Source: a virus (taxonomy: Duplodnaviria; Caudoviricetes). Taken from it: a stretch of 63,602 nt of DNA. The stretch spans positions 1 through 63,602 of IMG/VR virus record IMGVR_UViG_3300046003_002370, one strand, 5' to 3'. The notes under the pieces are model-generated. The model was not told the DNA's origin, ran no database searches, and saw only the letters and a program-made list of their open reading frames with translations. Shown one piece after another: positions 1-63,602 of the stretch. Position 1 is the first letter of the stretch. The number at the start of each line of letters is the position of its first letter. Made by a program: the position numbers and the translations under genes.

Positions 1-126
1 TTAAATATATAATTTCAGAAGCTCTACAATCAGCATTAGTAAAAGTTGATTTAGAACAATGGTTTAAACAATTTAAAAAGAAATAAAAAATAGAAATTAA
101 AAAAATATGAAAACAGCAGTAGAATT
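1..126. repeat. Terminal direct repeat (circular assembly overlap), copy 1
   Basis: 1-126 is identical to 63474-63599. Confidence 0.95.
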
Positions 127-301
127 CATTATCGAAGAAGTTGAATGTCGAAGATTTACGACAAAAGAACTTAGAGCTTCGTTTGAAGAAGCTAGGGAAA
201 TGGCTAAAGAAGATATGATTAGTTTTTTAAAATCAGTCTTTCAACAAGATGGTTTTGACTATGAAAAAGCGTACCAAGATTGGCAAGCGAAAAAGATATA
301 G
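107..301 (+). CDS. Small hypothetical phage protein (MKTAVE-type N-terminus)
   Basis: 64-aa ORF in a tightly packed run of small + strand genes. Confidence 0.7.
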   Translation: MKTAVEFIIEEVECRRFTTKELRASFEEAREMAKEDMISFLKSVFQQDGFDYEKAYQDWQAKKI

Positions 302-331
302 TAATTATAATAACAATTTAAAAATAAAATT

Positions 332-532
332 ATGGGTTGGTCAAAAGTAAGTTTAGATTATAAAAAACCATTACGGTGGTGGTTGCATAAAATTTTATGT
401 GAATATGGGTGGTTATTGAGAAATAAAGACAATTCAGCTACTTATCATCATCATTTAAAAATGTGCTTTGAACTTGGGTTTAATCTTCGTGGAGAAAAAG
501 TTAAAGAAAATAATAGTAAAATTGATAATTAA
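332..532 (+). CDS. Hypothetical protein
   Basis: 66-aa ORF with AT-rich leader. Confidence 0.6.
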   Translation: MGWSKVSLDYKKPLRWWLHKILCEYGWLLRNKDNSATYHHHLKMCFELGFNLRGEKVKENNSKIDN

Positions 533-535
533 ATT

Positions 536-775
536 ATGAAAGAAACACTTGAAGAAGTTGCTCATAAAGCATTAATTGATTATGGTATTAAGTACAAAGG
601 TGAAAAAGTTAACATTTCAGAAGTTGAAAAACTTATGGTAAGTATGGCTAAATGGCAACAAGAAAGAAGTTATAGTGAGGAAGAAATATTAGATTTATTA
701 CAAAGTTTTGCTAATGAAGATTTTAGTAATGTAATAAACATTAAAAAATGGTTTGAACAATTTAAAAAGAAATAA
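536..775 (+). CDS. Modular small protein (ETLEE...KWQQERSYSE...WFEQFKKK), paralog of 63281..63559
   Basis: Shares three sequence blocks with 63281..63559. Confidence 0.75.
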   Translation: MKETLEEVAHKALIDYGIKYKGEKVNISEVEKLMVSMAKWQQERSYSEEEILDLLQSFANEDFSNVINIKKWFEQFKKK

Positions 776-778
776 GAT

Positions 779-994
779 ATGAAAGAATTAGAAATATATA
801 CAAGAAAAGCAGTTTTTTGCTCTTTAAAAGAGTATGATTATATTGCAAAAGAGCATAGTTATGTTGAAATAACTGAATGGCGTAACGGAGAAGGTTTTGT
901 AATTGATGCTTACAATTATACTGATAGAACTATTTCTTTAACTTATGGTGAATTTGATTTAATTAAAAAACTTGTTAAACAACTACAAAAATAG
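779..994 (+). CDS. Hypothetical protein
   Basis: 71-aa ORF with operon-like spacing. Confidence 0.7.
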   Translation: MKELEIYTRKAVFCSLKEYDYIAKEHSYVEITEWRNGEGFVIDAYNYTDRTISLTYGEFDLIKKLVKQLQK

Positions 995-999
995 ATGGT

Positions 1000-1224
1000 A
1001 TGCCAGATATAACAATGTGCAGTGGTAAAAACTGCGAGATGAGAGAAATATGCTACAGATATACCGCTGAACCAAGTGAATTTAGCCAATCATATTTTTT
1101 AGATACCCCTAATGATGGGTTAGAATGTGAATATTTTTGGGATACTGGATGTAAATATTGTGGTTTAGCTAATGGTAATCACAAAATGAGTTGTCCAACA
1201 ATGAAAATACAGGTGTATTTATGA
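1000..1224 (+). CDS. Cys-rich small protein, possibly Zn-binding
   Basis: MPDITMC...C...C and CxxC...H..C motifs. Confidence 0.65.
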   Translation: MPDITMCSGKNCEMREICYRYTAEPSEFSQSYFLDTPNDGLECEYFWDTGCKYCGLANGNHKMSCPTMKIQVYL

Positions 1225-1320
1225 GTAGGATAAAAGACTTAGTAATGGATATGAATGAAAGAAATTCCGAAGGAAAAATAATTTATGAAACACTTGGCGA
1301 AACTTATGAAGTAGATATAT

Positions 1321-1364
1321 GTGACACTAGCCAATTAATATAAAAAATAGCAGGCTAATGTCAT
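1321..1364. promoter_or_regulatory. Operator-like inverted repeat, copy 1 (overlaps ATG of HTH gene)
   Basis: gtgacactagcc-N20-ggctaatgtcat; related copies at 54778 and 56680. Confidence 0.65.
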
Positions 1365-1978
1365 ACATTCGGAATATAGAATTTTTAAACAGAAGAAGAG
1401 TGATATATAAACGCGGTCCTATTAATGATAAACCAACACAGGAGTTTGAATGGGGGAGTTTCTACGAGACTGGAACTACTGAATGTTATGAACTATTCAG
1501 AAGCAAAGCTAAAATTCCCACATACAAATCCTTAAAGTGGCATCTATATGTTTTATGGTATCTTAACCCTTCATTAGATCAAAATGAATTTGAAAATATT
1601 GTAAGACATTTGTGTGATAAGTCAAATGGATTTATTACCTTTAACGTAAGCGAGCAGTTGCTACAAAGTATGATGTATGATGTATCTTTACAAGATCTAG
1701 AATCTCCTCCTCATAATAAGATTAGAAAGATTATCTTTAAGGATAATTGTAAACTAACATTAAGCGAGAAGTTATCTATAGTTGGCAAGATGATTGGTAA
1801 GACTAAGAAAGTTAACGAGTCTGACATTTACGATGCGATGCTATACACGAACGATCTTGGTAAAAAGATTACAATCAAAAGCTTAGCAGAGCACTTTGGT
1901 TGCACGATTAGAACGATACATCGTAATACGAGTAACGAATTAAAAAAAGAAAAAGAATTATTAAATCAAAATTTATGA
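1358..1978 (+). CDS. DNA-binding protein with C-terminal HTH (regulator or replication initiator)
   Basis: C-terminal ITIKSLAEHFGCTIRTIHRN helix-turn-helix. Confidence 0.7.
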   Translation: MSYIRNIEFLNRRRVIYKRGPINDKPTQEFEWGSFYETGTTECYELFRSKAKIPTYKSLKWHLYVLWYLNPSLDQNEFENIVRHLCDKSNGFITFNVSEQLLQSMMYDVSLQDLESPPHNKIRKIIFKDNCKLTLSEKLSIVGKMIGKTKKVNESDIYDAMLYTNDLGKKITIKSLAEHFGCTIRTIHRNTSNELKKEKELLNQNL

Positions 1979-2151
1979 ATGTATTTGATGTTGAGGCAAT
2001 AGAAAAGCAAATAAAAATCAATCAGCAAATAGCAGATGAATTCGCTATTGGATTTGCAGAGTGGTGTTCCACTAAGACTATAATAGGGGCAGACACTCCT
2101 AAATTATATAAAGAACAATTAAAAATCTATAAAAAAGAAAAAGGATTATGA
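1975..2151 (+). CDS. Small hypothetical protein (58 aa, below ORF-track cutoff)
   Basis: MNVFDVEAIEKQ...ADEFAIGFAEW...KKEKGL; ATGA overlaps on both sides. Confidence 0.55.
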   Translation: MNVFDVEAIEKQIKINQQIADEFAIGFAEWCSTKTIIGADTPKLYKEQLKIYKKEKGL

Positions 2152-2287
2152 AAGACTTAATAAAAAAATGGTGGAACAGAGAATGGAGCAACTGGGAGTT
2201 TGACTATAAAAGTGAATGGAACTTTTATATTGTTCTAAAAAGAACCTCTAACGACGGATTAATCCAATTTAAAAAAATATTCAAATA

Positions 2288-3052
2288 ATGAAGAGTTACA
2301 ATATACAAAATTACATAAGGTACAAAGAAGATATTAAAGAATCAAATAAAGATAGCCTTGGTAATGACTTTGGATCCTATTCACGTGATAAACTAATTGT
2401 TAAGTTTTTACCGTTAGTAGAAAATATTGCAAAGAAGTTTTCAACCACTCAACAAGCGTCTGGTGTATTAGATATTATGGATCTTACGCAGCATGGATCT
2501 GTTGGATTAATACAAGCAATTGATAAAATTGAGTGGGATAAAATAAACAATTCTGACGATGCTGAAAAGACAATCAAATCATTTATATCCAAGCGCGTTA
2601 AAGGATCAATTAGAAGAGCTATAGACATCAATCGCGGCAGCATAAAGATTCCAGAACATAAGCTAAATGAAATTAGAAAAGATAACGGTGAAGACCATCT
2701 AATGGTAGCAATGTTTTTCAATTCAATATTCCTAAGCATCGACGAACAACTTGAAGATGAGGATAATGATAATATGCTTTATCAAATACCAGATAACTCT
2801 GAACCTTATAATTTAACTTTGTTAAATTTATATTTAACTAGTTTACTGAAAAAACATTTGAATGATAAAGAGTTTGAAGTATTGCGGTTAAGTTATGGAT
2901 TAGACTGTGATAAACACTCAGCTAACCAAATTGCAGAGCTATTAAATATAGAGGGAGCTAGTGCTTATGTAAGAGTTTCAGAGATAAAAAAACAAGCAAT
3001 TCAAAAACTAATTGACAACGTTGACCCTTCTCAAGTCCTTGATTACCTATAG
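2288..3052 (+). CDS. Phage RNA polymerase sigma-70 family factor
   Basis: Region 2 (LPLVENIAKKF...DLTQHGSVGLIQAIDK...SIRRAI, IKIPEHK) and region 4 (LNDKEFEVLRLSYGL...RVSEIKKQAIQKL). Confidence 0.9.
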   Translation: MKSYNIQNYIRYKEDIKESNKDSLGNDFGSYSRDKLIVKFLPLVENIAKKFSTTQQASGVLDIMDLTQHGSVGLIQAIDKIEWDKINNSDDAEKTIKSFISKRVKGSIRRAIDINRGSIKIPEHKLNEIRKDNGEDHLMVAMFFNSIFLSIDEQLEDEDNDNMLYQIPDNSEPYNLTLLNLYLTSLLKKHLNDKEFEVLRLSYGLDCDKHSANQIAELLNIEGASAYVRVSEIKKQAIQKLIDNVDPSQVLDYL

Positions 3053-3059
3053 TTTAAAC

Positions 3060-3087
3060 GTAAATGGACTACAAAATACGTAATTAT
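3060..3087 (+). promoter_or_regulatory. Class II phage promoter candidate (GTAAA-N15-GTAATTAT)
   Basis: Same two boxes and spacing recur upstream of several operons. Confidence 0.6.
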
Positions 3088-3121
3088 AATAATATAAAAC
3101 TTAAACAATTAAATCAAATAT

Positions 3122-3676
3122 ATGGAAGAAAAGCAAATGACGCTAAACGAAAAGTTAGCAATTATTCAAACAGAATTCAAATCTAAAAAGTCTAGATACA
3201 ATTCATTTGGCAAGTACAATTTTAGATCGGCAGAAGACATTTTAGAAGCGGTTAAACCTTTTTTACTAAGGCTTAATGTAACGGTTAATATAACAGAAAC
3301 ATTAATTACTAATAGCAATCATGGATTTCCAATTATAGAATCTATTGCTACAATATCAGACAACCTTGATCACATAAGCGCAACAGCAATTGTTGGTGTA
3401 GACTTAGATCAAAAAGGTATGCAAATGCCGCAGAAGTTTGGTTCAGCATCTAGTTATGGCAAAAAGTATGCTCTTGGTAATCTATTCTTAATCGACGATA
3501 CTCAAGATGCGGATCATGGCAAAGCAGAACCAGCACCTAAAACTAAAATCAAATTAGGTACTGACACTTACAAGAAAGCAGAATCGTATGTTAAGGATCA
3601 ATCAACGTTAGATGTAATACTAACTAAGTATGATGTAGACGCAGACGCTATTGAGGCTCTTAAAAAATTAATATAA
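3122..3676 (+). CDS. ERF-family single-strand annealing protein
   Basis: FGKYNFRSAEDILEAVKP and QKFGSASSYGKKYALGNLFLIDD motifs. Confidence 0.85.
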   Translation: MEEKQMTLNEKLAIIQTEFKSKKSRYNSFGKYNFRSAEDILEAVKPFLLRLNVTVNITETLITNSNHGFPIIESIATISDNLDHISATAIVGVDLDQKGMQMPQKFGSASSYGKKYALGNLFLIDDTQDADHGKAEPAPKTKIKLGTDTYKKAESYVKDQSTLDVILTKYDVDADAIEALKKLI

Positions 3677-3680
3677 CTAT

Positions 3681-3740
3681 ATGACTAAAGAGGAAATCTT
3701 AGAAAAATTAAAAGACGATCAGCATTATTATGGGGAATGA
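3681..3740 (+). pseudogene. Orphaned 19-codon 5' stub of the exonuclease gene
   Basis: MTKEEILEKLKDDQHYYGE* mirrors YLELLKNDEHYYG of 4156..4899. Confidence 0.75.
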
Positions 3741-3749
3741 GTATCTTCC

Positions 3750-3777
3750 GTAAACATTTTTGTAAACGCGTAATTAT
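3750..3777 (+). promoter_or_regulatory. Class II promoter candidate carried by the endonuclease cassette
   Basis: gtaaa-N15-gtaattat. Confidence 0.6.
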
Positions 3778-3812
3778 ATAAGTAGACAAGTAATACAAAT
3801 ACACTTATAATT

Positions 3813-4172
3813 ATGAAAACAGAAGAACAAAAATTAAAATGGAATGCTTATATGCGTGAATATAATAAAAAACTATATGATCCAGACAAAGAAAGTGAAA
3901 GGCAAAGAAAAAAATATTTGCTCGATTTAGATGGGTACTTTTACGTTTACTACTTACCGGAGGAACATTATGTAGGCATGACAAATTGTGTACATAAAAG
4001 AATTAAACATCACGATTCTTCCGGAAAAATAGTAAATGATTATGAAATATTAGCTAGATTTAAAAGGCAGGTTGATGCTCATTTATTTGAAACTAAGTTT
4101 CACGCTTTAGATTATAACGGGTTTTTTGTAGGAAATTATAATAAAATTAAAATGAATGAACGAGGAAGATAA
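3813..4172 (+). CDS. Minimal GIY-YIG-like endonuclease, putative homing endonuclease
   Basis: YVYY...HYVGMT...RIKHH...E pattern; sits inside the 5' end of the exonuclease locus. Confidence 0.65.
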   Translation: MKTEEQKLKWNAYMREYNKKLYDPDKESERQRKKYLLDLDGYFYVYYLPEEHYVGMTNCVHKRIKHHDSSGKIVNDYEILARFKRQVDAHLFETKFHALDYNGFFVGNYNKIKMNERGR

Positions 4173-4899
4173 ACAAAAATATTTAGAGTTATTAAAAAAC
4201 GACGAGCATTATTATGGGGTTATAGGTCAGCAATTCTTAAGCAATTCAAACATATCTACGCTACTAAGTAATCCGTTATTGTTAAGAGCAAAGCAAGAAC
4301 CTAATGTTAACTTTGCTATTGGTGGTTACTTTCACACGTTAGTATTAGAGCCAGATAAATTAGAAAAGTATAAGATTATAGATGCTACAACACGTAACAC
4401 AAATAAGTACAAAGAGTTATCTAATGGTGAGATTTGTTTATTGCAGCATGAGGTAGACAAGATAGAATTAATGCGGGACAAAATGATGTCTAACAAAATA
4501 TGCGCTGGACTAATACAAGGTTTCAATGTAGACTATGAAGTTCCTGGTATTACAGAGATTAACACTGTAATGTGGAAAGGTAAAGCGGATATATTAAACC
4601 ATGATGAAGGACTGATTATAGATTTAAAAACAACGTCAGACATATCATCATTCCCATATTCAGCTAAGAAGTATAACTATGATAGTCAGGCTTACATATA
4701 TAAAAAGTTATTCGGATATGACTTAATATTTATGGCTATAGACAAACAAACAAATCAAATTGGTATCTTTGATTGTTCAGAAAACTTTTTAAGAAACGGA
4801 GAAGACAAAGTGTTAAGAGCTATTGATGCTTACACATTATTTTACAAAACCGAGGACTTTGACCCTCAACAACATTTATTAACTAAAACTTTAAATTAA
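4156..4899 (+). CDS. PD-(D/E)xK exonuclease (RecE/exonuclease VIII-like)
   Basis: LSNSNI, G..FH..VLEP, WKGKADI...IIDLKTT, YDSQAYIY motifs; adjacent to ERF. Confidence 0.85.
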   Translation: MNEEDKQKYLELLKNDEHYYGVIGQQFLSNSNISTLLSNPLLLRAKQEPNVNFAIGGYFHTLVLEPDKLEKYKIIDATTRNTNKYKELSNGEICLLQHEVDKIELMRDKMMSNKICAGLIQGFNVDYEVPGITEINTVMWKGKADILNHDEGLIIDLKTTSDISSFPYSAKKYNYDSQAYIYKKLFGYDLIFMAIDKQTNQIGIFDCSENFLRNGEDKVLRAIDAYTLFYKTEDFDPQQHLLTKTLN

Positions 4900-5087
4900 A
4901 TTAAATTATGGCAAGAAAAACAATTGCAACAGTAAACATGAAAGTATGCGATGTAACAGGATTAACAAGACCTGAAACAGATTTCTATTCAAGACAATCG
5001 CATCTAAAATCAGTAGACAGATTAAGAGCAGCGTCAGGCGCTACTAAAGAACAGATCCAAAGATTCTATCAACAGTTGATCGCTTAG

Positions 5088-5130
5088 TTACAGACACAAC
5101 ACGATGCATTATTGATAATAATAATGTAAC
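5088..5130 (+). promoter_or_regulatory. Class I promoter-like element upstream of SSB
   Basis: ttacagac-acaac-acga-N8-tgataat-aataa-tgtaac. Confidence 0.75.
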
Positions 5131-5170
5131 ACACAAACAATTAACCTTATAAATAAATTAAACGAGAATT

Positions 5171-5494
5171 ATGGCAAGTATTATTAAAGCAAGTATCAAC
5201 TTAAATGAAATTCCAAAGCACAAAATTATTGATGGCAAGAAAGGTAAGTACCTTCCAATTACAATTACTATCAATGACGAAGTAGATCAGTTTGGAAACC
5301 AAGGACCAGTGATGGTTGAACAATCAAAAGAAGAGCGTGAATCAAAAGCCGCTAAAGTCTACTTAGGAAATGTTAAAGTCGTATGGACAAACGGCACAAA
5401 TGTGGATGCAGCTCCACGACAAGATGCAGGACAATCGCCAGGCACAAACTATTCTAAGCCTGCGGCGGCGGTTGTTGATGATTTACCGTTTTAA
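5171..5494 (+). CDS. Single-stranded DNA-binding protein (Bacteroidota phage type)
   Basis: Acidic DDLPF C-terminus; KGKYL and YLGN motifs; replication-module context. Confidence 0.75.
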   Translation: MASIIKASINLNEIPKHKIIDGKKGKYLPITITINDEVDQFGNQGPVMVEQSKEERESKAAKVYLGNVKVVWTNGTNVDAAPRQDAGQSPGTNYSKPAAAVVDDLPF

Positions 5495-5504
5495 TATATA
5501 ACAC

Positions 5505-5795
5505 AGAATGAAGTCTAGACAGCGAAAGCAGGATTTAGTTTGGACAGTGTTATAATTTACCAATGCTTGCTGTTAGGCTCGACATCTTTTAAAAAGGGTT
5601 TATATTAAGGTCGGCAAACCAGAAACCCTGCTCTTGTAAAAGCTCCGTAACTGATAACTCGGTAAGCTACAAGAAAGACCAAGGTTGGTATAAAGTGGCG
5701 TTAGGCGACACCACTGCAGTGGTTACAAATAAGAATCGCCTTTTATATAGTGTGGTTGCAAACTTTCGAGTCCAACTGCCCTATAACACACTGTA
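5505..5795 (+). ncRNA. Candidate structured non-coding RNA
   Basis: ORF-free ~370-nt gap, higher GC than the flanks, at least five stems, a TTCG-capped hairpin and a long-range gtgttata/tataacac pairing. Confidence 0.55.
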
Positions 5796-5830
5796 GTTAG
5801 TTAGACCCCATTTATTGGGGTTTTTCTAAC
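5796..5830 (+). terminator. Rho-independent terminator
   Basis: gacccca-tttat-tggggtt followed by T-run. Confidence 0.7.
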
Positions 5831-5864
5831 CACAATTAGTAACAATAAAAAATAAAAATAACCT

Positions 5865-7583
5865 ATGCAAATAGAGACAACCGAAATAAATGGTTTTTTA
5901 ATAGACACATTCAATCAATATGGTTTAGAAGAAGGTAAAGCTCAAGGTATTTGTCCATTATGTTCTCCTGATAGAAAACCTAAAAATGAAAAAGCAAAGT
6001 GCGCTTCATACGATTGGACACGTGGAATAGGAACATGCCACAACTGTAGCAAGCCTTTCCAATTACATACTTATAAAAGAAAAGGAGCAAGCGAAAAAGT
6101 ATACGTCAGACCTGAAGTTGCTATACACAATCCGCTTAGCGAAAAAGTTATTGAATGGTTTAAGGGTCGTGGTATATCTGAGCAAACATTAACTGATCTT
6201 AAAGTTACAGAAGGTTCAGAATACATGCCTCAAACGAGTAAGAATGAGAATGTAATCAAATTTAACTATTACATTGGTGATCAATTAATTAACATAAAAA
6301 GCAGAGATGGACGTAAAAACTTCAAACTACATAAAGGCGCTGAAAAAGTATTTTATAATATTAATAGCGTTGTTGGTTTTGAATACTGCATTATTGTTGA
6401 GGGTGAGATGGATGCGTTGGCATTACATGAGGCTGGCGTAACAAATGTTATATCTGTGCCAAATGGCGCAACATTGAATAGTAACAATTTAGAATATCTA
6501 GATAGTTGTATTGATTACTTTGATGATAAAGCAAAAATCATTATTGCTGTAGATTCTGATCCAGCAGGACAAGCATTACAATCTGAATTAGTTAGAAGAC
6601 TAGGATCAGAAACTTGTTATATTGCAACTTTTGATGATTGTAAAGACGCAAATGAATACTTAATTAAATATGGAAAAGAAGCTTTATCGCAAAGAATTTC
6701 AAGAGCCAAACCTGTACCGTTGGAGAACGTTACTACGTTTCGCGATATTGAAGACGAAGTTACAGATTTTGTTAGAAACGGGTTCAAACCAGGTTTCCAG
6801 GTTGGGCTTAATAATTTTGACAGTATTTTTTCTACGTACACTGGTCAGTTCATTACTGTTACCGGTATTCCTAGTTCTGGTAAGTCTGATTTTGTTGATC
6901 AGATGGTTATTGGATACAATGCTAATTACGGTTGGAAGACTGCTTATGCGTCGCCTGAGAATAGTCCTACGTATTTACATGCCCACAAGTTAATGCGTAA
7001 AACATGGCAAGGCATGCCAGGTGTAGAAGACATCAAAACTGATAAGTGGAATCAAGTAGCGGATCATGTTAATGATAATTATTTCTTTATTGACATGGAA
7101 CGTTACACATTAGATTCTGTACTGCGTAAAGGGGCTGAGCTAGTTAAACGTAAAGGTATTAAATGTCTTGTTATAGATCCATTTAACAAGGTTAGAGACA
7201 TGAATGCTGAATCAGCTGACGTTAATGCTTATACATTGGAATACTTGACTAAGATTGAAATCTTTGCTAAGAAGTACGATGTACTGGTAATGATTGTTGC
7301 ACACCCAACTAAAATGTATAAAGATAGTAGTGGTAAAATAGAAGAGCCAACTATGTATAACATTAAAGGTGGTGGCGAATGGTATGATGCTTCTTATCAT
7401 GGTCTATTAGTTCATAGAAACTATGAAGACAAAACTGTTAAAGTGAAAGTACTTAAATGTAAGTTCCAAAACTTAGGAGAGAATGGCGCAGAATGTCATT
7501 TCAAGTGGGATCCAGCTTCTGGTGGATTTATACCTCATGAAGTTGTTAATGCAGGTAATGATAAGATGCCATGGGAAAATTAA
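5865..7583 (+). CDS. Bifunctional primase-helicase (T7 gp4/Twinkle-like)
   Basis: CPLC...CHNC Zn finger, TOPRIM (IVEGEMD, AVDSD, KDANE), Walker A GIPSSGKS, LVIDP, VAHP. Confidence 0.95.
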   Translation: MQIETTEINGFLIDTFNQYGLEEGKAQGICPLCSPDRKPKNEKAKCASYDWTRGIGTCHNCSKPFQLHTYKRKGASEKVYVRPEVAIHNPLSEKVIEWFKGRGISEQTLTDLKVTEGSEYMPQTSKNENVIKFNYYIGDQLINIKSRDGRKNFKLHKGAEKVFYNINSVVGFEYCIIVEGEMDALALHEAGVTNVISVPNGATLNSNNLEYLDSCIDYFDDKAKIIIAVDSDPAGQALQSELVRRLGSETCYIATFDDCKDANEYLIKYGKEALSQRISRAKPVPLENVTTFRDIEDEVTDFVRNGFKPGFQVGLNNFDSIFSTYTGQFITVTGIPSSGKSDFVDQMVIGYNANYGWKTAYASPENSPTYLHAHKLMRKTWQGMPGVEDIKTDKWNQVADHVNDNYFFIDMERYTLDSVLRKGAELVKRKGIKCLVIDPFNKVRDMNAESADVNAYTLEYLTKIEIFAKKYDVLVMIVAHPTKMYKDSSGKIEEPTMYNIKGGGEWYDASYHGLLVHRNYEDKTVKVKVLKCKFQNLGENGAECHFKWDPASGGFIPHEVVNAGNDKMPWEN

Positions 7584-7658
7584 GGCATATAATAAAATTA
7601 TTTTAAATTATAAATAGTTGATAATTAAGTATTAATGAAATAAAAGCTTACAGGCTTA

Positions 7659-7686
7659 GTAAGTTACAGTGTAAACGCGTAATAAT
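7659..7686 (+). promoter_or_regulatory. Class II promoter candidate
   Basis: gtaag-N15-gtaataat. Confidence 0.6.
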
Positions 7687-7700
7687 ATAAATATAACCAA

Positions 7701-8132
7701 ATGGAAATAGATATGAATATAACGAGTTGGTCTAATAAAGACTTAGAAGCATTATGCGTGCCTGAAAATCATAAGATTACTTTTGATGGCTTTGAATACT
7801 GGTGGTTGCATAAAATACATGGTAACAAATGGGAATTGCATTATGTTGAAGGATTTAATGATTGGAAAAAGCCTTATAGTTGGCTTAAAGAATGGCTATA
7901 TAAATGGAGTAAAGAATTAAGCACTAGAAAAATAGAATCTTCATCAATGTATCTTAATAAAATGAAAGAATCTTTAGAGTCTACAAAACAAGTTATTGAA
8001 ATAAGTAACAATAAAAGATTAAAAACTAAAGATAAAATTAAAATGATACAAGAATTATTACCAGAAGAATCAATAACATTTATAGCAAATGTATTAAATA
8101 TAAGCAGGCAAGCAATACATAGACATTTATAA
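7701..8132 (+). CDS. Hypothetical protein with C-terminal HTH
   Basis: SITFIANVLNISRQAIHRHL. Confidence 0.65.
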   Translation: MEIDMNITSWSNKDLEALCVPENHKITFDGFEYWWLHKIHGNKWELHYVEGFNDWKKPYSWLKEWLYKWSKELSTRKIESSSMYLNKMKESLESTKQVIEISNNKRLKTKDKIKMIQELLPEESITFIANVLNISRQAIHRHL

Positions 8133-8134
8133 TT

Positions 8135-8401
8135 ATGAAGACATCAGCAAAAATTTTACAACAAACAAAAGACTATCAAGAAAAAAGAGCAAACGATTAT
8201 CCAGGATATTCTGTTTATTATATTCCAGAAGAACATTATATCGGAATGAGTAGAAACGTATATTCAAGAATGATTAAACATAAACATCTTGGTAAAATAG
8301 TTGATGGTTGGGAAGTAATAGAATCATTTGATAACCCTATAAGAGCACATTTAATGGAAACACAGTTTCATTTAATGGGTTATAACGGATATAGGCCGTA
8401 A
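8135..8401 (+). CDS. Minimal GIY-YIG-like endonuclease, paralog of 3813..4172
   Basis: VYYIPEEHYIGMS...GKIV...AHLMETQFH..GYNG aligns with 3813..4172. Confidence 0.65.
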   Translation: MKTSAKILQQTKDYQEKRANDYPGYSVYYIPEEHYIGMSRNVYSRMIKHKHLGKIVDGWEVIESFDNPIRAHLMETQFHLMGYNGYRP

Positions 8402-8749
8402 ATGGGTAGTGGTTCAAAAAAGAAAGGCGAAATCACAATGGGTAATTACGCGCCTAAAGATAAAGAAAGAGAAGCTATGTATTGGTGTATACATAACAAT
8501 ATTTTTATATCTGCCCATGCTAAATCAACTACAGAATGGTATGTTACAATATGTATAAATGGTAATGCAAACAAAAGTCCAGAGGCCTATGAAAAAGTAA
8601 GTATATGGAAACAAATATATAAATATTACCTATACTATTATAACAAATATAATAACATACCTACAATAGTTGAAAAAGTAATAATAAAAACAGAACCTAT
8701 AAAACGGCAGCAAAAGCCAATTAGCGCCGATAATTTAAAACTATTTTAA
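8402..8749 (+). CDS. Hypothetical protein
   Basis: 115-aa ORF within the operon. Confidence 0.7.
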   Translation: MGSGSKKKGEITMGNYAPKDKEREAMYWCIHNNIFISAHAKSTTEWYVTICINGNANKSPEAYEKVSIWKQIYKYYLYYYNKYNNIPTIVEKVIIKTEPIKRQQKPISADNLKLF

Positions 8750-8750
8750 T

Positions 8751-9521
8751 ATGATAGAAAGATATGAATCTCAATACAAAGTTTTATTATGGAAATGCTT
8801 AAGCGCTGGAGTACGTAGAAACGATCGTACTGGCGTTGGATCAAGATCTATATTCAATGCTTATTTAAAGATTGATCTTAAAGAATGTTTCCCTTTAATA
8901 ACAGGTAGAAAAATGTTTCAAAAAACTTTTGATACAGAATTTGAATGGTTTATGAATGGCGAAACTAACATACAAAGATTCAGAGATGCCGGCGTAAAGA
9001 TATGGAACGCTTGGGCTGATACTAATGGAGATCTTGGACCTGTGTATGGACATCAAATGCGCAATTTTAACGATCAAAATATAGATCAGATGCAAATGCT
9101 TATTAAAAATTTAATTGCTGATCCAGACAGCCGTAGACACATTATAAGTTTATGGAATCCTGCTCAATTAGATCAAATGCGACTACCACCTTGTTATCTG
9201 TACTTTCAGTTTTTTGTTGAAGGTGAAGATCTTAATATGTTCGTTGTGCAAAGATCAGGTGATATGTTTTTAGGAATACCTTATGACATTGCTTTATTCT
9301 CTAAAATACTTTTGTATGTAGCGGATAAAGTTGGTTTAAAAGCTAATCTACTAGAAGTTCAAATTGTCGATGCTCACGTCTATGAAAATCAGATTAACGC
9401 AATACACGAGTACTTTGAGCAAGAAAGTTTTGACGCTCCAAAATATACCTATAAAGAAGGCATATTAGAATTAATTGACTACAAACATGGTCCTAAAATA
9501 ACAGCGACAGTAGCTGTATAA
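8751..9521 (+). CDS. thyA: Thymidylate synthase
   Basis: DRTGVG, LGPVYGHQMR, SRRHII, LPPC, QRSGDMFLGIPYDI, DAHVY. Confidence 0.95.
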   Translation: MIERYESQYKVLLWKCLSAGVRRNDRTGVGSRSIFNAYLKIDLKECFPLITGRKMFQKTFDTEFEWFMNGETNIQRFRDAGVKIWNAWADTNGDLGPVYGHQMRNFNDQNIDQMQMLIKNLIADPDSRRHIISLWNPAQLDQMRLPPCYLYFQFFVEGEDLNMFVVQRSGDMFLGIPYDIALFSKILLYVADKVGLKANLLEVQIVDAHVYENQINAIHEYFEQESFDAPKYTYKEGILELIDYKHGPKITATVAV

Positions 9522-9530
9522 ATAAAAAAT

Positions 9531-10403
9531 ATGGAAAAAATAATGTATTATTTGTATCACATACCTGGTAAAAAGATTGGCGTAACACGTGATCTTAAAT
9601 ATAGATTAACGAAGCGACAAGGCTATCAGACTGACGAATACGAAGTAATAGATTCAAGTGAAGATATAGATTATATATCAAAGCAAGAATTATTACTTCA
9701 ACTTGTCTACGGTTATAAGGTAGACAAACAATCATATAAAAATTTAATCAATAAAAACAAAGATCAAATGAAATTAAATGTAACAGAACAGACAACAACA
9801 TTCCCGTGCCCATTGAGCAAGTTAAAAGGTAATTTGTTTGACAATTTAGGGTCACAAATTGAAACAAGTTTGGGCACTTGCACATTAACGCCGGCTATTG
9901 CTGAATGGATTGTATCAAATGCAAATATTTCAATGTTTAATACCGAAAGAACTTATGTGTACAATAAAGCGTTAAACCAGTTTGCTACAACGTTAGCTAA
10001 CAATGCAAGTAACAAAGTTGAAAGCAAAGCTAAGTTTAGCGATAATGTATACGATTCAATTAGACAATGGGCTGATGAGCGAGGTATATACAAGGACGGC
10101 GATTCTAAAACACAGTATATAAAACTACAAGAGGAAGCCGGCGAATTAGCTAGAGCTATATTAAAGAACAATAAAGTAGACCTTGTTGATGCTATTGGAG
10201 ACTGTGTTGTTGTATTAACTAATCTTGCAGCAATAAATGGATTAAAAATAGAAGACTGTATTCAGTCTGCTTATACTGAAATCAAGAATCGTAAAGGTAA
10301 AATGCAAAATGGTACATTTGTTAAGGAACAACCACAAACACAAAACGGCGTATTGCAAGGCTTTGGCGGAACATTAAATAAACACGTACAATCAACTTTA
10401 TAA
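9531..10403 (+). CDS. Fusion: GIY-YIG-like N-terminus, unknown middle, MazG-like NTP pyrophosphohydrolase
   Basis: YYLYHIPGKKIGVT...R; C-terminal KLQEEAGELA...DAIGDCVVVLTNLA. Confidence 0.8.
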   Translation: MEKIMYYLYHIPGKKIGVTRDLKYRLTKRQGYQTDEYEVIDSSEDIDYISKQELLLQLVYGYKVDKQSYKNLINKNKDQMKLNVTEQTTTFPCPLSKLKGNLFDNLGSQIETSLGTCTLTPAIAEWIVSNANISMFNTERTYVYNKALNQFATTLANNASNKVESKAKFSDNVYDSIRQWADERGIYKDGDSKTQYIKLQEEAGELARAILKNNKVDLVDAIGDCVVVLTNLAAINGLKIEDCIQSAYTEIKNRKGKMQNGTFVKEQPQTQNGVLQGFGGTLNKHVQSTL

Positions 10404-10404
10404 T

Positions 10405-10674
10405 ATGAGAAAAAAAGAAATTGAGTTTAGAGATCCAGTAGTTGAGCGTGTTGTTAATAGTTTTGTATCAAGATCAAATGTTGGCTGGAAGAAGTATGGT
10501 ATAACATTAGATAGCGATCCTCAAGACGTACTAGTCTGGTTAAATCATTTACAAGAAGAGTTGATGGATGCTGTTTTGTATCTTCAAAAAGCTAAAGAAG
10601 TTTATGCGGACCAAGACAATATGTTGATTGATAACGGGCATCGTATCAACGTTACAATAGATGAAGAAGATTAG
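10405..10674 (+). CDS. Phage protein resembling all-alpha NTP pyrophosphatases
   Basis: GWKKYG...WLNHLQEELMDAVLY. Confidence 0.65.
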   Translation: MRKKEIEFRDPVVERVVNSFVSRSNVGWKKYGITLDSDPQDVLVWLNHLQEELMDAVLYLQKAKEVYADQDNMLIDNGHRINVTIDEED

Positions 10675-11107
10675 TAGAAAAAAAGGACCAGTAGTAGCTA
10701 AAAAGGTAATGTGCGACGGCATTGCCTTTGCTTCTGGGCTTGAAAAGTATATGTATCTTGCTTTAAAAGATAATAATATAACGGCACAATATGAATCACA
10801 CACTTTTGAATTGGTTAATAGTTTTGAATTTCAGAACGACTGCTTCGAGCGGCAAGGCAATGGCAAAGGGGATTTTTGTAATAGGGGCAATAAAAGAATA
10901 CTCAACCTAAAATACACTCCTGACTTTGTTGGCGTAGATTTTATTATTGAAACTAAAGGCAGAGCAAATGAATCATTCCCTATGCGCTGGAAACTATTTA
11001 AAAAATGGATGAAAGACAATAACGACACAAGAACACTATATAAACCTCAATCAAATCCAGAATGTTTAAAGACAGTAGAATTAATCCTGCGGAAGAGAAA
11101 CGCTTAG
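10661..11107 (+). CDS. T7 endonuclease I-like Holliday junction resolvase
   Basis: FASGLE, YE, YTPDF, IIETKG motifs. Confidence 0.8.
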   Translation: MKKISRKKGPVVAKKVMCDGIAFASGLEKYMYLALKDNNITAQYESHTFELVNSFEFQNDCFERQGNGKGDFCNRGNKRILNLKYTPDFVGVDFIIETKGRANESFPMRWKLFKKWMKDNNDTRTLYKPQSNPECLKTVELILRKRNA

Positions 11108-11400
11108 CAAGGAAAAGATACGCGGAAAGACAAGTTGATAAATGGATTAAATGGTCTTTTTTAGTTAAAGGAAAAATTAAATTTAAAGAATTACTAGAAA
11201 TACAAAAAGAATATAAACTATATAATTAAACTATGAAAAACAAAAATTTAAAAGTGGAAGAACCAAAAGGATGGATATTATCAGTTGGTCTTTACCCAGG
11301 AATACTATTTGGCATAAGAACTTACGAGGAGCCAGAATTTAACACGCACGTTTTTTACTTACCATTCATTGACATTGCATTAGAAATAGACAAATAATAT

Positions 11401-13269
11401 ATGAGCTTAACATTAGACAAACAGATTTTATCAGACATTACAGTATACACGAAGTATGCAAAATATTTACCAGTTAAAGAAAGAAGAGAAACCTGGAATG
11501 AATTAGTTACAAGGAACATGGAAATGCATACTACTAAGTTTCCACAATTAAAAGAATCAATTGAACAAATTTATAAGAACTTTGTATTTAATAAAAAAGT
11601 ATTACCGTCGATGCGAAGTCTGCAGTTCGGAGGCAAAGCGATCGAGCTTAATAACGCACGGATTTATAATTGCGCGTTTTTACCTATTGATAGCATACAT
11701 AGTTTTTCTGAGACTATGTTTCTATTGCTTGGCGGTACCGGTGTTGGATATTCGGTACAAAATCATCAAATTGAAAAGTTACCAGAAATTAGAAAACCTA
11801 ATTACGACCGTAAGAAAAGGTATGTAGTACAAGATTCTATTATTGGATGGGCCGATGCAATTAAGGTATTATTCAAATCTTATACTGGCGGTTTAACATC
11901 ACATATAGAATTTGATCTATCTGACATCAGACAAAAAGGAGCGCTATTAGTAACCGCTGGTGGTAAAGCACCTGGGCCAGAACCATTGCGTATCGCTTTA
12001 GTAAAGATAGAAGCTGTATTACGTAATAAGAAAGACAGGACCAAACTGATGGATATTGAGTGCCATGATATTCAATGCCACATTGCCGACTCAGTGTTAG
12101 CTGGCGGTATTAGAAGAGCAGCGATGATTTCACTATTTGATCTTGATAGTACCGCGATGCTTAATTGCAAAGCTGGTAATTGGTGGGAAGAAAATCCACA
12201 AAGAGGTAGATCAAATAACTCAGTTGTTTTGTTAAGGCATAAGATTGACAGAGAAACATTTGATAAAGTATGGGAGCGTATTGAAGCTTCAGGATCTGGT
12301 GAACCTGGTATATACCTTACTAATGACAAAGACTGGGGAACTAATCCTTGTTGTGAAATTGCTTTAAGGCCATATCAGTTTTGTAATTTAACTGAGATTA
12401 ATATGTCGGATATTGAAAGTCAAGAAGATTTTAATGCTAGATCATCGGCCGCCTCGTTCTTAGGTACATTGCAAGCATCGTACTCAGACTTTCATTACTT
12501 GCGTGATATATGGAGAAAGAACACTGAAAAAGATGCATTACTTGGCGTATCAATGACTGGTATTGCCTCTAAATCAAACTTAGAATTAAACTATGAAGAA
12601 GCTGCGAGCCATGTTAAACTCACTAATGTCGAGACCGCCAATGCTCTTGGTATTAACCCTGCTGCTAGGACCACCGCTGTTAAACCTGCAGGAACTACCA
12701 GTTTGGTCCTTGGTACTTCTTCTGGCATACACGCTTGGCACAATGATTATTATATTCGCAGAATGCGATTAGGTAAGAATGAAGCTATATATTCCTATCT
12801 TGCTATACACAATCCAGAATTGTTAGAAGATGAATATTTTAATCCAACATTGCAATCAGTAATTTCTGTGCCTCAAAAAGCTCCAGATGGCGCTATAACA
12901 AGATACGAGTCTACTTTGGATCTATTAGAAAGAGTTAAATTAATTTCTAGAGATTGGGTTAAGAAAGGTCATATTAAAGGTAACAATACACATAACGTAT
13001 CGTGTACCGTATCTGTTCGTGATGATGAATGGAAAGCTATTGGTGATTGGATGTGGGAGAATAAAGATTACTATAATGGATTATCTGTATTGCCATACCA
13101 TGGGGGAACATACAAACAAACACCATTTGAGGATTGTACTAAAGAAGTATACGAACAAATGATGTTAACGTTAAAAGATGTAGATTTATCTAAAGTTGTA
13201 GAAATACAAGATAATACAAACTTTGCTGATTCAGCAGCGTGTGGAGGAGGAAATTGTGAAATTGTATAA
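11401..13269 (+). CDS. nrdJ: Class II (adenosylcobalamin-dependent) ribonucleotide reductase
   Basis: RETW, LPSMR, NCAF, GTGVG, RRAAMI, TNPCCEI, VKPAGT, C-terminal CGGGNCE; no beta-subunit gene. Confidence 0.9.
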   Translation: MSLTLDKQILSDITVYTKYAKYLPVKERRETWNELVTRNMEMHTTKFPQLKESIEQIYKNFVFNKKVLPSMRSLQFGGKAIELNNARIYNCAFLPIDSIHSFSETMFLLLGGTGVGYSVQNHQIEKLPEIRKPNYDRKKRYVVQDSIIGWADAIKVLFKSYTGGLTSHIEFDLSDIRQKGALLVTAGGKAPGPEPLRIALVKIEAVLRNKKDRTKLMDIECHDIQCHIADSVLAGGIRRAAMISLFDLDSTAMLNCKAGNWWEENPQRGRSNNSVVLLRHKIDRETFDKVWERIEASGSGEPGIYLTNDKDWGTNPCCEIALRPYQFCNLTEINMSDIESQEDFNARSSAASFLGTLQASYSDFHYLRDIWRKNTEKDALLGVSMTGIASKSNLELNYEEAASHVKLTNVETANALGINPAARTTAVKPAGTTSLVLGTSSGIHAWHNDYYIRRMRLGKNEAIYSYLAIHNPELLEDEYFNPTLQSVISVPQKAPDGAITRYESTLDLLERVKLISRDWVKKGHIKGNNTHNVSCTVSVRDDEWKAIGDWMWENKDYYNGLSVLPYHGGTYKQTPFEDCTKEVYEQMMLTLKDVDLSKVVEIQDNTNFADSAACGGGNCEIV

Positions 13270-13276
13270 ATAAATT

Positions 13277-13492
13277 ATGAAAGAACAAACATTAATAGAA
13301 ACGAAGAATAAAGTAGATGCTTTAATATTAGCAATGCGACAGATTACGCAACAAATAGATAATCTAAAAGATCTATCGGTAGGAACACTGGAAATACTTA
13401 AAAATATGCCAGGCTACCAAGATGCAGTCGACAAGCTAAAAGCAGATGTATTAACTAAGCGAGAAGAAAAAAAGCTGGAGCTAGTTGAATAA
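13277..13492 (+). CDS. Hypothetical protein, last gene of the + arm
   Basis: 71-aa ORF before the terminator. Confidence 0.7.
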   Translation: MKEQTLIETKNKVDALILAMRQITQQIDNLKDLSVGTLEILKNMPGYQDAVDKLKADVLTKREEKKLELVE

Positions 13493-13495
13493 ATT

Positions 13496-13534
13496 AAAAA
13501 AAGGGAGTTCTCATTACGAGGCTCCCTTTCTTTA
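13496..13534. terminator. Bidirectional terminator between convergent arms
   Basis: A-run, aaagggagttctc/gaggctcccttt stem, T-run. Confidence 0.8.
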
Positions 13535-13563
13535 TTAAGAACTTTTGAGTATGGTGCTCATTT

Positions 13564-16500
13564 TTATTGGTTCTTATTTTTTTCTACTCTGTCCCAAATC
13601 ATTTCTTTCTTAACAGCTGCTTTTTCTTTTGCAGTAGCCAACGAATCAATATATTCGTTCATTTGTTCATCAGTCATTTTATCAATTCTATTCGCTAATG
13701 CTTCTTTTTTAGCTATTCTGTCCTCAGCTGACTTAACATCACTTTCAAACTTCTTAGTTGTTTTAGCTTCTGCTTTTATTCTGTCCTCTTCTTCATTAAC
13801 AACTCCAACATCGTAAGGTTTCCAACCAAGACCTAACGCAAGTTTTTGCCAGGTTTTATTTCTTTCGTCTAACATTTCAGCTACGTTATTTGCTTTGTCA
13901 ACTAATCTATCTAATGGAAAGTTTGTAGTAGCCGCTGTAACTTTACCTGCAATATCATAAGCAGGAGAAGGATTAAATTTTCCGTCTTGCATTAGACTAA
14001 ACCCTCTTTCCTTAATAATATCCTTATCGTATTTAGAAGTGTTCCAAGCAGAGTTTAATTTAGACATTTTAGAACTTATAGGTGGAGAAATACCGGCTGC
14101 AGCAATAATAATTTTAGCAGACTCACCTTTGAATCCTTTTTCTTCTTGTTTTAAGTATTCTAAAATTGTATTTTTTACTGTCGAAACAACAGCTCCGTAT
14201 ATACCAGTACCTCTTAATATGGTGTCTAACATACTGTTTGCAATAGATATATATTTTTTGCCTGCTTTTTCTTTTTGCTTAGCTTTTTCTTTCTCATCTT
14301 CTGGCTCTTCCTCAAAAGCAACTGCAAATAATGCAGACTGTAAAGAAGAAAATATCATACTTTGTATAAATCCATAATACAAGATCTTTGAGATATGTGT
14401 CTTAGCGTCTCCACGTCCATTTATAAGGTCTCTACCAGCCTTTTTCATCAATCTATTATATTGCATAGGCGTATTGCCAAAAGCTAATATAAGACGTCCT
14501 ATTGAGCTCGCTTGTTGTTGAGATATTTTGCTAGGATCTGCTGATTGTTGTGATTCTTCCGATGTTGCTAAGAAATCTTTATATGCTGCGTCTTTTGCAT
14601 CACTCGCGGACATGCCTTGTTTCTCGTAAGTATTAATTCTATTCCTGTAGAATGTAGCTCCGCCTGAACAAATAGCAAAACTATCCGCCATTTGTGTTGG
14701 TGTGTAACCTACTTTTAATAGATATGCTAAAGCTGCCTTTACTTTATTCTTTGAACCTTCAACTGCGTTAGCTAGTTCAGCTTGATCAACATCGGATTTT
14801 AAGCCTGCTCTACGTTCTTTTAATGAATTTGAATTCCATAATTCAGAGAAGTCTTTCCAATATTGTGGTTGGTTAGCAAATGCTTTAGCCGCCATAGCCG
14901 GATTGTTATCTGACCAGTTTATAAAGTTTGTCGATGCAACTAATTGAAGTACAGCAGATCTTGTATTTAAGAACATTATCGCACCAGATGAATTATTCAC
15001 CCAACTAGCCCAAGCGCTTCCAATTTTATCTCCGGATGACCTGTTTGTTCCATTTTTCATTCTAAATAAGGAATCTTCTAATGCACCTCTAAAATCTGTA
15101 CCTCTTGCTGCTTCTATTTTATTTAAGTTTTCAGGTGAAAATATTGCATCTGCATTTTCAACAAACTCTCCTAATATTTGTTTTCTACCACCCTTCTCAG
15201 TAACATTATGCAAATCGGACACAATAGACTCTACATTCCAGTATTCTGTTGGTTTTATCCAACCTTCTAACTGTCCACTTGCAGCCGACAATTTGTTAGC
15301 AAAGTCAGTAAACGCAGGATCATTCTTTATAACATCAACTAGTTTATCAATTTCAGGTCTAGACAAGCCAGGAATTTCAACTCCATTAGTATCCCATAAG
15401 TAAACCCTTACAGCTTGATCGTATGTATTTGTTGTGCCTTCTATTATCTTTGTTAACTTTTTAGCCTCAACAGGGTGTTCCTTTTTTAAGTCTCTATATC
15501 CTTGTTTTATATTTGCTCTAATATTGTTTATTCTTGTAACTCCAGCAGCATAAGGTTTTAATAGATTGTCTTCAAAGAACTTCTTTTGTTCTTCTCCACG
15601 TGTTCCTTTACCCATGAAGTCATACAATAATCCAGCAAAATCCTCAGCAGATGGCGACATAAACACTCTAAACTTGCCTTTACCAGCGCCTATTGTTCTA
15701 GCTGTAATATCTGAGAATTGCTCGTTTACACCAATACCTCTTGTCTCTTCTAATATTTTGTTAAACTCTGTAGATAAAGCTTTACTAAACTGAATTCCAG
15801 ATACATCAGCGACTTTAGTTAAAGGTATAATTTCATACCTACCCTTGCTACTTTTAACTTCTTTGTCAAGCAGCAAATTATAGGTAGAAGCATCAGAAAG
15901 CTTGCTTGCAACATCTTTATTTCTAATTTTAGCTAAAGACAATGGAACTAATTTTGATGTTGAGTTAAATTCTATATAGTCTTTATTATTTATTATTTCT
16001 TCAAGAACACGAGGCATTATATTTATCATAGCGTCTTCATGTTCTACAGTATATTCCGGCTCAATTAAAAGTTTTTCGTAATATTCATTCTTATTGTTTT
16101 CAATTTTTTTACCATTCTCTAAAATAAGGTTTCCTTTTTTGTCTGTTTTATATTTATACTTATTAGTTACTTTATTTAGTCTTTCTTGTTTTTCTACTTC
16201 TGGTAATGTATTTAAAAACTTATCAATAGTCCTTATTGCTGTCGGCGTTAAATTTCCCTTTTTATTTCTAGGCAATTTTCTTAGAATGTTACCTTCCTTA
16301 TTTTTTTTATCAACAACAATGCCAACCATTGCGGACAATGAGCGTATCCCACTAGCAATATTGTTATTACCCGCAAACATTGTATAAACAGTACCTATAC
16401 GAGTGTTTCTTTCTGTTTTTGATATTCCATTTTCATTAACCCATTCTTTAGTTATATTAAAAAATAATTCTGCTTTTAACTTATTTATTTCATTAAATTT

Positions 16501-19500
16501 TGAAAGTTCTTTTCCGGCTTTTTCTATAGAAGAGGAATTATTAGGGTCAATTAATATAGTATTTTTTACATTAGTTTGCTTTGTAGGATTAATGCTAGTA
16601 TACTTACCATCTTTGCCTAAAGCTTTTTCTAAAGTATTAATTTTTTTAATTATTCCTTTACTAGTATCACTTAGGTCTAATTCACTATTGCCTTTGGCTA
16701 ACAAACTATTAATATTATCAGCGGACAAAGACTTTTTAATGCTTATTACCTCAGGGCTGTCAGGCGCTAATATATTTCCTTCTTTGCTAATTACCTTTTT
16801 AAATAAATTTTTTACCCAATCAACTCCAGAAGAGTCAGTTCTATATTGGCTAGCCCTAAGTCCAGCTAATAATCCTTTATCAAAAGTTAATTCTATAGGA
16901 AGCATTTTAAGTAGTCCTTCTCTACTTTTAATATAAGATGATAATGCTTCATTATCAAAATTTTGGTAACCAACGGCATTATTAGCTAAAGGCATTGGAG
17001 ATTCTATTCCAAAAATTCCCATAACATTATCTAATAACCCCCTATATGTATTGGTGTCGGTGTTCATTGTTTCAGAACTACCGCTAAAGTTAAAATCACC
17101 ATCAATTATAGCTTGTTTTTTTATACCCTCTGAAAACTGTATTAAAGAAGCTCCAGCTTTTAAATCCGCCGCTTGTTCAAGTGTTTGAACAGCCTCCATT
17201 CTCACAGCTGTATTAGACGCTATCTTACCATACAAACGAATCATAGCTAATATAGTTTGAGAACGAGGATCCTGTCCTCCAAAAGGTTCAAATGATCCAT
17301 CTTTATTTATACCAAACGCGTTTAAAAATTCTTCTTGAGTTATATTCTTTTTTAATTGAAATGGAATTAACCCAGCTCCTTTACCTAATCTTTCTTTTTG
17401 GTCATAAAAAAGTTGTTGCAATTTTCTTGGAATACTAAGTCCTGTGCCTATCAAAATATCACTAGCGGGCATACCTTCTAGTATAGCTCCCTCAGGCAAT
17501 AACTTTATTAATTTGGTTCTATTGTCATATATTATTTTTTGAATAACTGGTATTTCTGGAGTTGCTAAATTTGCTTTTGCATCAGTAACTTTACGTACGG
17601 TTGTGCCAAAAAACTTGGCAGTAACCTCTGGGGCTAAGTCATTTAATTTTGCAAAAGTCAAACTTCCTAATTCAGATGCGGTCATGGCGTCTATCTTTTC
17701 TTTAACAGAAGCATTGTATTCTTGACCTAATTCGGCACCCATCATATCGATTGGGTTTATCAAATTGGCTTGCCTATCCTCTTCATCTCTAATTTCATCA
17801 AGCGTAGAGTCAAAAGAATAATCATCTTCCATATCATAGGCCGGAGAACCGCTATCGTCCATTATTTCTTTAGAAAATTTTTCAGAAAGAATTCTTTTGG
17901 ATGCTGCAATAGCTCGCATTGGTAGGTACTTATTTATATAAGCTGCTAATGGAACACCCGCCTTCGGGTCATAGCTTTTTATTAAGTCATATAACCCCCC
18001 TGAACCTGTCTCAAGTTCGTCTGTTAGCAATTGCTTATCAAATCCCGGGGCGTCTCTTCTTTTATCTACTAATTTAGATGTTATAGGTCCAAATTGTTTT
18101 ATAATATCAAAAGCGCCTTCGATGCCTTTTTCATCATAAATTTGCTGTACCTTATTAGACGCAACTGCTCCTTTATTATTTTCTATAATTTTAACATCTT
18201 CTGCTTCCTCTTCGCTTACTTTTTCCTTAATACTTTCTTTTGGTTTTTCTGTTTTCGGCGTTTCTTGTGGAGCTTTTTTAATTTCAATTTGTAGTTTACG
18301 TTCAATATTGCCTTTTTGAGCTTTATAATCAGCTTCTTCCATATCACCATAGCCTTCATCATATTCCACCTCTAAGTTAGCTAGCTCTTTTTTAAGTTCG
18401 TCAACTTTGGAAAATTCAACACCAGCGTCTATACCACTAGCTATTCCAGAATATTCTTTTGTCATGGATTCCAATTCCGCTAACTTTATAGCCCCAGATT
18501 TTTTACCAGATTCAATATCTGATAGTGTCAATGTACCAGTTGAAATCTTTTTACCAAGTCCTACTACGAAGTTGTACATATCATTTTCGCCTTTAAAATC
18601 AAAAGCTGTTATATCTGGATGTGTTTTCTGAACCATTGATCCAAACAGTCCAGCTAGCCCTTTATATTTTTTACTTTTTTCCGCAAAGGTTATATCTCCT
18701 TTTGACACAAGTTCTAAAAATCTAGAAATAACTTCAGTAGCTTTAAGATCGCCATTTTCATTTCTTTCCGTAGAATTTACTAATTGTTTGTATAGGTTCT
18801 TATCTAACTTTTTAGTAGTTAAAAGTAATTGTTTCGCTATTGGAGTAAAAGCTTTTGGATTTGATTTTAATAAAAGGTTGGCAGCATAATGTCCTACCTC
18901 ATGCGTAGCTATCTGAGACCGTCCATTAGACAACATATTTTCTTTGACTAGTATTTGTCCTGTCGTATCGTTATTAAATCCATCCGCCCCCTCTCTTATT
19001 CCATCTATAGCTGTTTTTTGGTCTATTTCGCTTAACCCAGATTTAGTTTTTATATATTCAATAGCTTCATTTTTGGTTTCAAAAGCTTTTATTCTAGCTC
19101 CTTCTACTTTACTTGCATTATTAATATTTATATCTATCTCTTGTTTTAGGTACAAATCGAAAGCGGCTTTTTGAATTTTTTCAGTTGATGGCTTAATATC
19201 TCCCTCTAAACCGACACCTTCCGCGGCTTGCTCAAGCAGATCGTCATACCTATCAGGCTTAGAATATTTTAGTAACTTAAATCTAGATACATCGCTAGAC
19301 ATGCTGGATGGACTTAATGCGTCTTGTTTTATAGCTTCCAGTTTGTTGAATTCAACCCTTAAGTCTTCTATTATAAGATCCTTATTTTCAGTCGATATAT
19401 TTTTATCATCTAATATCTCTTTAGCCTCATTTTGTAGGCTAGCTTTTTTACCTTCTATAGAAATAATAGCCTCGGCAACACCGGCTCTTAATGTGTTGTT

Positions 19501-21921
19501 TATTAACTTTTGCTGCTTCTCTATAGCTGTATTCTGCTCAATTTCCTTTTTTTCCATTAAAGAACCAAGAGCTTTTTTTTCTTCAGTACTTGTTGCTAAT
19601 TCAAATTTTTTTCCTAGTTCATTAAGCTCTTTGCCTAATGTCCTTATTTCATTTTTAGAATTATAATCAGAAAATGCAGACAAATATAACCCTTTTGTAT
19701 ATGGAGTACCCGACATAACCATACCCATACCAAACCCTGAGAAACCTGCATGTGCGGCATTTTCCATTACTGGACGTCCATCTATTAAATTCTGTGTCAT
19801 TGTAGTGCCGACTTCACCCGCGCTCTCTAAGAATTGATCAAACACAAAGCCCGGAGTTTTACTTTTAAAATATGCTTTCATGCTATTATCAATAACGTCC
19901 GGCCCTCCCGCTCTGCCAAGAGAAACCTTTGCTCTCTTTAATATTGGTATAGTTGTCAATGCAGAAAACCCAGCTTCCGCTCCCCCATATCCAATTGATT
20001 TTAACCAAAGTTCTGTTTTAGAATAATTAGCTTCTCCTGCTGCCATTTCCGTCTGCATATCAGCCATTTTAGATCCAGCTGAAGTTACCCCAACCATAGC
20101 CGTGGCTGCTCCCCCGGAAAGGACCATAGCTGTTATTATAGGTATTTGTGAAGTAAGTTCTTGAGCAGCAAATTTACCAAAATTAGAACCGTTATCAAAA
20201 GCATCTTCAAAAGACACGTCTCTAGTGTATGAATTTCTAATATCAGTAACCGCATTTGTGTAATTAACAGCCCATTTGTCCATTCTCTCTGATGCAGTTT
20301 CTGCATCTTTGCCATATATCATTTTTGATACCTCATCTCCTGCGTAAGTAAAAGGAGTCAACACGTCTAATACTTTACCTGTAAAGTAAGCTCCGCCAAC
20401 GGCTAAATCACTTAATCCTGTACCAACTGTAGTTAAATATTTTTCAGATAAATCATAGTTTTTAGCGGCTGCTGTGGAGAATATATCTGAATCTTCTAAC
20501 TTTTTTAAGTTTTCATTCTGCTCTTTAAAAGCGTTGATAGCATACGAACTATTAAGTTTATATTGTTCTTCTAGTTTGTTATACGCATTCAAAAACCCCT
20601 TATTTACTTGTTGCCCGTTTTTTAAAGTTACTATTTCTGAATCTAAAGGATCAAAAGTAATACCAACGTTAGCAAATTTACGAACTATAGCTGTTAATTC
20701 CGTGTCGCTTTTAGGAACTCCCTTAAATATATCGGCACAATCAACGGCTAAGTTGTTTATATTAATTGCTTTATTTTCAGCTATTTTTAATTTAGTTGTT
20801 GATTTATTTTGGGTATCTACGGCTTGTTTATTAGCTAATAAAGACCCGACGTATAGACTGGACTGCATAGATGGATCATTTTCTATAATTTTTTCTGCAA
20901 CGTCCGCTTTTTTATCAGTAATAGCCCTATTTTTTAATAAATCTCGGGTCAATCTTTCTGTTTCCAGCCCTAATTCTTCCTTTGATATATTTGGATTTCT
21001 TTTTAGTATTCTTAGTTTTGATTCTCTTAATTCTTTTTCGTAAGGCTTAATTATTGTAGTAGTGTACCCCGCTCCTCCCATAGCTATTTGGCCAGTTGCA
21101 GCCATTGAAACTTTCTGTTCTTTTTTAGGAACAAATAAATCGGGATTATCAAATTCTTCGTCCACCTGAGCTTGGAACTCAGGGGTTATTGCTTTTGCTA
21201 CTTGCTTATTGTAATTTAATTTTGTAATATCTTGTAGATATTTATTTTTAGATAAATCTTTAGCTTTTATGTTCTTATTAAAAAAATCTTTAAGTATATC
21301 CGCATTCTTATTTGCTATTTCAGGGCGTTCCTTTGCGTTAGCATTTAAGACACCGACATCAAATTGTAACACGTCAGATTCTATTTTTTTACCAGTAGTT
21401 GGATCAGTATACACGGCTTTTACTGCGTCAAAAACATTTGATATATCACCCCCTAATGAGGTTGTTTCTTCAAAAGTCAAATTAGGTATACCGGCATATA
21501 GCTTTTTAAGGAACTCGGACCCTTCCTCCTCCTCCATTGCAAAAGCAGTTTTATTTGCTTTTTCGGTTCTTAATGATGAAGTTAAATAATCACCAACACT
21601 ACCTTTTTCAATAACAACAGGCTCGTATTCCCTTTCTATTGGACCAATTGTAATTGATCCTTTATCCAGCTTTTTTATATTATCTAATATAGCGTCTTTT
21701 TTCCTAGGTGTAGCTGCCTTCATTTTTTCAACACCTAGTATATCTAATTCAGGAGTTGTTGGAAATGCACTTTTTTGCTCAATAGGTTTTGCTTTAACCT
21801 TTTTAGGAGCTAATTTTTTTTCTTTGATATAATCATCAATAGAAACCTCTGCCTTATCGGCAGCGGCTTGTATCTGTTCTTCTGTATAATCTAATCCATT
21901 AGGGTGTGTATATACCGGCAT
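13564..21921 (-). CDS. Giant (2785 aa) putative virion/ejected multidomain protein with HExxH peptidase motif and sigma70 region-2-like domain
   Basis: Last gene of the structural arm, after two ejection-like genes; HEVGH near aa 1007; GLYDLIKSYDPKAGVPLAAYINKYLPMRAI near aa 1310-1340; Gly/Ala hydrophobic segments. Confidence 0.8.
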   Translation of the reverse strand: MPVYTHPNGLDYTEEQIQAAADKAEVSIDDYIKEKKLAPKKVKAKPIEQKSAFPTTPELDILGVEKMKAATPRKKDAILDNIKKLDKGSITIGPIEREYEPVVIEKGSVGDYLTSSLRTEKANKTAFAMEEEEGSEFLKKLYAGIPNLTFEETTSLGGDISNVFDAVKAVYTDPTTGKKIESDVLQFDVGVLNANAKERPEIANKNADILKDFFNKNIKAKDLSKNKYLQDITKLNYNKQVAKAITPEFQAQVDEEFDNPDLFVPKKEQKVSMAATGQIAMGGAGYTTTIIKPYEKELRESKLRILKRNPNISKEELGLETERLTRDLLKNRAITDKKADVAEKIIENDPSMQSSLYVGSLLANKQAVDTQNKSTTKLKIAENKAININNLAVDCADIFKGVPKSDTELTAIVRKFANVGITFDPLDSEIVTLKNGQQVNKGFLNAYNKLEEQYKLNSSYAINAFKEQNENLKKLEDSDIFSTAAAKNYDLSEKYLTTVGTGLSDLAVGGAYFTGKVLDVLTPFTYAGDEVSKMIYGKDAETASERMDKWAVNYTNAVTDIRNSYTRDVSFEDAFDNGSNFGKFAAQELTSQIPIITAMVLSGGAATAMVGVTSAGSKMADMQTEMAAGEANYSKTELWLKSIGYGGAEAGFSALTTIPILKRAKVSLGRAGGPDVIDNSMKAYFKSKTPGFVFDQFLESAGEVGTTMTQNLIDGRPVMENAAHAGFSGFGMGMVMSGTPYTKGLYLSAFSDYNSKNEIRTLGKELNELGKKFELATSTEEKKALGSLMEKKEIEQNTAIEKQQKLINNTLRAGVAEAIISIEGKKASLQNEAKEILDDKNISTENKDLIIEDLRVEFNKLEAIKQDALSPSSMSSDVSRFKLLKYSKPDRYDDLLEQAAEGVGLEGDIKPSTEKIQKAAFDLYLKQEIDININNASKVEGARIKAFETKNEAIEYIKTKSGLSEIDQKTAIDGIREGADGFNNDTTGQILVKENMLSNGRSQIATHEVGHYAANLLLKSNPKAFTPIAKQLLLTTKKLDKNLYKQLVNSTERNENGDLKATEVISRFLELVSKGDITFAEKSKKYKGLAGLFGSMVQKTHPDITAFDFKGENDMYNFVVGLGKKISTGTLTLSDIESGKKSGAIKLAELESMTKEYSGIASGIDAGVEFSKVDELKKELANLEVEYDEGYGDMEEADYKAQKGNIERKLQIEIKKAPQETPKTEKPKESIKEKVSEEEAEDVKIIENNKGAVASNKVQQIYDEKGIEGAFDIIKQFGPITSKLVDKRRDAPGFDKQLLTDELETGSGGLYDLIKSYDPKAGVPLAAYINKYLPMRAIAASKRILSEKFSKEIMDDSGSPAYDMEDDYSFDSTLDEIRDEEDRQANLINPIDMMGAELGQEYNASVKEKIDAMTASELGSLTFAKLNDLAPEVTAKFFGTTVRKVTDAKANLATPEIPVIQKIIYDNRTKLIKLLPEGAILEGMPASDILIGTGLSIPRKLQQLFYDQKERLGKGAGLIPFQLKKNITQEEFLNAFGINKDGSFEPFGGQDPRSQTILAMIRLYGKIASNTAVRMEAVQTLEQAADLKAGASLIQFSEGIKKQAIIDGDFNFSGSSETMNTDTNTYRGLLDNVMGIFGIESPMPLANNAVGYQNFDNEALSSYIKSREGLLKMLPIELTFDKGLLAGLRASQYRTDSSGVDWVKNLFKKVISKEGNILAPDSPEVISIKKSLSADNINSLLAKGNSELDLSDTSKGIIKKINTLEKALGKDGKYTSINPTKQTNVKNTILIDPNNSSSIEKAGKELSKFNEINKLKAELFFNITKEWVNENGISKTERNTRIGTVYTMFAGNNNIASGIRSLSAMVGIVVDKKNKEGNILRKLPRNKKGNLTPTAIRTIDKFLNTLPEVEKQERLNKVTNKYKYKTDKKGNLILENGKKIENNKNEYYEKLLIEPEYTVEHEDAMINIMPRVLEEIINNKDYIEFNSTSKLVPLSLAKIRNKDVASKLSDASTYNLLLDKEVKSSKGRYEIIPLTKVADVSGIQFSKALSTEFNKILEETRGIGVNEQFSDITARTIGAGKGKFRVFMSPSAEDFAGLLYDFMGKGTRGEEQKKFFEDNLLKPYAAGVTRINNIRANIKQGYRDLKKEHPVEAKKLTKIIEGTTNTYDQAVRVYLWDTNGVEIPGLSRPEIDKLVDVIKNDPAFTDFANKLSAASGQLEGWIKPTEYWNVESIVSDLHNVTEKGGRKQILGEFVENADAIFSPENLNKIEAARGTDFRGALEDSLFRMKNGTNRSSGDKIGSAWASWVNNSSGAIMFLNTRSAVLQLVASTNFINWSDNNPAMAAKAFANQPQYWKDFSELWNSNSLKERRAGLKSDVDQAELANAVEGSKNKVKAALAYLLKVGYTPTQMADSFAICSGGATFYRNRINTYEKQGMSASDAKDAAYKDFLATSEESQQSADPSKISQQQASSIGRLILAFGNTPMQYNRLMKKAGRDLINGRGDAKTHISKILYYGFIQSMIFSSLQSALFAVAFEEEPEDEKEKAKQKEKAGKKYISIANSMLDTILRGTGIYGAVVSTVKNTILEYLKQEEKGFKGESAKIIIAAAGISPPISSKMSKLNSAWNTSKYDKDIIKERGFSLMQDGKFNPSPAYDIAGKVTAATTNFPLDRLVDKANNVAEMLDERNKTWQKLALGLGWKPYDVGVVNEEEDRIKAEAKTTKKFESDVKSAEDRIAKKEALANRIDKMTDEQMNEYIDSLATAKEKAAVKKEMIWDRVEKNKNQ

Positions 21922-21942
21922 ATTTTTTACTTTCTATTATAA

Positions 21943-23412
21943 TTATAATTTTTTTGTATTCTCAATAACAACATCTCTATCTTCAGGTATGAATTTTTTC
22001 ACGCCTCCGACTCTAGTCTCTTGCATATAACCCCAACCCTTTGTTTTATCGTACATATAAGTAAGCCCGTTTGTACCTTTTATAGTACCCTCTTTTTTGC
22101 CTTCTATATTAGCTATATTCTTAGTTACTCTTTCGTTATACGCTACTGTTTTAGCTGCTGAAACCGATCCTGCAGCAGCCCTTGGTTTTGTTGGCTTTAC
22201 ATATTTTTCAACTGTCATGTCTGCGCTACCTTTTGCATCTTTCATAGGATAGGCTTCTTGACGAAATTGCATTGACACCAAATATTTTGCGTAAGCTTTA
22301 TTAACTACATCTTTATCTATTTGTGAAACATCATCAATATCCGCTACAGCTTTAGATCCCTTTGGAGCATAAGGAAGTAGTACATCATTATATAACATAG
22401 CTAATCCTCTTGGATCAGTTTTCATCATACCAACAACTTTAGCGCCAACTTGTGTACGCAATTCTTCGCTTTTTTCTACTATAGTATCTAGATTTGGTTT
22501 AAATAACCTGTATTTATTAGTCGTTAAAGGATTACCTTTCTGATCTGTAGACCCAATTTCTTCTTCTACTATTACCTCCCCGTAGCCAGCTTTCAATGCT
22601 TCTTGTATATTAATACCTCCTGTTAATGAAGCTCTACCATCTTTATCCGCTTTAGTTTCAAAGATGTTTGGCACAGTTAATTTTATGGCTTCTAAATCCG
22701 ATGTTACATCAGGGATTGTGTACATTCCATCTGGATATGTTTTGTTTTGTAATTGCAGTGCTTTATAATTAAATCTCGTACTACCTTTCTGCCCATTAAC
22801 ATCTTCGTAGTCAATAGCCATATTTGCGTCTGAGAAGTCTCTATTTGTTAGATCAATGCGCGTATTTGTTTTCTTTGTTCCTTGTTGAGATAATATACTA
22901 CCAGTTTTTACGTATTCGTCGTAATTTGTTTTTTGCGATTCATTTAAACCAACACCAGAATATCGTCCTCCAAGTACTCCAACTCCTTTTGAGTTAGAAT
23001 CTTTATATGCTTCACCAAACATACTAGTTTCTCCTAAGAAATCTTTAGGAACATTCAAACTATTATTAACCATAGTCGTGTATTCGCCTATCTTGTAGGA
23101 CATATCTCTACCAGTGCCTTTTGCTATTTCAGCAGCTAAAGCGGATATAGGTTGCACAGTTTGGTTCATTGTGTACTGTAGGTCCAATGTGTTGTCAACA
23201 CCCCCTAGTTTACTAAAGTTTGTAGCGTAAGTTAGCATTTGACTATTAGCTTTTTCTTGAGCAGCTTCGTCTTTTTTCTTTTGTTCTTCTTGTAATTTTC
23301 TTCTGCTTTCAAGAATAGAAACACCCGCGCTACCTACCGACGCTATTGCACTCCTTAAGTATTGCCCTGACTGTGTGTCTATTGCTATTTCTGGATTTGT
23401 ATATGCTCCCAT
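21943..23412 (-). CDS. Putative internal virion/ejection protein
   Basis: 489 aa, positioned between a pilot-like gene and the giant gene. Confidence 0.6.
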   Translation of the reverse strand: MGAYTNPEIAIDTQSGQYLRSAIASVGSAGVSILESRRKLQEEQKKKDEAAQEKANSQMLTYATNFSKLGGVDNTLDLQYTMNQTVQPISALAAEIAKGTGRDMSYKIGEYTTMVNNSLNVPKDFLGETSMFGEAYKDSNSKGVGVLGGRYSGVGLNESQKTNYDEYVKTGSILSQQGTKKTNTRIDLTNRDFSDANMAIDYEDVNGQKGSTRFNYKALQLQNKTYPDGMYTIPDVTSDLEAIKLTVPNIFETKADKDGRASLTGGINIQEALKAGYGEVIVEEEIGSTDQKGNPLTTNKYRLFKPNLDTIVEKSEELRTQVGAKVVGMMKTDPRGLAMLYNDVLLPYAPKGSKAVADIDDVSQIDKDVVNKAYAKYLVSMQFRQEAYPMKDAKGSADMTVEKYVKPTKPRAAAGSVSAAKTVAYNERVTKNIANIEGKKEGTIKGTNGLTYMYDKTKGWGYMQETRVGGVKKFIPEDRDVVIENTKKL

Positions 23413-24195
23413 TTAGTTTATTTTATAATTTGATGCTTTAAAAGTATTTGAGTAGTCCTTACCAGAAGTTCCGGTAGTTGCTGTTTTTGCGCTAGCAGCG
23501 GCAGCACCAATTCCAGCAACAGCGCTAACACCAGCGCCTATAGCTCCCATAAAATCAGCTTGAGCCTGGGTTTGTTGGGCTTGCGCTCCGCTTAATTGTC
23601 CTGCAACACGATCCATTTTTTGCATTTCTCTACCCTCTCTTGCTTGGTATACAAATTGAGAACCGGCTGTTTCAGCAGCTTGAGTACGTTGCCCCTCTGA
23701 CATTTGTATATCCTGAAGTCTTTGGGCTTGTTGCATTTGGACTTGTTCCATTTGTTGTTGACCCTGAGCTTTCATTTTTTCATTATTAGCTTCTTGTTGT
23801 TCTATATCAGCGGTAACACCTTGTTTAGATTTAAGTGCAGCCATTGCTAATGCGGTTGCTCCACCGGCGCCCGCTCCAGTTTCTCTTAATGCATCTAATG
23901 TATTTGCTAAAGCTTGGTCGGTTTGTTCAATTTGCATAGTGGTAGCAGCCGTAGCTACACCTAGATTTGCATAAGGATTACTTACCATACTAGATAAATC
24001 TTTAGCCATTGTGCTTAGATCCTTTACATTAGCGTAAGGATTGACTATAGCTTGTCTTGTTGCTTCTAAATGATTTAATTCTTTTGTTAATTGGTCAGCC
24101 TTCCTTCTAGCTGCTCTTTCTTTTTTCTTTGCTCCAAAAGCTCCAATAACAGAACCTAATATTCCAATTCCTCCGCTTATAGCTTCTACTAACAT
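23413..24195 (-). CDS. Putative ejection/DNA pilot protein
   Basis: Gly/Ala hydrophobic termini with a Gln-rich coiled coil. Confidence 0.65.
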   Translation of the reverse strand: MLVEAISGGIGILGSVIGAFGAKKKERAARRKADQLTKELNHLEATRQAIVNPYANVKDLSTMAKDLSSMVSNPYANLGVATAATTMQIEQTDQALANTLDALRETGAGAGGATALAMAALKSKQGVTADIEQQEANNEKMKAQGQQQMEQVQMQQAQRLQDIQMSEGQRTQAAETAGSQFVYQAREGREMQKMDRVAGQLSGAQAQQTQAQADFMGAIGAGVSAVAGIGAAAASAKTATTGTSGKDYSNTFKASNYKIN

Positions 24196-24270
24196 AGTAT
24201 TATTTTTTTTATATATTCATTAAGTTTTATTATTCTTGCTTAATTTAATTTGATTATCCATTTATTATAT

Positions 24271-25725
24271 TTAATAGGATGAGTTTACGTAATTTGATGA
24301 TACTGCAAACAATTCTTTTTTGCCTTGGTAAGTGTTAGGCTCGCTACTATCAACGGTGCTCATTGTTACAGTTGCCCAAAATCCATCAACGCCAGACATA
24401 CTTTGTCCCCACAGTATTTCACCAGGTTGAGCCGGACTAATATTCATTACATTACCAAAATATTTATTTTCTTTCTTTTTAAAGTTATTTAAAAATAATT
24501 GATTTTGTAAAGCTGATAATGTGGTTATTGTGCTTGTAATGGTTGCTTTTGCTATTGATAATCCAATATCACTATCGGTGATTATTGAATCCATTGTCCA
24601 ATCTGGACTTCCCTCGTAGTTTATTGTCTTAAAAGTTTTTACCTCTGATACGCTAGGATTAAGAACTAACTTTACTGTCGATGCATACGTTACCCCGTAA
24701 AAAGTACTTCTCTTATTATTAGTAAGTTGGTAGTGTTGCCATATAGCTCCATCTTTTATGGAATAAAAATTATTACGCAGACTTAGTGTAAAAGTTGGCT
24801 TATAAGTATAGAAACTAGTCCAGCCCAACGCGTCCTCATTGAAGCTTAATGTTTTGTAAAGTGAATCAATATTAGCGTAAGGAGTTAATACTGCTCTAGG
24901 ATCATTGTATGTGCTCACAGGCTGTATAGATACAGTATAGTTTTGAGAATGTTGATCCAATCCGCCAACTATTTTACTAGATGGAGTTGTTGCGTTTAAT
25001 TGATCTCTAAAAAAGTCAGTTAAACCATTACTTGATATTTCTGTAATTCCATCTTGAGACAATCTTAAAGCTACATTTCTATCTTTATCAGTAAAATACT
25101 TTCTATACCCGTAAGTTGCAAATGATTCTGGATTACGACTTATTCCATAATTCCCGCCGTATGGTACTATTTGACCTATTACAACGGTACTAGATGTAAC
25201 AGAACCCTCTCCTTCTGCAGAATAAATAGCAGACTTATCTATAAGTGCTCTACTGACTTTTGCTTCTTGAAATACGGTTAGATTTGTATCTTCTGCAAAT
25301 AACTTTTGAATAGACCCATTTGATGGATCCAGGCTTTTGGTTATTACATCAGCTACAGAGAACTCGTTTGTTTTGTTTATCCCGGTTCTAGAGTTGAATA
25401 CTCCTGAGTAAATTAAAGAACTGGACCTATGTTGTTGCACTGGAGTATCTTCTACTATATAAGCTTTAACACCTAGATCTGTAATAGTATTATTATAACC
25501 TCCTCTAATCCTAGCTTCTTCGATATACCAATCATCTGCAGGAACTGTACTTATAGGTTCCACAGTTACTGTTTCACCATCTAAGTATGTATAATACTTA
25601 GGTAAATTAGCCGGCAACGCGGGATCATTGAACACTACCGGGTTTTCACCCGATAATGTTACCAAATTCCGCACTTTTTTTAACCAAAATGAATTAAAAT
25701 ATTTAATTTCTAGTATTGCTGCCAT
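24271..25725 (-). CDS. Tail stabilisation/nozzle-like protein (C-terminal part)
   Basis: GNYGISRNPESFA...YFTD, GWTSFY, FKTINYEG, FKKKENKYF motifs typical of Bacteroidota podophage tail proteins. Confidence 0.6.
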   Translation of the reverse strand: MAAILEIKYFNSFWLKKVRNLVTLSGENPVVFNDPALPANLPKYYTYLDGETVTVEPISTVPADDWYIEEARIRGGYNNTITDLGVKAYIVEDTPVQQHRSSSLIYSGVFNSRTGINKTNEFSVADVITKSLDPSNGSIQKLFAEDTNLTVFQEAKVSRALIDKSAIYSAEGEGSVTSSTVVIGQIVPYGGNYGISRNPESFATYGYRKYFTDKDRNVALRLSQDGITEISSNGLTDFFRDQLNATTPSSKIVGGLDQHSQNYTVSIQPVSTYNDPRAVLTPYANIDSLYKTLSFNEDALGWTSFYTYKPTFTLSLRNNFYSIKDGAIWQHYQLTNNKRSTFYGVTYASTVKLVLNPSVSEVKTFKTINYEGSPDWTMDSIITDSDIGLSIAKATITSTITTLSALQNQLFLNNFKKKENKYFGNVMNISPAQPGEILWGQSMSGVDGFWATVTMSTVDSSEPNTYQGKKELFAVSSNYVNSSY

Positions 25726-25731
25726 ATATTG

Positions 25732-25759
25732 ATTATCACTTATTTATTAATTGATTTAC
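25732..25759 (-). promoter_or_regulatory. Class II promoter candidate
   Basis: Minus strand gtaaa-N15-gtgataat directly before 24271..25725. Confidence 0.55.
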
Positions 25760-25770
25760 CGTATAATAGT

Positions 25771-28700
25771 TTACGAGCAAGTAGCTCCATCTGTTGATAA
25801 TATTATATCTAACGTTGGACCTCCCAATAAATCTAGTTCAAAAAATGTTACAGTTCCAAACTCAGTCGGCAGACATTCTATAAAAGCGCCATTACGAAAA
25901 AGTGTTACCCCCGTAGGGTCTACAGCGCTTGTATAAACTAAAATAGTGCTAGCTGTATCCTCTGGTATATCATAAGTACCCGCCTTTGTTGTATCTGAAT
26001 ACACAGGCCAATCGAAACCGGGGTTCAGGGTAACTTCGTTATCATTTACATAGACGCTAGATATAGCCGTAGGTCCTACCTGAGTCATGGTCTGCATAAA
26101 TATATTTCCTCCAGTAGATGAATTTGGTATTATTTGTATATTAAAATCTAACCCACCAGTTAAAGGTTCTCCAGGTATAAAACTACCATCAGCTAGTCTA
26201 GCGTCATAAAATGTTACAGATAAATTGTAAAGCCCCAAAGCCCTAGCAGAATCCACTGTTTGTGATATTACGCCTGTTACGGGGTTAATAGCAAATGGAG
26301 TTGGAGTTGGAACTAATCCCGAATCTGGTCCTGTTATGCTATCTATAACAAAATAAATTTGAGCACCTTTGTTGGTAAACCCTCCGTTAACAGTGTTAAT
26401 TAATTGGCCAACAAAATCTTCCTCTTGAAGGACCTCAAACAAGGTGGGCACTGGCGACATAGACGGCTCAACGTTCTCCAACGCTCCTACAGTTATTAAT
26501 GTATTAGTAAGTATTCCTTCAGGTGTAGTTAGACTCACCCCGAAAGAAAATGTAAATACATCCTTAATTGAACTGCCTTTAAGATACGTAAAAGCTTCGT
26601 TTATTCTTATTCTTATTTCGCCGCTTGGCGCTTGTACATAACTAAACTTAGCCGTTACATCACTACCGTTACCATCTATAACTGAAAAGCTAGTTACTAT
26701 TGCTGTGGGTAAAGGCACTGGTCCCGGCGATGTTATAAAGAAAGCGGGTGTAACAAATCTACTATTTGGCTCTCCTGCTATAGTACCAGTTCCCGCAGGA
26801 TCTTGGTGCTCTTTCTGCGAATATGTAAAGTCACTAAACCCAACTGGCCCTTCAAAACCAGTCAATGCTTGCTCGTTTAAATCCGATATTAACCCTACTG
26901 TTGAAGTTTCCCAATATATATTTAATAACGACTCAACCGGCTTAGTCTCGTAAATAGATAGGACGGGGCGCATCGTTGTTGTAGTTACACCTATAGGGTT
27001 ATTTGCATTAGATGTTGATATTCTTGCTATTATAGGTTGTGTATCTATTTGGTATAAGTTTAATTGACCATTAGCCCCTAAGGAAGAATATGTCATATTC
27101 AAGTCATTGGCATTAGCTATAGTGCTAGCTACATCAAATAATCTACCTGGATAGTACTGTATATTAGTAGTGCCGGTATTGTTTTCAACCCTTCCGTATA
27201 ATAATACAGAACTTCTATATTGTTTTTGGTCTGGCCCAACTTCAGTTAAATCTCTAGGAATCTTATTTATATTGTCGTTTAATAATACAATATGTGCAGT
27301 TTTATTAACCTCTCCTGAAGGGAATGCCCCTGTCTCCGGTAGTGGGTCAGATTGTTCTGGATAGTTGTTTAGCATGCCAGGCAAATAGCAATTATAGTAG
27401 TCTTGTTCAAATTGTTTTACGACAACCTTGTAAGAATACCACCCTATTTCATTAATGGCATAAGCATATTTTATATCTGGAACAGCACCAGGGTTGTGGT
27501 TATACATACTATTTATAACTCCGTCAGTGGTAACAACATATGGGTCAAGCGCAGTTCCGGTTCCAGTCCTATCTATAACTTTTACGTAATCTACATTTCC
27601 ACCTCTTAAAGATGTTAAATCAGCAACGGGCGCAATATTATTGGCGGCATAGTCTGGATCCGTGTCTAAAGTAAAAGTATATAGGAATGGAGCTGTTGTG
27701 GTAAAACTTCCGGATATTATTGCAAAACCTAGGTTGCCATTAGCATTTGGAGCAGCATATAATCCTGGTTCGCCGGTGTTAAAATCGGGTTGTCCATTTA
27801 TACCTGATATTATTGGAGCGTTGACTGAAACTATTAAAGTGTCTCCAAACCATTCTAACATACCAGGTCCAGCTGATTTATATGGTGAATATACAGTCGA
27901 TCCTCCAAACCCTCCCTCAGCTTCACTCGTAACCGGAGATAATAATACAGAACTTTGGCGGCCGTATTTATCCGATAATATAAACCCAACTTGATAATTT
28001 CTGTTTTCTTTTAGTGTGTGATTTGGGTATTCAACAAAGGCGCTAGAACCATCTGTATAATCAATTTCTTTTTGAGCTACACCGATAGTATAACTTATAT
28101 TTAAAGGAGGTGTGTAAGTGTCTCTATAGTTACCATATATTACTCTATTACCAGCAGTCTCTTGAGCTAACGCTCTGGTTGGCACTTTATCGTACACCCT
28201 AACGGTTTGAGCTTCAGGTAATGTCTTGTAAGGTTTTCTAGACTGATAATTGTAAGTGAATACATTTATGTCCCCTTCATCACCTGGTAAAGCATTTTGA
28301 GCTATAACAATTGATTCTAATACCTTAATAGTAGTTTGGTCAGATTCTTTATATAATACATCTATTTCTGTTATTTTATAAGAATCACCAATATTGTTGT
28401 AAGTGTCTGGTAATGGTATAAGTAACTCAACATTTTGTACATTATTTTGCATGAAATTAAGTACCGTACTTCTATAAGCAGCATCTTCGTCTCCAGTAAC
28501 AAAAAATCCTTTTTGTTCTGGTATATATGCTATTTGTGTAAAAGGTGATACAATAGAATACTCACCATCTTCAAACTTAAATCTATAGCCAAATCTAACA
28601 TATCTAGATTGTAAATAATCAGGGTCTCCAGGCCAAGCGGGAGAAGCATTTTCCTGATTAGTCATTGTTGAAATTAAAAATATAAGTTCATCACCAGCAG

Positions 28701-29445
28701 TTATAGTTCCAGGAGTTGGATTTGTATCTATGGTAATTAATGTACCAGCTATTGTCTTTATAAAAGTATAATTTGAACCATCTAAATCCGGCCCTATAAC
28801 AGTCATTCCAACCTCTAGTCCAGTTGCATCATCTACAGTAAATGTAGTTGTTGTGGGGGTTGTTACTACTGTAGCTTTTACAGTTTTTACTAAACTAATA
28901 ACTTCATACGGATTATACTTAGCAACAGATATTTGTACTTCTGAAGTATAGTGACCACCCGGAGCTAATGCTACATTTATTTTTCTAGGTTGATTTCTAT
29001 CGTCAGTCCAGAACAATAAATCCTCTATAATATTTACACCGTATATAGGATTCTTTTTTGAAAAATTTAAAAAACTACCTGTTACTAACGGTATATACGG
29101 AGTTGTTGCTCCAACGGTATACATATATATTGCGCAGAAGCTAGTAGATGGAGCTAATACTCCTAATTCACTATCGTTATCTGTTAGGAATACTATAATA
29201 CGATTTTTATTACTATCTACTAAATATCCAATAGAGTCAAGATTAGGTTTATTTAAAGAGACTCTCAAATTTGTATTTTCTAATAATACATTCCCGGATA
29301 TATTCTCCAGCGCTCCAATATCATTGTCTTCTGACTTACCCGTTATAACATTATAAGCCTCACGATATTGTCCATTTGGCAGGATTCTATCGTCAAGATC
29401 TAAATTCATTTTAGCCTGTAAAAAAGTATTTTTAACTTCAGCCAT
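25771..29445 (-). CDS. Tail stabilisation/nozzle-like protein (N-terminal part) with Ig/cadherin-like C-terminal extension
   Basis: KMNLDLDDRILPNGQYREAYN, LLFWTDDRNQPRKIN, GNRVIYGNY; FAINPVTGVI. Confidence 0.65.
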   Translation of the reverse strand: MAEVKNTFLQAKMNLDLDDRILPNGQYREAYNVITGKSEDNDIGALENISGNVLLENTNLRVSLNKPNLDSIGYLVDSNKNRIIVFLTDNDSELGVLAPSTSFCAIYMYTVGATTPYIPLVTGSFLNFSKKNPIYGVNIIEDLLFWTDDRNQPRKINVALAPGGHYTSEVQISVAKYNPYEVISLVKTVKATVVTTPTTTTFTVDDATGLEVGMTVIGPDLDGSNYTFIKTIAGTLITIDTNPTPGTITAGDELIFLISTMTNQENASPAWPGDPDYLQSRYVRFGYRFKFEDGEYSIVSPFTQIAYIPEQKGFFVTGDEDAAYRSTVLNFMQNNVQNVELLIPLPDTYNNIGDSYKITEIDVLYKESDQTTIKVLESIVIAQNALPGDEGDINVFTYNYQSRKPYKTLPEAQTVRVYDKVPTRALAQETAGNRVIYGNYRDTYTPPLNISYTIGVAQKEIDYTDGSSAFVEYPNHTLKENRNYQVGFILSDKYGRQSSVLLSPVTSEAEGGFGGSTVYSPYKSAGPGMLEWFGDTLIVSVNAPIISGINGQPDFNTGEPGLYAAPNANGNLGFAIISGSFTTTAPFLYTFTLDTDPDYAANNIAPVADLTSLRGGNVDYVKVIDRTGTGTALDPYVVTTDGVINSMYNHNPGAVPDIKYAYAINEIGWYSYKVVVKQFEQDYYNCYLPGMLNNYPEQSDPLPETGAFPSGEVNKTAHIVLLNDNINKIPRDLTEVGPDQKQYRSSVLLYGRVENNTGTTNIQYYPGRLFDVASTIANANDLNMTYSSLGANGQLNLYQIDTQPIIARISTSNANNPIGVTTTTMRPVLSIYETKPVESLLNIYWETSTVGLISDLNEQALTGFEGPVGFSDFTYSQKEHQDPAGTGTIAGEPNSRFVTPAFFITSPGPVPLPTAIVTSFSVIDGNGSDVTAKFSYVQAPSGEIRIRINEAFTYLKGSSIKDVFTFSFGVSLTTPEGILTNTLITVGALENVEPSMSPVPTLFEVLQEEDFVGQLINTVNGGFTNKGAQIYFVIDSITGPDSGLVPTPTPFAINPVTGVISQTVDSARALGLYNLSVTFYDARLADGSFIPGEPLTGGLDFNIQIIPNSSTGGNIFMQTMTQVGPTAISSVYVNDNEVTLNPGFDWPVYSDTTKAGTYDIPEDTASTILVYTSAVDPTGVTLFRNGAFIECLPTEFGTVTFFELDLLGGPTLDIILSTDGATCS

Positions 29446-29449
29446 TTAG

Positions 29450-30694
29450 TTAGTGTTTTATCCATTTAGATTGTCCTCTTAATACTTGAGTTATCTCTTC
29501 AAGTTTTATATTAGATAATCTTATTTTGGTATTTCTTAATTTAGCACTTCTTTCTTGTTTTAATCTTTGAACAAGATATTCAGGTTGGTTTACACGACTT
29601 GCGATGATAGCGTGTAGGATATGCGCATACATTGCTTCCTCAGCCATCTTAGGAACTCTGGTGTCTCTATCATAAGCTAATCCATCAGATACATATTCTA
29701 ATACAATAAGTAGACCTACAAGTTGACTAGAAAAAGACATTTTACCTTCTCTATCGTTTATTGTAAACCAACCATTCATATTTGCATATTGCGGATCCAT
29801 TCCGTATCTTCTTTCGTATCCCCAATAACTACCTGTTCCCCAATCAGAACCCCACCAATCTAACGATGCATTGTAATCTAGCGTTGTGTAATATCCATCA
29901 ATCAAAGTGCTATTTGCGGTTGCCCACCGTTCTTCTGTTATTGGCGTTCCTTCTACGTTATCATTAAAGTTATCCTGAGTAGGTATACCCTTGTTATCTT
30001 GAACTGGATTTTCGTATGGGTTTATAGTTAAGTTGTTTGCCGGGTAAATAGGATGTTTAATACCTAAATTATCAATCCAGGCTACTTTAACATAGTTAAC
30101 GTAATCTTGTGGCAATATAACACTCAATGAAGGTGGTATAGTTAGTTCTTGTGATTTAATACTTTTTAATGTATCGTAACTGAATTCTTGCAATCCGCGT
30201 TTAGCGTGAAACATTACATCAGTTCTTTTTACATCGGGTATTAATTTGCCTACTCCGACATAAGCAACTATAAAGTTATTTATAATATCATCTAGGGTAA
30301 TATAAGCATATCCACCATAATTATCTTCTACAGTATTACCATAAGCTTCTCTATCACCGTACTCTCCACCTGTTAGTGTTTTTAACTGGACTACTATATT
30401 AGAACCTTGAGCAATTGAACCTGTTATGGTTATAGTATTTTTTACTACCGTATATGGCAATATATACTCTTCATAAACCGCTCCATTTTGGATTGGCGTA
30501 CTCAAGTATAATTTAAAATTATTTAAAGCATAATTTATATTCTGCGGATCATAACTACCAAATACTAAATCAGTATTAAATGTAAATGTCCATGATTTCC
30601 CAATAGCCGTTGCCGAACTATCATAAAAACCTTGTGCTCCAGCGTAATATTGTCTATTTGTTTCGGTAACTAAACCTCCGTTTGGAAATGGCAT
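29450..30694 (-). CDS. Tail/neck structural protein
   Basis: LPQDYVNYVK and LEYVSDG motifs; located after the capsid genes. Confidence 0.6.
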   Translation of the reverse strand: MPFPNGGLVTETNRQYYAGAQGFYDSSATAIGKSWTFTFNTDLVFGSYDPQNINYALNNFKLYLSTPIQNGAVYEEYILPYTVVKNTITITGSIAQGSNIVVQLKTLTGGEYGDREAYGNTVEDNYGGYAYITLDDIINNFIVAYVGVGKLIPDVKRTDVMFHAKRGLQEFSYDTLKSIKSQELTIPPSLSVILPQDYVNYVKVAWIDNLGIKHPIYPANNLTINPYENPVQDNKGIPTQDNFNDNVEGTPITEERWATANSTLIDGYYTTLDYNASLDWWGSDWGTGSYWGYERRYGMDPQYANMNGWFTINDREGKMSFSSQLVGLLIVLEYVSDGLAYDRDTRVPKMAEEAMYAHILHAIIASRVNQPEYLVQRLKQERSAKLRNTKIRLSNIKLEEITQVLRGQSKWIKH

Positions 30695-30700
30695 ATTTTA

Positions 30701-31639
30701 TTAGCTTTTTGAATTAATTTGTTCTTGTTGAATTTGTTGAGCAGCAACCTGTACTATTTCAGGGTCATTGACTATAACTCCAGAGTAAAGTAATACCCTT
30801 GTTATAACATTTGTTTGTTCAGTTAATGATAACTCAAATGAAGTTGATGAACTTGGATCGTATACATAAGTATAATTGGAAAGAGCTGTTGCCGTGAAAT
30901 TCCATATTACATCTTTAGGTTTTCTAACATAAGATACTGATATACCCGTGTCTATTGATGTAGGATACAATATTAAATGAGAATCTTCATATAAATATAC
31001 AGGATATTTTAATGTAGGTTTTGTTAATGGTGATTTATTTATGTACAACAAATCGTTTCTTTGTATTCTCTGTACTTCTATTTCATCATTGTATATTACA
31101 GTTCCTAATCTATAAAAGTCATTAACGTCAACTGTAATAACCAATTGGATAGCACCACCTGGATTTGAGGTTAAATATATAGTTTGGCCTATTATACTAT
31201 AGAAACTTGGTGGTTGCAATGTGTCAATAACACCCGTTCTTATGTATACCTTAACAATACCGTTCTGTAGTTGAGCTTGTGTTAATGTTGAAAAGTAATA
31301 AGATTGCACACCAGCTGTAGTAGTAATTAGTTCGCTAAATGCACTTAATCCTGAAGATGTTGGTAGTATGGCAATGTTTGAACCCAAGGTTTGGGTACAA
31401 TTGTCTACCGTTTTAAATACAGACATTTCACCATCTATATTTTTTATACGATCAGCATATTCGCTATCGTTATCTGGCACTCGTAATTGTTGATTAAGTC
31501 CTTCAAAATATTCATTGAATATTTCTAATTGAACTTGAGTCGCCGTTTTATTAAATTCGTCAGGGGTTAAGTAACCTCGCTGTTCTTTATTAAGTATTAA
31601 TAAAACTGTTTTATAAACTGTATCTACATTTATGGCCAT
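30701..31639 (-). CDS. Tail tubular/adaptor structural protein
   Basis: NKEQRGYLTPDEFN and YVRKP motifs. Confidence 0.6.
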   Translation of the reverse strand: MAINVDTVYKTVLLILNKEQRGYLTPDEFNKTATQVQLEIFNEYFEGLNQQLRVPDNDSEYADRIKNIDGEMSVFKTVDNCTQTLGSNIAILPTSSGLSAFSELITTTAGVQSYYFSTLTQAQLQNGIVKVYIRTGVIDTLQPPSFYSIIGQTIYLTSNPGGAIQLVITVDVNDFYRLGTVIYNDEIEVQRIQRNDLLYINKSPLTKPTLKYPVYLYEDSHLILYPTSIDTGISVSYVRKPKDVIWNFTATALSNYTYVYDPSSSTSFELSLTEQTNVITRVLLYSGVIVNDPEIVQVAAQQIQQEQINSKS

Positions 31640-31666
31640 TTTATTCTTTTATTAGTTTATACTAAA

Positions 31667-31689
31667 TAAGCCACCAAATAGATGGCTTA
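31667..31689 (-). terminator. Hairpin terminator candidate
   Basis: taagcca/tggctta stem downstream of 31714..32481. Confidence 0.5.
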
Positions 31690-31713
31690 CCTAATATAAA
31701 GTATAATTACACG

Positions 31714-32481
31714 TTATTTCAATTTTTTCTCAATTGACTTAAAGATTTCTACACCTTCGTCTGTCTTGAAGAATGCTGCCATTGCTGAATATGGATTCTC
31801 ATCAAATGGTACAGTCATTAATTTTTTATCATTTGTTGCCCACGTAAAAGTACGTTGATCTTGGGATAATCTTATGATGTTCGCTTCGCATGCTTTGATA
31901 GCAAAATTACGAAGTTGTACGTTTTCGTCATTAGCTAGTTCTAAGAACAAATCTGGATTTCTCTTAGCAAATAGTAATAAATCTCTTTTTATCTCCTTAG
32001 AAGTCATCTTAGACGCTCTAGATCCAATCTCAACTCGCAATATAGCTTCCGCTTGATCAATGTCAATTGTAGAAGCAGCCGTCATAGCTTGTAATTGTAA
32101 TTCTAAGTCATCAAGTTCACTTACGGCTTCCATAATTGCATCAAACTCGTAGTACTTGTTGTTTAGCATTGGATGGTAAAGCGATAATATTTTTTGTAAA
32201 TTTTGTTTTTCTTTTGGAACGGTTAATACTCCCTCTCTAAACACGATGTGTCCCAAGGTTGCGGTCCCTTTTTGAGCACTAACAAAAGGACTGCTCATAT
32301 TGGTTGCGTATCTTAATTCTTCTTGGTCACCAGTCTCGCTATTAGTCCATAACAACGGAAATCTTTGAGAATGTCTCGCAGCTATTGTGTATGTTAATGG
32401 GTTGTGATTTCCTTTTAATAAGTACGTTCTATCTTTTATCTCCCAAGCAGGAGTTACTTCATTTATTTTTTTTACTGACAT
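31714..32481 (-). CDS. Conserved protein immediately downstream of the major capsid gene
   Basis: 255-aa ORF; position. Confidence 0.6.
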   Translation of the reverse strand: MSVKKINEVTPAWEIKDRTYLLKGNHNPLTYTIAARHSQRFPLLWTNSETGDQEELRYATNMSSPFVSAQKGTATLGHIVFREGVLTVPKEKQNLQKILSLYHPMLNNKYYEFDAIMEAVSELDDLELQLQAMTAASTIDIDQAEAILRVEIGSRASKMTSKEIKRDLLLFAKRNPDLFLELANDENVQLRNFAIKACEANIIRLSQDQRTFTWATNDKKLMTVPFDENPYSAMAAFFKTDEGVEIFKSIEKKLK

Positions 32482-32515
32482 AATATAATATAATTAATTT
32501 TTTTTATTTAAAAAG

Positions 32516-32552
32516 CAAAAATTGCCCCTGTCAGTTCAACAAGGGCAAAATT
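32516..32552 (-). terminator. Terminator downstream of the major capsid gene
   Basis: ttgccc/gggcaa stem with a T-run on the minus strand. Confidence 0.6.
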
Positions 32553-32569
32553 TACATATTGTAATCTAA

Positions 32570-34018
32570 CTAGACTACTGAAGTAAACAACACAAAGTTG
32601 TTAGCTCCTTGCACACATAAACATCTTTCAGACAAGAAGTTTACCTCCATTGCATCAAGGTCAGAAGTGTAAGCTCCTCCAACAGATCCAGTTACCCAAG
32701 ATTTCATTCTTCTATCGTCGGCTTGAGCAGCTCTGTAGCGAACGTGTAAGAATGGTCTACGGATATTTGTACCTAAGATTTGGTCGTATACAGTAGATGT
32801 TCCAGCTGGAACCAAAACTCCATCAATACCAGAATTAGCAACGCCTCCACGAGTAGAAGCATCATTCAAGTATTTCCAATCAGTTTTGTAAAAATCATAA
32901 GATCCTCTACGGAAACCAGAGAAACCAAGGTTAAGCGCCATTTCAGATGAGTTTTCAAACAAACCATAAGCAACACCACCGGCAGCCCCAGAAGATAATG
33001 CAGCAAGCATATCATCAAATTCAAGGGATGTTTCACGGTTTAAGAATAACATGTTTTCTTCAATAGCTCCTTGAGTATCTAAGTTTTTCAAGATTGAATC
33101 AAACTCAGCCAAACCACCAGCGGCTGTAAAGTTGTTCTGAACATTACCTCTGCTTTGAACAGCAGCAAATAAACCTTCAGTACCTTTTTTACCAGCAGAT
33201 GCAGCAGCAGAACCAGTAGAAGCTAATTCGCCTTCTACAACAGACATTTCAAGATAGTCTTCAAAACGCAATCTTGTTTCAGATTCTGCTTTCAAATACC
33301 AGTAGTATCCAGAAGCACCTTCTTCAGTAGCAATTTCTACCCATCCGATCTGAGCTGTATCAGATCCATTAACTACATATTTATTACGGATAATAATAGG
33401 AGAATTAGAAAATTGAGTAAATGAAGGCGTAATACTTTGATAGTTATCACCTGCTAAAGTAGAGCCTTTTGCATATTCAGAACCATAAACAAAAATCTTC
33501 ACATTACCAGCAACCTCAGTAATTCCAGCGGCAGCTAAAGTAGCAGCAGTATAAGGAGCAACTGTAAGAGCTCCCGTAGTTACGTTACTAGCAGTAACCA
33601 AAGCTTTTACTTCCACGCCTGTAGTAGGGTTTAAAATAACAATTGTTTGGTTGATAGAAATAACGTTAGCAATATAATCAGCTGGGTTAGCCGGAGTCAA
33701 TGCTACTGGAATTGTAATAATATTAGCTGCATCATCAGTTACAACTACTCCGTTGTAAGCAATATGCAATCTATTTTGTTCAGACCAGATAACTTGGTCA
33801 GATGTCATTGGCATTTCTGCTCCTACCATACGCAAGAATCCAGAAAGAGTTCTGTTTCCGTAACGCTCTACTTCTTGTTCGTAGATTTCAGGTAAATATT
33901 GTTGTGCAAAAGAAGAAAACTCAGGATTAGTTGGATCCGTAAAGTTTAAGTAATTGGTATCTAATGCTTGTTGTTTCTGTGAAGGCTTAATGCTTCCGAA
34001 CGTTGGTGTAATCGCCAT
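32570..34018 (-). CDS. Major capsid protein
   Basis: 482 aa after portal and scaffold, followed by a terminator; QQYLP, WSEQNRLH, GTEGLFAA motifs. Confidence 0.8.
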   Translation of the reverse strand: MAITPTFGSIKPSQKQQALDTNYLNFTDPTNPEFSSFAQQYLPEIYEQEVERYGNRTLSGFLRMVGAEMPMTSDQVIWSEQNRLHIAYNGVVVTDDAANIITIPVALTPANPADYIANVISINQTIVILNPTTGVEVKALVTASNVTTGALTVAPYTAATLAAAGITEVAGNVKIFVYGSEYAKGSTLAGDNYQSITPSFTQFSNSPIIIRNKYVVNGSDTAQIGWVEIATEEGASGYYWYLKAESETRLRFEDYLEMSVVEGELASTGSAAASAGKKGTEGLFAAVQSRGNVQNNFTAAGGLAEFDSILKNLDTQGAIEENMLFLNRETSLEFDDMLAALSSGAAGGVAYGLFENSSEMALNLGFSGFRRGSYDFYKTDWKYLNDASTRGGVANSGIDGVLVPAGTSTVYDQILGTNIRRPFLHVRYRAAQADDRRMKSWVTGSVGGAYTSDLDAMEVNFLSERCLCVQGANNFVLFTSVV

Positions 34019-34037
34019 AATTTTTAGCTTTTAATTT

Positions 34038-35234
34038 TTAGTGTCTTTTTTGAATTCTAAGTTTTGAGGTATCTACCCCGTTTATTGCTCTTACTTTAAA
34101 TCCACCAATATTCAAATTACTAGCATTTTGTCTAGGTTCAGTTGAAATATTATTTGATTTTGCAACTACTTCTTTTAGAGCGTCGGCTTTACCCTGCTCG
34201 TAAAAGTGTTTAGCCAAAGAGTCGGCATTGTCTGCTGCGTAAATCGCTTTATGATAACCTTTAACATCTGTTACTTGACCATCTTTATCTAAGAACTTCT
34301 TAATTAGGTTAGTGATGTTTGATTGTTTATCAGCAACTACTTCTGGATTAGAAACCCCATACCTAAAACTTTTTTCGCCTAAATTGAAATCAAAACCTTT
34401 GAAATCTTGAGAGAAAAATTGTTTAGTGTTGGTTTTAAATCCTTCATGTTGTTGTTCAACAGACTCTTGCTCCGCGTTATATCGATTAAAAAAATCCATA
34501 GCTTTTTGTTGATCCTTGTTTACCGACGGTCTCAACTTGATCTCGTCATAGTATTTACTTTTGGTATCTTCTAAAAACACTTTGGCTTTATTAACCTCTT
34601 CCTTGAAAGCAAGCTTTTTTCTTTTTATATCTCTATCATCATCTAAGTCCTCATCATAACTAAAGTTTTCTTCCATTATAAATTGGATCTCTTCAGCATC
34701 TAAATGTGGTCTAGATTTTCTATAGTATTCTCTTAACAGTATATCTGGCGAAGCAGATGAGTAATCCGCATTCAAGCGAACGTAGTCTTCTACCGTTCCG
34801 CCAGTTTCTTCCATAAATGTAACTAACTTTTCGATGTTCTCGGGAAGCGCTCTGCCACTATTCTTTTCTGCAGCAATTGCATTAGTAGTTTCCTCAATTA
34901 AAGTATTTACTTGAGTTTGTACTTCCGCATTTGGAATCTCTGTAATAGTGTTTGTTACTTCTTCGTTTTGGCTTTCAATGGCAACGTTTTTATTGACTTC
35001 GTTTCCTGTGCCCACTTCTTGCAATCCCACTTCGGGCTGTTTTGGGTCCAACACGCTTTCATTTGTGCTTTGTTCTTGAACGGCATTTTCCTGTGGTTTA
35101 TTAGTTAAATCTACTTTTGTTACTTCTTGAGCTGTGGTAATTTTTGTTATCGCAGGTTCATTACCTAACTTTTTCATTGCAGGTTTTCTTTTCTGCATTT
35201 TAAAAGTTCCTTCTTGTGCTGTGTTTTCTGACAT
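34038..35234 (-). CDS. Putative capsid scaffolding protein
   Basis: Acidic low-complexity N-terminus; lies between portal and MCP; AKHFYEQGKAD. Confidence 0.65.
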   Translation of the reverse strand: MSENTAQEGTFKMQKRKPAMKKLGNEPAITKITTAQEVTKVDLTNKPQENAVQEQSTNESVLDPKQPEVGLQEVGTGNEVNKNVAIESQNEEVTNTITEIPNAEVQTQVNTLIEETTNAIAAEKNSGRALPENIEKLVTFMEETGGTVEDYVRLNADYSSASPDILLREYYRKSRPHLDAEEIQFIMEENFSYDEDLDDDRDIKRKKLAFKEEVNKAKVFLEDTKSKYYDEIKLRPSVNKDQQKAMDFFNRYNAEQESVEQQHEGFKTNTKQFFSQDFKGFDFNLGEKSFRYGVSNPEVVADKQSNITNLIKKFLDKDGQVTDVKGYHKAIYAADNADSLAKHFYEQGKADALKEVVAKSNNISTEPRQNASNLNIGGFKVRAINGVDTSKLRIQKRH

Positions 35235-35265
35235 GATATAATATTATAAAATTGGTTATTATTAT

Positions 35266-37677
35266 TTATCCAAATAATCCGGTACCTAAACTACTTAAGT
35301 TATCAAAATCTGATTCAAAATCTTTTGGTGCAGAATCATTTTTCTTTTGATCTATTAATTGGCTTTGTTGTGTACCTTGCATTTTTGTTCTAGCATCTTT
35401 ACGATCTTCAATTGCTTTTATTTTTTGATTTTGCGATTGAGCATCTATACCTGCTATTTGTAATTTGTAATTAAATTCGTCTGCCATTAATTGTTTCTTA
35501 ACGGCTAACTCCTCGTGTAATCTTTGTATTTCAAAGTTTGCTTTTGCTTGCTCAATTTGAATCTGTGTTTGGGCTAGAGCTTGCTGCTTTTGTACCTCTG
35601 CCATAGCTGCATCTTGAGCGGCTTGAGTATTAAGCTGCGACTGCTGTTGCATCATTGCTTGCTGAGCCTGTTGCGCTTGTTCAGCTTTTTTCTTACGTCT
35701 ATATTTTAACGATTGATTAGCTAACTTTAAATTTTTAATCTGTCTAAGGTCAATAGCATCGTCTAAATCAATTCCTCCTGATTGCAAAGCTATTTGTATG
35801 TTCTGTTCTAATTGTGCCTTTTCTTCTTCGTCCGGCTCCAACTCTAAAAATATACCAAAATCATGCAAGTTCAATTGTTCTAATTCTCTTAACGTTTCGG
35901 CATTAAATATAGATATACTTTGTTTTAAAGCTTGAGCAGTTAACGGAAACTTTAATGCGTCCGCAACTCTTAAGGATATATTCTCACATAGTCTTAATGT
36001 AATGAATTGACTAGATTGGTTTATATGCTTAGTTGCTGTGTTAGACGCGTTAGCAGCCATCTTTTGTAACCCAACTAATGAATCTTTTTCCGGCATACTT
36101 CCATCTCTAGCTTCGTTCAACCCAGTTACGTCTCTTATCATTTGTAAATAATACTGATACGTAGAGATCAATGATTGTATTTTAGCCCCACCTGCCGATG
36201 TTTGTAATTCTTGAATTGGCACCTTTGCTGGATTACCTGAGCCGTCTTGCGTCATGGATCTACCAACAATACTACCGGTTTGGAAATACATATTCAATGC
36301 TTCTGCCGCGTTATAATTTGTACCATTACCTAAATCAACTTCAGCTAATCCATCAACATCAACAAAAACTCCATCAGGTACCATTCTTGATAGCACTTGT
36401 TGTAATTTTAAATGTGTCAACTGAATCATATCCGCAAAACCAGTAATTCTACCTACCGTAGACTCTATAACTCCTTTGTACATTCTAGGAGCACAGACAA
36501 CATAATTCATTTCAACTTTAGTCGTGTCCGCATACGGGCGTGTCATATTCTCTGACAATTCCCATTTAAGCATTTTCTTATGACCTAATATTTTTGCTCC
36601 AGTATATAATACCTCTATTGATCTTGAGATAGTAGTAAAGTTATCATTTACAGGTGGATTAAATGTATCCGGTTTTTGCAATGCTTTTTCAAGTCCGGTA
36701 TCGGTTTGTTTGATCTTGAATACTTGGGTTGTATAAGTTTTGTATTCAAAATATAAAACTTGTACATTAGAACCTTTATAATCCTGTCCATTCCAATTGT
36801 TAAGATAATTTCTATCTCCTGGGTATTTTTCTATTTCTAATAGATCCTCATCGGTTAGATTAGGAAATTCTTTTTTTAATTCTTCAAGACTAATAGATTT
36901 CGCCTCCCCAATGTAATATAAATCCTCAAAGTTTGGATCCTCAGTATAAGAATATACTAAGTTTGCTGGATCTACATATTCTACTTTAATGCCCTCGGCT
37001 TTAGTAAAATTTGTTTTACCTGCGGCAATACCTATTGTAACTAAATCGTAGTTTAATCTTCTACTAATGAGTTCGTATTTATTACGGTCCAGCACATTGT
37101 TTATAACTTCCTCCTCAGCTATTTCAACAGACTCTTTATAATCTAATTGTAATCTAAGCTGTAATTCATCATCATCTTGAGGCAAAGAAGCAGGATCAAC
37201 TGTACTAAATAAGTTGACACCATATTGTTCTTTAACCTGGGAAAAGTATGCTTTGTTTTGCATATCACGGATCATTCCTTGTGCAAAAGCGGTTTTCTTA
37301 TTTATAGACTCAGGATCCTGTGCAAAAGCATTAATTTCAAATACTTTGTCAGAAATACCATTAACCATAATATCAACAAACTTTGGTATTACGGGTACAA
37401 TCTTCCAATCTAAATTTAAGTAAGATAAATCTCCATTAATTGAAAATTCATCTTTATATTTTTTTATAGATTGTTCACCTCTAGCATACAACCTTAATGT
37501 ATTAAATTTATTCCAGTTGGATCCCCATCGGTTACCAGCACCATACCCAGATTTATTACCTGAAAACCATTCATTTTCAATAGCTCTTCCAACGGCTTCA
37601 CCGTATTCTAAACTTTGTTTTACTTCATCAGGTACAACCTGACTTGGAAAAGAACTATTAGTATTAGTATAAATCAT
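35266..37677 (-). CDS. Portal protein
   Basis: 803 aa after TerL; RLYARGEQ, IRDVTGLNEARDG, Gln-rich coiled-coil C-terminus. Confidence 0.8.
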   Translation of the reverse strand: MIYTNTNSSFPSQVVPDEVKQSLEYGEAVGRAIENEWFSGNKSGYGAGNRWGSNWNKFNTLRLYARGEQSIKKYKDEFSINGDLSYLNLDWKIVPVIPKFVDIMVNGISDKVFEINAFAQDPESINKKTAFAQGMIRDMQNKAYFSQVKEQYGVNLFSTVDPASLPQDDDELQLRLQLDYKESVEIAEEEVINNVLDRNKYELISRRLNYDLVTIGIAAGKTNFTKAEGIKVEYVDPANLVYSYTEDPNFEDLYYIGEAKSISLEELKKEFPNLTDEDLLEIEKYPGDRNYLNNWNGQDYKGSNVQVLYFEYKTYTTQVFKIKQTDTGLEKALQKPDTFNPPVNDNFTTISRSIEVLYTGAKILGHKKMLKWELSENMTRPYADTTKVEMNYVVCAPRMYKGVIESTVGRITGFADMIQLTHLKLQQVLSRMVPDGVFVDVDGLAEVDLGNGTNYNAAEALNMYFQTGSIVGRSMTQDGSGNPAKVPIQELQTSAGGAKIQSLISTYQYYLQMIRDVTGLNEARDGSMPEKDSLVGLQKMAANASNTATKHINQSSQFITLRLCENISLRVADALKFPLTAQALKQSISIFNAETLRELEQLNLHDFGIFLELEPDEEEKAQLEQNIQIALQSGGIDLDDAIDLRQIKNLKLANQSLKYRRKKKAEQAQQAQQAMMQQQSQLNTQAAQDAAMAEVQKQQALAQTQIQIEQAKANFEIQRLHEELAVKKQLMADEFNYKLQIAGIDAQSQNQKIKAIEDRKDARTKMQGTQQSQLIDQKKNDSAPKDFESDFDNLSSLGTGLFG

Positions 37678-39900
37678 TTATTTTATTATTTGTGAATTAT
37701 CTCCTGAATTATTATATTTTCTAAAATTTAAAGGTTTAGTATCCTTCATAAATTTTGCCGTCGGTGTATACAAATGCCTATTACAAGCCATAATAGCTAA
37801 CCCAGAACTTATCGATGCATCATGTTTGGTTCTATTGTTTATATCAAACTTCGCCCAATCATTTAGTGTATTTTGAAAATACAGAGTACCATAACTTTCA
37901 CCATTATAACCAACGTTTCTATCGATATAAGACTCTATTGCTGATGCGTGAGCTTGCTTAATATCCTCACTAGAGTTCGGTATTCCACCTATTTCTTTTT
38001 CGCTTACTGACAAATTATTCCAAACCTTATCGGGTCTGTTCATTGAAAATCCTCTGTAACCTCTTCTTTTGAAATGAAATAGCAATCTAGGTTTATTATT
38101 TTCTGCTAATATCGGCATGCCATAAAATACACAAGCCATTAACACATCTTCAAAAAATATCTCAGCTGTCTGAGGTCTTGCAATATATTCTAAAAAGAAA
38201 TGGTTTGGAGGAACGTCTTCCATTGAAAACTTAGTTAATCCATGTAATGCGCCATTCGATCCTTTGCCATCAACTGTTCCTGATATATCATAGCTATCAC
38301 AACCAAAAGCTCCACAGTGTTCATTACCTGGAAATTGTATTCCATCCTTTATTATTACGCGGTTTTGCAAGTGTTTAGGCGGAACCCAAGATATTAAAAA
38401 CCTACCATCTTTATTTGGATAAAAATCCACAACTGTGTCTTGCACTCCATTAGCCCATTGAAAACTGCCTCTTGTTAATACATTGGTGTTTTTCAGGTCG
38501 GCATTGTAATCTATTTGTTCGTATATTTTTGTAAGATTGAACAAAGATTGCTTTGCTTCATCTCTAAATGCGTGTTGTTCTGTTCTTGGGAATTGGCGAT
38601 AATATTCATTTAATCCATCAGGATCTGATTTTAAACCATCAACCTCATTTTGCCAGTGTTCAATAACGCCGTAATCTATTAAATTCTTATCAACACCTAA
38701 TATAGGTTTTGCTGGGGTATCAAATACTGGTATACCATATATATCAATAAAACCTTCATAAGACCATTCCATTGGTATAAATAAACTGTATAAACCTGAA
38801 CTTGTTTGTCCATTTAAGTTTCGCTTATTTACATTGGAATTGTAGTATAATTTCATAAAGTTGTCTCCTCCTTTACTTAGCGCGTTTGATGTTGAACCCA
38901 TCATACACTTACCAATAATTCTACTACCTAATCGTAAACAAGTTTTAGTAACTCGCCAGTTGTTTAATATATTATCTGGTCGTTCCCATTTTCCACTCTC
39001 ATCATGAGCAAGCATTTTAAGTTTCTCACCATCATAAGAGTTATCTCCTGTATTCTTCCAGTCAATTGTTGTATCAAGACCTTCTAATTCCTCTAGCTTT
39101 TCATTACTATCTAATTTCTTTCTAGTGAATTTTGAAGCTGGTATACGATATGCAATCTCTGTTTTTGGACGATCCATACCATCTTGTATAGGTCTAAAAA
39201 AGAAAGGGTAGTTAACGGATATTGGAACAACCTTGTCTGTAAACATTTTTTTAGCATCCGCCCCTGACTTTGATAATATACCAAAACGGGCATCGCTAGA
39301 TATAGTTGCTTGGTTTACAAGTTCTGCAGAAGACATAAATGAAAATCCAGAACGTCTATTTTTTAAATAACACATTCCGTATGATCTTTCGTCCGCTTTA
39401 CAAGCTTCCCAAAATATAAAAAACAATCTATTTGATTCTCTAAAATCTGCAACTCCAACATCTATCTTGCTCCATTGCAAGTACATATAGTGCGTACCGG
39501 TTATATAAGTAGGTTTTCCATTGTTGTAGAACGAATAACCTTCTTCCCTATACTTAAATTCGTTGTCAATATAATCATACCACCTATCTTTAAAATGGTC
39601 TGGTTTATCGTTCCAATCGAATACATTATTTATTTTACTTAACTCTTTTGGATATTCTAATTGTTCCCAAAATTGTTCTTCTTTAACGTTTGATCTTTTA
39701 TGAGAGTCTTCAATTAACGGTAACGCTATCTTTAAACCTTGAATTTCAAGTACTTCACCAATCTTTCCAGTTTTACTAATAACAACCATATCATGGTCTT
39801 TATTATACCCATACTTCCATTTTTTAAGACGATTACTTTGCTTAACCACGCTAGGTTTAACATAATCGTTTATTACTTTATATAAAGACTGTTCGTACAT
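37678..39900 (-). CDS. terL: Terminase large subunit
   Basis: LKNRRSGFS Walker A-like, HDESGKW Walker B, GSTSN, nuclease GCDSYD...HDASIS. Confidence 0.9.
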   Translation of the reverse strand: MYEQSLYKVINDYVKPSVVKQSNRLKKWKYGYNKDHDMVVISKTGKIGEVLEIQGLKIALPLIEDSHKRSNVKEEQFWEQLEYPKELSKINNVFDWNDKPDHFKDRWYDYIDNEFKYREEGYSFYNNGKPTYITGTHYMYLQWSKIDVGVADFRESNRLFFIFWEACKADERSYGMCYLKNRRSGFSFMSSAELVNQATISSDARFGILSKSGADAKKMFTDKVVPISVNYPFFFRPIQDGMDRPKTEIAYRIPASKFTRKKLDSNEKLEELEGLDTTIDWKNTGDNSYDGEKLKMLAHDESGKWERPDNILNNWRVTKTCLRLGSRIIGKCMMGSTSNALSKGGDNFMKLYYNSNVNKRNLNGQTSSGLYSLFIPMEWSYEGFIDIYGIPVFDTPAKPILGVDKNLIDYGVIEHWQNEVDGLKSDPDGLNEYYRQFPRTEQHAFRDEAKQSLFNLTKIYEQIDYNADLKNTNVLTRGSFQWANGVQDTVVDFYPNKDGRFLISWVPPKHLQNRVIIKDGIQFPGNEHCGAFGCDSYDISGTVDGKGSNGALHGLTKFSMEDVPPNHFFLEYIARPQTAEIFFEDVLMACVFYGMPILAENNKPRLLFHFKRRGYRGFSMNRPDKVWNNLSVSEKEIGGIPNSSEDIKQAHASAIESYIDRNVGYNGESYGTLYFQNTLNDWAKFDINNRTKHDASISSGLAIMACNRHLYTPTAKFMKDTKPLNFRKYNNSGDNSQIIK

Positions 39901-40175
39901 TACTTAGATCTCCCTTCTGCAAAACCTTTAAATGACTTTATAGTTGAATCTATAGGTTTTTCTTCAAGTAGTTCAGCTTCTAAATTAATCCTGTTTAGAA
40001 TTTCAAAAGCATCGAATATTGCAAGTTTTTTTGTGGCGGCAGCATTCTTAAGTTTATCGGCAGACAAATCGTCGTCGCCGTTATCTAAGATAGCTTCTTC
40101 AGCAACTTTTATTAATTCAAGAACTGCTTTGTGACCAGCTTGGATTATACTCTGTTTCGTTTCCTTTATATTCAT
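39900..40175 (-). CDS. Small protein directly upstream of TerL, possible terminase small subunit
   Basis: 91-aa helical ORF abutting terL; assignment from position only. Confidence 0.4.
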   Translation of the reverse strand: MNIKETKQSIIQAGHKAVLELIKVAEEAILDNGDDDLSADKLKNAAATKKLAIFDAFEILNRINLEAELLEEKPIDSTIKSFKGFAEGRSK

Positions 40176-40728
40176 ATTTAATTACAATATCATTTGATTT
40201 CATACAATATAACCTCTGATTATCTATAATAAATTCAAACTCGCCAAATGGAGTATAACCTATTAGATCACCAGGGTTGATTTCAAGCTTGTTTAAGGAC
40301 TCATTGCTATATTTTAGTATTCCAATAAGCCTTTGTTCTTTGTCTAGCTTAAAATGATCCATATTCTTTATTGGTTTAACAAAACACCTGTCTCCGAATG
40401 CTTTCCAACTTCCGTAATCACCATACATGTATATTTGATCCAAGTCTACAAAAAACAAATCTTCCATAAAATATGAACGACTATTTTTTTGTAATCCTTT
40501 AACATCATAGAATCTTCTAAATACATTGTGGTGAATTATTATTTTATCACCAACTTTTATATTAGTATTAAATGCAAGTGGTATTGCCACAACTTCCGCT
40601 GTGTTATTAACTGATTTAAAACTTTCTATTCTGGTATTCAGTATTAATTCTTGACCTTCTACACTTATGGTATTATCGTATCTTTTACCTACTGGTTTTA
40701 CTATAAAACTAGAAAGGGCTCTCATCAA
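40117..40728 (-). CDS. Protein with two tandem GroES-like segments
   Basis: FIVKP...VVAIP...IKVGDKII and GDRCFVKP...INPGDLIGY...MKSNDIV. Confidence 0.55.
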   Translation of the reverse strand: MMRALSSFIVKPVGKRYDNTISVEGQELILNTRIESFKSVNNTAEVVAIPLAFNTNIKVGDKIIIHHNVFRRFYDVKGLQKNSRSYFMEDLFFVDLDQIYMYGDYGSWKAFGDRCFVKPIKNMDHFKLDKEQRLIGILKYSNESLNKLEINPGDLIGYTPFGEFEFIIDNQRLYCMKSNDIVIKYEYKGNETEYNPSWSQSSS

Positions 40729-40951
40729 TATTCTAAATCGTATTCGACTGATATTGCCATATTGGAATTAAATTTTTTCCAGGGCATTACTTCATCGCTT
40801 TTTGTAATATATATATTGTAAGAGTTGTCTTCTTCCTCAAAAAGTATATGGGAGATTTCATGTCCCCCGTATACTAGTTGATTTATAGAATAGTGCATTG
40901 CATCATTTTTGTAGTCTGATCCAATACTAATTTTTCTAATTATCTTTGACA
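40725..40951 (-). CDS. Hypothetical protein (probable start at MSKIIRKISIG)
   Basis: Internal ATG of track ORF 40725..41009 avoids a long overlap. Confidence 0.6.
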
Positions 40952-41193
40952 TCCTCTTTTTCAATTTTCGCATATTCGCCAGTCTCAAGATTAATAGAGA
41001 TAGCGCCATATATTGATTCTAATTCTTTTTTGAATTCCTCTGCAATTTTGTTAACTTCCGCTAGATTATGTAGTAGACCATGCTTTTGTGATTCCAGTAT
41101 TCCAATGTTAGTTAAAATACTTTGCAATTCTTTTTGTTGCCCAACTAATTTTGTTAATTGCTCTTCTGAAATGTAACTTGTTGTATTCTCCAT
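40936..41193 (-). CDS. Coiled-coil hypothetical protein
   Basis: 85-aa ORF with heptad pattern. Confidence 0.65.
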   Translation of the reverse strand: MENTTSYISEEQLTKLVGQQKELQSILTNIGILESQKHGLLHNLAEVNKIAEEFKKELESIYGAISINLETGEYAKIEKEDVKDN

Positions 41194-41225
41194 TTTTTAT
41201 TTAATTTAATTGTTTATTTATTTAA

Positions 41226-41594
41226 TTACTTGTTTTCCGGTACAATTACTGATAATGGTATGTTAACAGGGCCATCAGCATTTGGGTTGTAACCTGCAAA
41301 TGAATGCACTGCTTCAACAGGGAAAACCTCATTAGAACCAAAGTCAATATCTTGGATACACATTACATCGTAAAACACACCGTTGTAATAAATAGGTTCT
41401 ATAATTACATTTCCTTGCTCATCATAAGTCCCCGGTACTTCAGCAATTTTTCCTATTTCAACAACTGCTTGAACGCCTTCTCTATAAACTAATGAAGTAA
41501 CTTCTTTAAATATAACCTCAATATAAACTTCTTTAGCTAATAAATCAGCTACTGCAGTTTCTTTATCTGTGTAATTTAATTTTATTATATTCAT
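41226..41594 (-). CDS. Hypothetical protein, possible tail fibre partner
   Basis: 122 aa, coupled to 41594..43483. Confidence 0.6.
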   Translation of the reverse strand: MNIIKLNYTDKETAVADLLAKEVYIEVIFKEVTSLVYREGVQAVVEIGKIAEVPGTYDEQGNVIIEPIYYNGVFYDVMCIQDIDFGSNEVFPVEAVHSFAGYNPNADGPVNIPLSVIVPENK

Positions 41595-43483
41595 TATAGC
41601 GTTGTTAAATTAATACATTCTTGGTCTGTTAGATACTCTTTAAAGAAAACTGTTGATTTGTTTAGTAAAAAAGTATTTGTTGTATTTTCATAAAGTAATT
41701 TACTTAAACCGCCAAAAACAAAACCATTTGAAGTTTGAATTAAAACACCATTTAGATATGTTTTAATACCAGTTGCATTATATTGAATTGCTAATTTATA
41801 GGTATCTCCTAAATTTAAAGATGATATACTTCCAAGAATTGCAGTAGTTATATAATTAAAACCAACTATTAAATCAAGATAAACATTATTATTTATGTTA
41901 TATGCTTGAATTCTGTTAGATGAATCATCAGTTAATATTGTAAATAATCCAATTCCTTGATTTACATTTTTAACATTAACTATATTCTCAAAGTAAAAAA
42001 CCCCCTCTGTTTGCCCTATTAAACTACTTATTCCCGTTTTAGAAATAACATCAGCGTTTCTTGTTACGGCTGTTCCATTAGTTAAAATAGACGAAGTATC
42101 ATAACTTCCAACCTCCATTTGTTTGTGAGCAAATAAAATTCCACTTGTTCCATCTCCTGAATAATTAGCAGTTGTATTATTATTTCTTATAATAATCCAT
42201 CTACCTGTATTCAAAATAAAAAGAATATTTATGCTACAAATATACCAACCATTTCCTAATGAAGTAATTGACGGAGTATATCCAATATCAGAGCCTGATA
42301 TTGTTCCGTTTGATAAATTAAAAATAATATTTGAACCTGAAAGTCCACCACCATCACCAAGTGATAAAAAATTATATCCGTCTGCTTTAACAACAACCCA
42401 AAATCTACCTGCTGCCGAATAATTTGCACTTAAAAGAGGTCTATGTTGACCGAGTGTTGCCGAAGGTATTACCTTTTGAACAGTTGAAAAAGTATAGGGA
42501 TTTGAAGTGGTAACAGTTGACGTTGTTACACCTCCACTATTATTTAAAATCCAATCCGAAAATGTTTGAGAAGTTGTATCTAAGTTCGTTCTCTGTGGCT
42601 CCACCAAAAGTGACGGACAACTTCCGTTTGTGTAATCAATACGAGGTATATTTAAACGTGTTGTAGTAGGGAAATATTCTGTTGCTGTTGAGCCATTAGT
42701 AAGTTGACCTCCAAAAACATATCCACCACTTGTACCATTACCCGCAAAAGTTATGCTTGTTGACGGTGCAAAAGAAACAAGAGGTTGTGTTGAAGTTCCA
42801 ACAGATGAAAATGAATATGAAACTAAATACCAACCATTTGATAATGCAGTTATTGCTCCACCTGTTCCACTTATTATTGTTCCGCTTGATAAATTAAACC
42901 ATATTCCCTGACTTGTTGCAACATTTTCAACACGACAATTTGTATATCCATTTGCTTTTACAAAAAAAGACATTACATAAGGATGTCCTGCTACTGTTGT
43001 ACCACTTGCAAACGCAAAATGTGCTGCATTATTTGTGTTTGGTGTAAATGTTTGTGCATTAACCAATCCATTTAAAGGATTTGCAATACTATTTAAAGTA
43101 ATAGTTGTATTTGATTTTGTCCAACTTGTTTGAGTTAAATCATTGGAATAAGTAATTAAATTTCTCGGTACTTCTTCAATCAATCCTGCACTATTAACTC
43201 TTGTTGCTGTTGTAGCACGAACTACATCCATATCACCTAATGTAGTATTAGGGATTACATCATATAATATTCCTTCAGTATAAGCATTAGGTGTAACAAT
43301 AAGAGAAGCATTATCTAATAATCCAATTGCATTTAACTCTTCTAACGTGGTATCTAAACAAGGTCCAGCTTCAAATATACTATTTGGGTATGACAATACT
43401 CTAGCCTTAAAATTAGCAATAATATTATTAGCTACGCTATATAAAGCTTTTGCCCACCCTATTCCAATACCTATATTTATCAT
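41594..43483 (-). CDS. Fibre/minor structural protein with duplicated carbohydrate-binding-like and LamG-like domains
   Basis: ATRVNSAGLIE, PRIDY...LLVEPQRTNL, two NGWY repeats, TRNADV. Confidence 0.65.
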   Translation of the reverse strand: MINIGIGIGWAKALYSVANNIIANFKARVLSYPNSIFEAGPCLDTTLEELNAIGLLDNASLIVTPNAYTEGILYDVIPNTTLGDMDVVRATTATRVNSAGLIEEVPRNLITYSNDLTQTSWTKSNTTITLNSIANPLNGLVNAQTFTPNTNNAAHFAFASGTTVAGHPYVMSFFVKANGYTNCRVENVATSQGIWFNLSSGTIISGTGGAITALSNGWYLVSYSFSSVGTSTQPLVSFAPSTSITFAGNGTSGGYVFGGQLTNGSTATEYFPTTTRLNIPRIDYTNGSCPSLLVEPQRTNLDTTSQTFSDWILNNSGGVTTSTVTTSNPYTFSTVQKVIPSATLGQHRPLLSANYSAAGRFWVVVKADGYNFLSLGDGGGLSGSNIIFNLSNGTISGSDIGYTPSITSLGNGWYICSINILFILNTGRWIIIRNNNTTANYSGDGTSGILFAHKQMEVGSYDTSSILTNGTAVTRNADVISKTGISSLIGQTEGVFYFENIVNVKNVNQGIGLFTILTDDSSNRIQAYNINNNVYLDLIVGFNYITTAILGSISSLNLGDTYKLAIQYNATGIKTYLNGVLIQTSNGFVFGGLSKLLYENTTNTFLLNKSTVFFKEYLTDQECINLTTL

Positions 43484-43484
43484 A

Positions 43485-43751
43485 TTAGTATACTAATAAA
43501 ATATTTGCTACAGAAACATTAGTTGCCGATGTAATTTTAGAAACAATAACTGGTAAAAATGTACCACTCGTTAATCCCGAAAATGTTACATCTGTAGTAT
43601 TGCCAACTGGTCTTACTGTTATTGTAGTATTAAGCAATGGATCAACTACTGCTCCAATATATATAGCCGCAGAATTAATACCTGTTAATGGCAAACTAGC
43701 CACCGTTCCAACAATGGTTGCAAAATCTGGTTGATTTCCGTATTGTCCCAT
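43485..43751 (-). CDS. Small structural protein
   Basis: AIYIG...VTFSGL..GTFLPV beta-rich pattern. Confidence 0.55.
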   Translation of the reverse strand: MGQYGNQPDFATIVGTVASLPLTGINSAAIYIGAVVDPLLNTTITVRPVGNTTDVTFSGLTSGTFLPVIVSKITSATNVSVANILLVY

Positions 43752-43770
43752 AATTTATTTAATTTTTATA

Positions 43771-44148
43771 TTACTTAACTGCTTTACCTGTTGCTTGTCT
43801 AGATTTTAGAAAATTAAGATTTTCTTCTCTTCTAGCCTTAGTATCACCTTTTTTAGCTTCGTACTCTTTTCGCATACTACCTTCTTGTTTGGTACCAATT
43901 TGCGCTCTTGATATTTCTTTTTTATCTCCTCCTCTAAGGATTAACATATTACCAACTTTATCAAGTGTTTTTTCATAACCACCTTTACTCTCAGTATTTG
44001 GCAATGCAGATGTTTTTGGAGTATATCCAATTTGCTCCCCTGTTTTTTTATTTACCTTATCATCTTCGCCGTTTTGCCTCAATGGAGAAGGAAGTCCATT
44101 ACCTGTTTTTGCACTATTGCCTCTACCTGGGGTTTGTTTATAAGCCAT
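43771..44148 (-). CDS. Basic small late protein (SPL-motif group)
   Basis: MAYKQ...PSPLRQ. Confidence 0.65.
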   Translation of the reverse strand: MAYKQTPGRGNSAKTGNGLPSPLRQNGEDDKVNKKTGEQIGYTPKTSALPNTESKGGYEKTLDKVGNMLILRGGDKKEISRAQIGTKQEGSMRKEYEAKKGDTKARREENLNFLKSRQATGKAVK

Positions 44149-44179
44149 TTTATTTTTTTTTATCGGTTAGTTTTATTTA

Positions 44180-44539
44180 TTATTTTGTTTTAGTATATAT
44201 TAGCACACCGGCACTGTCACCGGACACAACACAACGTAATGTTTTTTTATCAATAAATGTATATACATTTTCTGTTACCCAATTATTTCGTAAAAATATT
44301 TGTTTAATAAAAATAGAATTGTATCTTACTTTTAATGTGATAATGCGTAGAGGCAAACCTGATGTGCTACTTATCTCTTGAACCTGCAATTTATTATTAA
44401 TATCTTTCCAAAAAAACAATTGTGTAGATTCTTCGTCTGGTTGCCAGTAACCAATTAAGTCATTAGTATTAATCTTTTGTTGCGAAAAAATAGTTAGACT
44501 AAATATTAAAAGCGTAGCAATTGAAAGTAATTTTTTCAT
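44180..44539 (-). CDS. Secreted protein with signal peptide (lipocalin-like, LIGYW)
   Basis: MKKLLSIATLLIFSLTIFSQ signal peptide; own promoter-like motif at 44570-44597. Confidence 0.65.
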   Translation of the reverse strand: MKKLLSIATLLIFSLTIFSQQKINTNDLIGYWQPDEESTQLFFWKDINNKLQVQEISSTSGLPLRIITLKVRYNSIFIKQIFLRNNWVTENVYTFIDKKTLRCVVSGDSAGVLIYTKTK

Positions 44540-44583
44540 AATTAAATAATATTAGATTTATATAATACTATTATTACGTACTG

Positions 44584-44898
44584 TTATTGCTTTTTATACG
44601 CTTCTTTTTCCCATGGTAAATTCTTTGCTCCTTCTTCCATAGATGCTCTAGAATATTTTTTACCTTTCCACGTTACGTGTGTATCATTATACCCTAAATC
44701 ACCTCTTCGCATTTGGTTCACATGAACTTTTTCGTGAGATATTGTTTTACTTTTTTTAAGTTCTAAAGGAGAAACGTTTTTGTTTACTAGTATAGTCCCG
44801 TTTGACTGTGCCATACCCATAACGTTATCTTCCATATCTACCTGATAAACAGGCGTATTGTCTACATTATACGGAAATCCTTTTAACTTAAAAGCCAT
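44584..44898 (-). CDS. Small HExxH metallopeptidase-like protein
   Basis: TISHEKVHVNQ and PWEKEAY motifs. Confidence 0.65.
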   Translation of the reverse strand: MAFKLKGFPYNVDNTPVYQVDMEDNVMGMAQSNGTILVNKNVSPLELKKSKTISHEKVHVNQMRRGDLGYNDTHVTWKGKKYSRASMEEGAKNLPWEKEAYKKQ

Positions 44899-44899
44899 T

Positions 44900-45268
44900 T
44901 TAGCATTTTTTCATTTTAGTAGGACTCTTTTTCATTTTAGTAGGACTCTTTTTCATTTGGACAGGAGACGAAGCTTCAGGGGATTCAGTTGCTGGAGCAA
45001 CCGGCTTTGCTTCTGGCTTAGCGGCTGGCGTTGATGGTTTACTAGCGGGTGCTGTTGGTTCCCCAGCAGGCGCAGGACTTTTCTTTTTAGCAGATGAGAC
45101 AGCTTTGCTTATAAGCCCGACTCCACTAGTCTGTTTAGCAACTTTGCCTACAGCTTTAGCAGCTTTCGATATAACTTTTCCTAATTTTAATTTTAAAGGA
45201 CTACCTTTTACAGAAACGTTAACTTGTTTTTTAACTCCTGATTGTACTACTGGTTTTTTATTTTTCAT
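44900..45268 (-). CDS. Lys/Pro-rich basic protein with SPxKM repeats
   Basis: GSPLKLK...SPVQMKKSPTKMKKSPTKMKKC; 21-bp tandem repeat near 44908-44960. Confidence 0.65.
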   Translation of the reverse strand: MKNKKPVVQSGVKKQVNVSVKGSPLKLKLGKVISKAAKAVGKVAKQTSGVGLISKAVSSAKKKSPAPAGEPTAPASKPSTPAAKPEAKPVAPATESPEASSPVQMKKSPTKMKKSPTKMKKC

Positions 45269-45272
45269 AATG

Positions 45273-45494
45273 TTATATTTTAGATTTTACTCTTTGTGTT
45301 ATTGGTAATCCGTTTGGTTGTATGCAATCATCAAATCGTAGTTTGATACCATTTTTGCCTGAGCTACTTCCTTTTCCTTTAGGATAACCCGTGGAATCAA
45401 ATGGCCCGTCCCATATTGCATTGGCTCCAACCCCGGACATTTTAGCCTCTCTATCAAGTGGATGTGTTGGGTGAACTTTAGATTTTACGTCCAT
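45273..45494 (-). CDS. Hypothetical protein
   Basis: 73-aa ORF within the operon. Confidence 0.6.
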   Translation of the reverse strand: MDVKSKVHPTHPLDREAKMSGVGANAIWDGPFDSTGYPKGKGSSSGKNGIKLRFDDCIQPNGLPITQRVKSKI

Positions 45495-45515
45495 AGTGTA
45501 TTTTTGTTATTATTA

Positions 45516-45749
45516 TTAAAAAGTAGTTGGTACTGCTTGTGCAGGGTATTGTGGAACAACACCTGTTTGCATTGGATTAATGTTTTGACCCATAGATTGA
45601 TCTGCCATTCCAACAGTTCTATTAAACGTATTCGGCACTTGAGCACCGTATACTCCTTGGATTGCATTCATGTTTGAAAATGCATTTGGGTTAATTGCGT
45701 TTGGTTGCAATTGATTTGGATTAACCTGATTTTGAGTAGGTGTTATCAT
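45516..45749 (-). CDS. Asn/Gln/Pro-rich low-complexity protein
   Basis: 77-aa ORF with ATGA overlap. Confidence 0.55.
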   Translation of the reverse strand: MITPTQNQVNPNQLQPNAINPNAFSNMNAIQGVYGAQVPNTFNRTVGMADQSMGQNINPMQTGVVPQYPAQAVPTTF

Positions 45750-46189
45750 TGTCGTTTATCTTTATTTACGTTACTTATTGCTGTTTGCAAAACTATATCT
45801 GTATATGTTTTACCTGTCATTATATTATTCCTATAACTAGTTGGTATATCTTCTTTACCAAGCATTATACGATACATTTTACTAATCAGTTGTTTACACT
45901 TGAATGAAACTTTGTATATGTGATATTTCTGGGTTGTATGGTTTCTTTCCCGCCATACTACTATCCATCCTTCTTTTAATAACTTGTTCCAGCGTTTATT
46001 GTCCCAACTATAAGCGTACGTACCTATTTTATAATCCTGTTTGGTAAACAGATCCATGCAATCAAAATATATGAGTAATTCTAAATCTGAATCTGTAAGG
46101 TCATTATTTCTGCAAGCCCAACGTCTTATTATACGATAATGTTTAAGTAAGCCAAGTTCTTTAATGTCAATAGCTTCTAATCGTTTCAT
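45746..46189 (-). CDS. Hypothetical protein, possibly winged-helix
   Basis: LTDSDLELLIY...KLLKEGWI pattern. Confidence 0.6.
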   Translation of the reverse strand: MKRLEAIDIKELGLLKHYRIIRRWACRNNDLTDSDLELLIYFDCMDLFTKQDYKIGTYAYSWDNKRWNKLLKEGWIVVWRERNHTTQKYHIYKVSFKCKQLISKMYRIMLGKEDIPTSYRNNIMTGKTYTDIVLQTAISNVNKDKRQ

Positions 46190-46446
46190 AATATTACGAC
46201 GATGTCCTGTAATTTAATAACTGTATATTTATTCCCATTAAGTTCTATACCATGCCCAGCCGCTTTATCGTAAAGTATTTTATCGCCTACTTTAACAACC
46301 TCTACGCTATCACTTATTGAAACTACTATAGCTTCTTTATATCTTATATTTTCTTTATCCTTGTCTGCTAATAATAATCCACCTTTAGTTTTTTCTATAG
46401 TTAACTTTGCTGGCATTATAATTATATTATTACCTATTGCCTTCAT
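46186..46446 (-). CDS. groES: Co-chaperonin GroES
   Basis: KAIGNNIII...KTKGGLLL...VKVGDKILY...QDIV. Confidence 0.85.
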   Translation of the reverse strand: MKAIGNNIIIMPAKLTIEKTKGGLLLADKDKENIRYKEAIVVSISDSVEVVKVGDKILYDKAAGHGIELNGNKYTVIKLQDIVVIL

Positions 46447-47992
46447 TTGCTCTTAGATTATTTATTACACAATCCGTTGACAATATGGTAATCGCTACTG
46501 ATGCAGCATTTCTTAATGCACTCTTAGTTACTAATAGAGGATCAATAATACCGTGTTCAATCATATTAACCGTTTTACCAGTTATTACGTTTATTCCAAA
46601 ACCAGTTTTAGCTAACACATTAGCATCCACTTCTTCGATACCGGCATTTGCCAATATGACATTGAAAGGAGCCCTAATAGCAATTAGTAATATCTCTTCA
46701 CCTATAGAGTTTGAATTTATATTATAAGAAGCATCTAACAAGGCAATTCCCCCTCCTGGCACAATACCTTCTTTTATTGCAGCCTTTGTGGCACAAATAG
46801 CATCTTCAACTCTGTCTGCTTTTTCTTTTAATTCAACCTCCGAATTAGCTCCTACTTTTACAACTGCTACTTTTGCAGATAACCTAGCTAATCTTCTCTC
46901 TAGTCTAATTACTTCTCCGGGGGCTTTCGTTTCAATTAACTGAGCTTTTATACTATCAATTAATTCTAGTACCTCTGTGTTTGATTCATCAACTTGTAAT
47001 ATGGTTTCTGCGTCGGTTGTAATACTTTTTAAACAAGTTCCTAAATGTTCAACGGATATTAAATCCATATCATCTCCAAGATCTTCGTTTATTATAGTTG
47101 CACCTGTTAATATTGCTAAGTCGTTTAATGTATCTTTTTTATTGATACCGTACGTTGGAGCGTTAATAACATTTACTTTTATATTTCCTTTTACTTTATT
47201 CATTGCCAACGCTGAAAGAACTGTTTGTTCTAAGTCACCAATTATTAGCAATGATTTTTTATTAGTTATTACGTATTCTAATACTGATTGAATTTGTCTT
47301 ATAGTTTCTACTGGAGATTCTAAAATCAATATCAAAGGGTTTTCTAATTCCGCCGTCTTTTTTAACGGGTCTGTAATAAAGCTAGAGTTAACTAATCCTT
47401 TATCATATTGTACACCCTCAATTATTTCTATTTCGGTTTCTTCTGCAGTTGATGATTCCATCATAACTACCCCATTATCACCAACAGCTCTAAAAGCATC
47501 GGCAATAATCTTACCTAGTACTTTGTCATTATTAGTTGAGATAGTAGCAACGTTGTCAATCATATCCCCGCTCACTTCAATCGCAATTGATTCTAGGTAT
47601 TCTATAACCTTATTAACAGCATCTTCAATACCTTTCTTAAGTTCTCTAGAATTAGTGTTATCTTGTACTTTGTAAGCTTCTGCTAGAATAGCTCTAGTCA
47701 ATACTGTTGCTGTAGTGGTGCCATCACCAGCTTCTTCAACTGTATTCCTAGCAGCTTCCTTAAGAAGTCTAGCTCCCATATTTTCTACAGGATCCAATAA
47801 GATTATACTGTTTGCTACAGTAACGCCGTCTTTTGTAATAATAGGTCTACCCATATTATCTTCAAGCATTACACATTTCCCACCAGCGCCTAAGGTTGAA
47901 CTTACGGCATCGGTCAGTTTATTTATTCCTTCAAACACTTTGTCCCTGGCTTCTTTACCAAAACTTAAGTGCTTAACAATTGCATCTGACAT
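46430..47992 (-). CDS. groEL: Chaperonin GroEL
   Basis: ITKDGVTVA, AGDGTTTATVL, EGIVPGGG, GIIDP. Confidence 0.95.
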   Translation of the reverse strand: MSDAIVKHLSFGKEARDKVFEGINKLTDAVSSTLGAGGKCVMLEDNMGRPIITKDGVTVANSIILLDPVENMGARLLKEAARNTVEEAGDGTTTATVLTRAILAEAYKVQDNTNSRELKKGIEDAVNKVIEYLESIAIEVSGDMIDNVATISTNNDKVLGKIIADAFRAVGDNGVVMMESSTAEETEIEIIEGVQYDKGLVNSSFITDPLKKTAELENPLILILESPVETIRQIQSVLEYVITNKKSLLIIGDLEQTVLSALAMNKVKGNIKVNVINAPTYGINKKDTLNDLAILTGATIINEDLGDDMDLISVEHLGTCLKSITTDAETILQVDESNTEVLELIDSIKAQLIETKAPGEVIRLERRLARLSAKVAVVKVGANSEVELKEKADRVEDAICATKAAIKEGIVPGGGIALLDASYNINSNSIGEEILLIAIRAPFNVILANAGIEEVDANVLAKTGFGINVITGKTVNMIEHGIIDPLLVTKSALRNAASVAITILSTDCVINNLRANEGNR

Positions 47993-48022
47993 AATTTTAT
48001 TTAATTTGATTTGTATAGTTTA

Positions 48023-48050
48023 TATATTACATATTTTATCGCTATTTTAC
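48023..48050 (-). promoter_or_regulatory. Class II promoter candidate for the groEL operon
   Basis: Minus strand gtaaa-N15-gtaatata. Confidence 0.6.
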
Positions 48051-48514
48051 AATATAAACGGAAATTGCCTTTTCAAATACTTGCATAAAGCAAATACTAC
48101 TATTATAAATAATATAAACAAAAGGTAAGAAAAATAATTTACTTCTTTCTTGACTTCCTTATTTAGAACTTCTTCTTTAATTTCTTTTTTTAAAGCAACT
48201 TTCTTCTCCGTGTTTACTACAACTTTTGTTTTTGTAGTGTCTACTGTATTTTTGTTTGACTGTTTTGATTTTATAACTGTATTGATATATTCTTTACCAT
48301 CTATTACCATTGGTTTTAAACTATCTAATGGTTTGTACTCTAATTCACTAATTGACTCCTTTATAAACACGTTAGTTTCTTTTGTGTATGTTCCGTCAAC
48401 TTTAACTGTAGATACGCTATCAATCTTAACTTCGTTATCAATTTTATTAACAACTACTTTTCTAGAAGAGCAAGATGATAATAGTATTATAAATAATATA
48501 AATATTTTTTTCAT
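48047..48514 (-). CDS. Lipoprotein with C-terminal TM helix, putative unimolecular spanin
   Basis: LLSSC lipobox, C-terminal hydrophobic helix, next to endolysin. Confidence 0.65.
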   Translation of the reverse strand: MKKIFILFIILLSSCSSRKVVVNKIDNEVKIDSVSTVKVDGTYTKETNVFIKESISELEYKPLDSLKPMVIDGKEYINTVIKSKQSNKNTVDTTKTKVVVNTEKKVALKKEIKEEVLNKEVKKEVNYFSYLLFILFIIVVFALCKYLKRQFPFIL

Positions 48515-48527
48515 TTTATTAAATTCT

Positions 48528-48974
48528 TTATGAGAAGTAATTCTCTTGTTCTTTGTTTCGCCTATTAGTTAATCCTTTCACAACCTCGCCTTTAGCTTTA
48601 TTCCATTTTAAAAATTCAGTTTTAATACTAGGATCATTCGGATTTATATTTACTTTTTTTAATAATGTTGAACTAGCAAAACTACCCGTGCCTATGTTAT
48701 AAGCAAATGATACTAAAGAATTAAATTGATTCTGTGTAACAGTTTTCTTTAAATACCTGTTGACAGACAATGCAAACCTATCCGCAATTTCTTTAAACAT
48801 AGTAAAAGCAACTTCTTTAGTAATAGGTTTATCCAGCATAGTAACACGTTTTCCATCGCTATAGTAAGTATTACCATATCCAATAGTTGGTATTCTAGCA
48901 CTGCATAGGTATGGTTTTAATTTTAAACCTTCAAAACCTATAATCAATAAATAACCATCATCATTTAGTTTCAT
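48528..48974 (-). CDS. Endolysin (GH24 phage lysozyme)
   Basis: FEGL..KPYLC..IPTIGYG, QFNSLVSFAYNIG, GLTNRR. Confidence 0.9.
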   Translation of the reverse strand: MKLNDDGYLLIIGFEGLKLKPYLCSARIPTIGYGNTYYSDGKRVTMLDKPITKEVAFTMFKEIADRFALSVNRYLKKTVTQNQFNSLVSFAYNIGTGSFASSTLLKKVNINPNDPSIKTEFLKWNKAKGEVVKGLTNRRNKEQENYFS

Positions 48975-49125
48975 TTTTTCTTTTTTTAAACCAGTCTATT
49001 ATCTTAATGCCAGTATATATTATAGAAAGCAATAACAAAAAAACCTTTAAATTTGCTTCAACTTTACTTAACGATATTATAAATACACTTGTGTTTAATA
49101 AATAAATCTTTAAATTATCAATCAT
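48961..49125 (-). CDS. Small membrane protein, holin candidate (54 aa, below track cutoff)
   Basis: MIDNLKIYLLNTSVFIISL...VFLLLLSIIYTGIKII; overlaps the endolysin start. Confidence 0.5.
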   Translation of the reverse strand: MIDNLKIYLLNTSVFIISLSKVEANLKVFLLLLSIIYTGIKIIDWFKKRKNETK

Positions 49126-49304
49126 TTTTTTAATCGTTCAACTATATTAGTAATACCTTCAATTCCAATGTATGCTGTAGCAATAATGACCCAATCATAG
49201 GAGGTCAATGTTCCAAAAAATAAACCGCAACAAGCTATAATAAATACTAATAATTTACGTGAAATCCACTTACTTAAAATTAAATCAAACTGTTCCTTAC
49301 TCAT
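49122..49304 (-). CDS. Holin-like membrane protein
   Basis: SRKLLVFII, two hydrophobic helices, lysis cluster. Confidence 0.55.
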   Translation of the reverse strand: MSKEQFDLILSKWISRKLLVFIIACCGLFFGTLTSYDWVIIATAYIGIEGITNIVERLKK

Positions 49305-49534
49305 TATATAACATCTTTTAAAATTAATATTATAGCTGGAATTATTGTAGCTATTAAATCTTTTACATCAAATCCTTTATAAGAGTATTCGTCGTAACAC
49401 TCTTTTCCTAAAGCAAGCAGATACACAATACTAAATGATGCGTATGCGTTGAGAAATAGATTTAATAGAATATATATTGTAAAGCCATAAATAAAATGAT
49501 TTGCTTTGTCCTGTGGTATTATTGGTATTTTCAT
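49304..49534 (-). CDS. Small membrane protein (DK..HF...KE..D...DL type)
   Basis: QDKANHFIYG...GKECYD...DLIAT. Confidence 0.6.
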   Translation of the reverse strand: MKIPIIPQDKANHFIYGFTIYILLNLFLNAYASFSIVYLLALGKECYDEYSYKGFDVKDLIATIIPAIILILKDVI

Positions 49535-49536
49535 AA

Positions 49537-49625
49537 TTAATTATATACTCTTATTTCTATTGGGGTATTTTGTAATTCATAATCAAATGGGTTACCATTT
49601 GTAAGTAAATATAAGTTTTTATTTT
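49537..49625 (-). pseudogene. Relic 3' end of a tail-fibre-type C-terminal domain (...NTPIEIRVYN*)
   Basis: 27 nt identical to the 3' end of 52700..53203; no start codon and an in-frame stop upstream. Confidence 0.6.
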
Positions 49626-49684
49626 ATACAATGAAATAGTTGTAAGATTTTATATTGCATAATATAGCATAACTGAAAATTATT

Positions 49685-49969
49685 TTATTCTCTTTCTAGG
49701 CCAAGGTTTTCTAACACGATATTCTCTATGTACTCGTTGTCACTTCCCCAGTCTGCGTACTGCTCTGGAGTTATTGGAGAATTTCCATCCGCTAAATTTT
49801 TAATAGTTTCTGTCTCTTGCTCTTCCTCATTAATTACAACAGTGATGTTCACTAATTGATAGTAAGTTGAGCAATCTACTGCGCTTGTCTGAAATGGCAT
49901 AACTCTAATACTGATTCCGTTTGCCTCTTGCGCTGGATACCCTACTGGTATCGGTTTAATTCTAATCAT
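49685..49969 (-). CDS. Small acidic tail-associated protein
   Basis: 94 aa downstream of the tail fibre. Confidence 0.6.
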   Translation of the reverse strand: MIRIKPIPVGYPAQEANGISIRVMPFQTSAVDCSTYYQLVNITVVINEEEQETETIKNLADGNSPITPEQYADWGSDNEYIENIVLENLGLERE

Positions 49970-49988
49970 TTTGTTTTTATTTTTATTA

Positions 49989-52688
49989 TTAATTATATAC
50001 TCTGATTTCTATTGATGCGTTACTAATTTCTCCATCATTTCCTGCGTTAATTATAATGGAATCATTAGAATTTCTAGTGCTTGAGACTAGGTAATTAAAA
50101 AAGCCATTTGATATAGATATATATGTTTTGGCAGCAGTAAACGCTCCAGTAAGAGTTCCTAAATAACTACCTATACCGATTCTGCTCCAAAAAACAGTAC
50201 CTATGGTATTTTCTAAAATAGTTATTGATGGTGGAGCTGTTGATATCTGTGATATTAAAGCTGTATAAACTTTGTATTTTCTTAAATCGGAAACTCTCTC
50301 AACAGCTCCAGTGCTTATATTCCTAGTTAAAATATCATAAGTTCCTGCGCTTGTTGATGGCGTTGCTGATAATTTTAAAGCTGTTCCAATAATTGAACCA
50401 TTAACCTGTAGTTTATCTACTCCGTTGTCTGTAGTTGTGTTTATTAAGACGTTTCCGCTCAATCTAGTTGTAAGTATTGAAGTGTTACCAATTACTACAG
50501 TGTTTGTACCTAGACCTATTGCATCACGCCCTATTACTATTGAATTTGAATTTGTTCCTAATAGTGTTTGTGCATTATTACCTATAGCTACATTATAATT
50601 ACCAGTGGTATTGTTAACAAGAGCATCTTTACCTAAAGCTACATTATTTAACCCCGAAGTATTTGCTATCATAGCTCCATTTCCTACTGCTGTATTTCGA
50701 TTTCCAGTAAGATTTACTTTTAAAGCGTCTTTTCCAATAGCTGTATTTTCATAAGCTGTTGTGTTTGCATTTAATGCAAAATAACCAAAAGCAGTATTAT
50801 TGTAACCTGACGTATTATCTTGTAAAGCAAAACTACCTACTGCAGTGTTCTGAATTGCTAATGCAGATGAGTTATTATACAATGTATTAATTCCAACTCC
50901 AACATTACTTGCTGCTAATCCATTAAGGTATCCTGAATTTTCTCCAATAAATGTATTGTTAGCTCCTGAAACATTAAATTTTAGAGCATTAGTTCCAATT
51001 GCTGTATTTCCAACTATATTTCCAGTACCTTTTCCAATTGTCAATGTGCTTACCTGCAAATCTCTAACAAAAGTCTTGGAGCCATCAATAGACTGTGCAA
51101 TATTTGTAATTAATCCTCTTGAAATTCCTATTTCCGCATTAGGTATATTAAATGTATGGGTATCAAGTGTACTATTAATATTAAAATCTACTCCTGAAGT
51201 TCCAACAGCTAAATACTGAGTATTTGCAGTTAAGCCATTTAACGAAGTAACCCCTCCTGAAAATGTAGTAATGATTTCACATAAATGACTATCTTCAGTA
51301 TGTAATTTAGCTGTTCTACCACCTGAATTATTAACTATATAAACTCTAATAGCAAGTCTATCTGTAACTAATAACGGTGTTGTAGGTACTGCTAAAGATG
51401 TTAAATATAAATCAATTGCTGTTCCTCCACTTATTGTTTCAGGAACTAGAGAGCTTGATGCAATACTTGTAAATACAGCACCATTATATTTTAAAAGTTC
51501 AACATAAAACTTAGGACTTCCTCCGTTTGAAGACATTGAAAAAAACATTTCAAAGTTCCACACTCCACCTGGTATCTCAAGTCTATTCGGATTACCTACA
51601 TCTGTTAAGAACTGTGATATTAATCCATTACCTGTTAAACTAAAATCAGTACCGACTCCCATTACCGCATCATTATCCATTTGCTGATAACCAACAACAC
51701 TTGATGGTATACTACCATTCAAATAATAATTAACAGACGAGCCTCCGCCTCCTGTTGAAGGAAACGCAGCTAACTGTCCATCTCCTCTAATATATTGGGA
51801 GGCAGTCCCTAATGCTGTTACAGCAAGAGTGCCGTTTGAAGTTAAAGGGCTATTTGCTACATTAAATGCTAAAGGCATTGTTAACCCTACAGAAGTTAAT
51901 CCTTGAGTAGGTATATCACTAGTCAATGCTATTGTTCCTGATGCGTTAGGTAGTTGATAAACACTATTAGTATTTATATTATCAGCTCTAAAAGTTGCAG
52001 TATTTTCATTTGCTGTTAACCCTAGTTGTATATAAGGTAATCCATCTACATCAGTTGATATTGTTACAGCACCTGTCTCGTTATCCTGACTAGCAACTGA
52101 TATATACTTTTCTAATCCTATTACCTTTATACCAACATTAGTAGTCTCTCCTGCCGTTGTTACTTGTTGTAGTGTTGGTATAGTATCTGATCCTGTTGCA
52201 ATGGAGAAAGACGCCATATCGTAATATGCATCTTTTATTAATCCACCATTACCACCAATAAATTCCAATGTTAATTTATAGAAGTTTGGATCCGGTTGAA
52301 CCGCATAACTTACAATCTTATAATGCCCAAACTGGTTTATAGTACTTTGTTGTGATAATAGTATCTGCGTGTCTACTAGGTAGTCTAAAAATATATTTAC
52401 AAATTGACCGGAGCCATCTGTCTTACTAAGTATTAATTCTGTTATATCCTCAAATGGTTCTCCTTCTCCGCCGCCACCTTCAAATGACATAGTGCCGTTT
52501 CCTGGATTTATAACAACAAACTTCCATAACATTTGTCCTGCTATGGAAATCTTACCGTTTATATTTAAGTAATCGGCAACCGTTTGAGCAGTAAAGTTTA
52601 CAGTTTGTCTATTGGAGAATTTAGTTCCAATGAATACATCCGAATTTTTAATGTCAGTATCTCTTGTATAAGAGTTTATTATTGCCAT
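49989..52688 (-). CDS. Tail fibre/spike protein with N-T-A-x-G repeats
   Basis: Many NTAIG/NTAVG/NVALG repeats; C-terminal YKVYTA...IEIRVYN domain. Confidence 0.75.
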   Translation of the reverse strand: MAIINSYTRDTDIKNSDVFIGTKFSNRQTVNFTAQTVADYLNINGKISIAGQMLWKFVVINPGNGTMSFEGGGGEGEPFEDITELILSKTDGSGQFVNIFLDYLVDTQILLSQQSTINQFGHYKIVSYAVQPDPNFYKLTLEFIGGNGGLIKDAYYDMASFSIATGSDTIPTLQQVTTAGETTNVGIKVIGLEKYISVASQDNETGAVTISTDVDGLPYIQLGLTANENTATFRADNINTNSVYQLPNASGTIALTSDIPTQGLTSVGLTMPLAFNVANSPLTSNGTLAVTALGTASQYIRGDGQLAAFPSTGGGGSSVNYYLNGSIPSSVVGYQQMDNDAVMGVGTDFSLTGNGLISQFLTDVGNPNRLEIPGGVWNFEMFFSMSSNGGSPKFYVELLKYNGAVFTSIASSSLVPETISGGTAIDLYLTSLAVPTTPLLVTDRLAIRVYIVNNSGGRTAKLHTEDSHLCEIITTFSGGVTSLNGLTANTQYLAVGTSGVDFNINSTLDTHTFNIPNAEIGISRGLITNIAQSIDGSKTFVRDLQVSTLTIGKGTGNIVGNTAIGTNALKFNVSGANNTFIGENSGYLNGLAASNVGVGINTLYNNSSALAIQNTAVGSFALQDNTSGYNNTAFGYFALNANTTAYENTAIGKDALKVNLTGNRNTAVGNGAMIANTSGLNNVALGKDALVNNTTGNYNVAIGNNAQTLLGTNSNSIVIGRDAIGLGTNTVVIGNTSILTTRLSGNVLINTTTDNGVDKLQVNGSIIGTALKLSATPSTSAGTYDILTRNISTGAVERVSDLRKYKVYTALISQISTAPPSITILENTIGTVFWSRIGIGSYLGTLTGAFTAAKTYISISNGFFNYLVSSTRNSNDSIIINAGNDGEISNASIEIRVYN

Positions 52689-52699
52689 GATTTTTTTAT

Positions 52700-53203
52700 T
52701 TAATTATATACTCTTATTTCTATTGGTACTCTTCCATTTGTTTGTAAATCTGCTCTTGTACCATTTAATAAAAATGGATTAAATGAGAAAACACTATCAA
52801 AAATACCCGTATAAGTTAAAAAAACAGGAACGCCACCACCATTAGAGCCATAACCAATAGAAACCCACGCTTTATCACTATTTATATCAGTAGGATTTGG
52901 TGCTGATAGTTTGTATTGTAATAGACCTTCATTTAATCTTGCCCAAGTAAGATTAAATCCTAATGTGTTTTCAGAAACAATACTTACGGGGGCATCTGTT
53001 CCAAATTGACTAATTACTGCTGTATACACTTTATATGGTCTTGAATCAGGCATACCCGCCTGAGCTAGGCTAACTATAGAACTTATTGTAAAGTTTTTTG
53101 TACTAGTTGGTTTACTGCCGCTTGGCTGTGGTACGTGTGTTCCTAACAACAAGTCTGTTTCTAGCACGGTCGTATTTACTGGGTAACTAATTATTTCTGC
53201 CAT
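52700..53203 (-). CDS. Short tail-fibre-like protein sharing N- and C-terminal modules with 49989..52688
   Basis: MAEIISYP...LLGT...NFT; YKVYTAVISQ...IEIRVYN. Confidence 0.7.
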   Translation of the reverse strand: MAEIISYPVNTTVLETDLLLGTHVPQPSGSKPTSTKNFTISSIVSLAQAGMPDSRPYKVYTAVISQFGTDAPVSIVSENTLGFNLTWARLNEGLLQYKLSAPNPTDINSDKAWVSIGYGSNGGGVPVFLTYTGIFDSVFSFNPFLLNGTRADLQTNGRVPIEIRVYN

Positions 53204-53205
53204 AG

Positions 53206-53349
53206 TTATTTCTTTGCTTTAGCTTTTATTTTCTTTTCTTCCTTTAGCATTGCCTGTGTAGGTTTTTTGCCAGATCCTTTATTTTCGCGGATGTTATCCC
53301 ATAGCCCACGCTTTGACGTGGATCCATCTTTTCTTTTTAACAGTTCCAT
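53206..53349 (-). CDS. Small basic protein (47 aa, below track cutoff)
   Basis: MELLKRKDGSTSKRGLWDNIRENKGSGKKPT... Confidence 0.55.
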   Translation of the reverse strand: MELLKRKDGSTSKRGLWDNIRENKGSGKKPTQAMLKEEKKIKAKAKK

Positions 53350-53738
53350 TTGTCTAATGCTAGTTTTTTTCTTGTTGGTTCACCATTTGGTTTTTTCATT
53401 GCCCCCGGCATACCAGACATTCTAGCACAGAAAGATTTGCGTCGTTTAGCGTCTTTGCTACCGGCTTTTAATTCCGATGGTTTTTTTGTCACAGCTGTTT
53501 GCAGCTTTGAACCCGGGTTTTCTCTTCTATAGCTTGCAACGCCTTTAGCGTTTAATCCGCCTTTAGGGTCTTTACCTTCTTTACGTGTCCAAGCTGCTGT
53601 TTTCTTTAATGGCGAATCACACCCATATCCTGAGCCAGATCCAATCCACAAGCCTTTGTTTCCACTATCCCCCAATCCTTGAGGGCCTATGCCTTTCATT
53701 TTCATCCTATTTCTTTTTAGTTCTATTGGTCGATGCAT
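53337..53738 (-). CDS. Basic phage protein (AAWTRKEGK...RRKSFCARM family)
   Basis: Recognisable widespread phage motif; true start is probably the downstream Met. Confidence 0.7.
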   Translation of the reverse strand: MHRPIELKRNRMKMKGIGPQGLGDSGNKGLWIGSGSGYGCDSPLKKTAAWTRKEGKDPKGGLNAKGVASYRRENPGSKLQTAVTKKPSELKAGSKDAKRRKSFCARMSGMPGAMKKPNGEPTRKKLALDKWNC

Positions 53739-53967
53739 TGTAAGTGAAACTACTTGCCGGTTTACCCGTTGCTTTTGAAGCTCTGTCTTTAGCTCGTTCT
53801 TCCGCAGTCATATTGTTTCGTTTCTTACCCTCTGCTGTTAATGTTTTACCATCTGCTTTAAGTTGTCCTCTATCCTTCAGAATACCAATAGCCATCTCTC
53901 TACTACCTACCTGAGCAGCCAACCTATTTATCAGTTGCCCTTTACCCATAAACTTCTGCGTGGCCAT
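53707..53967 (-). CDS. Basic hypothetical protein
   Basis: 86-aa ORF coupled to its neighbours. Confidence 0.65.
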   Translation of the reverse strand: MATQKFMGKGQLINRLAAQVGSREMAIGILKDRGQLKADGKTLTAEGKKRNNMTAEERAKDRASKATGKPASSFTYNASTNRTKKK

Positions 53968-54722
53968 TAGTCTTTTATTTTATAGTTCTTACCACTCTCT
54001 TTCTTTGTACCCTCACCCTCATTGCCTCTATTCTGTTTCACAGATTCAAACCTACCATCTTCATGGTCGTAATCTTTACCTTTGTTACCAGGGTTTTTAC
54101 GATGCATCCTTTGTGAGTGTGCTTTCTTAGTTCTCCTATCGTCGGATTTAGCATAAGCTAGATCTCTAGCAGCTTTTTTTTTAGCGGCTAAAGGAGATAG
54201 TCTTTGTTTCTGTAAAGGTGATTCCCCTTTCATTTCCGTCATTCTCTCTTTCCTGGTAGCAGCACTCATTCCTGAGGTGCCATACTTTTCAATATTCTTT
54301 TCTAAGTTTTTTTCAGAAGATAAACTACCAATAAAATTATTAACTATATCTTTACCTGCTTCTACAACCCCACTTACAATACCGTGATCAGAATTAAAAC
54401 CACCTACTTCATGGGCAACTCCTAATAAATTAGAACCAACAACACCAATAGCATTCCCCACAACACCTCCACCTAACTTAGCAGATATACCTTTTCTAGT
54501 GTACATACCACCAGCCGCATGGCCCATCTTATCTGAGTCAACCCAATTACCTTTATTCTTGTTAGTATATTTCTCTCTACTACTAGAAGCTTTACCAACT
54601 GGGTTACCTAATGCTCTATTAACACCCGCTTCCATTGTATCAACAGAAGAATAAAAAGGCTGCATGTTTCTGCGGTAAGTATCTATAGGTTTTTCTGATT
54701 GCGATCTTAGTTTAAACGGCAT
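53967..54722 (-). CDS. First gene of the late arm; basic protein with a degenerate HNH-like tail
   Basis: MPFKLR start, ESPLQK, KDYDH...NRG. Confidence 0.6.
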   Translation of the reverse strand: MPFKLRSQSEKPIDTYRRNMQPFYSSVDTMEAGVNRALGNPVGKASSSREKYTNKNKGNWVDSDKMGHAAGGMYTRKGISAKLGGGVVGNAIGVVGSNLLGVAHEVGGFNSDHGIVSGVVEAGKDIVNNFIGSLSSEKNLEKNIEKYGTSGMSAATRKERMTEMKGESPLQKQRLSPLAAKKKAARDLAYAKSDDRRTKKAHSQRMHRKNPGNKGKDYDHEDGRFESVKQNRGNEGEGTKKESGKNYKIKD

Positions 54723-54746
54723 AGTATTATTATTTGGTATAGTTTC

Positions 54747-54774
54747 TTAATTACGTACATCGAGTGAATCTTAC
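54747..54774 (-). promoter_or_regulatory. Class II promoter candidate driving the late arm
   Basis: Minus strand gtaag-N15-gtaattaa, ~25 nt before the first late ATG. Confidence 0.65.
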
Positions 54775-54777
54775 AGC

Positions 54778-54820
54778 GTGACGTTAGCCTACTACTATAT
54801 ATATAACTACCTAATGTCAC
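54778..54820. promoter_or_regulatory. Operator-like inverted repeat, copy 2
   Basis: gtgacgttagcc-N19-acctaatgtcac. Confidence 0.65.
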
Positions 54821-55180
54821 ACTTGTTGTAAAAAAAAATATTGTAAAAAATTTTTTGTAACATATAAATAAGTAAAATGTTATAGCGTTATTTCTACGCT
54901 GCGCCGTATAAAAGGAAATCCGTTTCGTTTACCCCATGGGGGTTCAATCTGGTGATCCGGTTCGAAGGGTCGGGGCCGGCGTCCGTAAACCGTACGATAC
55001 TTTCGGGATTCTGGCTGGTACTATCGCAGCTGCTGTGCCGTGTACGCTGGCGTGTATCTGTGCGTGTGTGTGCCGTGTGTCTCCCGTGTTGTACGATAAT
55101 GTGAAACGAATACGAATACCAGGCAACGTGTAATACGATACGATACGCGGAGCGTAGCGACGCGCTTGTGCGTATAGCAT
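54821..55180. other. Divergent intergenic region with A-tracts and GC-rich short repeats; candidate genome end, pac site or origin
   Basis: Strand switch point; ttgtaaaaaa repeats; TACGA and CGTGT repeats; GC well above the flanks. Confidence 0.5.
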
Positions 55181-55237
55181 TTACAGACCTGGTACGGATG
55201 GTGATTGATAATATATATGTAACAAATAAATAACAAT

Positions 55238-55420
55238 ATGAAAAGACTTAGTGATTTACATCCTCAGACCAGACTGGATCTGATAGAGGAAACCAGATGG
55301 CAATATGGACAGGAGTGGGTAGCTACCTGCATAAAGTATGACTTCCACATATCTTGTATGTGTGACTGGAGTAAGACCAGGCAAGGAGGCGAGTACTGGT
55401 GCTCGGTTGACTGGAGTTAA
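55238..55420 (+). CDS. First early gene, hypothetical
   Basis: Follows class I element 55181 and precedes a terminator. Confidence 0.6.
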   Translation: MKRLSDLHPQTRLDLIEETRWQYGQEWVATCIKYDFHISCMCDWSKTRQGGEYWCSVDWS

Positions 55421-55432
55421 CATAACCTGATC

Positions 55433-55457
55433 AGGTCCCGGAAACGGGATCTCTTTT
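55433..55457 (+). terminator. Rho-independent terminator
   Basis: aggtcccg-gaaa-cgggatct then ctttt. Confidence 0.7.
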
Positions 55458-55903
55458 ACTCTGCTTCATGCGGAATTGGCAGGGCGGAGCATGCGAGCTT
55501 GCGAGCATCGCTCGTGTATAGCACTTACAGACTCAGTACGAATGGTATTTGATAATATATATGAATCAAATGAATAACAACAAACTTAATAAAAAATAAA
55601 TACTTACAAACTTAATACGAAGTGAAATTGATAATATAAGTGTAACAAATAATAACTAATAAATAAATAAAATATGAAAAACTTAAATGAAATTAAAAGT
55701 AGGTTAGTTGATCGTGGATCTTTTGACTTAACCTTAGATCAAGAATTCTCTGGACTAACTAGAGAAGAACAAAATTCAGTCCGGGACTATGTTAGATTTT
55801 ATCTCCTCATGGAATCATAAAATGCTATACAAACTTACAGACTTAATACGACTAGTAATTGATAATATAAATGTAATTAAATAACAAACTAAATATAAAT
55901 AAA

Positions 55904-56314
55904 ATGAACAAATTTAAAAAAGAAGTTGAAGTAGTAGAAGTAGTTGAAGTAACTAAAACTAACAAAGAATTGATCGCTGAAGCCATATCTAAGCTTAGTC
56001 CAGAAGAACTAGCCTTAATATATCCGCCGATGGAACGAGCTAACTTTGTAGTCAGAAAGTCTTGGCTAGGTCGTGGACAAATCATAAGTTTTGTCAACAA
56101 CAAAAATCAAAGAATAACTTATAGTCACGACGAAGTCTTGAAAATAATGTTACCTAAGTTATCAATAATGCCATGTTGGATCAAACGTGAGTACTGGTCA
56201 CAATCAACTGACTTACCAAGTAATGTTAGGAATACAAGTGCGGTCTTGAGTGTTGAACAATTGATCGACGAAACTTCCAAAGAGTTTCAAGATGCTGAGG
56301 CAAGTCTAACATAG
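55904..56314 (+). CDS. Early hypothetical protein
   Basis: 136 aa after class I element 55835. Confidence 0.75.
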   Translation: MNKFKKEVEVVEVVEVTKTNKELIAEAISKLSPEELALIYPPMERANFVVRKSWLGRGQIISFVNNKNQRITYSHDEVLKIMLPKLSIMPCWIKREYWSQSTDLPSNVRNTSAVLSVEQLIDETSKEFQDAEASLT

Positions 56315-56679
56315 ACTGCTTCGGCTCCCCTCGAGGATGCTATACACTTTTACAGACAGAATACGAAGTATAAATGATAATATAAATGTAACTAAAAACA
56401 AATAATATGAAAGAACTAATCAAATACGCTACTGAAATGGCTAGACAATATCCACACAAGTTGGATGAAATAAATGATCTGCTAAGCCTGTGTCATTCTG
56501 AGATCGAAGAAGGCGGATCTGAGACCCACGAAATAGAGTTATGTGCTGAAGATATTAAACAAATATGTGAAGATGATGAATAAAGAACAATTAACCAACC
56601 TGATCGCTTTTGTGAGCCTACTGGTAGCTTACGGAATAATAATGTATTACCTAGGAGCTATAAACGGTTTTTAAAAACA

Positions 56680-56722
56680 GTGACGTTAGCCTATTATTTC
56701 TAGTTTAATAGGCTACTGTCAC
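56680..56722. promoter_or_regulatory. Operator-like inverted repeat, copy 3
   Basis: gtgacgttagcc-N19-ggctactgtcac. Confidence 0.65.
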
Positions 56723-56906
56723 ACTTTTATACGGTTCCTTTTTTTTTAGCGGTGCTATACACGGCCTGACCCTGCAATAAAGTCGGAAGAGTAGACTCCG
56801 TCCTACCTATATTTTAGCTATGCTATACACTTTTCTCCATCGATCACCCTTACAGACTAAATACGATGCCATTTTGATAATAAATATGAATCTAAAAACA
56901 AATAAC

Positions 56907-57182
56907 ATGAAGTACATTAAAGTTCAAAGCGAAGAAATTATCTTTAGTCATGAAAATGACCGCTATATCCTAATTAAGAAAGAAAATGACAAGATTATTG
57001 GGTTAAACTTCTGTCAAGGCGACGATTTTGATTACTTCGTTGAGCACTACATGGAAATTGATCACGACCTAACTAACTTCTATCATGTGGTAAGTAAGTT
57101 TATCGATCTACCTAACGAATATGACTTGATAAATGAGGTAATCTGGGCTTGGTTTCGGTATAAAAACCCCTGGTGTTCGTAG
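56907..57182 (+). CDS. Early hypothetical protein (probable start at MKYIKVQ)
   Basis: Track ORF 56820..57182 spans class I element 56850, so a downstream ATG is more likely. Confidence 0.6.
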   Translation: MKYIKVQSEEIIFSHENDRYILIKKENDKIIGLNFCQGDDFDYFVEHYMEIDHDLTNFYHVVSKFIDLPNEYDLINEVIWAWFRYKNPWCS

Positions 57183-57591
57183 TCCGAAAGCCTTGTAAAC
57201 AAAGGAGTTCGGGGTTATACCTATCTATCTTTTAAAACTAATAAATAATCAACCACCCTTACAAACTTAACACGATGTGGTTTTGATAATATAAATGTAA
57301 CAAATAAAAACTTATACTTATGGAAAATCATTTTGGAATTAGCGTGGAAGAATATTGGTGGAAAACTTTCACTAGCGAGGCTATGGACTCAACAACTACA
57401 AGTACTTATGCTCCGTTGAGCGAACCGTGGTATACGAAAACGATCGAGTAATATCACCTTGTAAACTTAACTTATGAAGAGTTAATTAATAGACTGGGTT
57501 AAAACGATCAAACTAGTTATTACCGTGACAATGAAATTATGGTAGAAATGGGTCAAATAAATGAATAGTAAACAATAAAAACAAAGAAATT

Positions 57592-57777
57592 ATGAAAGAA
57601 TACGAAGTAGAAGTGTGTGAAACACTCATAAGAATAGTAACCGTTGAAGCAATGAATGTGGAGGATGCGATTAAATTTGTAAAGTATGACTATAACAACG
57701 CTGAGTTAGTATTGGATAGCGATGATTTCTTTGATGTAGATTTTAATGTAGTAAATAATGATACCACAATAAAATAG
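57592..57777 (+). CDS. DpnD/PcfM-like small acidic protein
   Basis: YEVEVCETLIRIVTVEA...EDAI...Y...LVLD..DF. Confidence 0.65.
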   Translation: MKEYEVEVCETLIRIVTVEAMNVEDAIKFVKYDYNNAELVLDSDDFFDVDFNVVNNDTTIK

Positions 57778-57846
57778 AAGATTAATTTACAGACAAGACA
57801 CGATACCTAATTGATAATATAAATGTAACAAATAAACAAAAATAAA

Positions 57847-58074
57847 ATGACTAGAAAAGAGTGGTTTGATAACCAAACACCGGAGCTACAAGAAAAGTTC
57901 AAATACAATTGTAATACCATAAATGATGAGCCATGCTTTGATTACTGGATTACTAATGATAACGGTACGGAAGGATTAGGCGGTGCGTTTATATTCCACA
58001 AATCTAGGGAAGGACACACATTTTGGTATGAACTTAATAACCAACTAGAATCAATTCAAAAAAATGGAAAGTGA
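57847..58074 (+). CDS. Early hypothetical protein
   Basis: After class I element 57787; AF...SREG..FW resembles 55238..55420. Confidence 0.65.
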   Translation: MTRKEWFDNQTPELQEKFKYNCNTINDEPCFDYWITNDNGTEGLGGAFIFHKSREGHTFWYELNNQLESIQKNGK

Positions 58075-58157
58075 TTGTTGTGGAGCATACACCAGTATGC
58101 CAGAGTACGGGTTATGCCCTGATTGCATGGAACATTGTGAATTTATAGACTACGAAG

Positions 58158-58376
58158 ATGAAGAATAATATGGATATAACCGAATACACTCGATCAATAA
58201 GCGACGCTAATCAACGTATGTTCAAAGCAAAGTACGGACTAACGGAGTTTCATTCCGATAATGAAAGTAGAGTAAAACTATGGCTGCAACAAATGATAGC
58301 TAAGGAACAAGAAGAAAATAAACTAGACTCAATGGTGTCATTCACCGACAGTATTGGTGGTCTTGATAAGGATTAA
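58158..58376 (+). CDS. Hypothetical protein
   Basis: 72-aa ORF. Confidence 0.55.
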   Translation: MKNNMDITEYTRSISDANQRMFKAKYGLTEFHSDNESRVKLWLQQMIAKEQEENKLDSMVSFTDSIGGLDKD

Positions 58377-58618
58377 CCTATACAGACACAATACGATTTT
58401 GAATTGATAATATATGTGTAACAAACAAATACAAATTTATGAAAACTATTAAAAAATTAAAGACTAGAGAATTGATTGTTGACGGCGTGCTATACACACC
58501 TTATATGATCGGCGAATTGCCACCAAGTTTTGGCTACAAATTATCAACAGACCGTGAGGCTGAAGGAAAATCAGAATGGTTTAATTACAAAGGTTTAACA
58601 TATTTAAAAAAGTAAAAG

Positions 58619-58903
58619 ATGAAAAAAATACTAAAAAGGTTAGATTTCGAAGAAGTAACTGAGGTTACTTATATTACCGACAGCAGCATAGTAGCTATTA
58701 AATGGAGCAATAAAAAAGTATCTGTTGTAGTACAGTGTCCTGATGAATTATTTTATGGTTGCGATGGTTATCTTAGTTCGCTTAGTTCCTGGAGTAGAAA
58801 ATCTAAGAAGGAATATGTTGAGTCTGCTCTTGACCAGTTGGGTGTTAAAGCTTTTGAATTTAACTCTTATAAAGAATTATACGAATGGTTAGCAACACAG
58901 TAA
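58619..58903 (+). CDS. Hypothetical protein
   Basis: 94-aa ORF. Confidence 0.65.
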   Translation: MKKILKRLDFEEVTEVTYITDSSIVAIKWSNKKVSVVVQCPDELFYGCDGYLSSLSSWSRKSKKEYVESALDQLGVKAFEFNSYKELYEWLATQ

Positions 58904-59032
58904 TATCAGACGAAGAAAAGTTTTCAAAGTGGATGATCGAAGTAGTTAAGAGCGTCCACTATGCAAACAACGACGACATGGCAAATGTCTATAACCGAGT
59001 AATAGATAACAACAACCGCTTAATAATCGCTT

Positions 59033-59269
59033 ATGGAACTCTCTGAACTAAAAAGTAAATGGATCAAAATGCGTAATAGTAAAATTCCACTTAATATCCA
59101 GTTTATACACGAATATGCTATACACAAAGGTATGGTTGTAACACCTGAAATAATAAGTGTTGTTGCACAGTTTTATCCAGCGGACCTAATGACAGAGCAC
59201 TTCGATCGGGAGTTTGATTTAACAAGAGTATACGATAAAAATAATAACTTTATAAAAATAGTAGAGTAA
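59033..59269 (+). CDS. Hypothetical protein
   Basis: 78-aa ORF. Confidence 0.65.
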   Translation: MELSELKSKWIKMRNSKIPLNIQFIHEYAIHKGMVVTPEIISVVAQFYPADLMTEHFDREFDLTRVYDKNNNFIKIVE

Positions 59270-59523
59270 TGACAAAACAATTAGAATTACCTAAATGGTT
59301 TCAAGGTCAAACATATCCTTGCGGTGACGAAGTAACTAATCCATTCAGTGGTGAAAGTTGCGTGTTAAACAACTTAGAATTAAGCATGTACGATTTTATT
59401 ATGGGGTGTAACTATCTAATGGAACGTGGTAAAGGATCGTCAAAAATGGTCGGTGAGTTTCACAAAGGATTAACATGGTTCAGGAAAGCAAACCCCATAG
59501 CGTACATGACGCTGCTAGATTAG
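59269..59523 (+). CDS. Hypothetical protein (…AYMTLLD type)
   Basis: 84-aa ORF, VTNPFSGE...ELSMYDFIMG. Confidence 0.7.
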   Translation: MTKQLELPKWFQGQTYPCGDEVTNPFSGESCVLNNLELSMYDFIMGCNYLMERGKGSSKMVGEFHKGLTWFRKANPIAYMTLLD

Positions 59524-59583
59524 TCTACAGACACAATACGAAATGATGTTGATAATATAAATGTAACAAATAAATAATATACA

Positions 59584-60189
59584 ATGAAATTACTTACACA
59601 AAACAGCAAACTGAAAAAAACTAGTAAAGCCTTAAATCTTAGAGTATTTAACTTTGGCATTCCAGCTTATAAATCGGTAACAGGTAAACTAACTTGTCCG
59701 TTTGCTGATGAGTGTATAAAGTTTTGTTATGCCCGCAAGGGTGCCTATATATGGGGTAATGTAAAACCTGCATTTGAGAGTCGATATGAGTTATCTAAAT
59801 CGCCTTTGTTTGTTGAGGAGATGAATAAAGAAATCAAAAGAGTACGCGCTGATTATGTCAGAGTACACGATTCCGGTGATTATTATAGTACTGAGTACTT
59901 GAATAAATGGTTGGAGATTGCTATACACAATCCCGATGTCAGGTTTTACAGTTACACTAACTGCGTTGAAATGCTTAAAAATGCCGATCTACCGGATAAT
60001 TACGATATTATATTCAGTGATTCTGGTAAACAAAAGCACTTGATCGATCAAACAGTTGATCGTCACACAAGAATATTCAGTAATAGTGCTGACTTAATTA
60101 AGTTTGGCTACAAAGATACAAGTGAAATTGATCTTTACGCTACTAAATGGTTTAATGATACAATAAAAGTAGGTTTAATAATACATTAA
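59584..60189 (+). CDS. GP88-like protein (radical-SAM-related fold)
   Basis: LLTQNSKL, TCP...C..FCYA, VRVHDSGDY, FYSYT. Confidence 0.8.
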   Translation: MKLLTQNSKLKKTSKALNLRVFNFGIPAYKSVTGKLTCPFADECIKFCYARKGAYIWGNVKPAFESRYELSKSPLFVEEMNKEIKRVRADYVRVHDSGDYYSTEYLNKWLEIAIHNPDVRFYSYTNCVEMLKNADLPDNYDIIFSDSGKQKHLIDQTVDRHTRIFSNSADLIKFGYKDTSEIDLYATKWFNDTIKVGLIIH

Positions 60190-60356
60190 GATATGACACC
60201 AAAAGAAAAAGCAGAGGAATTAGTAATTGAAATGAAAATAGATTATACAGTGCCTTATATTGTGGCCCAACAATGCGCATTAATAGCAGTTGATGAATTG
60301 ATAAAAGAAACTGGTAAAAAATATTGGTATGATGTTAAACGAGAAATAAAGGAATT

Positions 60357-60641
60357 ATGAGTACAACATTTGGAATATTAAGAATTGAAGTCGATCACGA
60401 TAAATTAGTAGACGAAGACGGCGAACTATTAGAATATATATCTGAAAATATATTTGAACCTATATTTTTTAGATCGATGAACAACTGCAGATGGCTAAAT
60501 AGTATTGCCAGGCATATAAGTGATGATACTAAAGTGTATGCTTTAGATAATTCGGCGCAAGGCGTATATACAATTAAGGATTTGAAAGATCTTTTAGAAC
60601 GAGACAAGCAGTCTTACAGACACAATACGATTAACAATTGA
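60357..60641 (+). CDS. Hypothetical protein
   Basis: 94-aa ORF. Confidence 0.6.
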   Translation: MSTTFGILRIEVDHDKLVDEDGELLEYISENIFEPIFFRSMNNCRWLNSIARHISDDTKVYALDNSAQGVYTIKDLKDLLERDKQSYRHNTINN

Positions 60642-60674
60642 TAATATAAATGTAACCAATTAAATATAAACAAA

Positions 60675-61052
60675 ATGAAAGAATTAGTAAACAATATTTT
60701 TGACAAAGAAATCACATCAGCATTAGATGGTTTCCCAAGTGTGTATTCAAAAGATGATTTGATTTGCGTAGTAAACCGTATTCGTCTTGAAATAAACGAG
60801 TTAGAGCAGCCAAAGCCTGAGCTTGATAAAGCATTATTGAGGAAGGCAATTGAAGAAGCGGTAGCTCAATTTACTAGACAGTTAGAACGTAATGACAATG
60901 AGTACATTGATTACGGCAGCGCGGAGTTCAATATTGAATATAATAATGTGCTTAACCTAGAGAGCATTGATCTTAATATAGATAATGTTACAGATTCGCT
61001 TGAGGGTACATTAGAAGAAGTATTCTACGAAATTTTAGATATAAAAGAATAA
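60675..61052 (+). CDS. Acidic hypothetical protein
   Basis: 125 aa after class I element 60614. Confidence 0.7.
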   Translation: MKELVNNIFDKEITSALDGFPSVYSKDDLICVVNRIRLEINELEQPKPELDKALLRKAIEEAVAQFTRQLERNDNEYIDYGSAEFNIEYNNVLNLESIDLNIDNVTDSLEGTLEEVFYEILDIKE

Positions 61053-61073
61053 TTAACAATTAAATTAAATATT

Positions 61074-61301
61074 ATGACAAATGTAAATTTAGCGGAAACG
61101 CTACAGGTTGAAAGTAGTGCTATCTTTGAAGTAACTTACTATCCAAACGTCGAAAGATTATTTGTGTTCTTTAAGAACGGTAGAGAGTATGAGTACTTAA
61201 ATGTTCCTAATCATGTTATGAGCGGCTTAAGAGACGCATCGTCTAAAGGTAAATTCCTTAACAAGTATGTATTAGCTCAATACCGCTTTAAAAAAGTATA
61301 A
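61074..61301 (+). CDS. KTSC domain protein
   Basis: VESSAI..V.Y....L.V.F.NG..YEY..VP......L..ASSKGKFLN. Confidence 0.85.
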   Translation: MTNVNLAETLQVESSAIFEVTYYPNVERLFVFFKNGREYEYLNVPNHVMSGLRDASSKGKFLNKYVLAQYRFKKV

Positions 61302-61404
61302 GTTGCTATACACGCCGACTCAGGGTGCAGTGAGTTCGTTAAACAAGAACTGTACAAATAGCTAAGCTGTGTAAAGCGGTTGACGATTAATCAATTAGAA
61401 GCTA

Positions 61405-61473
61405 AGTCAGGTGGCAGATTGGTATGTATTGGATTTTAATCCTAACAAGCAGGTTCGAATCCTGCCCTGACTA
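61405..61473 (+). tRNA. tRNA-like element with aberrant anticodon arm (identity unclear)
   Basis: agtcagg/cctgact acceptor stem, TGG D-loop, gcagg-ttcgaat-cctgc T arm; irregular ggattttaatcc anticodon arm. Confidence 0.65.
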
Positions 61474-61487
61474 CTAAATTTAACATC

Positions 61488-61649
61488 ATGAGTAGAACAG
61501 TAAAACAACAGTACAGAAAGTCAAGAAGATTTGATAGATCTTGTAGGAATAGTGGATCATGCTCTTATTGCAGAGGCAATAGATTACACAGTTCTAACAC
61601 AAGACTACAAGCATCGTCTTACAGACTAAACACGAACAATGATCGATAA
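61488..61649 (+). CDS. Small Cys/Arg-rich protein (53 aa)
   Basis: MSRT...DRSCRNSGSCSYCRGNR. Confidence 0.55.
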   Translation: MSRTVKQQYRKSRRFDRSCRNSGSCSYCRGNRLHSSNTRLQASSYRLNTNNDR

Positions 61650-61675
61650 TATTAATGTAACTAAAACAAATCAAT

Positions 61676-62173
61676 ATGAATATATTTTATTTAGACAAAG
61701 ACCCTGATAAAGCAGCTTCAATGATGTACAATAAGCACGTTGTAAAAATGATCTTAGAATCCGCACAGTTATTATGTACTGCACATATTATGTTAGATGG
61801 CGATGATGCTGATGTACCATACAAAATGACTCACAAAAATCATCCGTCAGCTATATGGGCGCGTGAGTCTGCGGATAATTATGCATGGTTATACTTCCAC
61901 ATGCTAGCGCTTGGCGAAGAGTATACTAAACGTTATGGTAAAAAACATTTAACTATAACAAAGTGTGAAGAATGTTTAGGCAATATACCAGGTGGTATGT
62001 TAAACTTAGGTTCAACACCAATGCCTCAATGCATGCCTGATGAATACAAAGTTCCTGGTGATAGTGTAACAGCTTACTGGAATTATTACGAAGCTGAAAA
62101 AATTAAAGTACGAAATAGTAACGAAGAAATAAGAACAAGACCTAAGCAATATGAAAGCAACAGTAGAATTTAA
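61676..62173 (+). CDS. Pyrimidine-dimer DNA glycosylase/endonuclease V-like family protein
   Basis: MNIFYLD...KHVVKMILESAQLL...HKNHPSAIW...EEYTKRYGK.H...PQCMPDEYK. Confidence 0.75.
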   Translation: MNIFYLDKDPDKAASMMYNKHVVKMILESAQLLCTAHIMLDGDDADVPYKMTHKNHPSAIWARESADNYAWLYFHMLALGEEYTKRYGKKHLTITKCEECLGNIPGGMLNLGSTPMPQCMPDEYKVPGDSVTAYWNYYEAEKIKVRNSNEEIRTRPKQYESNSRI

Positions 62174-62393
62174 TTTACCAGAAGATAGTTATGATTATGC
62201 TATACACAATATGGCATCTGATCTGGCAGGTTTATTGTGGGAATTAACTCATAATGCAAAAAAGCAATGCGAGCAAGAAGTTGATAATATTGATCCTATT
62301 AATCAAAATATTTATGACGGCATAGACATAGTATTTGATAAAATAAACAAATTATTAACTGAATATAATATAGACCCAGATAAATTAGGATAA
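62151..62393 (+). CDS. Hypothetical protein (MKATVEFNLPED type)
   Basis: 80-aa ORF. Confidence 0.7.
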   Translation: MKATVEFNLPEDSYDYAIHNMASDLAGLLWELTHNAKKQCEQEVDNIDPINQNIYDGIDIVFDKINKLLTEYNIDPDKLG

Positions 62394-62394
62394 T

Positions 62395-62610
62395 ATGGAA
62401 AATGATGTTTTTGATAAAGATTATTTAAACGATTTAGCAAGTAATAAAGTTGGATCTAAATTGCAATGTTTATTGCGTGAGGATATGGCTAAGTATCTTG
62501 ATTTGGGCATAAACTGTGACACAGTAGAAGACATGATTGCATCACACAAAAGAGAAGTAAAAGTATGGAGTTATATATTCCAATTAATAGAACAAGATAA
62601 TAAATTATGA
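62395..62610 (+). CDS. Hypothetical protein
   Basis: 71-aa ORF. Confidence 0.65.
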   Translation: MENDVFDKDYLNDLASNKVGSKLQCLLREDMAKYLDLGINCDTVEDMIASHKREVKVWSYIFQLIEQDNKL

Positions 62611-63284
62611 AAATATGGCATATATCAGATACTCATACGTATCACGACTTACTAACTATTCCTCAAGGAATTGATATGGTAATACATTCTGGAGATTGTA
62701 GTAATCCTCGTGATCCATATACTAATGAACCAGAGGTTAGAGATTTTATTGATTGGTATAAAAAGTTACCTATCAAATATAAAATATATGTAGCGGGCAA
62801 TCATGATACAAGCATTGAAAAAGGTTTAATAAATAAAGTAGATTTTAAAGAAGAAAATATTGTATATTTAGAAAATGAATATGTAACTATTGAAGGTATT
62901 AAAATCTTTGGCTCACCTCATACGCCACAGTTTGGTCAATGGGCATTTATGAAAGGGCGCCCTAAGCTTGATAGATTCTGGAAACTTGCTATACACAAAC
63001 CTTGTGATATTATTGTTACTCACGGGCCTCCTAAAGGCGTTTTAGACAAGTCTTTCGATCGTGATGACAATATGGAATCTTGCGGGGATAAGTCTTTATT
63101 AAATTTAGTATTAGAGATGCAACCTGCTTATATGTGCTTTGGTCACATACACAACTGTAAAGATATTATTAATGCAGGAATGTTAAAGTTAAGTGCTTAT
63201 GATACGTGGTTTAGTAATGGATCAGTAGTAACTGATGGTAAATTTGGAAAATTAACTAGTAATGGTAATATATTTGAAATATGA
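62607..63284 (+). CDS. Calcineurin-like metallophosphoesterase
   Basis: SDTH, HSGD, AGNHD, THGPP, FGHIH. Confidence 0.9.
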   Translation: MKIWHISDTHTYHDLLTIPQGIDMVIHSGDCSNPRDPYTNEPEVRDFIDWYKKLPIKYKIYVAGNHDTSIEKGLINKVDFKEENIVYLENEYVTIEGIKIFGSPHTPQFGQWAFMKGRPKLDRFWKLAIHKPCDIIVTHGPPKGVLDKSFDRDDNMESCGDKSLLNLVLEMQPAYMCFGHIHNCKDIINAGMLKLSAYDTWFSNGSVVTDGKFGKLTSNGNIFEI

Positions 63285-63559
63285 AAGAGGAAACTAAATG
63301 TTATTGCGGTCATACAACTTATTGTGACTGCGGGCCTGAAACACTTGAAGAAGCTGCTGAAAAAACTTACAAAAAATTATATGAAGGAGAACCTCTTACA
63401 CAAGATGTGCCAATTCATGCTTTTAAACAAGGTGCTAAATGGCAACAAGAAAGAAGTTATAGTGAAAAGGAAGTTAAATATATAATTTCAGAAGCTCTAC
63501 AATCAGCATTAGTAAAAGTTGATTTAGAACAATGGTTTAAACAATTTAAAAAGAAATAA
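63281..63559 (+). CDS. Modular small protein (Cys-rich N-terminus + ETLEEAA/KWQQERSYSE modules)
   Basis: Shares blocks with 536..775. Confidence 0.75.
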   Translation: MKEETKCYCGHTTYCDCGPETLEEAAEKTYKKLYEGEPLTQDVPIHAFKQGAKWQQERSYSEKEVKYIISEALQSALVKVDLEQWFKQFKKK

Positions 63560-63599
63560 AAAATAGAAATTAAAAAAATATGAAAACAGCAGTAGAATT
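63474..63599. repeat. Terminal direct repeat, copy 2
   Basis: Identical to 1-126; the last 3 nt of the contig (tcc) differ from 127-129 (cat). Confidence 0.95.
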
Positions 63600-63602
63600 T
63601 CC

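Follow-up and report, generated by a model that had tools for sequence, protein, structure and literature searches.

By sequence comparison, we confirm that a giant protein encoded at the end of the structural operon of an uncultured phage contains a diverged sigma-70 region 2 (sigma2) domain. The window, a 63,602-nucleotide stretch of tailed-phage DNA (IMGVR_UViG_3300046003_002370), carries an ORF of 2785 aa (P0001; 13564..21921, minus strand) that is the last gene of this operon, and the sigma2-like core occupies aa 1254-1349 of its product (17875..18162). We propose, with somewhat less than even confidence, that this is a genuine sigma2 in a protein of the polyvalent type, and that it serves as an optional, injected module that would dock on host RNA polymerase and would not itself read the class I early promoters of the phage. 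In the mechanism that we envisage, a sigma2 domain with no detectable sigma4 is built into the variable middle of the giant protein, and the protein would be packaged and ejected with the DNA, a step suggested by the place of its gene, last among the virion genes. Once in the cell, sigma2 would dock on the beta' clamp helices of the host core polymerase, which would thereby be captured, blocked or marked as infection begins. The beta' clamp helices are the surface used by every sigma2. Such an action would resemble that of other polyvalent proteins, which carry enzymes against host machinery.

An initial, sequence-only reading of this DNA had noted sigma70 region 2 in the giant protein, and family-profile, bridging-member and language-model matches bear this out. 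We searched 177,635 distinct PDB sequences with a profile built from 15 family members (A2) and obtained, at E<=10, nine matches, all nine of them sigma factors aligned in the same register over regions 2.1-2.3; the best was the SigE/K-like 8b3z_A (E = 0.013), and RpoS and RpoH were also among them. Pfam Sigma70_r2 was matched by one of the 15 members (4.9e-6) and the NCBIfam sigma70-ECF family TIGR02937 by three (best 1.2e-8). One divergent homologue, P0111, aligns over aa 770-905 with positions 20-127 of 165 of TIGR02937, scores 23.9 bits against Pfam Sigma70_r2 (cut-off 24) and scores 57.2 bits against an HMM made from 204 further modules of the family. By matching both the sigma families and the family-module HMM, P0111 ties the module to known sigmas. 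Of 120 homologues of the free-standing sigma factor of the phage, 116 align with the family-module HMM, at 5.6-13.6 bits, and all 116 alignments fall on the Sigma70_r2 stretch; in hhalign, A2 and the phage's own sigma family place their modules in register (E = 0.073 and 0.012). A language-model feature search (Atlas) with aa 1245-1400 placed 29 of 30 named matches in PF04542 clusters at a score of 0.96, where shuffled proteins reach 0.95 about once in 100. Several queries returned no sigma factor. The window's own segment lies below curated thresholds, matching no sigma family in Pfam or NCBIfam at E<=10, and phmmer with this segment against the PDB gave one unrelated match (E = 0.76). Also against the PDB, a whole-length profile (A4) lost the sigma matches and returned coiled-coil noise alone, and a profile of short fragments with long flanks (A6) gave one unrelated match and no sigma. 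An HMM of the free-standing sigma family, searched against 258 family proteins, returned only noise and did not find the module. Support for the predicted sigma2 fold comes from sequence, from language-model features and from a pLDDT of 77-80 in the docking model described below.

The range first singled out, 17140..18420, corresponds to aa 1168-1594 of the 2785-aa ORF. The sigma2-like core, delimited by homology searches and spanning regions 2.1-2.4, includes the 69-residue motif string noted earlier, which we located at aa 1270-1338 (17908..18114); this and all further features of the ORF lie on the minus strand. Conservation delimits an acidic linker with a conserved helix-turn-helix-looking block (aa 1356-1464; 17530..17856) and, among homologues, a conserved block X (aa 1465-1596; 17134..17529), which in relatives occurs both with and without sigma2. 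The helix-turn-helix-looking block is repeated inside some homologues. At aa 1007-1011 (18889..18903) the motif HEVGH is the conserved HExxH of a putative metallopeptidase region (~aa 950-1150) that is common to about 36 of 120 homologues. Comparison of homologues identifies a C-terminal module (~aa 2030-2720; 13762..15834) as the constant part of the giant-protein family; it contains one hydrophobic stretch (aa 2518-2536) and has no match in the PDB. No Pfam or PHROG family was found for the whole 2785-aa protein, and the Pfam search found no MuF or other known head-anchoring domain in it.

A search for sigma4 (regions 4.1-4.2) came back negative. There was no Pfam r4 match, hhalign of the post-linker block against sigma4 of the phage's own sigma gave nothing in register, a profile of the block after the linker (A5) had 0 matches in the PDB, and the Atlas search with this block yielded no usable match. 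The TIGR02937 alignment in P0111 ends at position 127 of 165. As had been reported from the letters alone, the protein has no DxDxD polymerase motif; our scan found no D.D.D anywhere in its 2785 residues. Stretches of the form R-x3-K-x8-YYG and ADSF, which resemble motifs B and C of T7-type polymerases, led us to consider a hidden polymerase in the C-terminal module. We rejected this candidate because the order and spacing of the motifs do not fit, the acidic stretch after the motifs is not conserved, the YYG stretch continues into the hydrophobic segment, and neither the PDB nor Pfam lends support.

The giant-protein family comprises 582 clusters at 50% identity and is purely metagenomic. Among 120 giant homologues only aa ~1250-1600 and ~2030-2720 are near-universal, and sigma2 lies in the variable middle of the family proteins. 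Sigma2 is present in 181 of 212 long family members, partial in 15 and absent from 16; judged from these homologues, it is an optional module of the giant protein. Outside giant proteins, the module was found only as three short fragment-like matches among proteins of 91-293 aa, and the shorter proteins among the 150 representatives listed look like contig-end fragments. The protein is very large and multi-domain, with modules shuffled among relatives, and individual homologues carry ART-PolyVal (P0072, 4.8e-17), Zeta_toxin/AAA_33 (P0018) or LysM (P0028). The ART-PolyVal and Zeta-toxin domains of some members make the family polyvalent-protein-like; the only effector feature in the window's protein is the HExxH motif, without a family match.

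Conservation, taken per position across 204 sigma2 modules, is highest in regions 2.3-2.4. The position aligned to sigma70 Y430 is Y, F or W in 98% of the modules, and each position of the stretch DEIETG..GI.DLI..Y.P is 78-98% conserved. The region 2.2 stretch is also among the most conserved parts of the module and aligns to RpoS, RpoH and SigE; in genuine sigmas, region 2.2 contacts beta'. When the sigma2 module (A2 residues 1-110) was folded with residues 1-450 of Flavobacterium beta' (RPOC_FLAJ1) in ESMFold2, the docking score was 0.52, in the weak band, versus 0.00-0.01 in three controls, with contacts agreeing at 37% or more between runs and a partner pLDDT of at least 76. In calibration, 58 of 80 solved complexes reached the docking mark, as did 2 of 110 mismatched pairs; passes at scores of 0.60 or below came from only 7 of the 80 solved complexes and from both passing mismatches. 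As sigma-beta' complexes have already been solved, this pass may reflect likeness only. The fold could also have been reused for a purpose that does not involve RNA polymerase, for example to bind single-stranded or -10-like entering DNA, to engage a helical partner such as a host anti-sigma, or to serve as a spacer within the ejection machinery. Such reuse would suit a module that forms part of a 2785-aa protein and is never free-standing, that has a proline in the region 2.3/2.4 helix in 88% of cases and that docks only within the weak band, but the conservation of the beta'-contacting region 2.2 and the near-zero scores of the docking controls argue against it, and we consider it unlikely.

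As had been claimed, the phage also encodes a second, free-standing sigma factor. This 254-aa sigma-70-family protein (2288..3052, plus strand) matches Pfam Sigma70_r2 (3.9e-5; 25.1 bits for PF04542, above the cut-off), Pfam r4 (7e-4) and phrog_351 (2e-20). Class II-like motifs start just downstream of its gene, and TATAAAT is present in class I and class II motifs. By motif search, 12 of the 13 class I early promoters lie within 55182..61652 on the plus strand, with TACAGAC starting at 55182, 55526, 55605, 55836, 56351 and 56851 for promoters 1-6 and at 57260, 57788, 58381, 59526, 60615 and 61620 for promoters 7-12; the thirteenth copy (5089..5121, plus strand) is upstream of the ORF at 5171..5494. 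Their consensus is cTTACAgac-N5-ACGA-N8-tTGATAATATAAATGTAAC, and most copies are found ~10-30 nt ahead of an ATG. Promoters of Bacteroidota follow the consensus TTTG-N17-21-TAnnTTTG. No such site precedes the early genes, and the window as a whole contains 7 versus 3.8 expected, a count of at least 7 being reached in 11 of 100 shuffles. The description of the class I promoters as non-host holds, in that the 13 copies are real and unlike the Bacteroidota consensus.

The further claim, that the embedded sigma drives the class I promoters, is contradicted by related phages. Of the 30 related virus records with the class I pattern, 13 have sigma2, in 6 it is partial or missing, and 11 gave no match to the sigma2 region. 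Five of these 11 are rated 100% complete; in each, the giant protein has the C-terminal module alone, and the genome has a single ordinary free-standing sigma gene. One of them, G012, has eight class I promoters with the full consensus, and searches of it for sigma2 with A2 in six frames, with NCBIfam and, on the giant protein of 2906 aa, with an HMM all came back empty. Since sister phages keep the class I promoters without sigma2, the module is not needed for these promoters and is probably not their reader; likewise, a two-sigma cascade that starts in the virion cannot be deduced from the sequence, given that genomes without the domain still have the early promoters. Records G003, G004 and G008-G010 of the P0017-like group, a group without sigma2, exclude the early region. 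Another record without sigma2, G005 (94% complete), has eight copies of a related promoter in which the upstream elements are arranged differently, which may hint in the same direction.

These genomes bear directly on the idea of an injected true sigma, in which sigma2, with the neighbouring DNA-binding block in place of sigma4, would form a holoenzyme that starts the early promoters before any phage gene is expressed and leaves the free-standing sigma to act later. Several observations are in keeping with it: the sigma2 homology is real, regions 2.3-2.4 are best conserved and keep an aromatic residue at the Y430 position, the docking score of 0.52 stands against 0.01 for the best control, early genes are not preceded by Bacteroidota-type sites, class II-like motifs start right after the free-standing sigma gene, and T4 gp55 offers a precedent. 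Yet G012 and the four further complete genomes combine class I promoters with an absence of sigma2, sigma4 was not detected, and 16 of the 212 long family members do without sigma2, which together make this idea quite improbable in our judgement. We are just as sceptical of a tethered holoenzyme, in which virion-carried sigma2 and host core polymerase would meet at the entering DNA and a non-homologous module would substitute for sigma2 in the sister phages; if true, transcription specificity would come in as protein, ahead of the transcription of any phage gene. The explanation that we prefer, an injected module that docks on host polymerase without reading class I promoters, has an awkward side of its own: a block at the sigma site would also hinder early transcription of the phage that depends on host sigma, unless the class I promoters are read otherwise.

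The giant gene was said to sit where podoviruses encode their large ejected protein, and its position supports this. It is the last gene of the structural operon; the genes immediately upstream, on its own strand, match PHROGs for terminase, portal and virion proteins, and two relatives (L001 and L002) share this gene order. In cultured relatives, the syntenic giant genes of Flavobacterium phage elemoF and MW202828 are annotated as structural or occupy the same position; these 'structural protein' labels are annotations of non-homologous proteins. A candidate sigma2 in the syntenic 3859-aa protein of MW202828 was rejected as not significant (best domain 4.4 bits). Against deposited phages, tblastn found nothing for the sigma region, the C-terminal module or P0111, and megablast of the giant gene gave no match. 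The giant protein might instead be made late and act in the infected cell, for example as a late regulator that holds polymerase, never being delivered by the virion. Cultured phages lack homologues of the conserved modules, and the structural labels belong to non-homologous proteins, both of which leave room for this account, but relatives conserve the position at the end of the structural operon, one family member carries the polyvalent hallmark ART-PolyVal, and the protein agrees in size and mosaic construction with the injected polyvalent proteins presented in the main text of PMC5512222; we judge late action very unlikely. Chance resemblance of a helical segment to the sigma region 2 pattern, to which the failure of the window's segment in Pfam and NCBIfam and a best PDB E of only 0.013 might point, can be dismissed as extremely improbable, given that five independent lines agree in the same register and shuffled proteins reach an Atlas score of 0.95 only about once in 100.

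Compared with the sigma-70 family, the module is in register with RpoS, RpoH and a sporulation sigma over regions 2.1-2.4, and its nearest language-model clusters are Sigma70_r2-only proteins of 141-151 aa from Bacillota and tailed phages. It differs in being embedded in a 2785-aa protein in which sigma3 and sigma4 were not found, in the proline of the region 2.3/2.4 helix and in a change of W433 to K. T4 gp55 is a minimal late sigma related only to sigma region 2, which binds beta' and directs promoter-specific initiation from a -10-type TATAAATA element; it is a small free protein, made post-infection, that works with gp33 and the sliding clamp. The likeness to gp55, compared here by description and not by sequence, extends to the TATAAAT of the class I and class II motifs. 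Virion RNA polymerases, such as N4 gp50 and gp66 of the crAss-like phage phi14:2, are delivered to start transcription, and here too a podovirus-type genome encodes a giant protein following its virion genes; in contrast to these polymerases, the protein has no D.D.D motif and no Pfam or PHROG family, and its C-terminal module is without a PDB match. Known phage routes to redirect host polymerase are post-infection sigmas, injected modifying enzymes and an injected whole polymerase. To these, a sigma domain carried by a giant virion-type protein would add a fourth, the delivery of a polymerase-binding surface as protein. Our literature search, supplements aside, turned up no account of such a domain in virion, ejection or polyvalent proteins (PMC7824862 and PMC5512222 included).

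The resemblance to polyvalent proteins lies in the giant, mosaic build, with constant and variable modules, and in the ART-PolyVal, Zeta-toxin-like kinase and LysM domains of the family; the window's protein differs in having no head-anchoring domain, and the family in having no member among deposited phages. The main text of Iyer et al. 2017 describes proteins, T4 Alt among them, that are packaged, enter the cell together with the DNA and target the RNA polymerase of the host, and uses the word 'sigma' 0 times, supplements being outside this count (PMC5512222). The lineage is abundant, as the phage's own sigma gene gives at least 8000 scored matches, and a cultured member of the giant-protein family, which is absent from cultured phages, would permit a direct test. 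One module does reach a deposited phage: for aa 406-838 there is a weak match (E = 4e-4) in Tenacibaculum phage Gundel_1, to a 'structural protein' of 2482 aa, and no other module of the giant protein matches any deposited phage.

The giant protein of this phage (2785 aa; ORF 13564..21921, minus strand) contains a sigma2 core at aa 1254-1349 (17875..18162, minus strand), whose homology to sigma70 region 2 is established at the level of sequence. The sequence-only reading had seen this likeness in a 69-residue string, here placed at aa 1270-1338, and it was borne out via a family profile, a bridging homologue (P0111), an HMM, hhalign and a language-model search. The window's own segment gave no sigma match by Pfam, NCBIfam or phmmer against the PDB. 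A2, the profile of 15 family members, returned nine PDB sequences at E<=10, all nine of them sigma factors aligned across regions 2.1-2.3 in a single register; Pfam Sigma70_r2 matched one of the 15 members (4.9e-6) and TIGR02937 matched three (best 1.2e-8). In the best-matching member, P0111, aa 770-905 align with TIGR02937 positions 20-127 (Pfam, 23.9 bits), and its module is a homologue of the main type: the HMM built on 204 main-type cores scores P0111 at 57.2 bits and its two relatives at 43.9 and 37.7 bits. With this HMM, 116 of 120 relatives of the free-standing phage sigma also align, in every case at aa ~35-111, which is the Pfam Sigma70_r2 stretch; aligning A2 with that sigma family by hhalign paired up those same segments (E 0.073; 0.012 for the sub-block). 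When aa 1245-1400 of the window's protein were used in a language-model feature search, PF04542 clusters accounted for 29 of 30 named hits at a score of 0.96, a value reached by shuffled proteins about once in 100. Two homologues, P0014 and P0015, have ~60 extra residues inserted in the core, where the region 2.2-like part gives way to the 2.3-like part.

Region 4, which the sequence-only reading had suggested looking for, was not found in the giant protein or in the family members tested: no tested member matched an r4 family, and the phage's own sigma4 gave no in-register alignment with the giant-protein region. A profile of the block downstream of sigma2 had 0 PDB matches and no usable Atlas match. 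Several homologues, including P0095, P0100 and P0294, contain two or three copies of this block (profile positions ~83-210) in a single protein, which makes it an independently repeatable unit.

At full length, the giant protein matched no Pfam or PHROG family. As previously read, it lacks a DxDxD polymerase motif (D.D.D is absent), and motif scan, Pfam and PDB search revealed no polymerase signature in it. At least 622 of 8000 scored candidates are relatives of aa 1240-1600, all metagenomic and 1.5-3.8 thousand residues long, and when 1.84 billion representatives were searched with a profile, 582 matched at E<=0.001. By BLAST coverage of 120 giant homologues, aa ~1250-1600 and aa ~2030-2720 are near-universal, the HExxH region (HEVGH at aa 1007) is common to ~36, and the N-terminal 550 residues are unique to the window's protein. 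The one weak match to a deposited phage lies at residues 406-838 (Tenacibaculum phage Gundel_1, structural protein; E 4e-4); nothing else in the protein matched any. After the HExxH region, aa 1089-1151 (~18469..18657, minus strand) weakly match the H2B-like half of a giant-virus histone doublet by phmmer (7lv8_D, E 0.0092; 7n8n_B, E 0.044).

The variable parts of family members contain ART-PolyVal (P0072), Zeta_toxin/AAA_33 (P0018), LysM (P0028) and DUF6934 (P0100), and this build, with effector domains in variable parts, is that of polyvalent proteins as described in PMC5512222, which mentions rare histone-fold domains and whose main text contains no mention of sigma. Among 212 long family members, the sigma2 core is present in 181, partial in 15 and absent from 16, and related loci have it with or without block X (aa 1465-1596); on this sequence pattern, the core is a movable piece. 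A sigma-70 domain is here combined with a polyvalent protein, both of them known kinds; a literature search, mainly at the level of abstracts, turned up no sigma domain described as part of a virion, ejection or polyvalent protein.

The giant ORF is the final gene of a minus-strand block opened by the large terminase (37678..39900) and portal (35266..37677), which are followed by several 'virion structural protein' PHROGs. The nearest deposited phages by portal (42-50% identity) infect Flavobacterium, Cellulophaga, Maribacter and Tenacibaculum. Two deposited relatives, MW202828 (3859 aa) and Flavobacterium phage elemoF (3694 aa), have a giant gene in the same position, annotated in elemoF as a structural protein. 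A GroEL-like chaperonin gene (46430..47992, minus strand; phrog_5725, 3e-134) is also present in cultured relatives.

The conserved early promoters (class I) follow a ~42-nt motif, cTTACAgac-N5-ACGA-N8-tTGATAATATAAATGTAAC, with 13 plus-strand copies, 12 at 55.2-61.6 kb and one at 5089, mostly 10-30 nt upstream of small early genes; twenty mononucleotide shuffles gave 0-2 matches. The Bacteroidota consensus, which we take to be TTTG-N17-21-TAnnTTTG, is not enriched (7 sites vs 3.8 expected) and has no site ahead of any early gene. Class I is kept in two relatives (G001 and G002), and its exact pattern occurs in at least 119 DNA stretches of IMG/VR. A six-frame search with A2 of 30 class I-pattern records from the IMG/VR scan found matches starting at profile position 1-4, that is, with sigma2 present, in 13, matches starting at position 25-129 in six, and no match in 11. 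Five of these 11, all rated 100% complete, were looked at; all of them encode a protein of 2759-3413 aa containing the C-terminal module (39-51% identity), and each has exactly one Sigma70_r2 match, in a 256-280-aa ORF. In records G012 and G020, the giant protein resembles the window's in the C-terminal module alone (apart from a weak peptidase-region match in G020) and gave no score with the sigma2 HMM or NCBIfam, and G012 has eight class I promoters of full consensus. Class I promoters are thus present, and are maintained, where the phage's giant protein has no sigma2 that can be recognised. This contradicts the earlier claim that the embedded domain directs them, and for the same reason sigma2 cannot be their general reader; the sigma2-less phages may have a non-homologous stand-in.

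For a sigma2 domain, only the beta' clamp helices are well known as a partner. ESMFold2 with the module and residues 1-450 of Flavobacterium johnsoniae beta' gave 'weak support' (score 0.52; best of three controls 0.01), with at least 37% of contacts agreeing between runs and partner pLDDT of at least 76. Of 80 solved complexes, 58 reached this mark, as did 2 of 110 mismatched pairs; only seven of the 80 did so with a score <=0.60, together with both passing mismatches. Because sigma-beta' complexes are already solved, this modelled score shows likeness more than binding. Given the polyvalent build, the module's scattered occurrence and how strongly its region 2.2-2.4 part is conserved, we favour, tentatively and at somewhat under even chances, an accessory effector that docks on host polymerase: the giant protein would be ejected, and the optional sigma2 effector would then dock and either block host sigma, tether polymerase to the entering DNA or initiate transcription. 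Most of the remaining probability is shared by a role that does not involve polymerase, a giant protein that the virion does not deliver, and chance. A true injected sigma is improbable; it accords with the region 2 homology and sits poorly with class I promoters in sigma2-less phages.

Several further observations concern the genome, which at 63,602 bases is a complete virus record. Its ends, 1..126 and 63474..63599, are 100% identical over 126 nt, which points either to a circular assembly or to a terminal repeat, although the source lists it as linear. A second motif, AAAyrCGTAAT(T/A)ATA..., at ~3074, ~3764 and ~7660 (plus strand), has a ATATAAAT-type downstream half in common with class I, and its first copy lies directly downstream of the free-standing sigma gene; it may be a middle promoter class. 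The 10-mer TGCTATACAC has 12 plus-strand copies (1839, 6119, 12801, 56338, 56753, 56821, 58488, 59116, 59919, 61304, 62198 and 62987), some intragenic and some directly upstream of class I promoters. In the early region, ARAGORN predicts a 70-nt tRNA (61405..61474, plus strand) with anticodon TTA (tRNA-Stop reading TAA), and relative G005 has one in-frame TAG within its match to the free-standing sigma; together these may reflect stop-codon suppression in the lineage. G005 (loci L019-L022; 94% complete) has a giant protein without the sigma2 region and, at about 43.8-48.0 kb on the minus strand, eight copies of AAATACGTTACAA-N13/14-GTGATAATATAAATG, which has the same elements as class I but with TTACA ~5 bp nearer the -10-like part.

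Follow-up and report, generated by a model that had tools for sequence, protein, structure and literature searches.

A strand-polarised 10-nucleotide word in the early arm of an uncultured phage family as a possible variant of localized nick sites

Localized nicks in described phages and the word of this genome

Localized single-strand nicks have been described for phage T5 since the 1960s and later for phiKMV- and tf-like phages, and the account of phage tf gives their function as unknown (PMC3517423). As described there, the virion-DNA breaks of T5/BF23 and phiKMV are strand-specific, localized and unevenly placed, the T5 nicking genes sciA and sciB map to the late region, and LUZ24 and PaP3 carry putative sites of tf-type single-chain interruptions (sci) (PMC3517423). 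For tf itself, 14 nicks are proven at TACT/RTGMC, all of them on the early coding strand (PMC3517423). In the tf sequence (HE611333), 12 of the 14 sites lie in the early arm, many of them within genes, and two lie in the late arm; only 3 near-miss variants occur, and by our recomputation the sites are evenly spaced (CV 0.37 versus 0.87, p 0.002).

The window analysed here is a whole phage genome of 63.6 kb, in which the 10-mer TGCTATACAC, with the core TGCTATAC, recurs in a pattern much like that of the tf sites. In both phages a short, asymmetric word, 9-10 nt long, recurs exactly about 14 times, near-misses being scarce; within the early arm it is carried by the coding strand, often inside genes, and its copies are densest at the arm start and evenly spaced. 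Both genomes also consist of two convergent arms in a podovirus-type layout, the promoters being grouped where the arm starts. The break that we infer here would also fall, as in tf, after base 4 (T-R-C-T / R-T-R). The words themselves differ, however, and whereas the tf sites keep to one strand throughout and include two in the late arm, the present word is inverted in the control region, forms tandem arrays on the promoter side and is absent from the late arm; moreover, the tf nicks are proven, whereas here contig ends serve as a proxy for them. As in T5/BF23 and phiKMV, the proposed breaks would be strand-specific, localized and unevenly placed, yet the T5 consensus is less strict and distinguishes major from minor sites, the consensus of phiKMV-like phages is longer and split and occurs at only 3-4 sites, and all nicks of T5, tf and phiKMV are given as lying on one strand (PMC3517423), unlike the orientation flip seen here. 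The host phyla of T5- and phiKMV-like phages are different as well. Both the tf analogy and the contigs that end within the word make site-specific nicking the best-fitting reading, and we consider it somewhat more probable than not that the word is a new variant of the phage localized-nick systems, namely the recognition site of a phage-encoded, strand-specific DNA-breaking system.

Distribution of the word in this genome and its relatives

There are 13 exact copies of TGCTATACAC in the genome, 12 on the + strand and 1 on the - strand, compared with a mean of 0.15 and a maximum of 3 in 100 dinucleotide-preserving shuffles, none of which reaches 13. Ranked among all 10-mers of the genome it comes first, with an order-3 Markov expectation of 0.078 per strand, and a search allowing up to one mismatch returns 15 matches versus 4.5 expected, the sole additions being those at 55170 (-) and 55823 (+). 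All copies sit on the side of the + strand early/replication arm and none is found within 13.5-55.1 kb, the - strand structural arm. An earlier note, made from the sequence alone, had listed the copies with their strands, named the two one-mismatch copies, estimated an expectation of well under one copy, seen none in the structural arm, and described both the reading frames and the four copies abutting promoter-like elements that are detailed below; each of these observations is borne out by the present counts, down to every coordinate, and the check for a similar density in the late arm returned zero copies. Set against the traits of described nick sites, the word is short, conserved and asymmetric with few near-misses, and its copies are uneven and densest in the early half; they are not confined to a single strand.

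The two arms are separated by a GC/GT-rich, repeat-rich non-coding region (54880-55169), which may hold an origin or a genome terminus. Adjoining it is the outermost inverted copy, TGCTATACGC, with one mismatch (55170-55179, -), which a single nucleotide separates from the first class I promoter, and a second, exact inverted copy (55514-55523, -) precedes the class I promoter at 55525 by 1 nt. Two direct copies follow, TGCTATACAA with one mismatch (55823-55832, +) and an exact one (56338-56347, +), each 2 nt upstream of a class I promoter, and a further exact copy (56821-56830, +) stands 19 nt upstream of another. These promoter-like elements have the form CTTACAGAC..AATACGA..TTGATAATATAAATGTAAC, and 12 of the 13 fall between 55181 and 61680 (+), the 13th at ~5072-5125. 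Both inverted copies are upstream of + strand promoters and outside - strand genes. The earlier note had placed the flip in orientation near 55.5 kb; the + strand arm starts at ~55181 and not at 55500.

The other copies are all on the + strand. One intergenic copy (56753-56762) comes after a long hairpin and T-run, and another (61304-61313) is 92 nt upstream of a suppressor-type tRNA. The remainder are intragenic and are read as AIH in a 78-aa ORF (59116-59125), a GP88-family gene (59919-59928), an 80-aa ORF (62198-62207), a metallophosphoesterase gene (62987-62996), the hypervariable linker of the primase-helicase (6119-6128) and a ribonucleotide reductase gene (12801-12810), or as LYT in a 58-aa ORF (58488-58497) and a 206-aa ORF (1839-1848); the LYT frame is also that of the copy at 56821.

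Across the family, the word is present in 28 of 30 whole records, where a reversed control word occurs once in total, and 80 primase loci spanning 1.37 Mb hold 180 forward and 34 reverse copies. In 80 loci anchored instead on the small gene with which the late arm opens, the early side (318 kb) has 217 copies and the late arm (793 kb) none; 146 of the early-side copies are co-oriented with the early genes and 71 are inverted, the latter all lying 0.4-3.5 kb from the small gene. The rare late-arm copies of relatives are oriented with the gene strand. Density thins out along the early arm, and spacing is even in 11 of 12 genomes (CV 0.22-0.54 versus a null of 0.65-0.87). Among 175 sense copies, the three reading frames are used 116, 49 and 10 times, and in the primase of relatives the word either lies in the hypervariable linker or arises through an ENVIKFN to ENAIHFN replacement; at one and the same column of the 206-aa ORF, the exact word is present in 11 of 63 sequences and a T-ending form in 12 of 63. 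Because the word is built into coding sequence by amino-acid replacement and in three frames, it is selected as DNA. The word is a directional DNA-level signal, under selection and restricted to the early arm. A sister clade without the word exists and still carries the sigma gene and an equally conserved primase-helicase.

The family is large, abundant and uncultured, and its hosts are probably Flavobacteriia. An assignment of the present genome to crAss-like phages with a virion RNA polymerase, which would be marked by the catalytic motif DFDxD in a giant virion protein, is not supported, as the 2785-aa ORF has no DxDxD-type motif; this ORF returned no Pfam, PHROG or tblastn match. The only match to a crAss family is that of the muzzle protein (2.1e-9).

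Contig ends inside the word and a candidate enzyme

Of 167 distinct contig ends in the family, 10, from 10 different datasets, start with ATAC[AG]C, against ~0.02 expected, and altogether 11 independent contigs from 11 assemblies begin exactly at TGCT^ATACAC or TGCT^ATACGC, that is, at the fifth base of the word. Eight of these 11 ends (7 of the first 10 and 1 further) fall at a single site, the counterpart of the outermost inverted copy at 55170, which could alternatively be a genome terminus. Contig ends also occur at copies co-oriented with the early genes, in L012 and L017, the former starting exactly inside the counterpart of the site at 1839; and one 14-mer variant of the site occurs in 10 family contigs, of which 3 start exactly there, one of the 3 being new. 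AGCA is absent from the common first four letters of the 167 ends. Taken together, contig starts inside the word point, indirectly, to a physical break at the site. We take the word to be partly similar to a common library-adapter end; the contigs retain the half that resembles the adapter, which argues against trimming, although an artefact retains some probability.

In the mechanism that we propose, a phage-encoded, sequence- and strand-specific system would recognise TGCTATACAC and break the word-bearing strand between TGCT and ATACAC, leaving localized single-strand interruptions as in tf/LUZ24, phiKMV and T5. The 3'-OH side of the nick would then be extended during library work or amplification, which would account for contig ends on the 5'-ATACAC side alone. 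With the word oriented as it is, all 3'-OH ends would face away from the control region, along transcription. As the nicking enzyme we propose a small basic protein whose gene heads the late arm and which may be a minimal His-Me (HNH-like) nuclease.

In this genome the putative reader or nickase corresponds to the C-terminal 91 aa (53970-54242, -) of the ORF at 53967-54722, whereas in relatives it is a free-standing, basic protein of 78-96 aa encoded by the first gene of the late arm. Of 14 word-rich genomes, 13 encode it and the contig of the other ends at that very spot; it is also present in G021 and, in diverged form, in G016 and G017 (4 and 3 core copies, respectively), and it was not found in 7 word-poor genomes; this co-occurrence amounts essentially to one clade-level event. 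The protein family counts more than 5,700 metagenomic members. Residues D57 and N71 are invariant and H60 is nearly so, and an AF2 model (mean pLDDT 73.6) predicts a helical hairpin followed by a beta-beta-alpha unit (strands 56-59 and 64-67, helix 68-72). The protein has no Pfam or PDB sequence match, no homologue in tf, and Foldseek returned nothing; the top VIA row is a weak match to the HNH endonuclease of GVE2 (5h0o_A, Z 3.4, rmsd 5.9, 65 aligned), and the nearest named Atlas clusters, which serve as leads only, are HNH. Like GVE2 HNH and the phage HNH and His-Me nicking endonucleases, the protein is predicted to combine a beta-hairpin and a helix with D, H and N at the expected places, but it differs from the phage HNH enzymes in having no zinc-binding cysteine and no Pfam HNH match, with a Z of only 3.4. 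We regard it as a candidate nickase with weak His-Me/HNH-like signs, possibly a minimal His-Me nuclease.

Competing readings and meaning for the family

The alternative that survives best, to which we assign a low though appreciable probability, is that the word is an operator for a phage DNA-binding regulator and is never cleaved. Bound to the word, singly or in tandem at about -45 of the first early promoters, the regulator would activate or shut off early transcription, and the intragenic copies would be extra sites, oriented to let transcription pass. The -35-like block of class I promoters indeed follows the word at a distance of 1-2 nt, whichever way the word points. In relatives, tandem arrays of two or three words with a period of 11-13 bp stand immediately before early promoters, again in either orientation, an arrangement that resembles an operator more than a nick site. 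That the word co-occurs with a small, basic protein for which a helical hairpin is predicted would suit a regulator as well. Yet this reading leaves the contig starts inside the word unexplained, including those at early-arm copies; regulator sites usually tolerate degeneracy, whereas near-miss words are almost absent here; and most copies are distant from promoters, evenly spaced and strictly co-oriented.

A transcription signal on the non-template strand, either a -10-only promoter for a phage sigma factor or an ops-like pause or reloading site, is in our view quite unlikely. It would agree with the co-orientation of word and genes on both arms, with the sigma-70-family factor that the phage encodes (2288-3052) and, in the case of reloading, with the even spacing. 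However, 251 copies show no conserved flanks, no -35/-10 partner and no start-site context, and the distance from the word to the next ORF start does not differ from random (p = 0.11), with no enrichment just upstream of starts, so that both the partner element and the position upstream of genes that would mark a sigma-70-type or -10-only promoter are lacking. Furthermore, the sigma gene is kept in the clade without the word, and the inverted copies lie upstream of promoters and outside known transcripts. The antitermination site put forward in the earlier note is not supported either, given the same lack of conserved flanks and gene-start bias. The broader view of that note, a directional DNA signal in the early arm, holds, and its suggestions of first-entering DNA and of an injected binding protein would turn on where the physical genome ends lie.

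We judge a replication signal, with origin iterons in the control region and polar sites for helicase loading, priming or fork arrest along the early arm, to be very unlikely. Word orientation diverges from the repeat-rich non-coding region, which would place the word always on the lagging-strand template of forks leaving it, and a scan of 37 of the 92 ORFs found a primase-helicase, Erf and an exonuclease and no DNA polymerase. Against this, the 41-kb late arm is free of sites even though a leftward fork would cross it, the clade without the word conserves the primase-helicase just as well, and we know of no precedent for a 10-nt priming site. Finally, the Chi- or KOPS-type host-read polar word that the earlier note had suggested, which would protect or orient entering DNA in keeping with the strand polarity and the density peak at one arm end, has next to no probability, since in the ~300 Flavobacteriaceae genomes searched, to which the result applies, it is neither over-represented nor skewed (0-9 copies per genome, a background level like that of the reversed control), four MAGs with phage contigs hold most or all copies on those contigs (all 12 on two phage-like contigs in G056, used as centre, and 7 of 12 on a 63-kb phage contig in G059), and the phage has its own Erf and exonuclease.

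Returning to site-specific nicking, which is not among the readings of the earlier note, a more speculative and rather doubtful extension is that a new family of very small His-Me nucleases makes programmed nicks at the word. These nicks would give host polymerase and the phage Erf/exonuclease pair dispersed 3'-OH ends at which to enter, all priming synthesis away from the control region along transcription, in a phage with no DNA polymerase among the ORFs scanned. In that case, site turnover, even spacing and a naturally system-free clade would make the sixty-year-old question of nick function directly testable. If nicking is the correct reading, it would bring new kinds of evidence to the subject, namely selection on the sites (amino-acid replacement, spacing, family-wide occurrence), a sister clade without the word and a tiny candidate enzyme, and there is a hint that nick sites could perhaps be detected in metagenomes from contig ends alone. 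Localized nicks would then extend to a large, abundant and uncultured phage family that probably infects Flavobacteriia.

Distribution of the 10-mer in the window and its relatives

The asymmetric 10-mer TGCTATACAC, hereafter the word, has 13 copies in the window of 63,602 bases, 12 on the + strand and one on the - strand, against a mean of 0.15 in dinucleotide-preserving shuffles (0 of 100 reach 13) and an order-3 Markov expectation of 0.078 per strand, and it ranks first of all 10-mers in the window. The k-mer count thereby bears out the over-representation described in the earlier note, whose account of the reading frames of the copies and of their contacts with the promoter-like class I elements also agrees with our own. 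With one mismatch allowed, the only further sites are TGCTATACGC at 55170 (-) and TGCTATACAA at 55823 (+), so that the 8-mer TGCTATAC is common to all 15 sites and near-miss copies are almost nil. A longer string, TGCTATACACAATCC (peptide AIHNP), is shared by three unrelated genes at 6119, 12801 and 59919; the family-wide flank logo lends no support to a motif longer than the word.

Primase relatives are encoded by 293 IMG/VR stretches, and the 80 loci kept from these (1.37 Mb) carry the word 180 times on the primase strand and 34 times on the other. It is present in 28 of 30 whole records, across all of which a reversed control word occurs once, and absent from 12 of 25 further records that were chosen mostly for having few or no copies in their loci. 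The word is real and family-wide. In a set of 80 loci for which the first late-arm gene served as anchor, 217 copies fall in the 318 kb on its early side (146 co-oriented; 71 inverted, every one of these at 0.4-3.5 kb) and none in the 793 kb on its late side. The window has no copy at 13.5-55.1 kb, in line with the note's finding none in the structural arm. In oriented and anchored genomes, co-oriented copies extend from ~0.3 to 20 kb along the early arm and inverted copies lie at most ~1.3 kb from the anchor gene. Within the giant gene, seven genomes each have one sense copy, situated 1.9-2.8 kb before the 3' end, and three genomes each carry one antisense copy in an early ORF of ~280 aa.

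The word-poor genomes form one single clade, and the clade without the word showed neither a substitute polarised word nor anything conserved upstream of its promoters. Two replacement words in individual genomes were rejected, GGCAACGTCGGGAT in G020 being a tail-fibre coding repeat and GGATTTAGCA in G016 partly reflecting gene duplication. Two assemblies of about twice the genome length, the 129.5-kb record G055 and contig C7 (117 kb) of the metagenome-assembled genome (MAG) G056, repeat the word pattern and look like concatemer-like or circular read-through assemblies.

Gene layout, control region and regulatory readings

The window comprises an entire virus record, which CheckV rates as 99% complete and which has no DNA-level match among phage records. 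Its + strand arm runs from ~55.18 kb across the record end to 13.5 kb and carries many small genes as well as genes for a sigma-70-family factor, Erf, a PDDEXK exonuclease, a primase-helicase, thymidylate synthase, MazG, a resolvase-like protein and ribonucleotide reductase; the - strand arm encodes terminase, portal and structural proteins, GroEL, a crAss-type muzzle match and a 2785-aa ORF. No DNA polymerase was found among the 37 of 92 called ORFs that were scanned. The sigma factor (2288-3052, +), which matches phrog_351 at 2e-20 and falls slightly short of the Pfam cut-offs for regions 2 and 4, is kept in 15 of 15 relatives compared, and the nearest cultured relative by primase, Cellulophaga phage phi10:1 (42.6% identity), makes a Flavobacteriia host likely. 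The full-length GroEL/Cpn60 gene lies in the late arm (46430-47992, -; Pfam 1.1e-60), and its relatives are found on phage-like contigs that had been assigned to MAGs from widely different taxa. A tRNA at 61405-61474 (+), whose anticodon TTA would read the stop codon TAA (tRNA-Stop by ARAGORN; 48.3 bits in Rfam), is the sole Rfam match, with nothing in 54.5-57.5 kb; stop recoding is not evident, the window's long ORFs being open under table 11.

The + strand arm has 13 class I elements (55181-61680 and about 5072-5125, all +), tripartite and promoter-like sequences of ~40 bp that each precede an ATG by 20-35 nt and match the pattern CAGACA, 17-nt spacer, GATAAT; a variant form, TTACAAACAAAATA ... 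GGATAATATA, is found in the clade that lacks the 10-mer. No RNA data set was listed as containing the sequence of 55000-63602. Between the arms lies a GC/GT-rich, repeat-rich non-coding stretch (54880-55169) with tacgatacg and gtgtg runs, in which an origin or a terminus of the genome may lie. Many contigs of the family stop inside or next to the corresponding region, and 20 of 62 do so no more than 1 kb from the small first late-arm gene. Another element, present twice (54778-54822 and 56680-56722), is a long hairpin, GTGACGTTAGCC ... GGCTA.TGTCAC, with T or A runs after it; it looks like a terminator, and relatives have similar elements.

In the control region, copies of the word in either orientation precede the -35-like block of the first promoters by 1-2 nt, and the relatives' control regions contain double and triple tandem arrays of it with an 11-13 bp period, adjoining GC-rich segments. 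This placement at promoters and the tandem arrays argue for the word there being bound by a protein as double-stranded DNA. The same two features are the main support for the word being purely the operator of a regulator, a reading that we rank next after DNA breakage and consider rather unlikely.

Other readings fare worse. As a promoter, the word has no partner element and no positional bias, and the sigma gene is present also where the word is absent. Recognition by a virion RNA polymerase was considered for the 2785-aa ORF (13564-21921, -), which follows the muzzle-like gene in the position of the crAss-like enzyme; the ORF lacks an aspartate catalytic motif of the RNA-polymerase type and has no match in any family or phage record, and the idea was therefore dropped. 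The phi14:2 preprint describes no common motif for virion RNA polymerase promoters (10.1101/2020.03.07.982082). Finally, the suggestion of a Chi/KOPS-like host word fails for the genomes searched: in a sample of 300 from the Flavobacteriaceae it occurs 0-9 times per genome, much as the control word does, and of the 12 copies in each of the two MAGs richest in the word, phage contigs carry all 12 in G056 and 7 in G059.

Contig ends, coding context and spacing of the word

Among 167 distinct family contig ends, 10, from ten different datasets, start exactly with the ATACAC or ATACGC that follows TGCT in the word, against a chance expectation of about 0.02 as estimated from ~15 sites per 2 x 63.6 kb possible end positions. 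Seven of these are at the outermost inverted copy, from which the contig extends into the late arm; that of L276 lies at another inverted copy, ~2.9 kb from the small gene, and those of L012 and L017 at copies co-oriented with the early genes, the L012 site matching 1839 in a 206-aa ORF. One 14-base site variant is found in 10 family contigs, three of which start exactly at it, one of them new. AGCA does not figure among the frequent initial tetranucleotides of family contig ends, an asymmetry that would arise if a polymerase extended the 3'-OH of a nick and left only the displaced 5' end as a terminus. A scan of 24 sigma-factor loci gave no new end at the word, and a positive control for the contig-end proxy on tf relatives drew on only four loci, one of them a metagenome contig, too few to inform on it. 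The ends at TGCT^ATAC constitute indirect physical evidence of a break at the word.

Coding context points to the DNA itself. Among 251 copies, 175 lie in sense within ORFs (116, 49 and 10 in the three frames), 48 are intergenic and 28 antisense, and no conserved flanks surround them. In the primase, some lineages carry the word within a hypervariable linker and others make it at a conserved spot through ENVIKFN -> ENAIHFN; at one column of the 206-aa ORF, the exact word is found in 11 of 63 sequences and a form with T as its last base in 12 of 63, the remainder encoding otherwise. Judging from these alignments, the word is under selection at the DNA level. Furthermore, copies at 1.5-12 kb are spaced more evenly than chance in 11 of 12 genomes (CV 0.22-0.54 versus about 0.65-0.87), and no placement just upstream of gene starts was found.

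A candidate enzyme and the relation to tf and T5

The first late-arm gene encodes a basic protein of 78-96 aa, free-standing in 15 relatives and in the window fused in frame, as the C-terminal 91 aa of ORF 53967-54722 (-), to a 160-aa glycine-rich N-terminal part. It surfaced only through tblastn with its conserved C-terminal part. By this search, G021 (8-mer core count 11 + 5) and 13 of 14 word-rich genomes have it, and in the remaining word-rich genome the contig stops at this very position; G016 and G017, with 4 and 3 core copies, have a diverged form, and none was found in G020, G025, G028, G030, G037, G040 and G042. As a correlation this co-occurrence is weak, because the single word-poor clade comes close to one evolutionary event, and over 27 genomes no gene cluster co-occurs perfectly with the word. 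D57 and N71 are invariant and H60 nearly so, and in the AlphaFold prediction (mean pLDDT 73.6) a basic helical hairpin precedes a beta-hairpin and short helix. The protein has no Pfam match, no PDB sequence match and no Foldseek match in the PDB at E <= 0.001; the top VIA row, at a non-significant Z of 3.4 (rmsd 5.9 over 65 residues), is an HNH nicking enzyme from a phage, and the nearest named Atlas clusters, as leads only, are HNH (0.92 and 0.91). Its family comprises more than 5,700 matches, all unnamed, with no tblastn match in phage records and none to its HMM in phage tf. Other metagenomic members carry long C-terminal extensions without known domain, and Pfam returned nothing on fused longer forms save one sub-threshold DUF4134 row for protein P0124. 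We propose this small basic protein as a candidate for the enzyme of the word system.

The closest parallel is Pseudomonas phage tf (HE611333), for which PMC3517423 describes 14 nicks at 5'-TACT/RTGMC-3' that were mapped by experiment. Every one is on the top strand, the early arm's coding strand, with 12 of 14 in that arm and many within genes, and of the only three near-miss sequences none is nicked. The same paper maps the T5 nicking genes to the late region and calls the function of localized phage nicks unknown; among the papers listed by our literature search, none was relevant to an identified nickase of such systems. With the window phage, tf shares a two-arm convergent layout with promoters clustered at the arm start. 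Recomputed, its sites are evenly spaced (CV 0.37 versus 0.87, p 0.002) and thin with distance, as does the word here, and in both the break, inferred in our case, falls after base 4 and before a purine. Unlike in the known nick systems, the word inverts its orientation around the control region, its arrays adjoin early promoters and the late arm is spared, differences that would make this a variant working like tf and T5 rather than an established member of their kind. The best-supported reading, and in our judgement probably, if narrowly, the right one, is that the word belongs to a site- and strand-specific DNA-breaking system of the tf/T5 kind, which would be compatible with an operator role if the nickase also occupies the promoter arrays.
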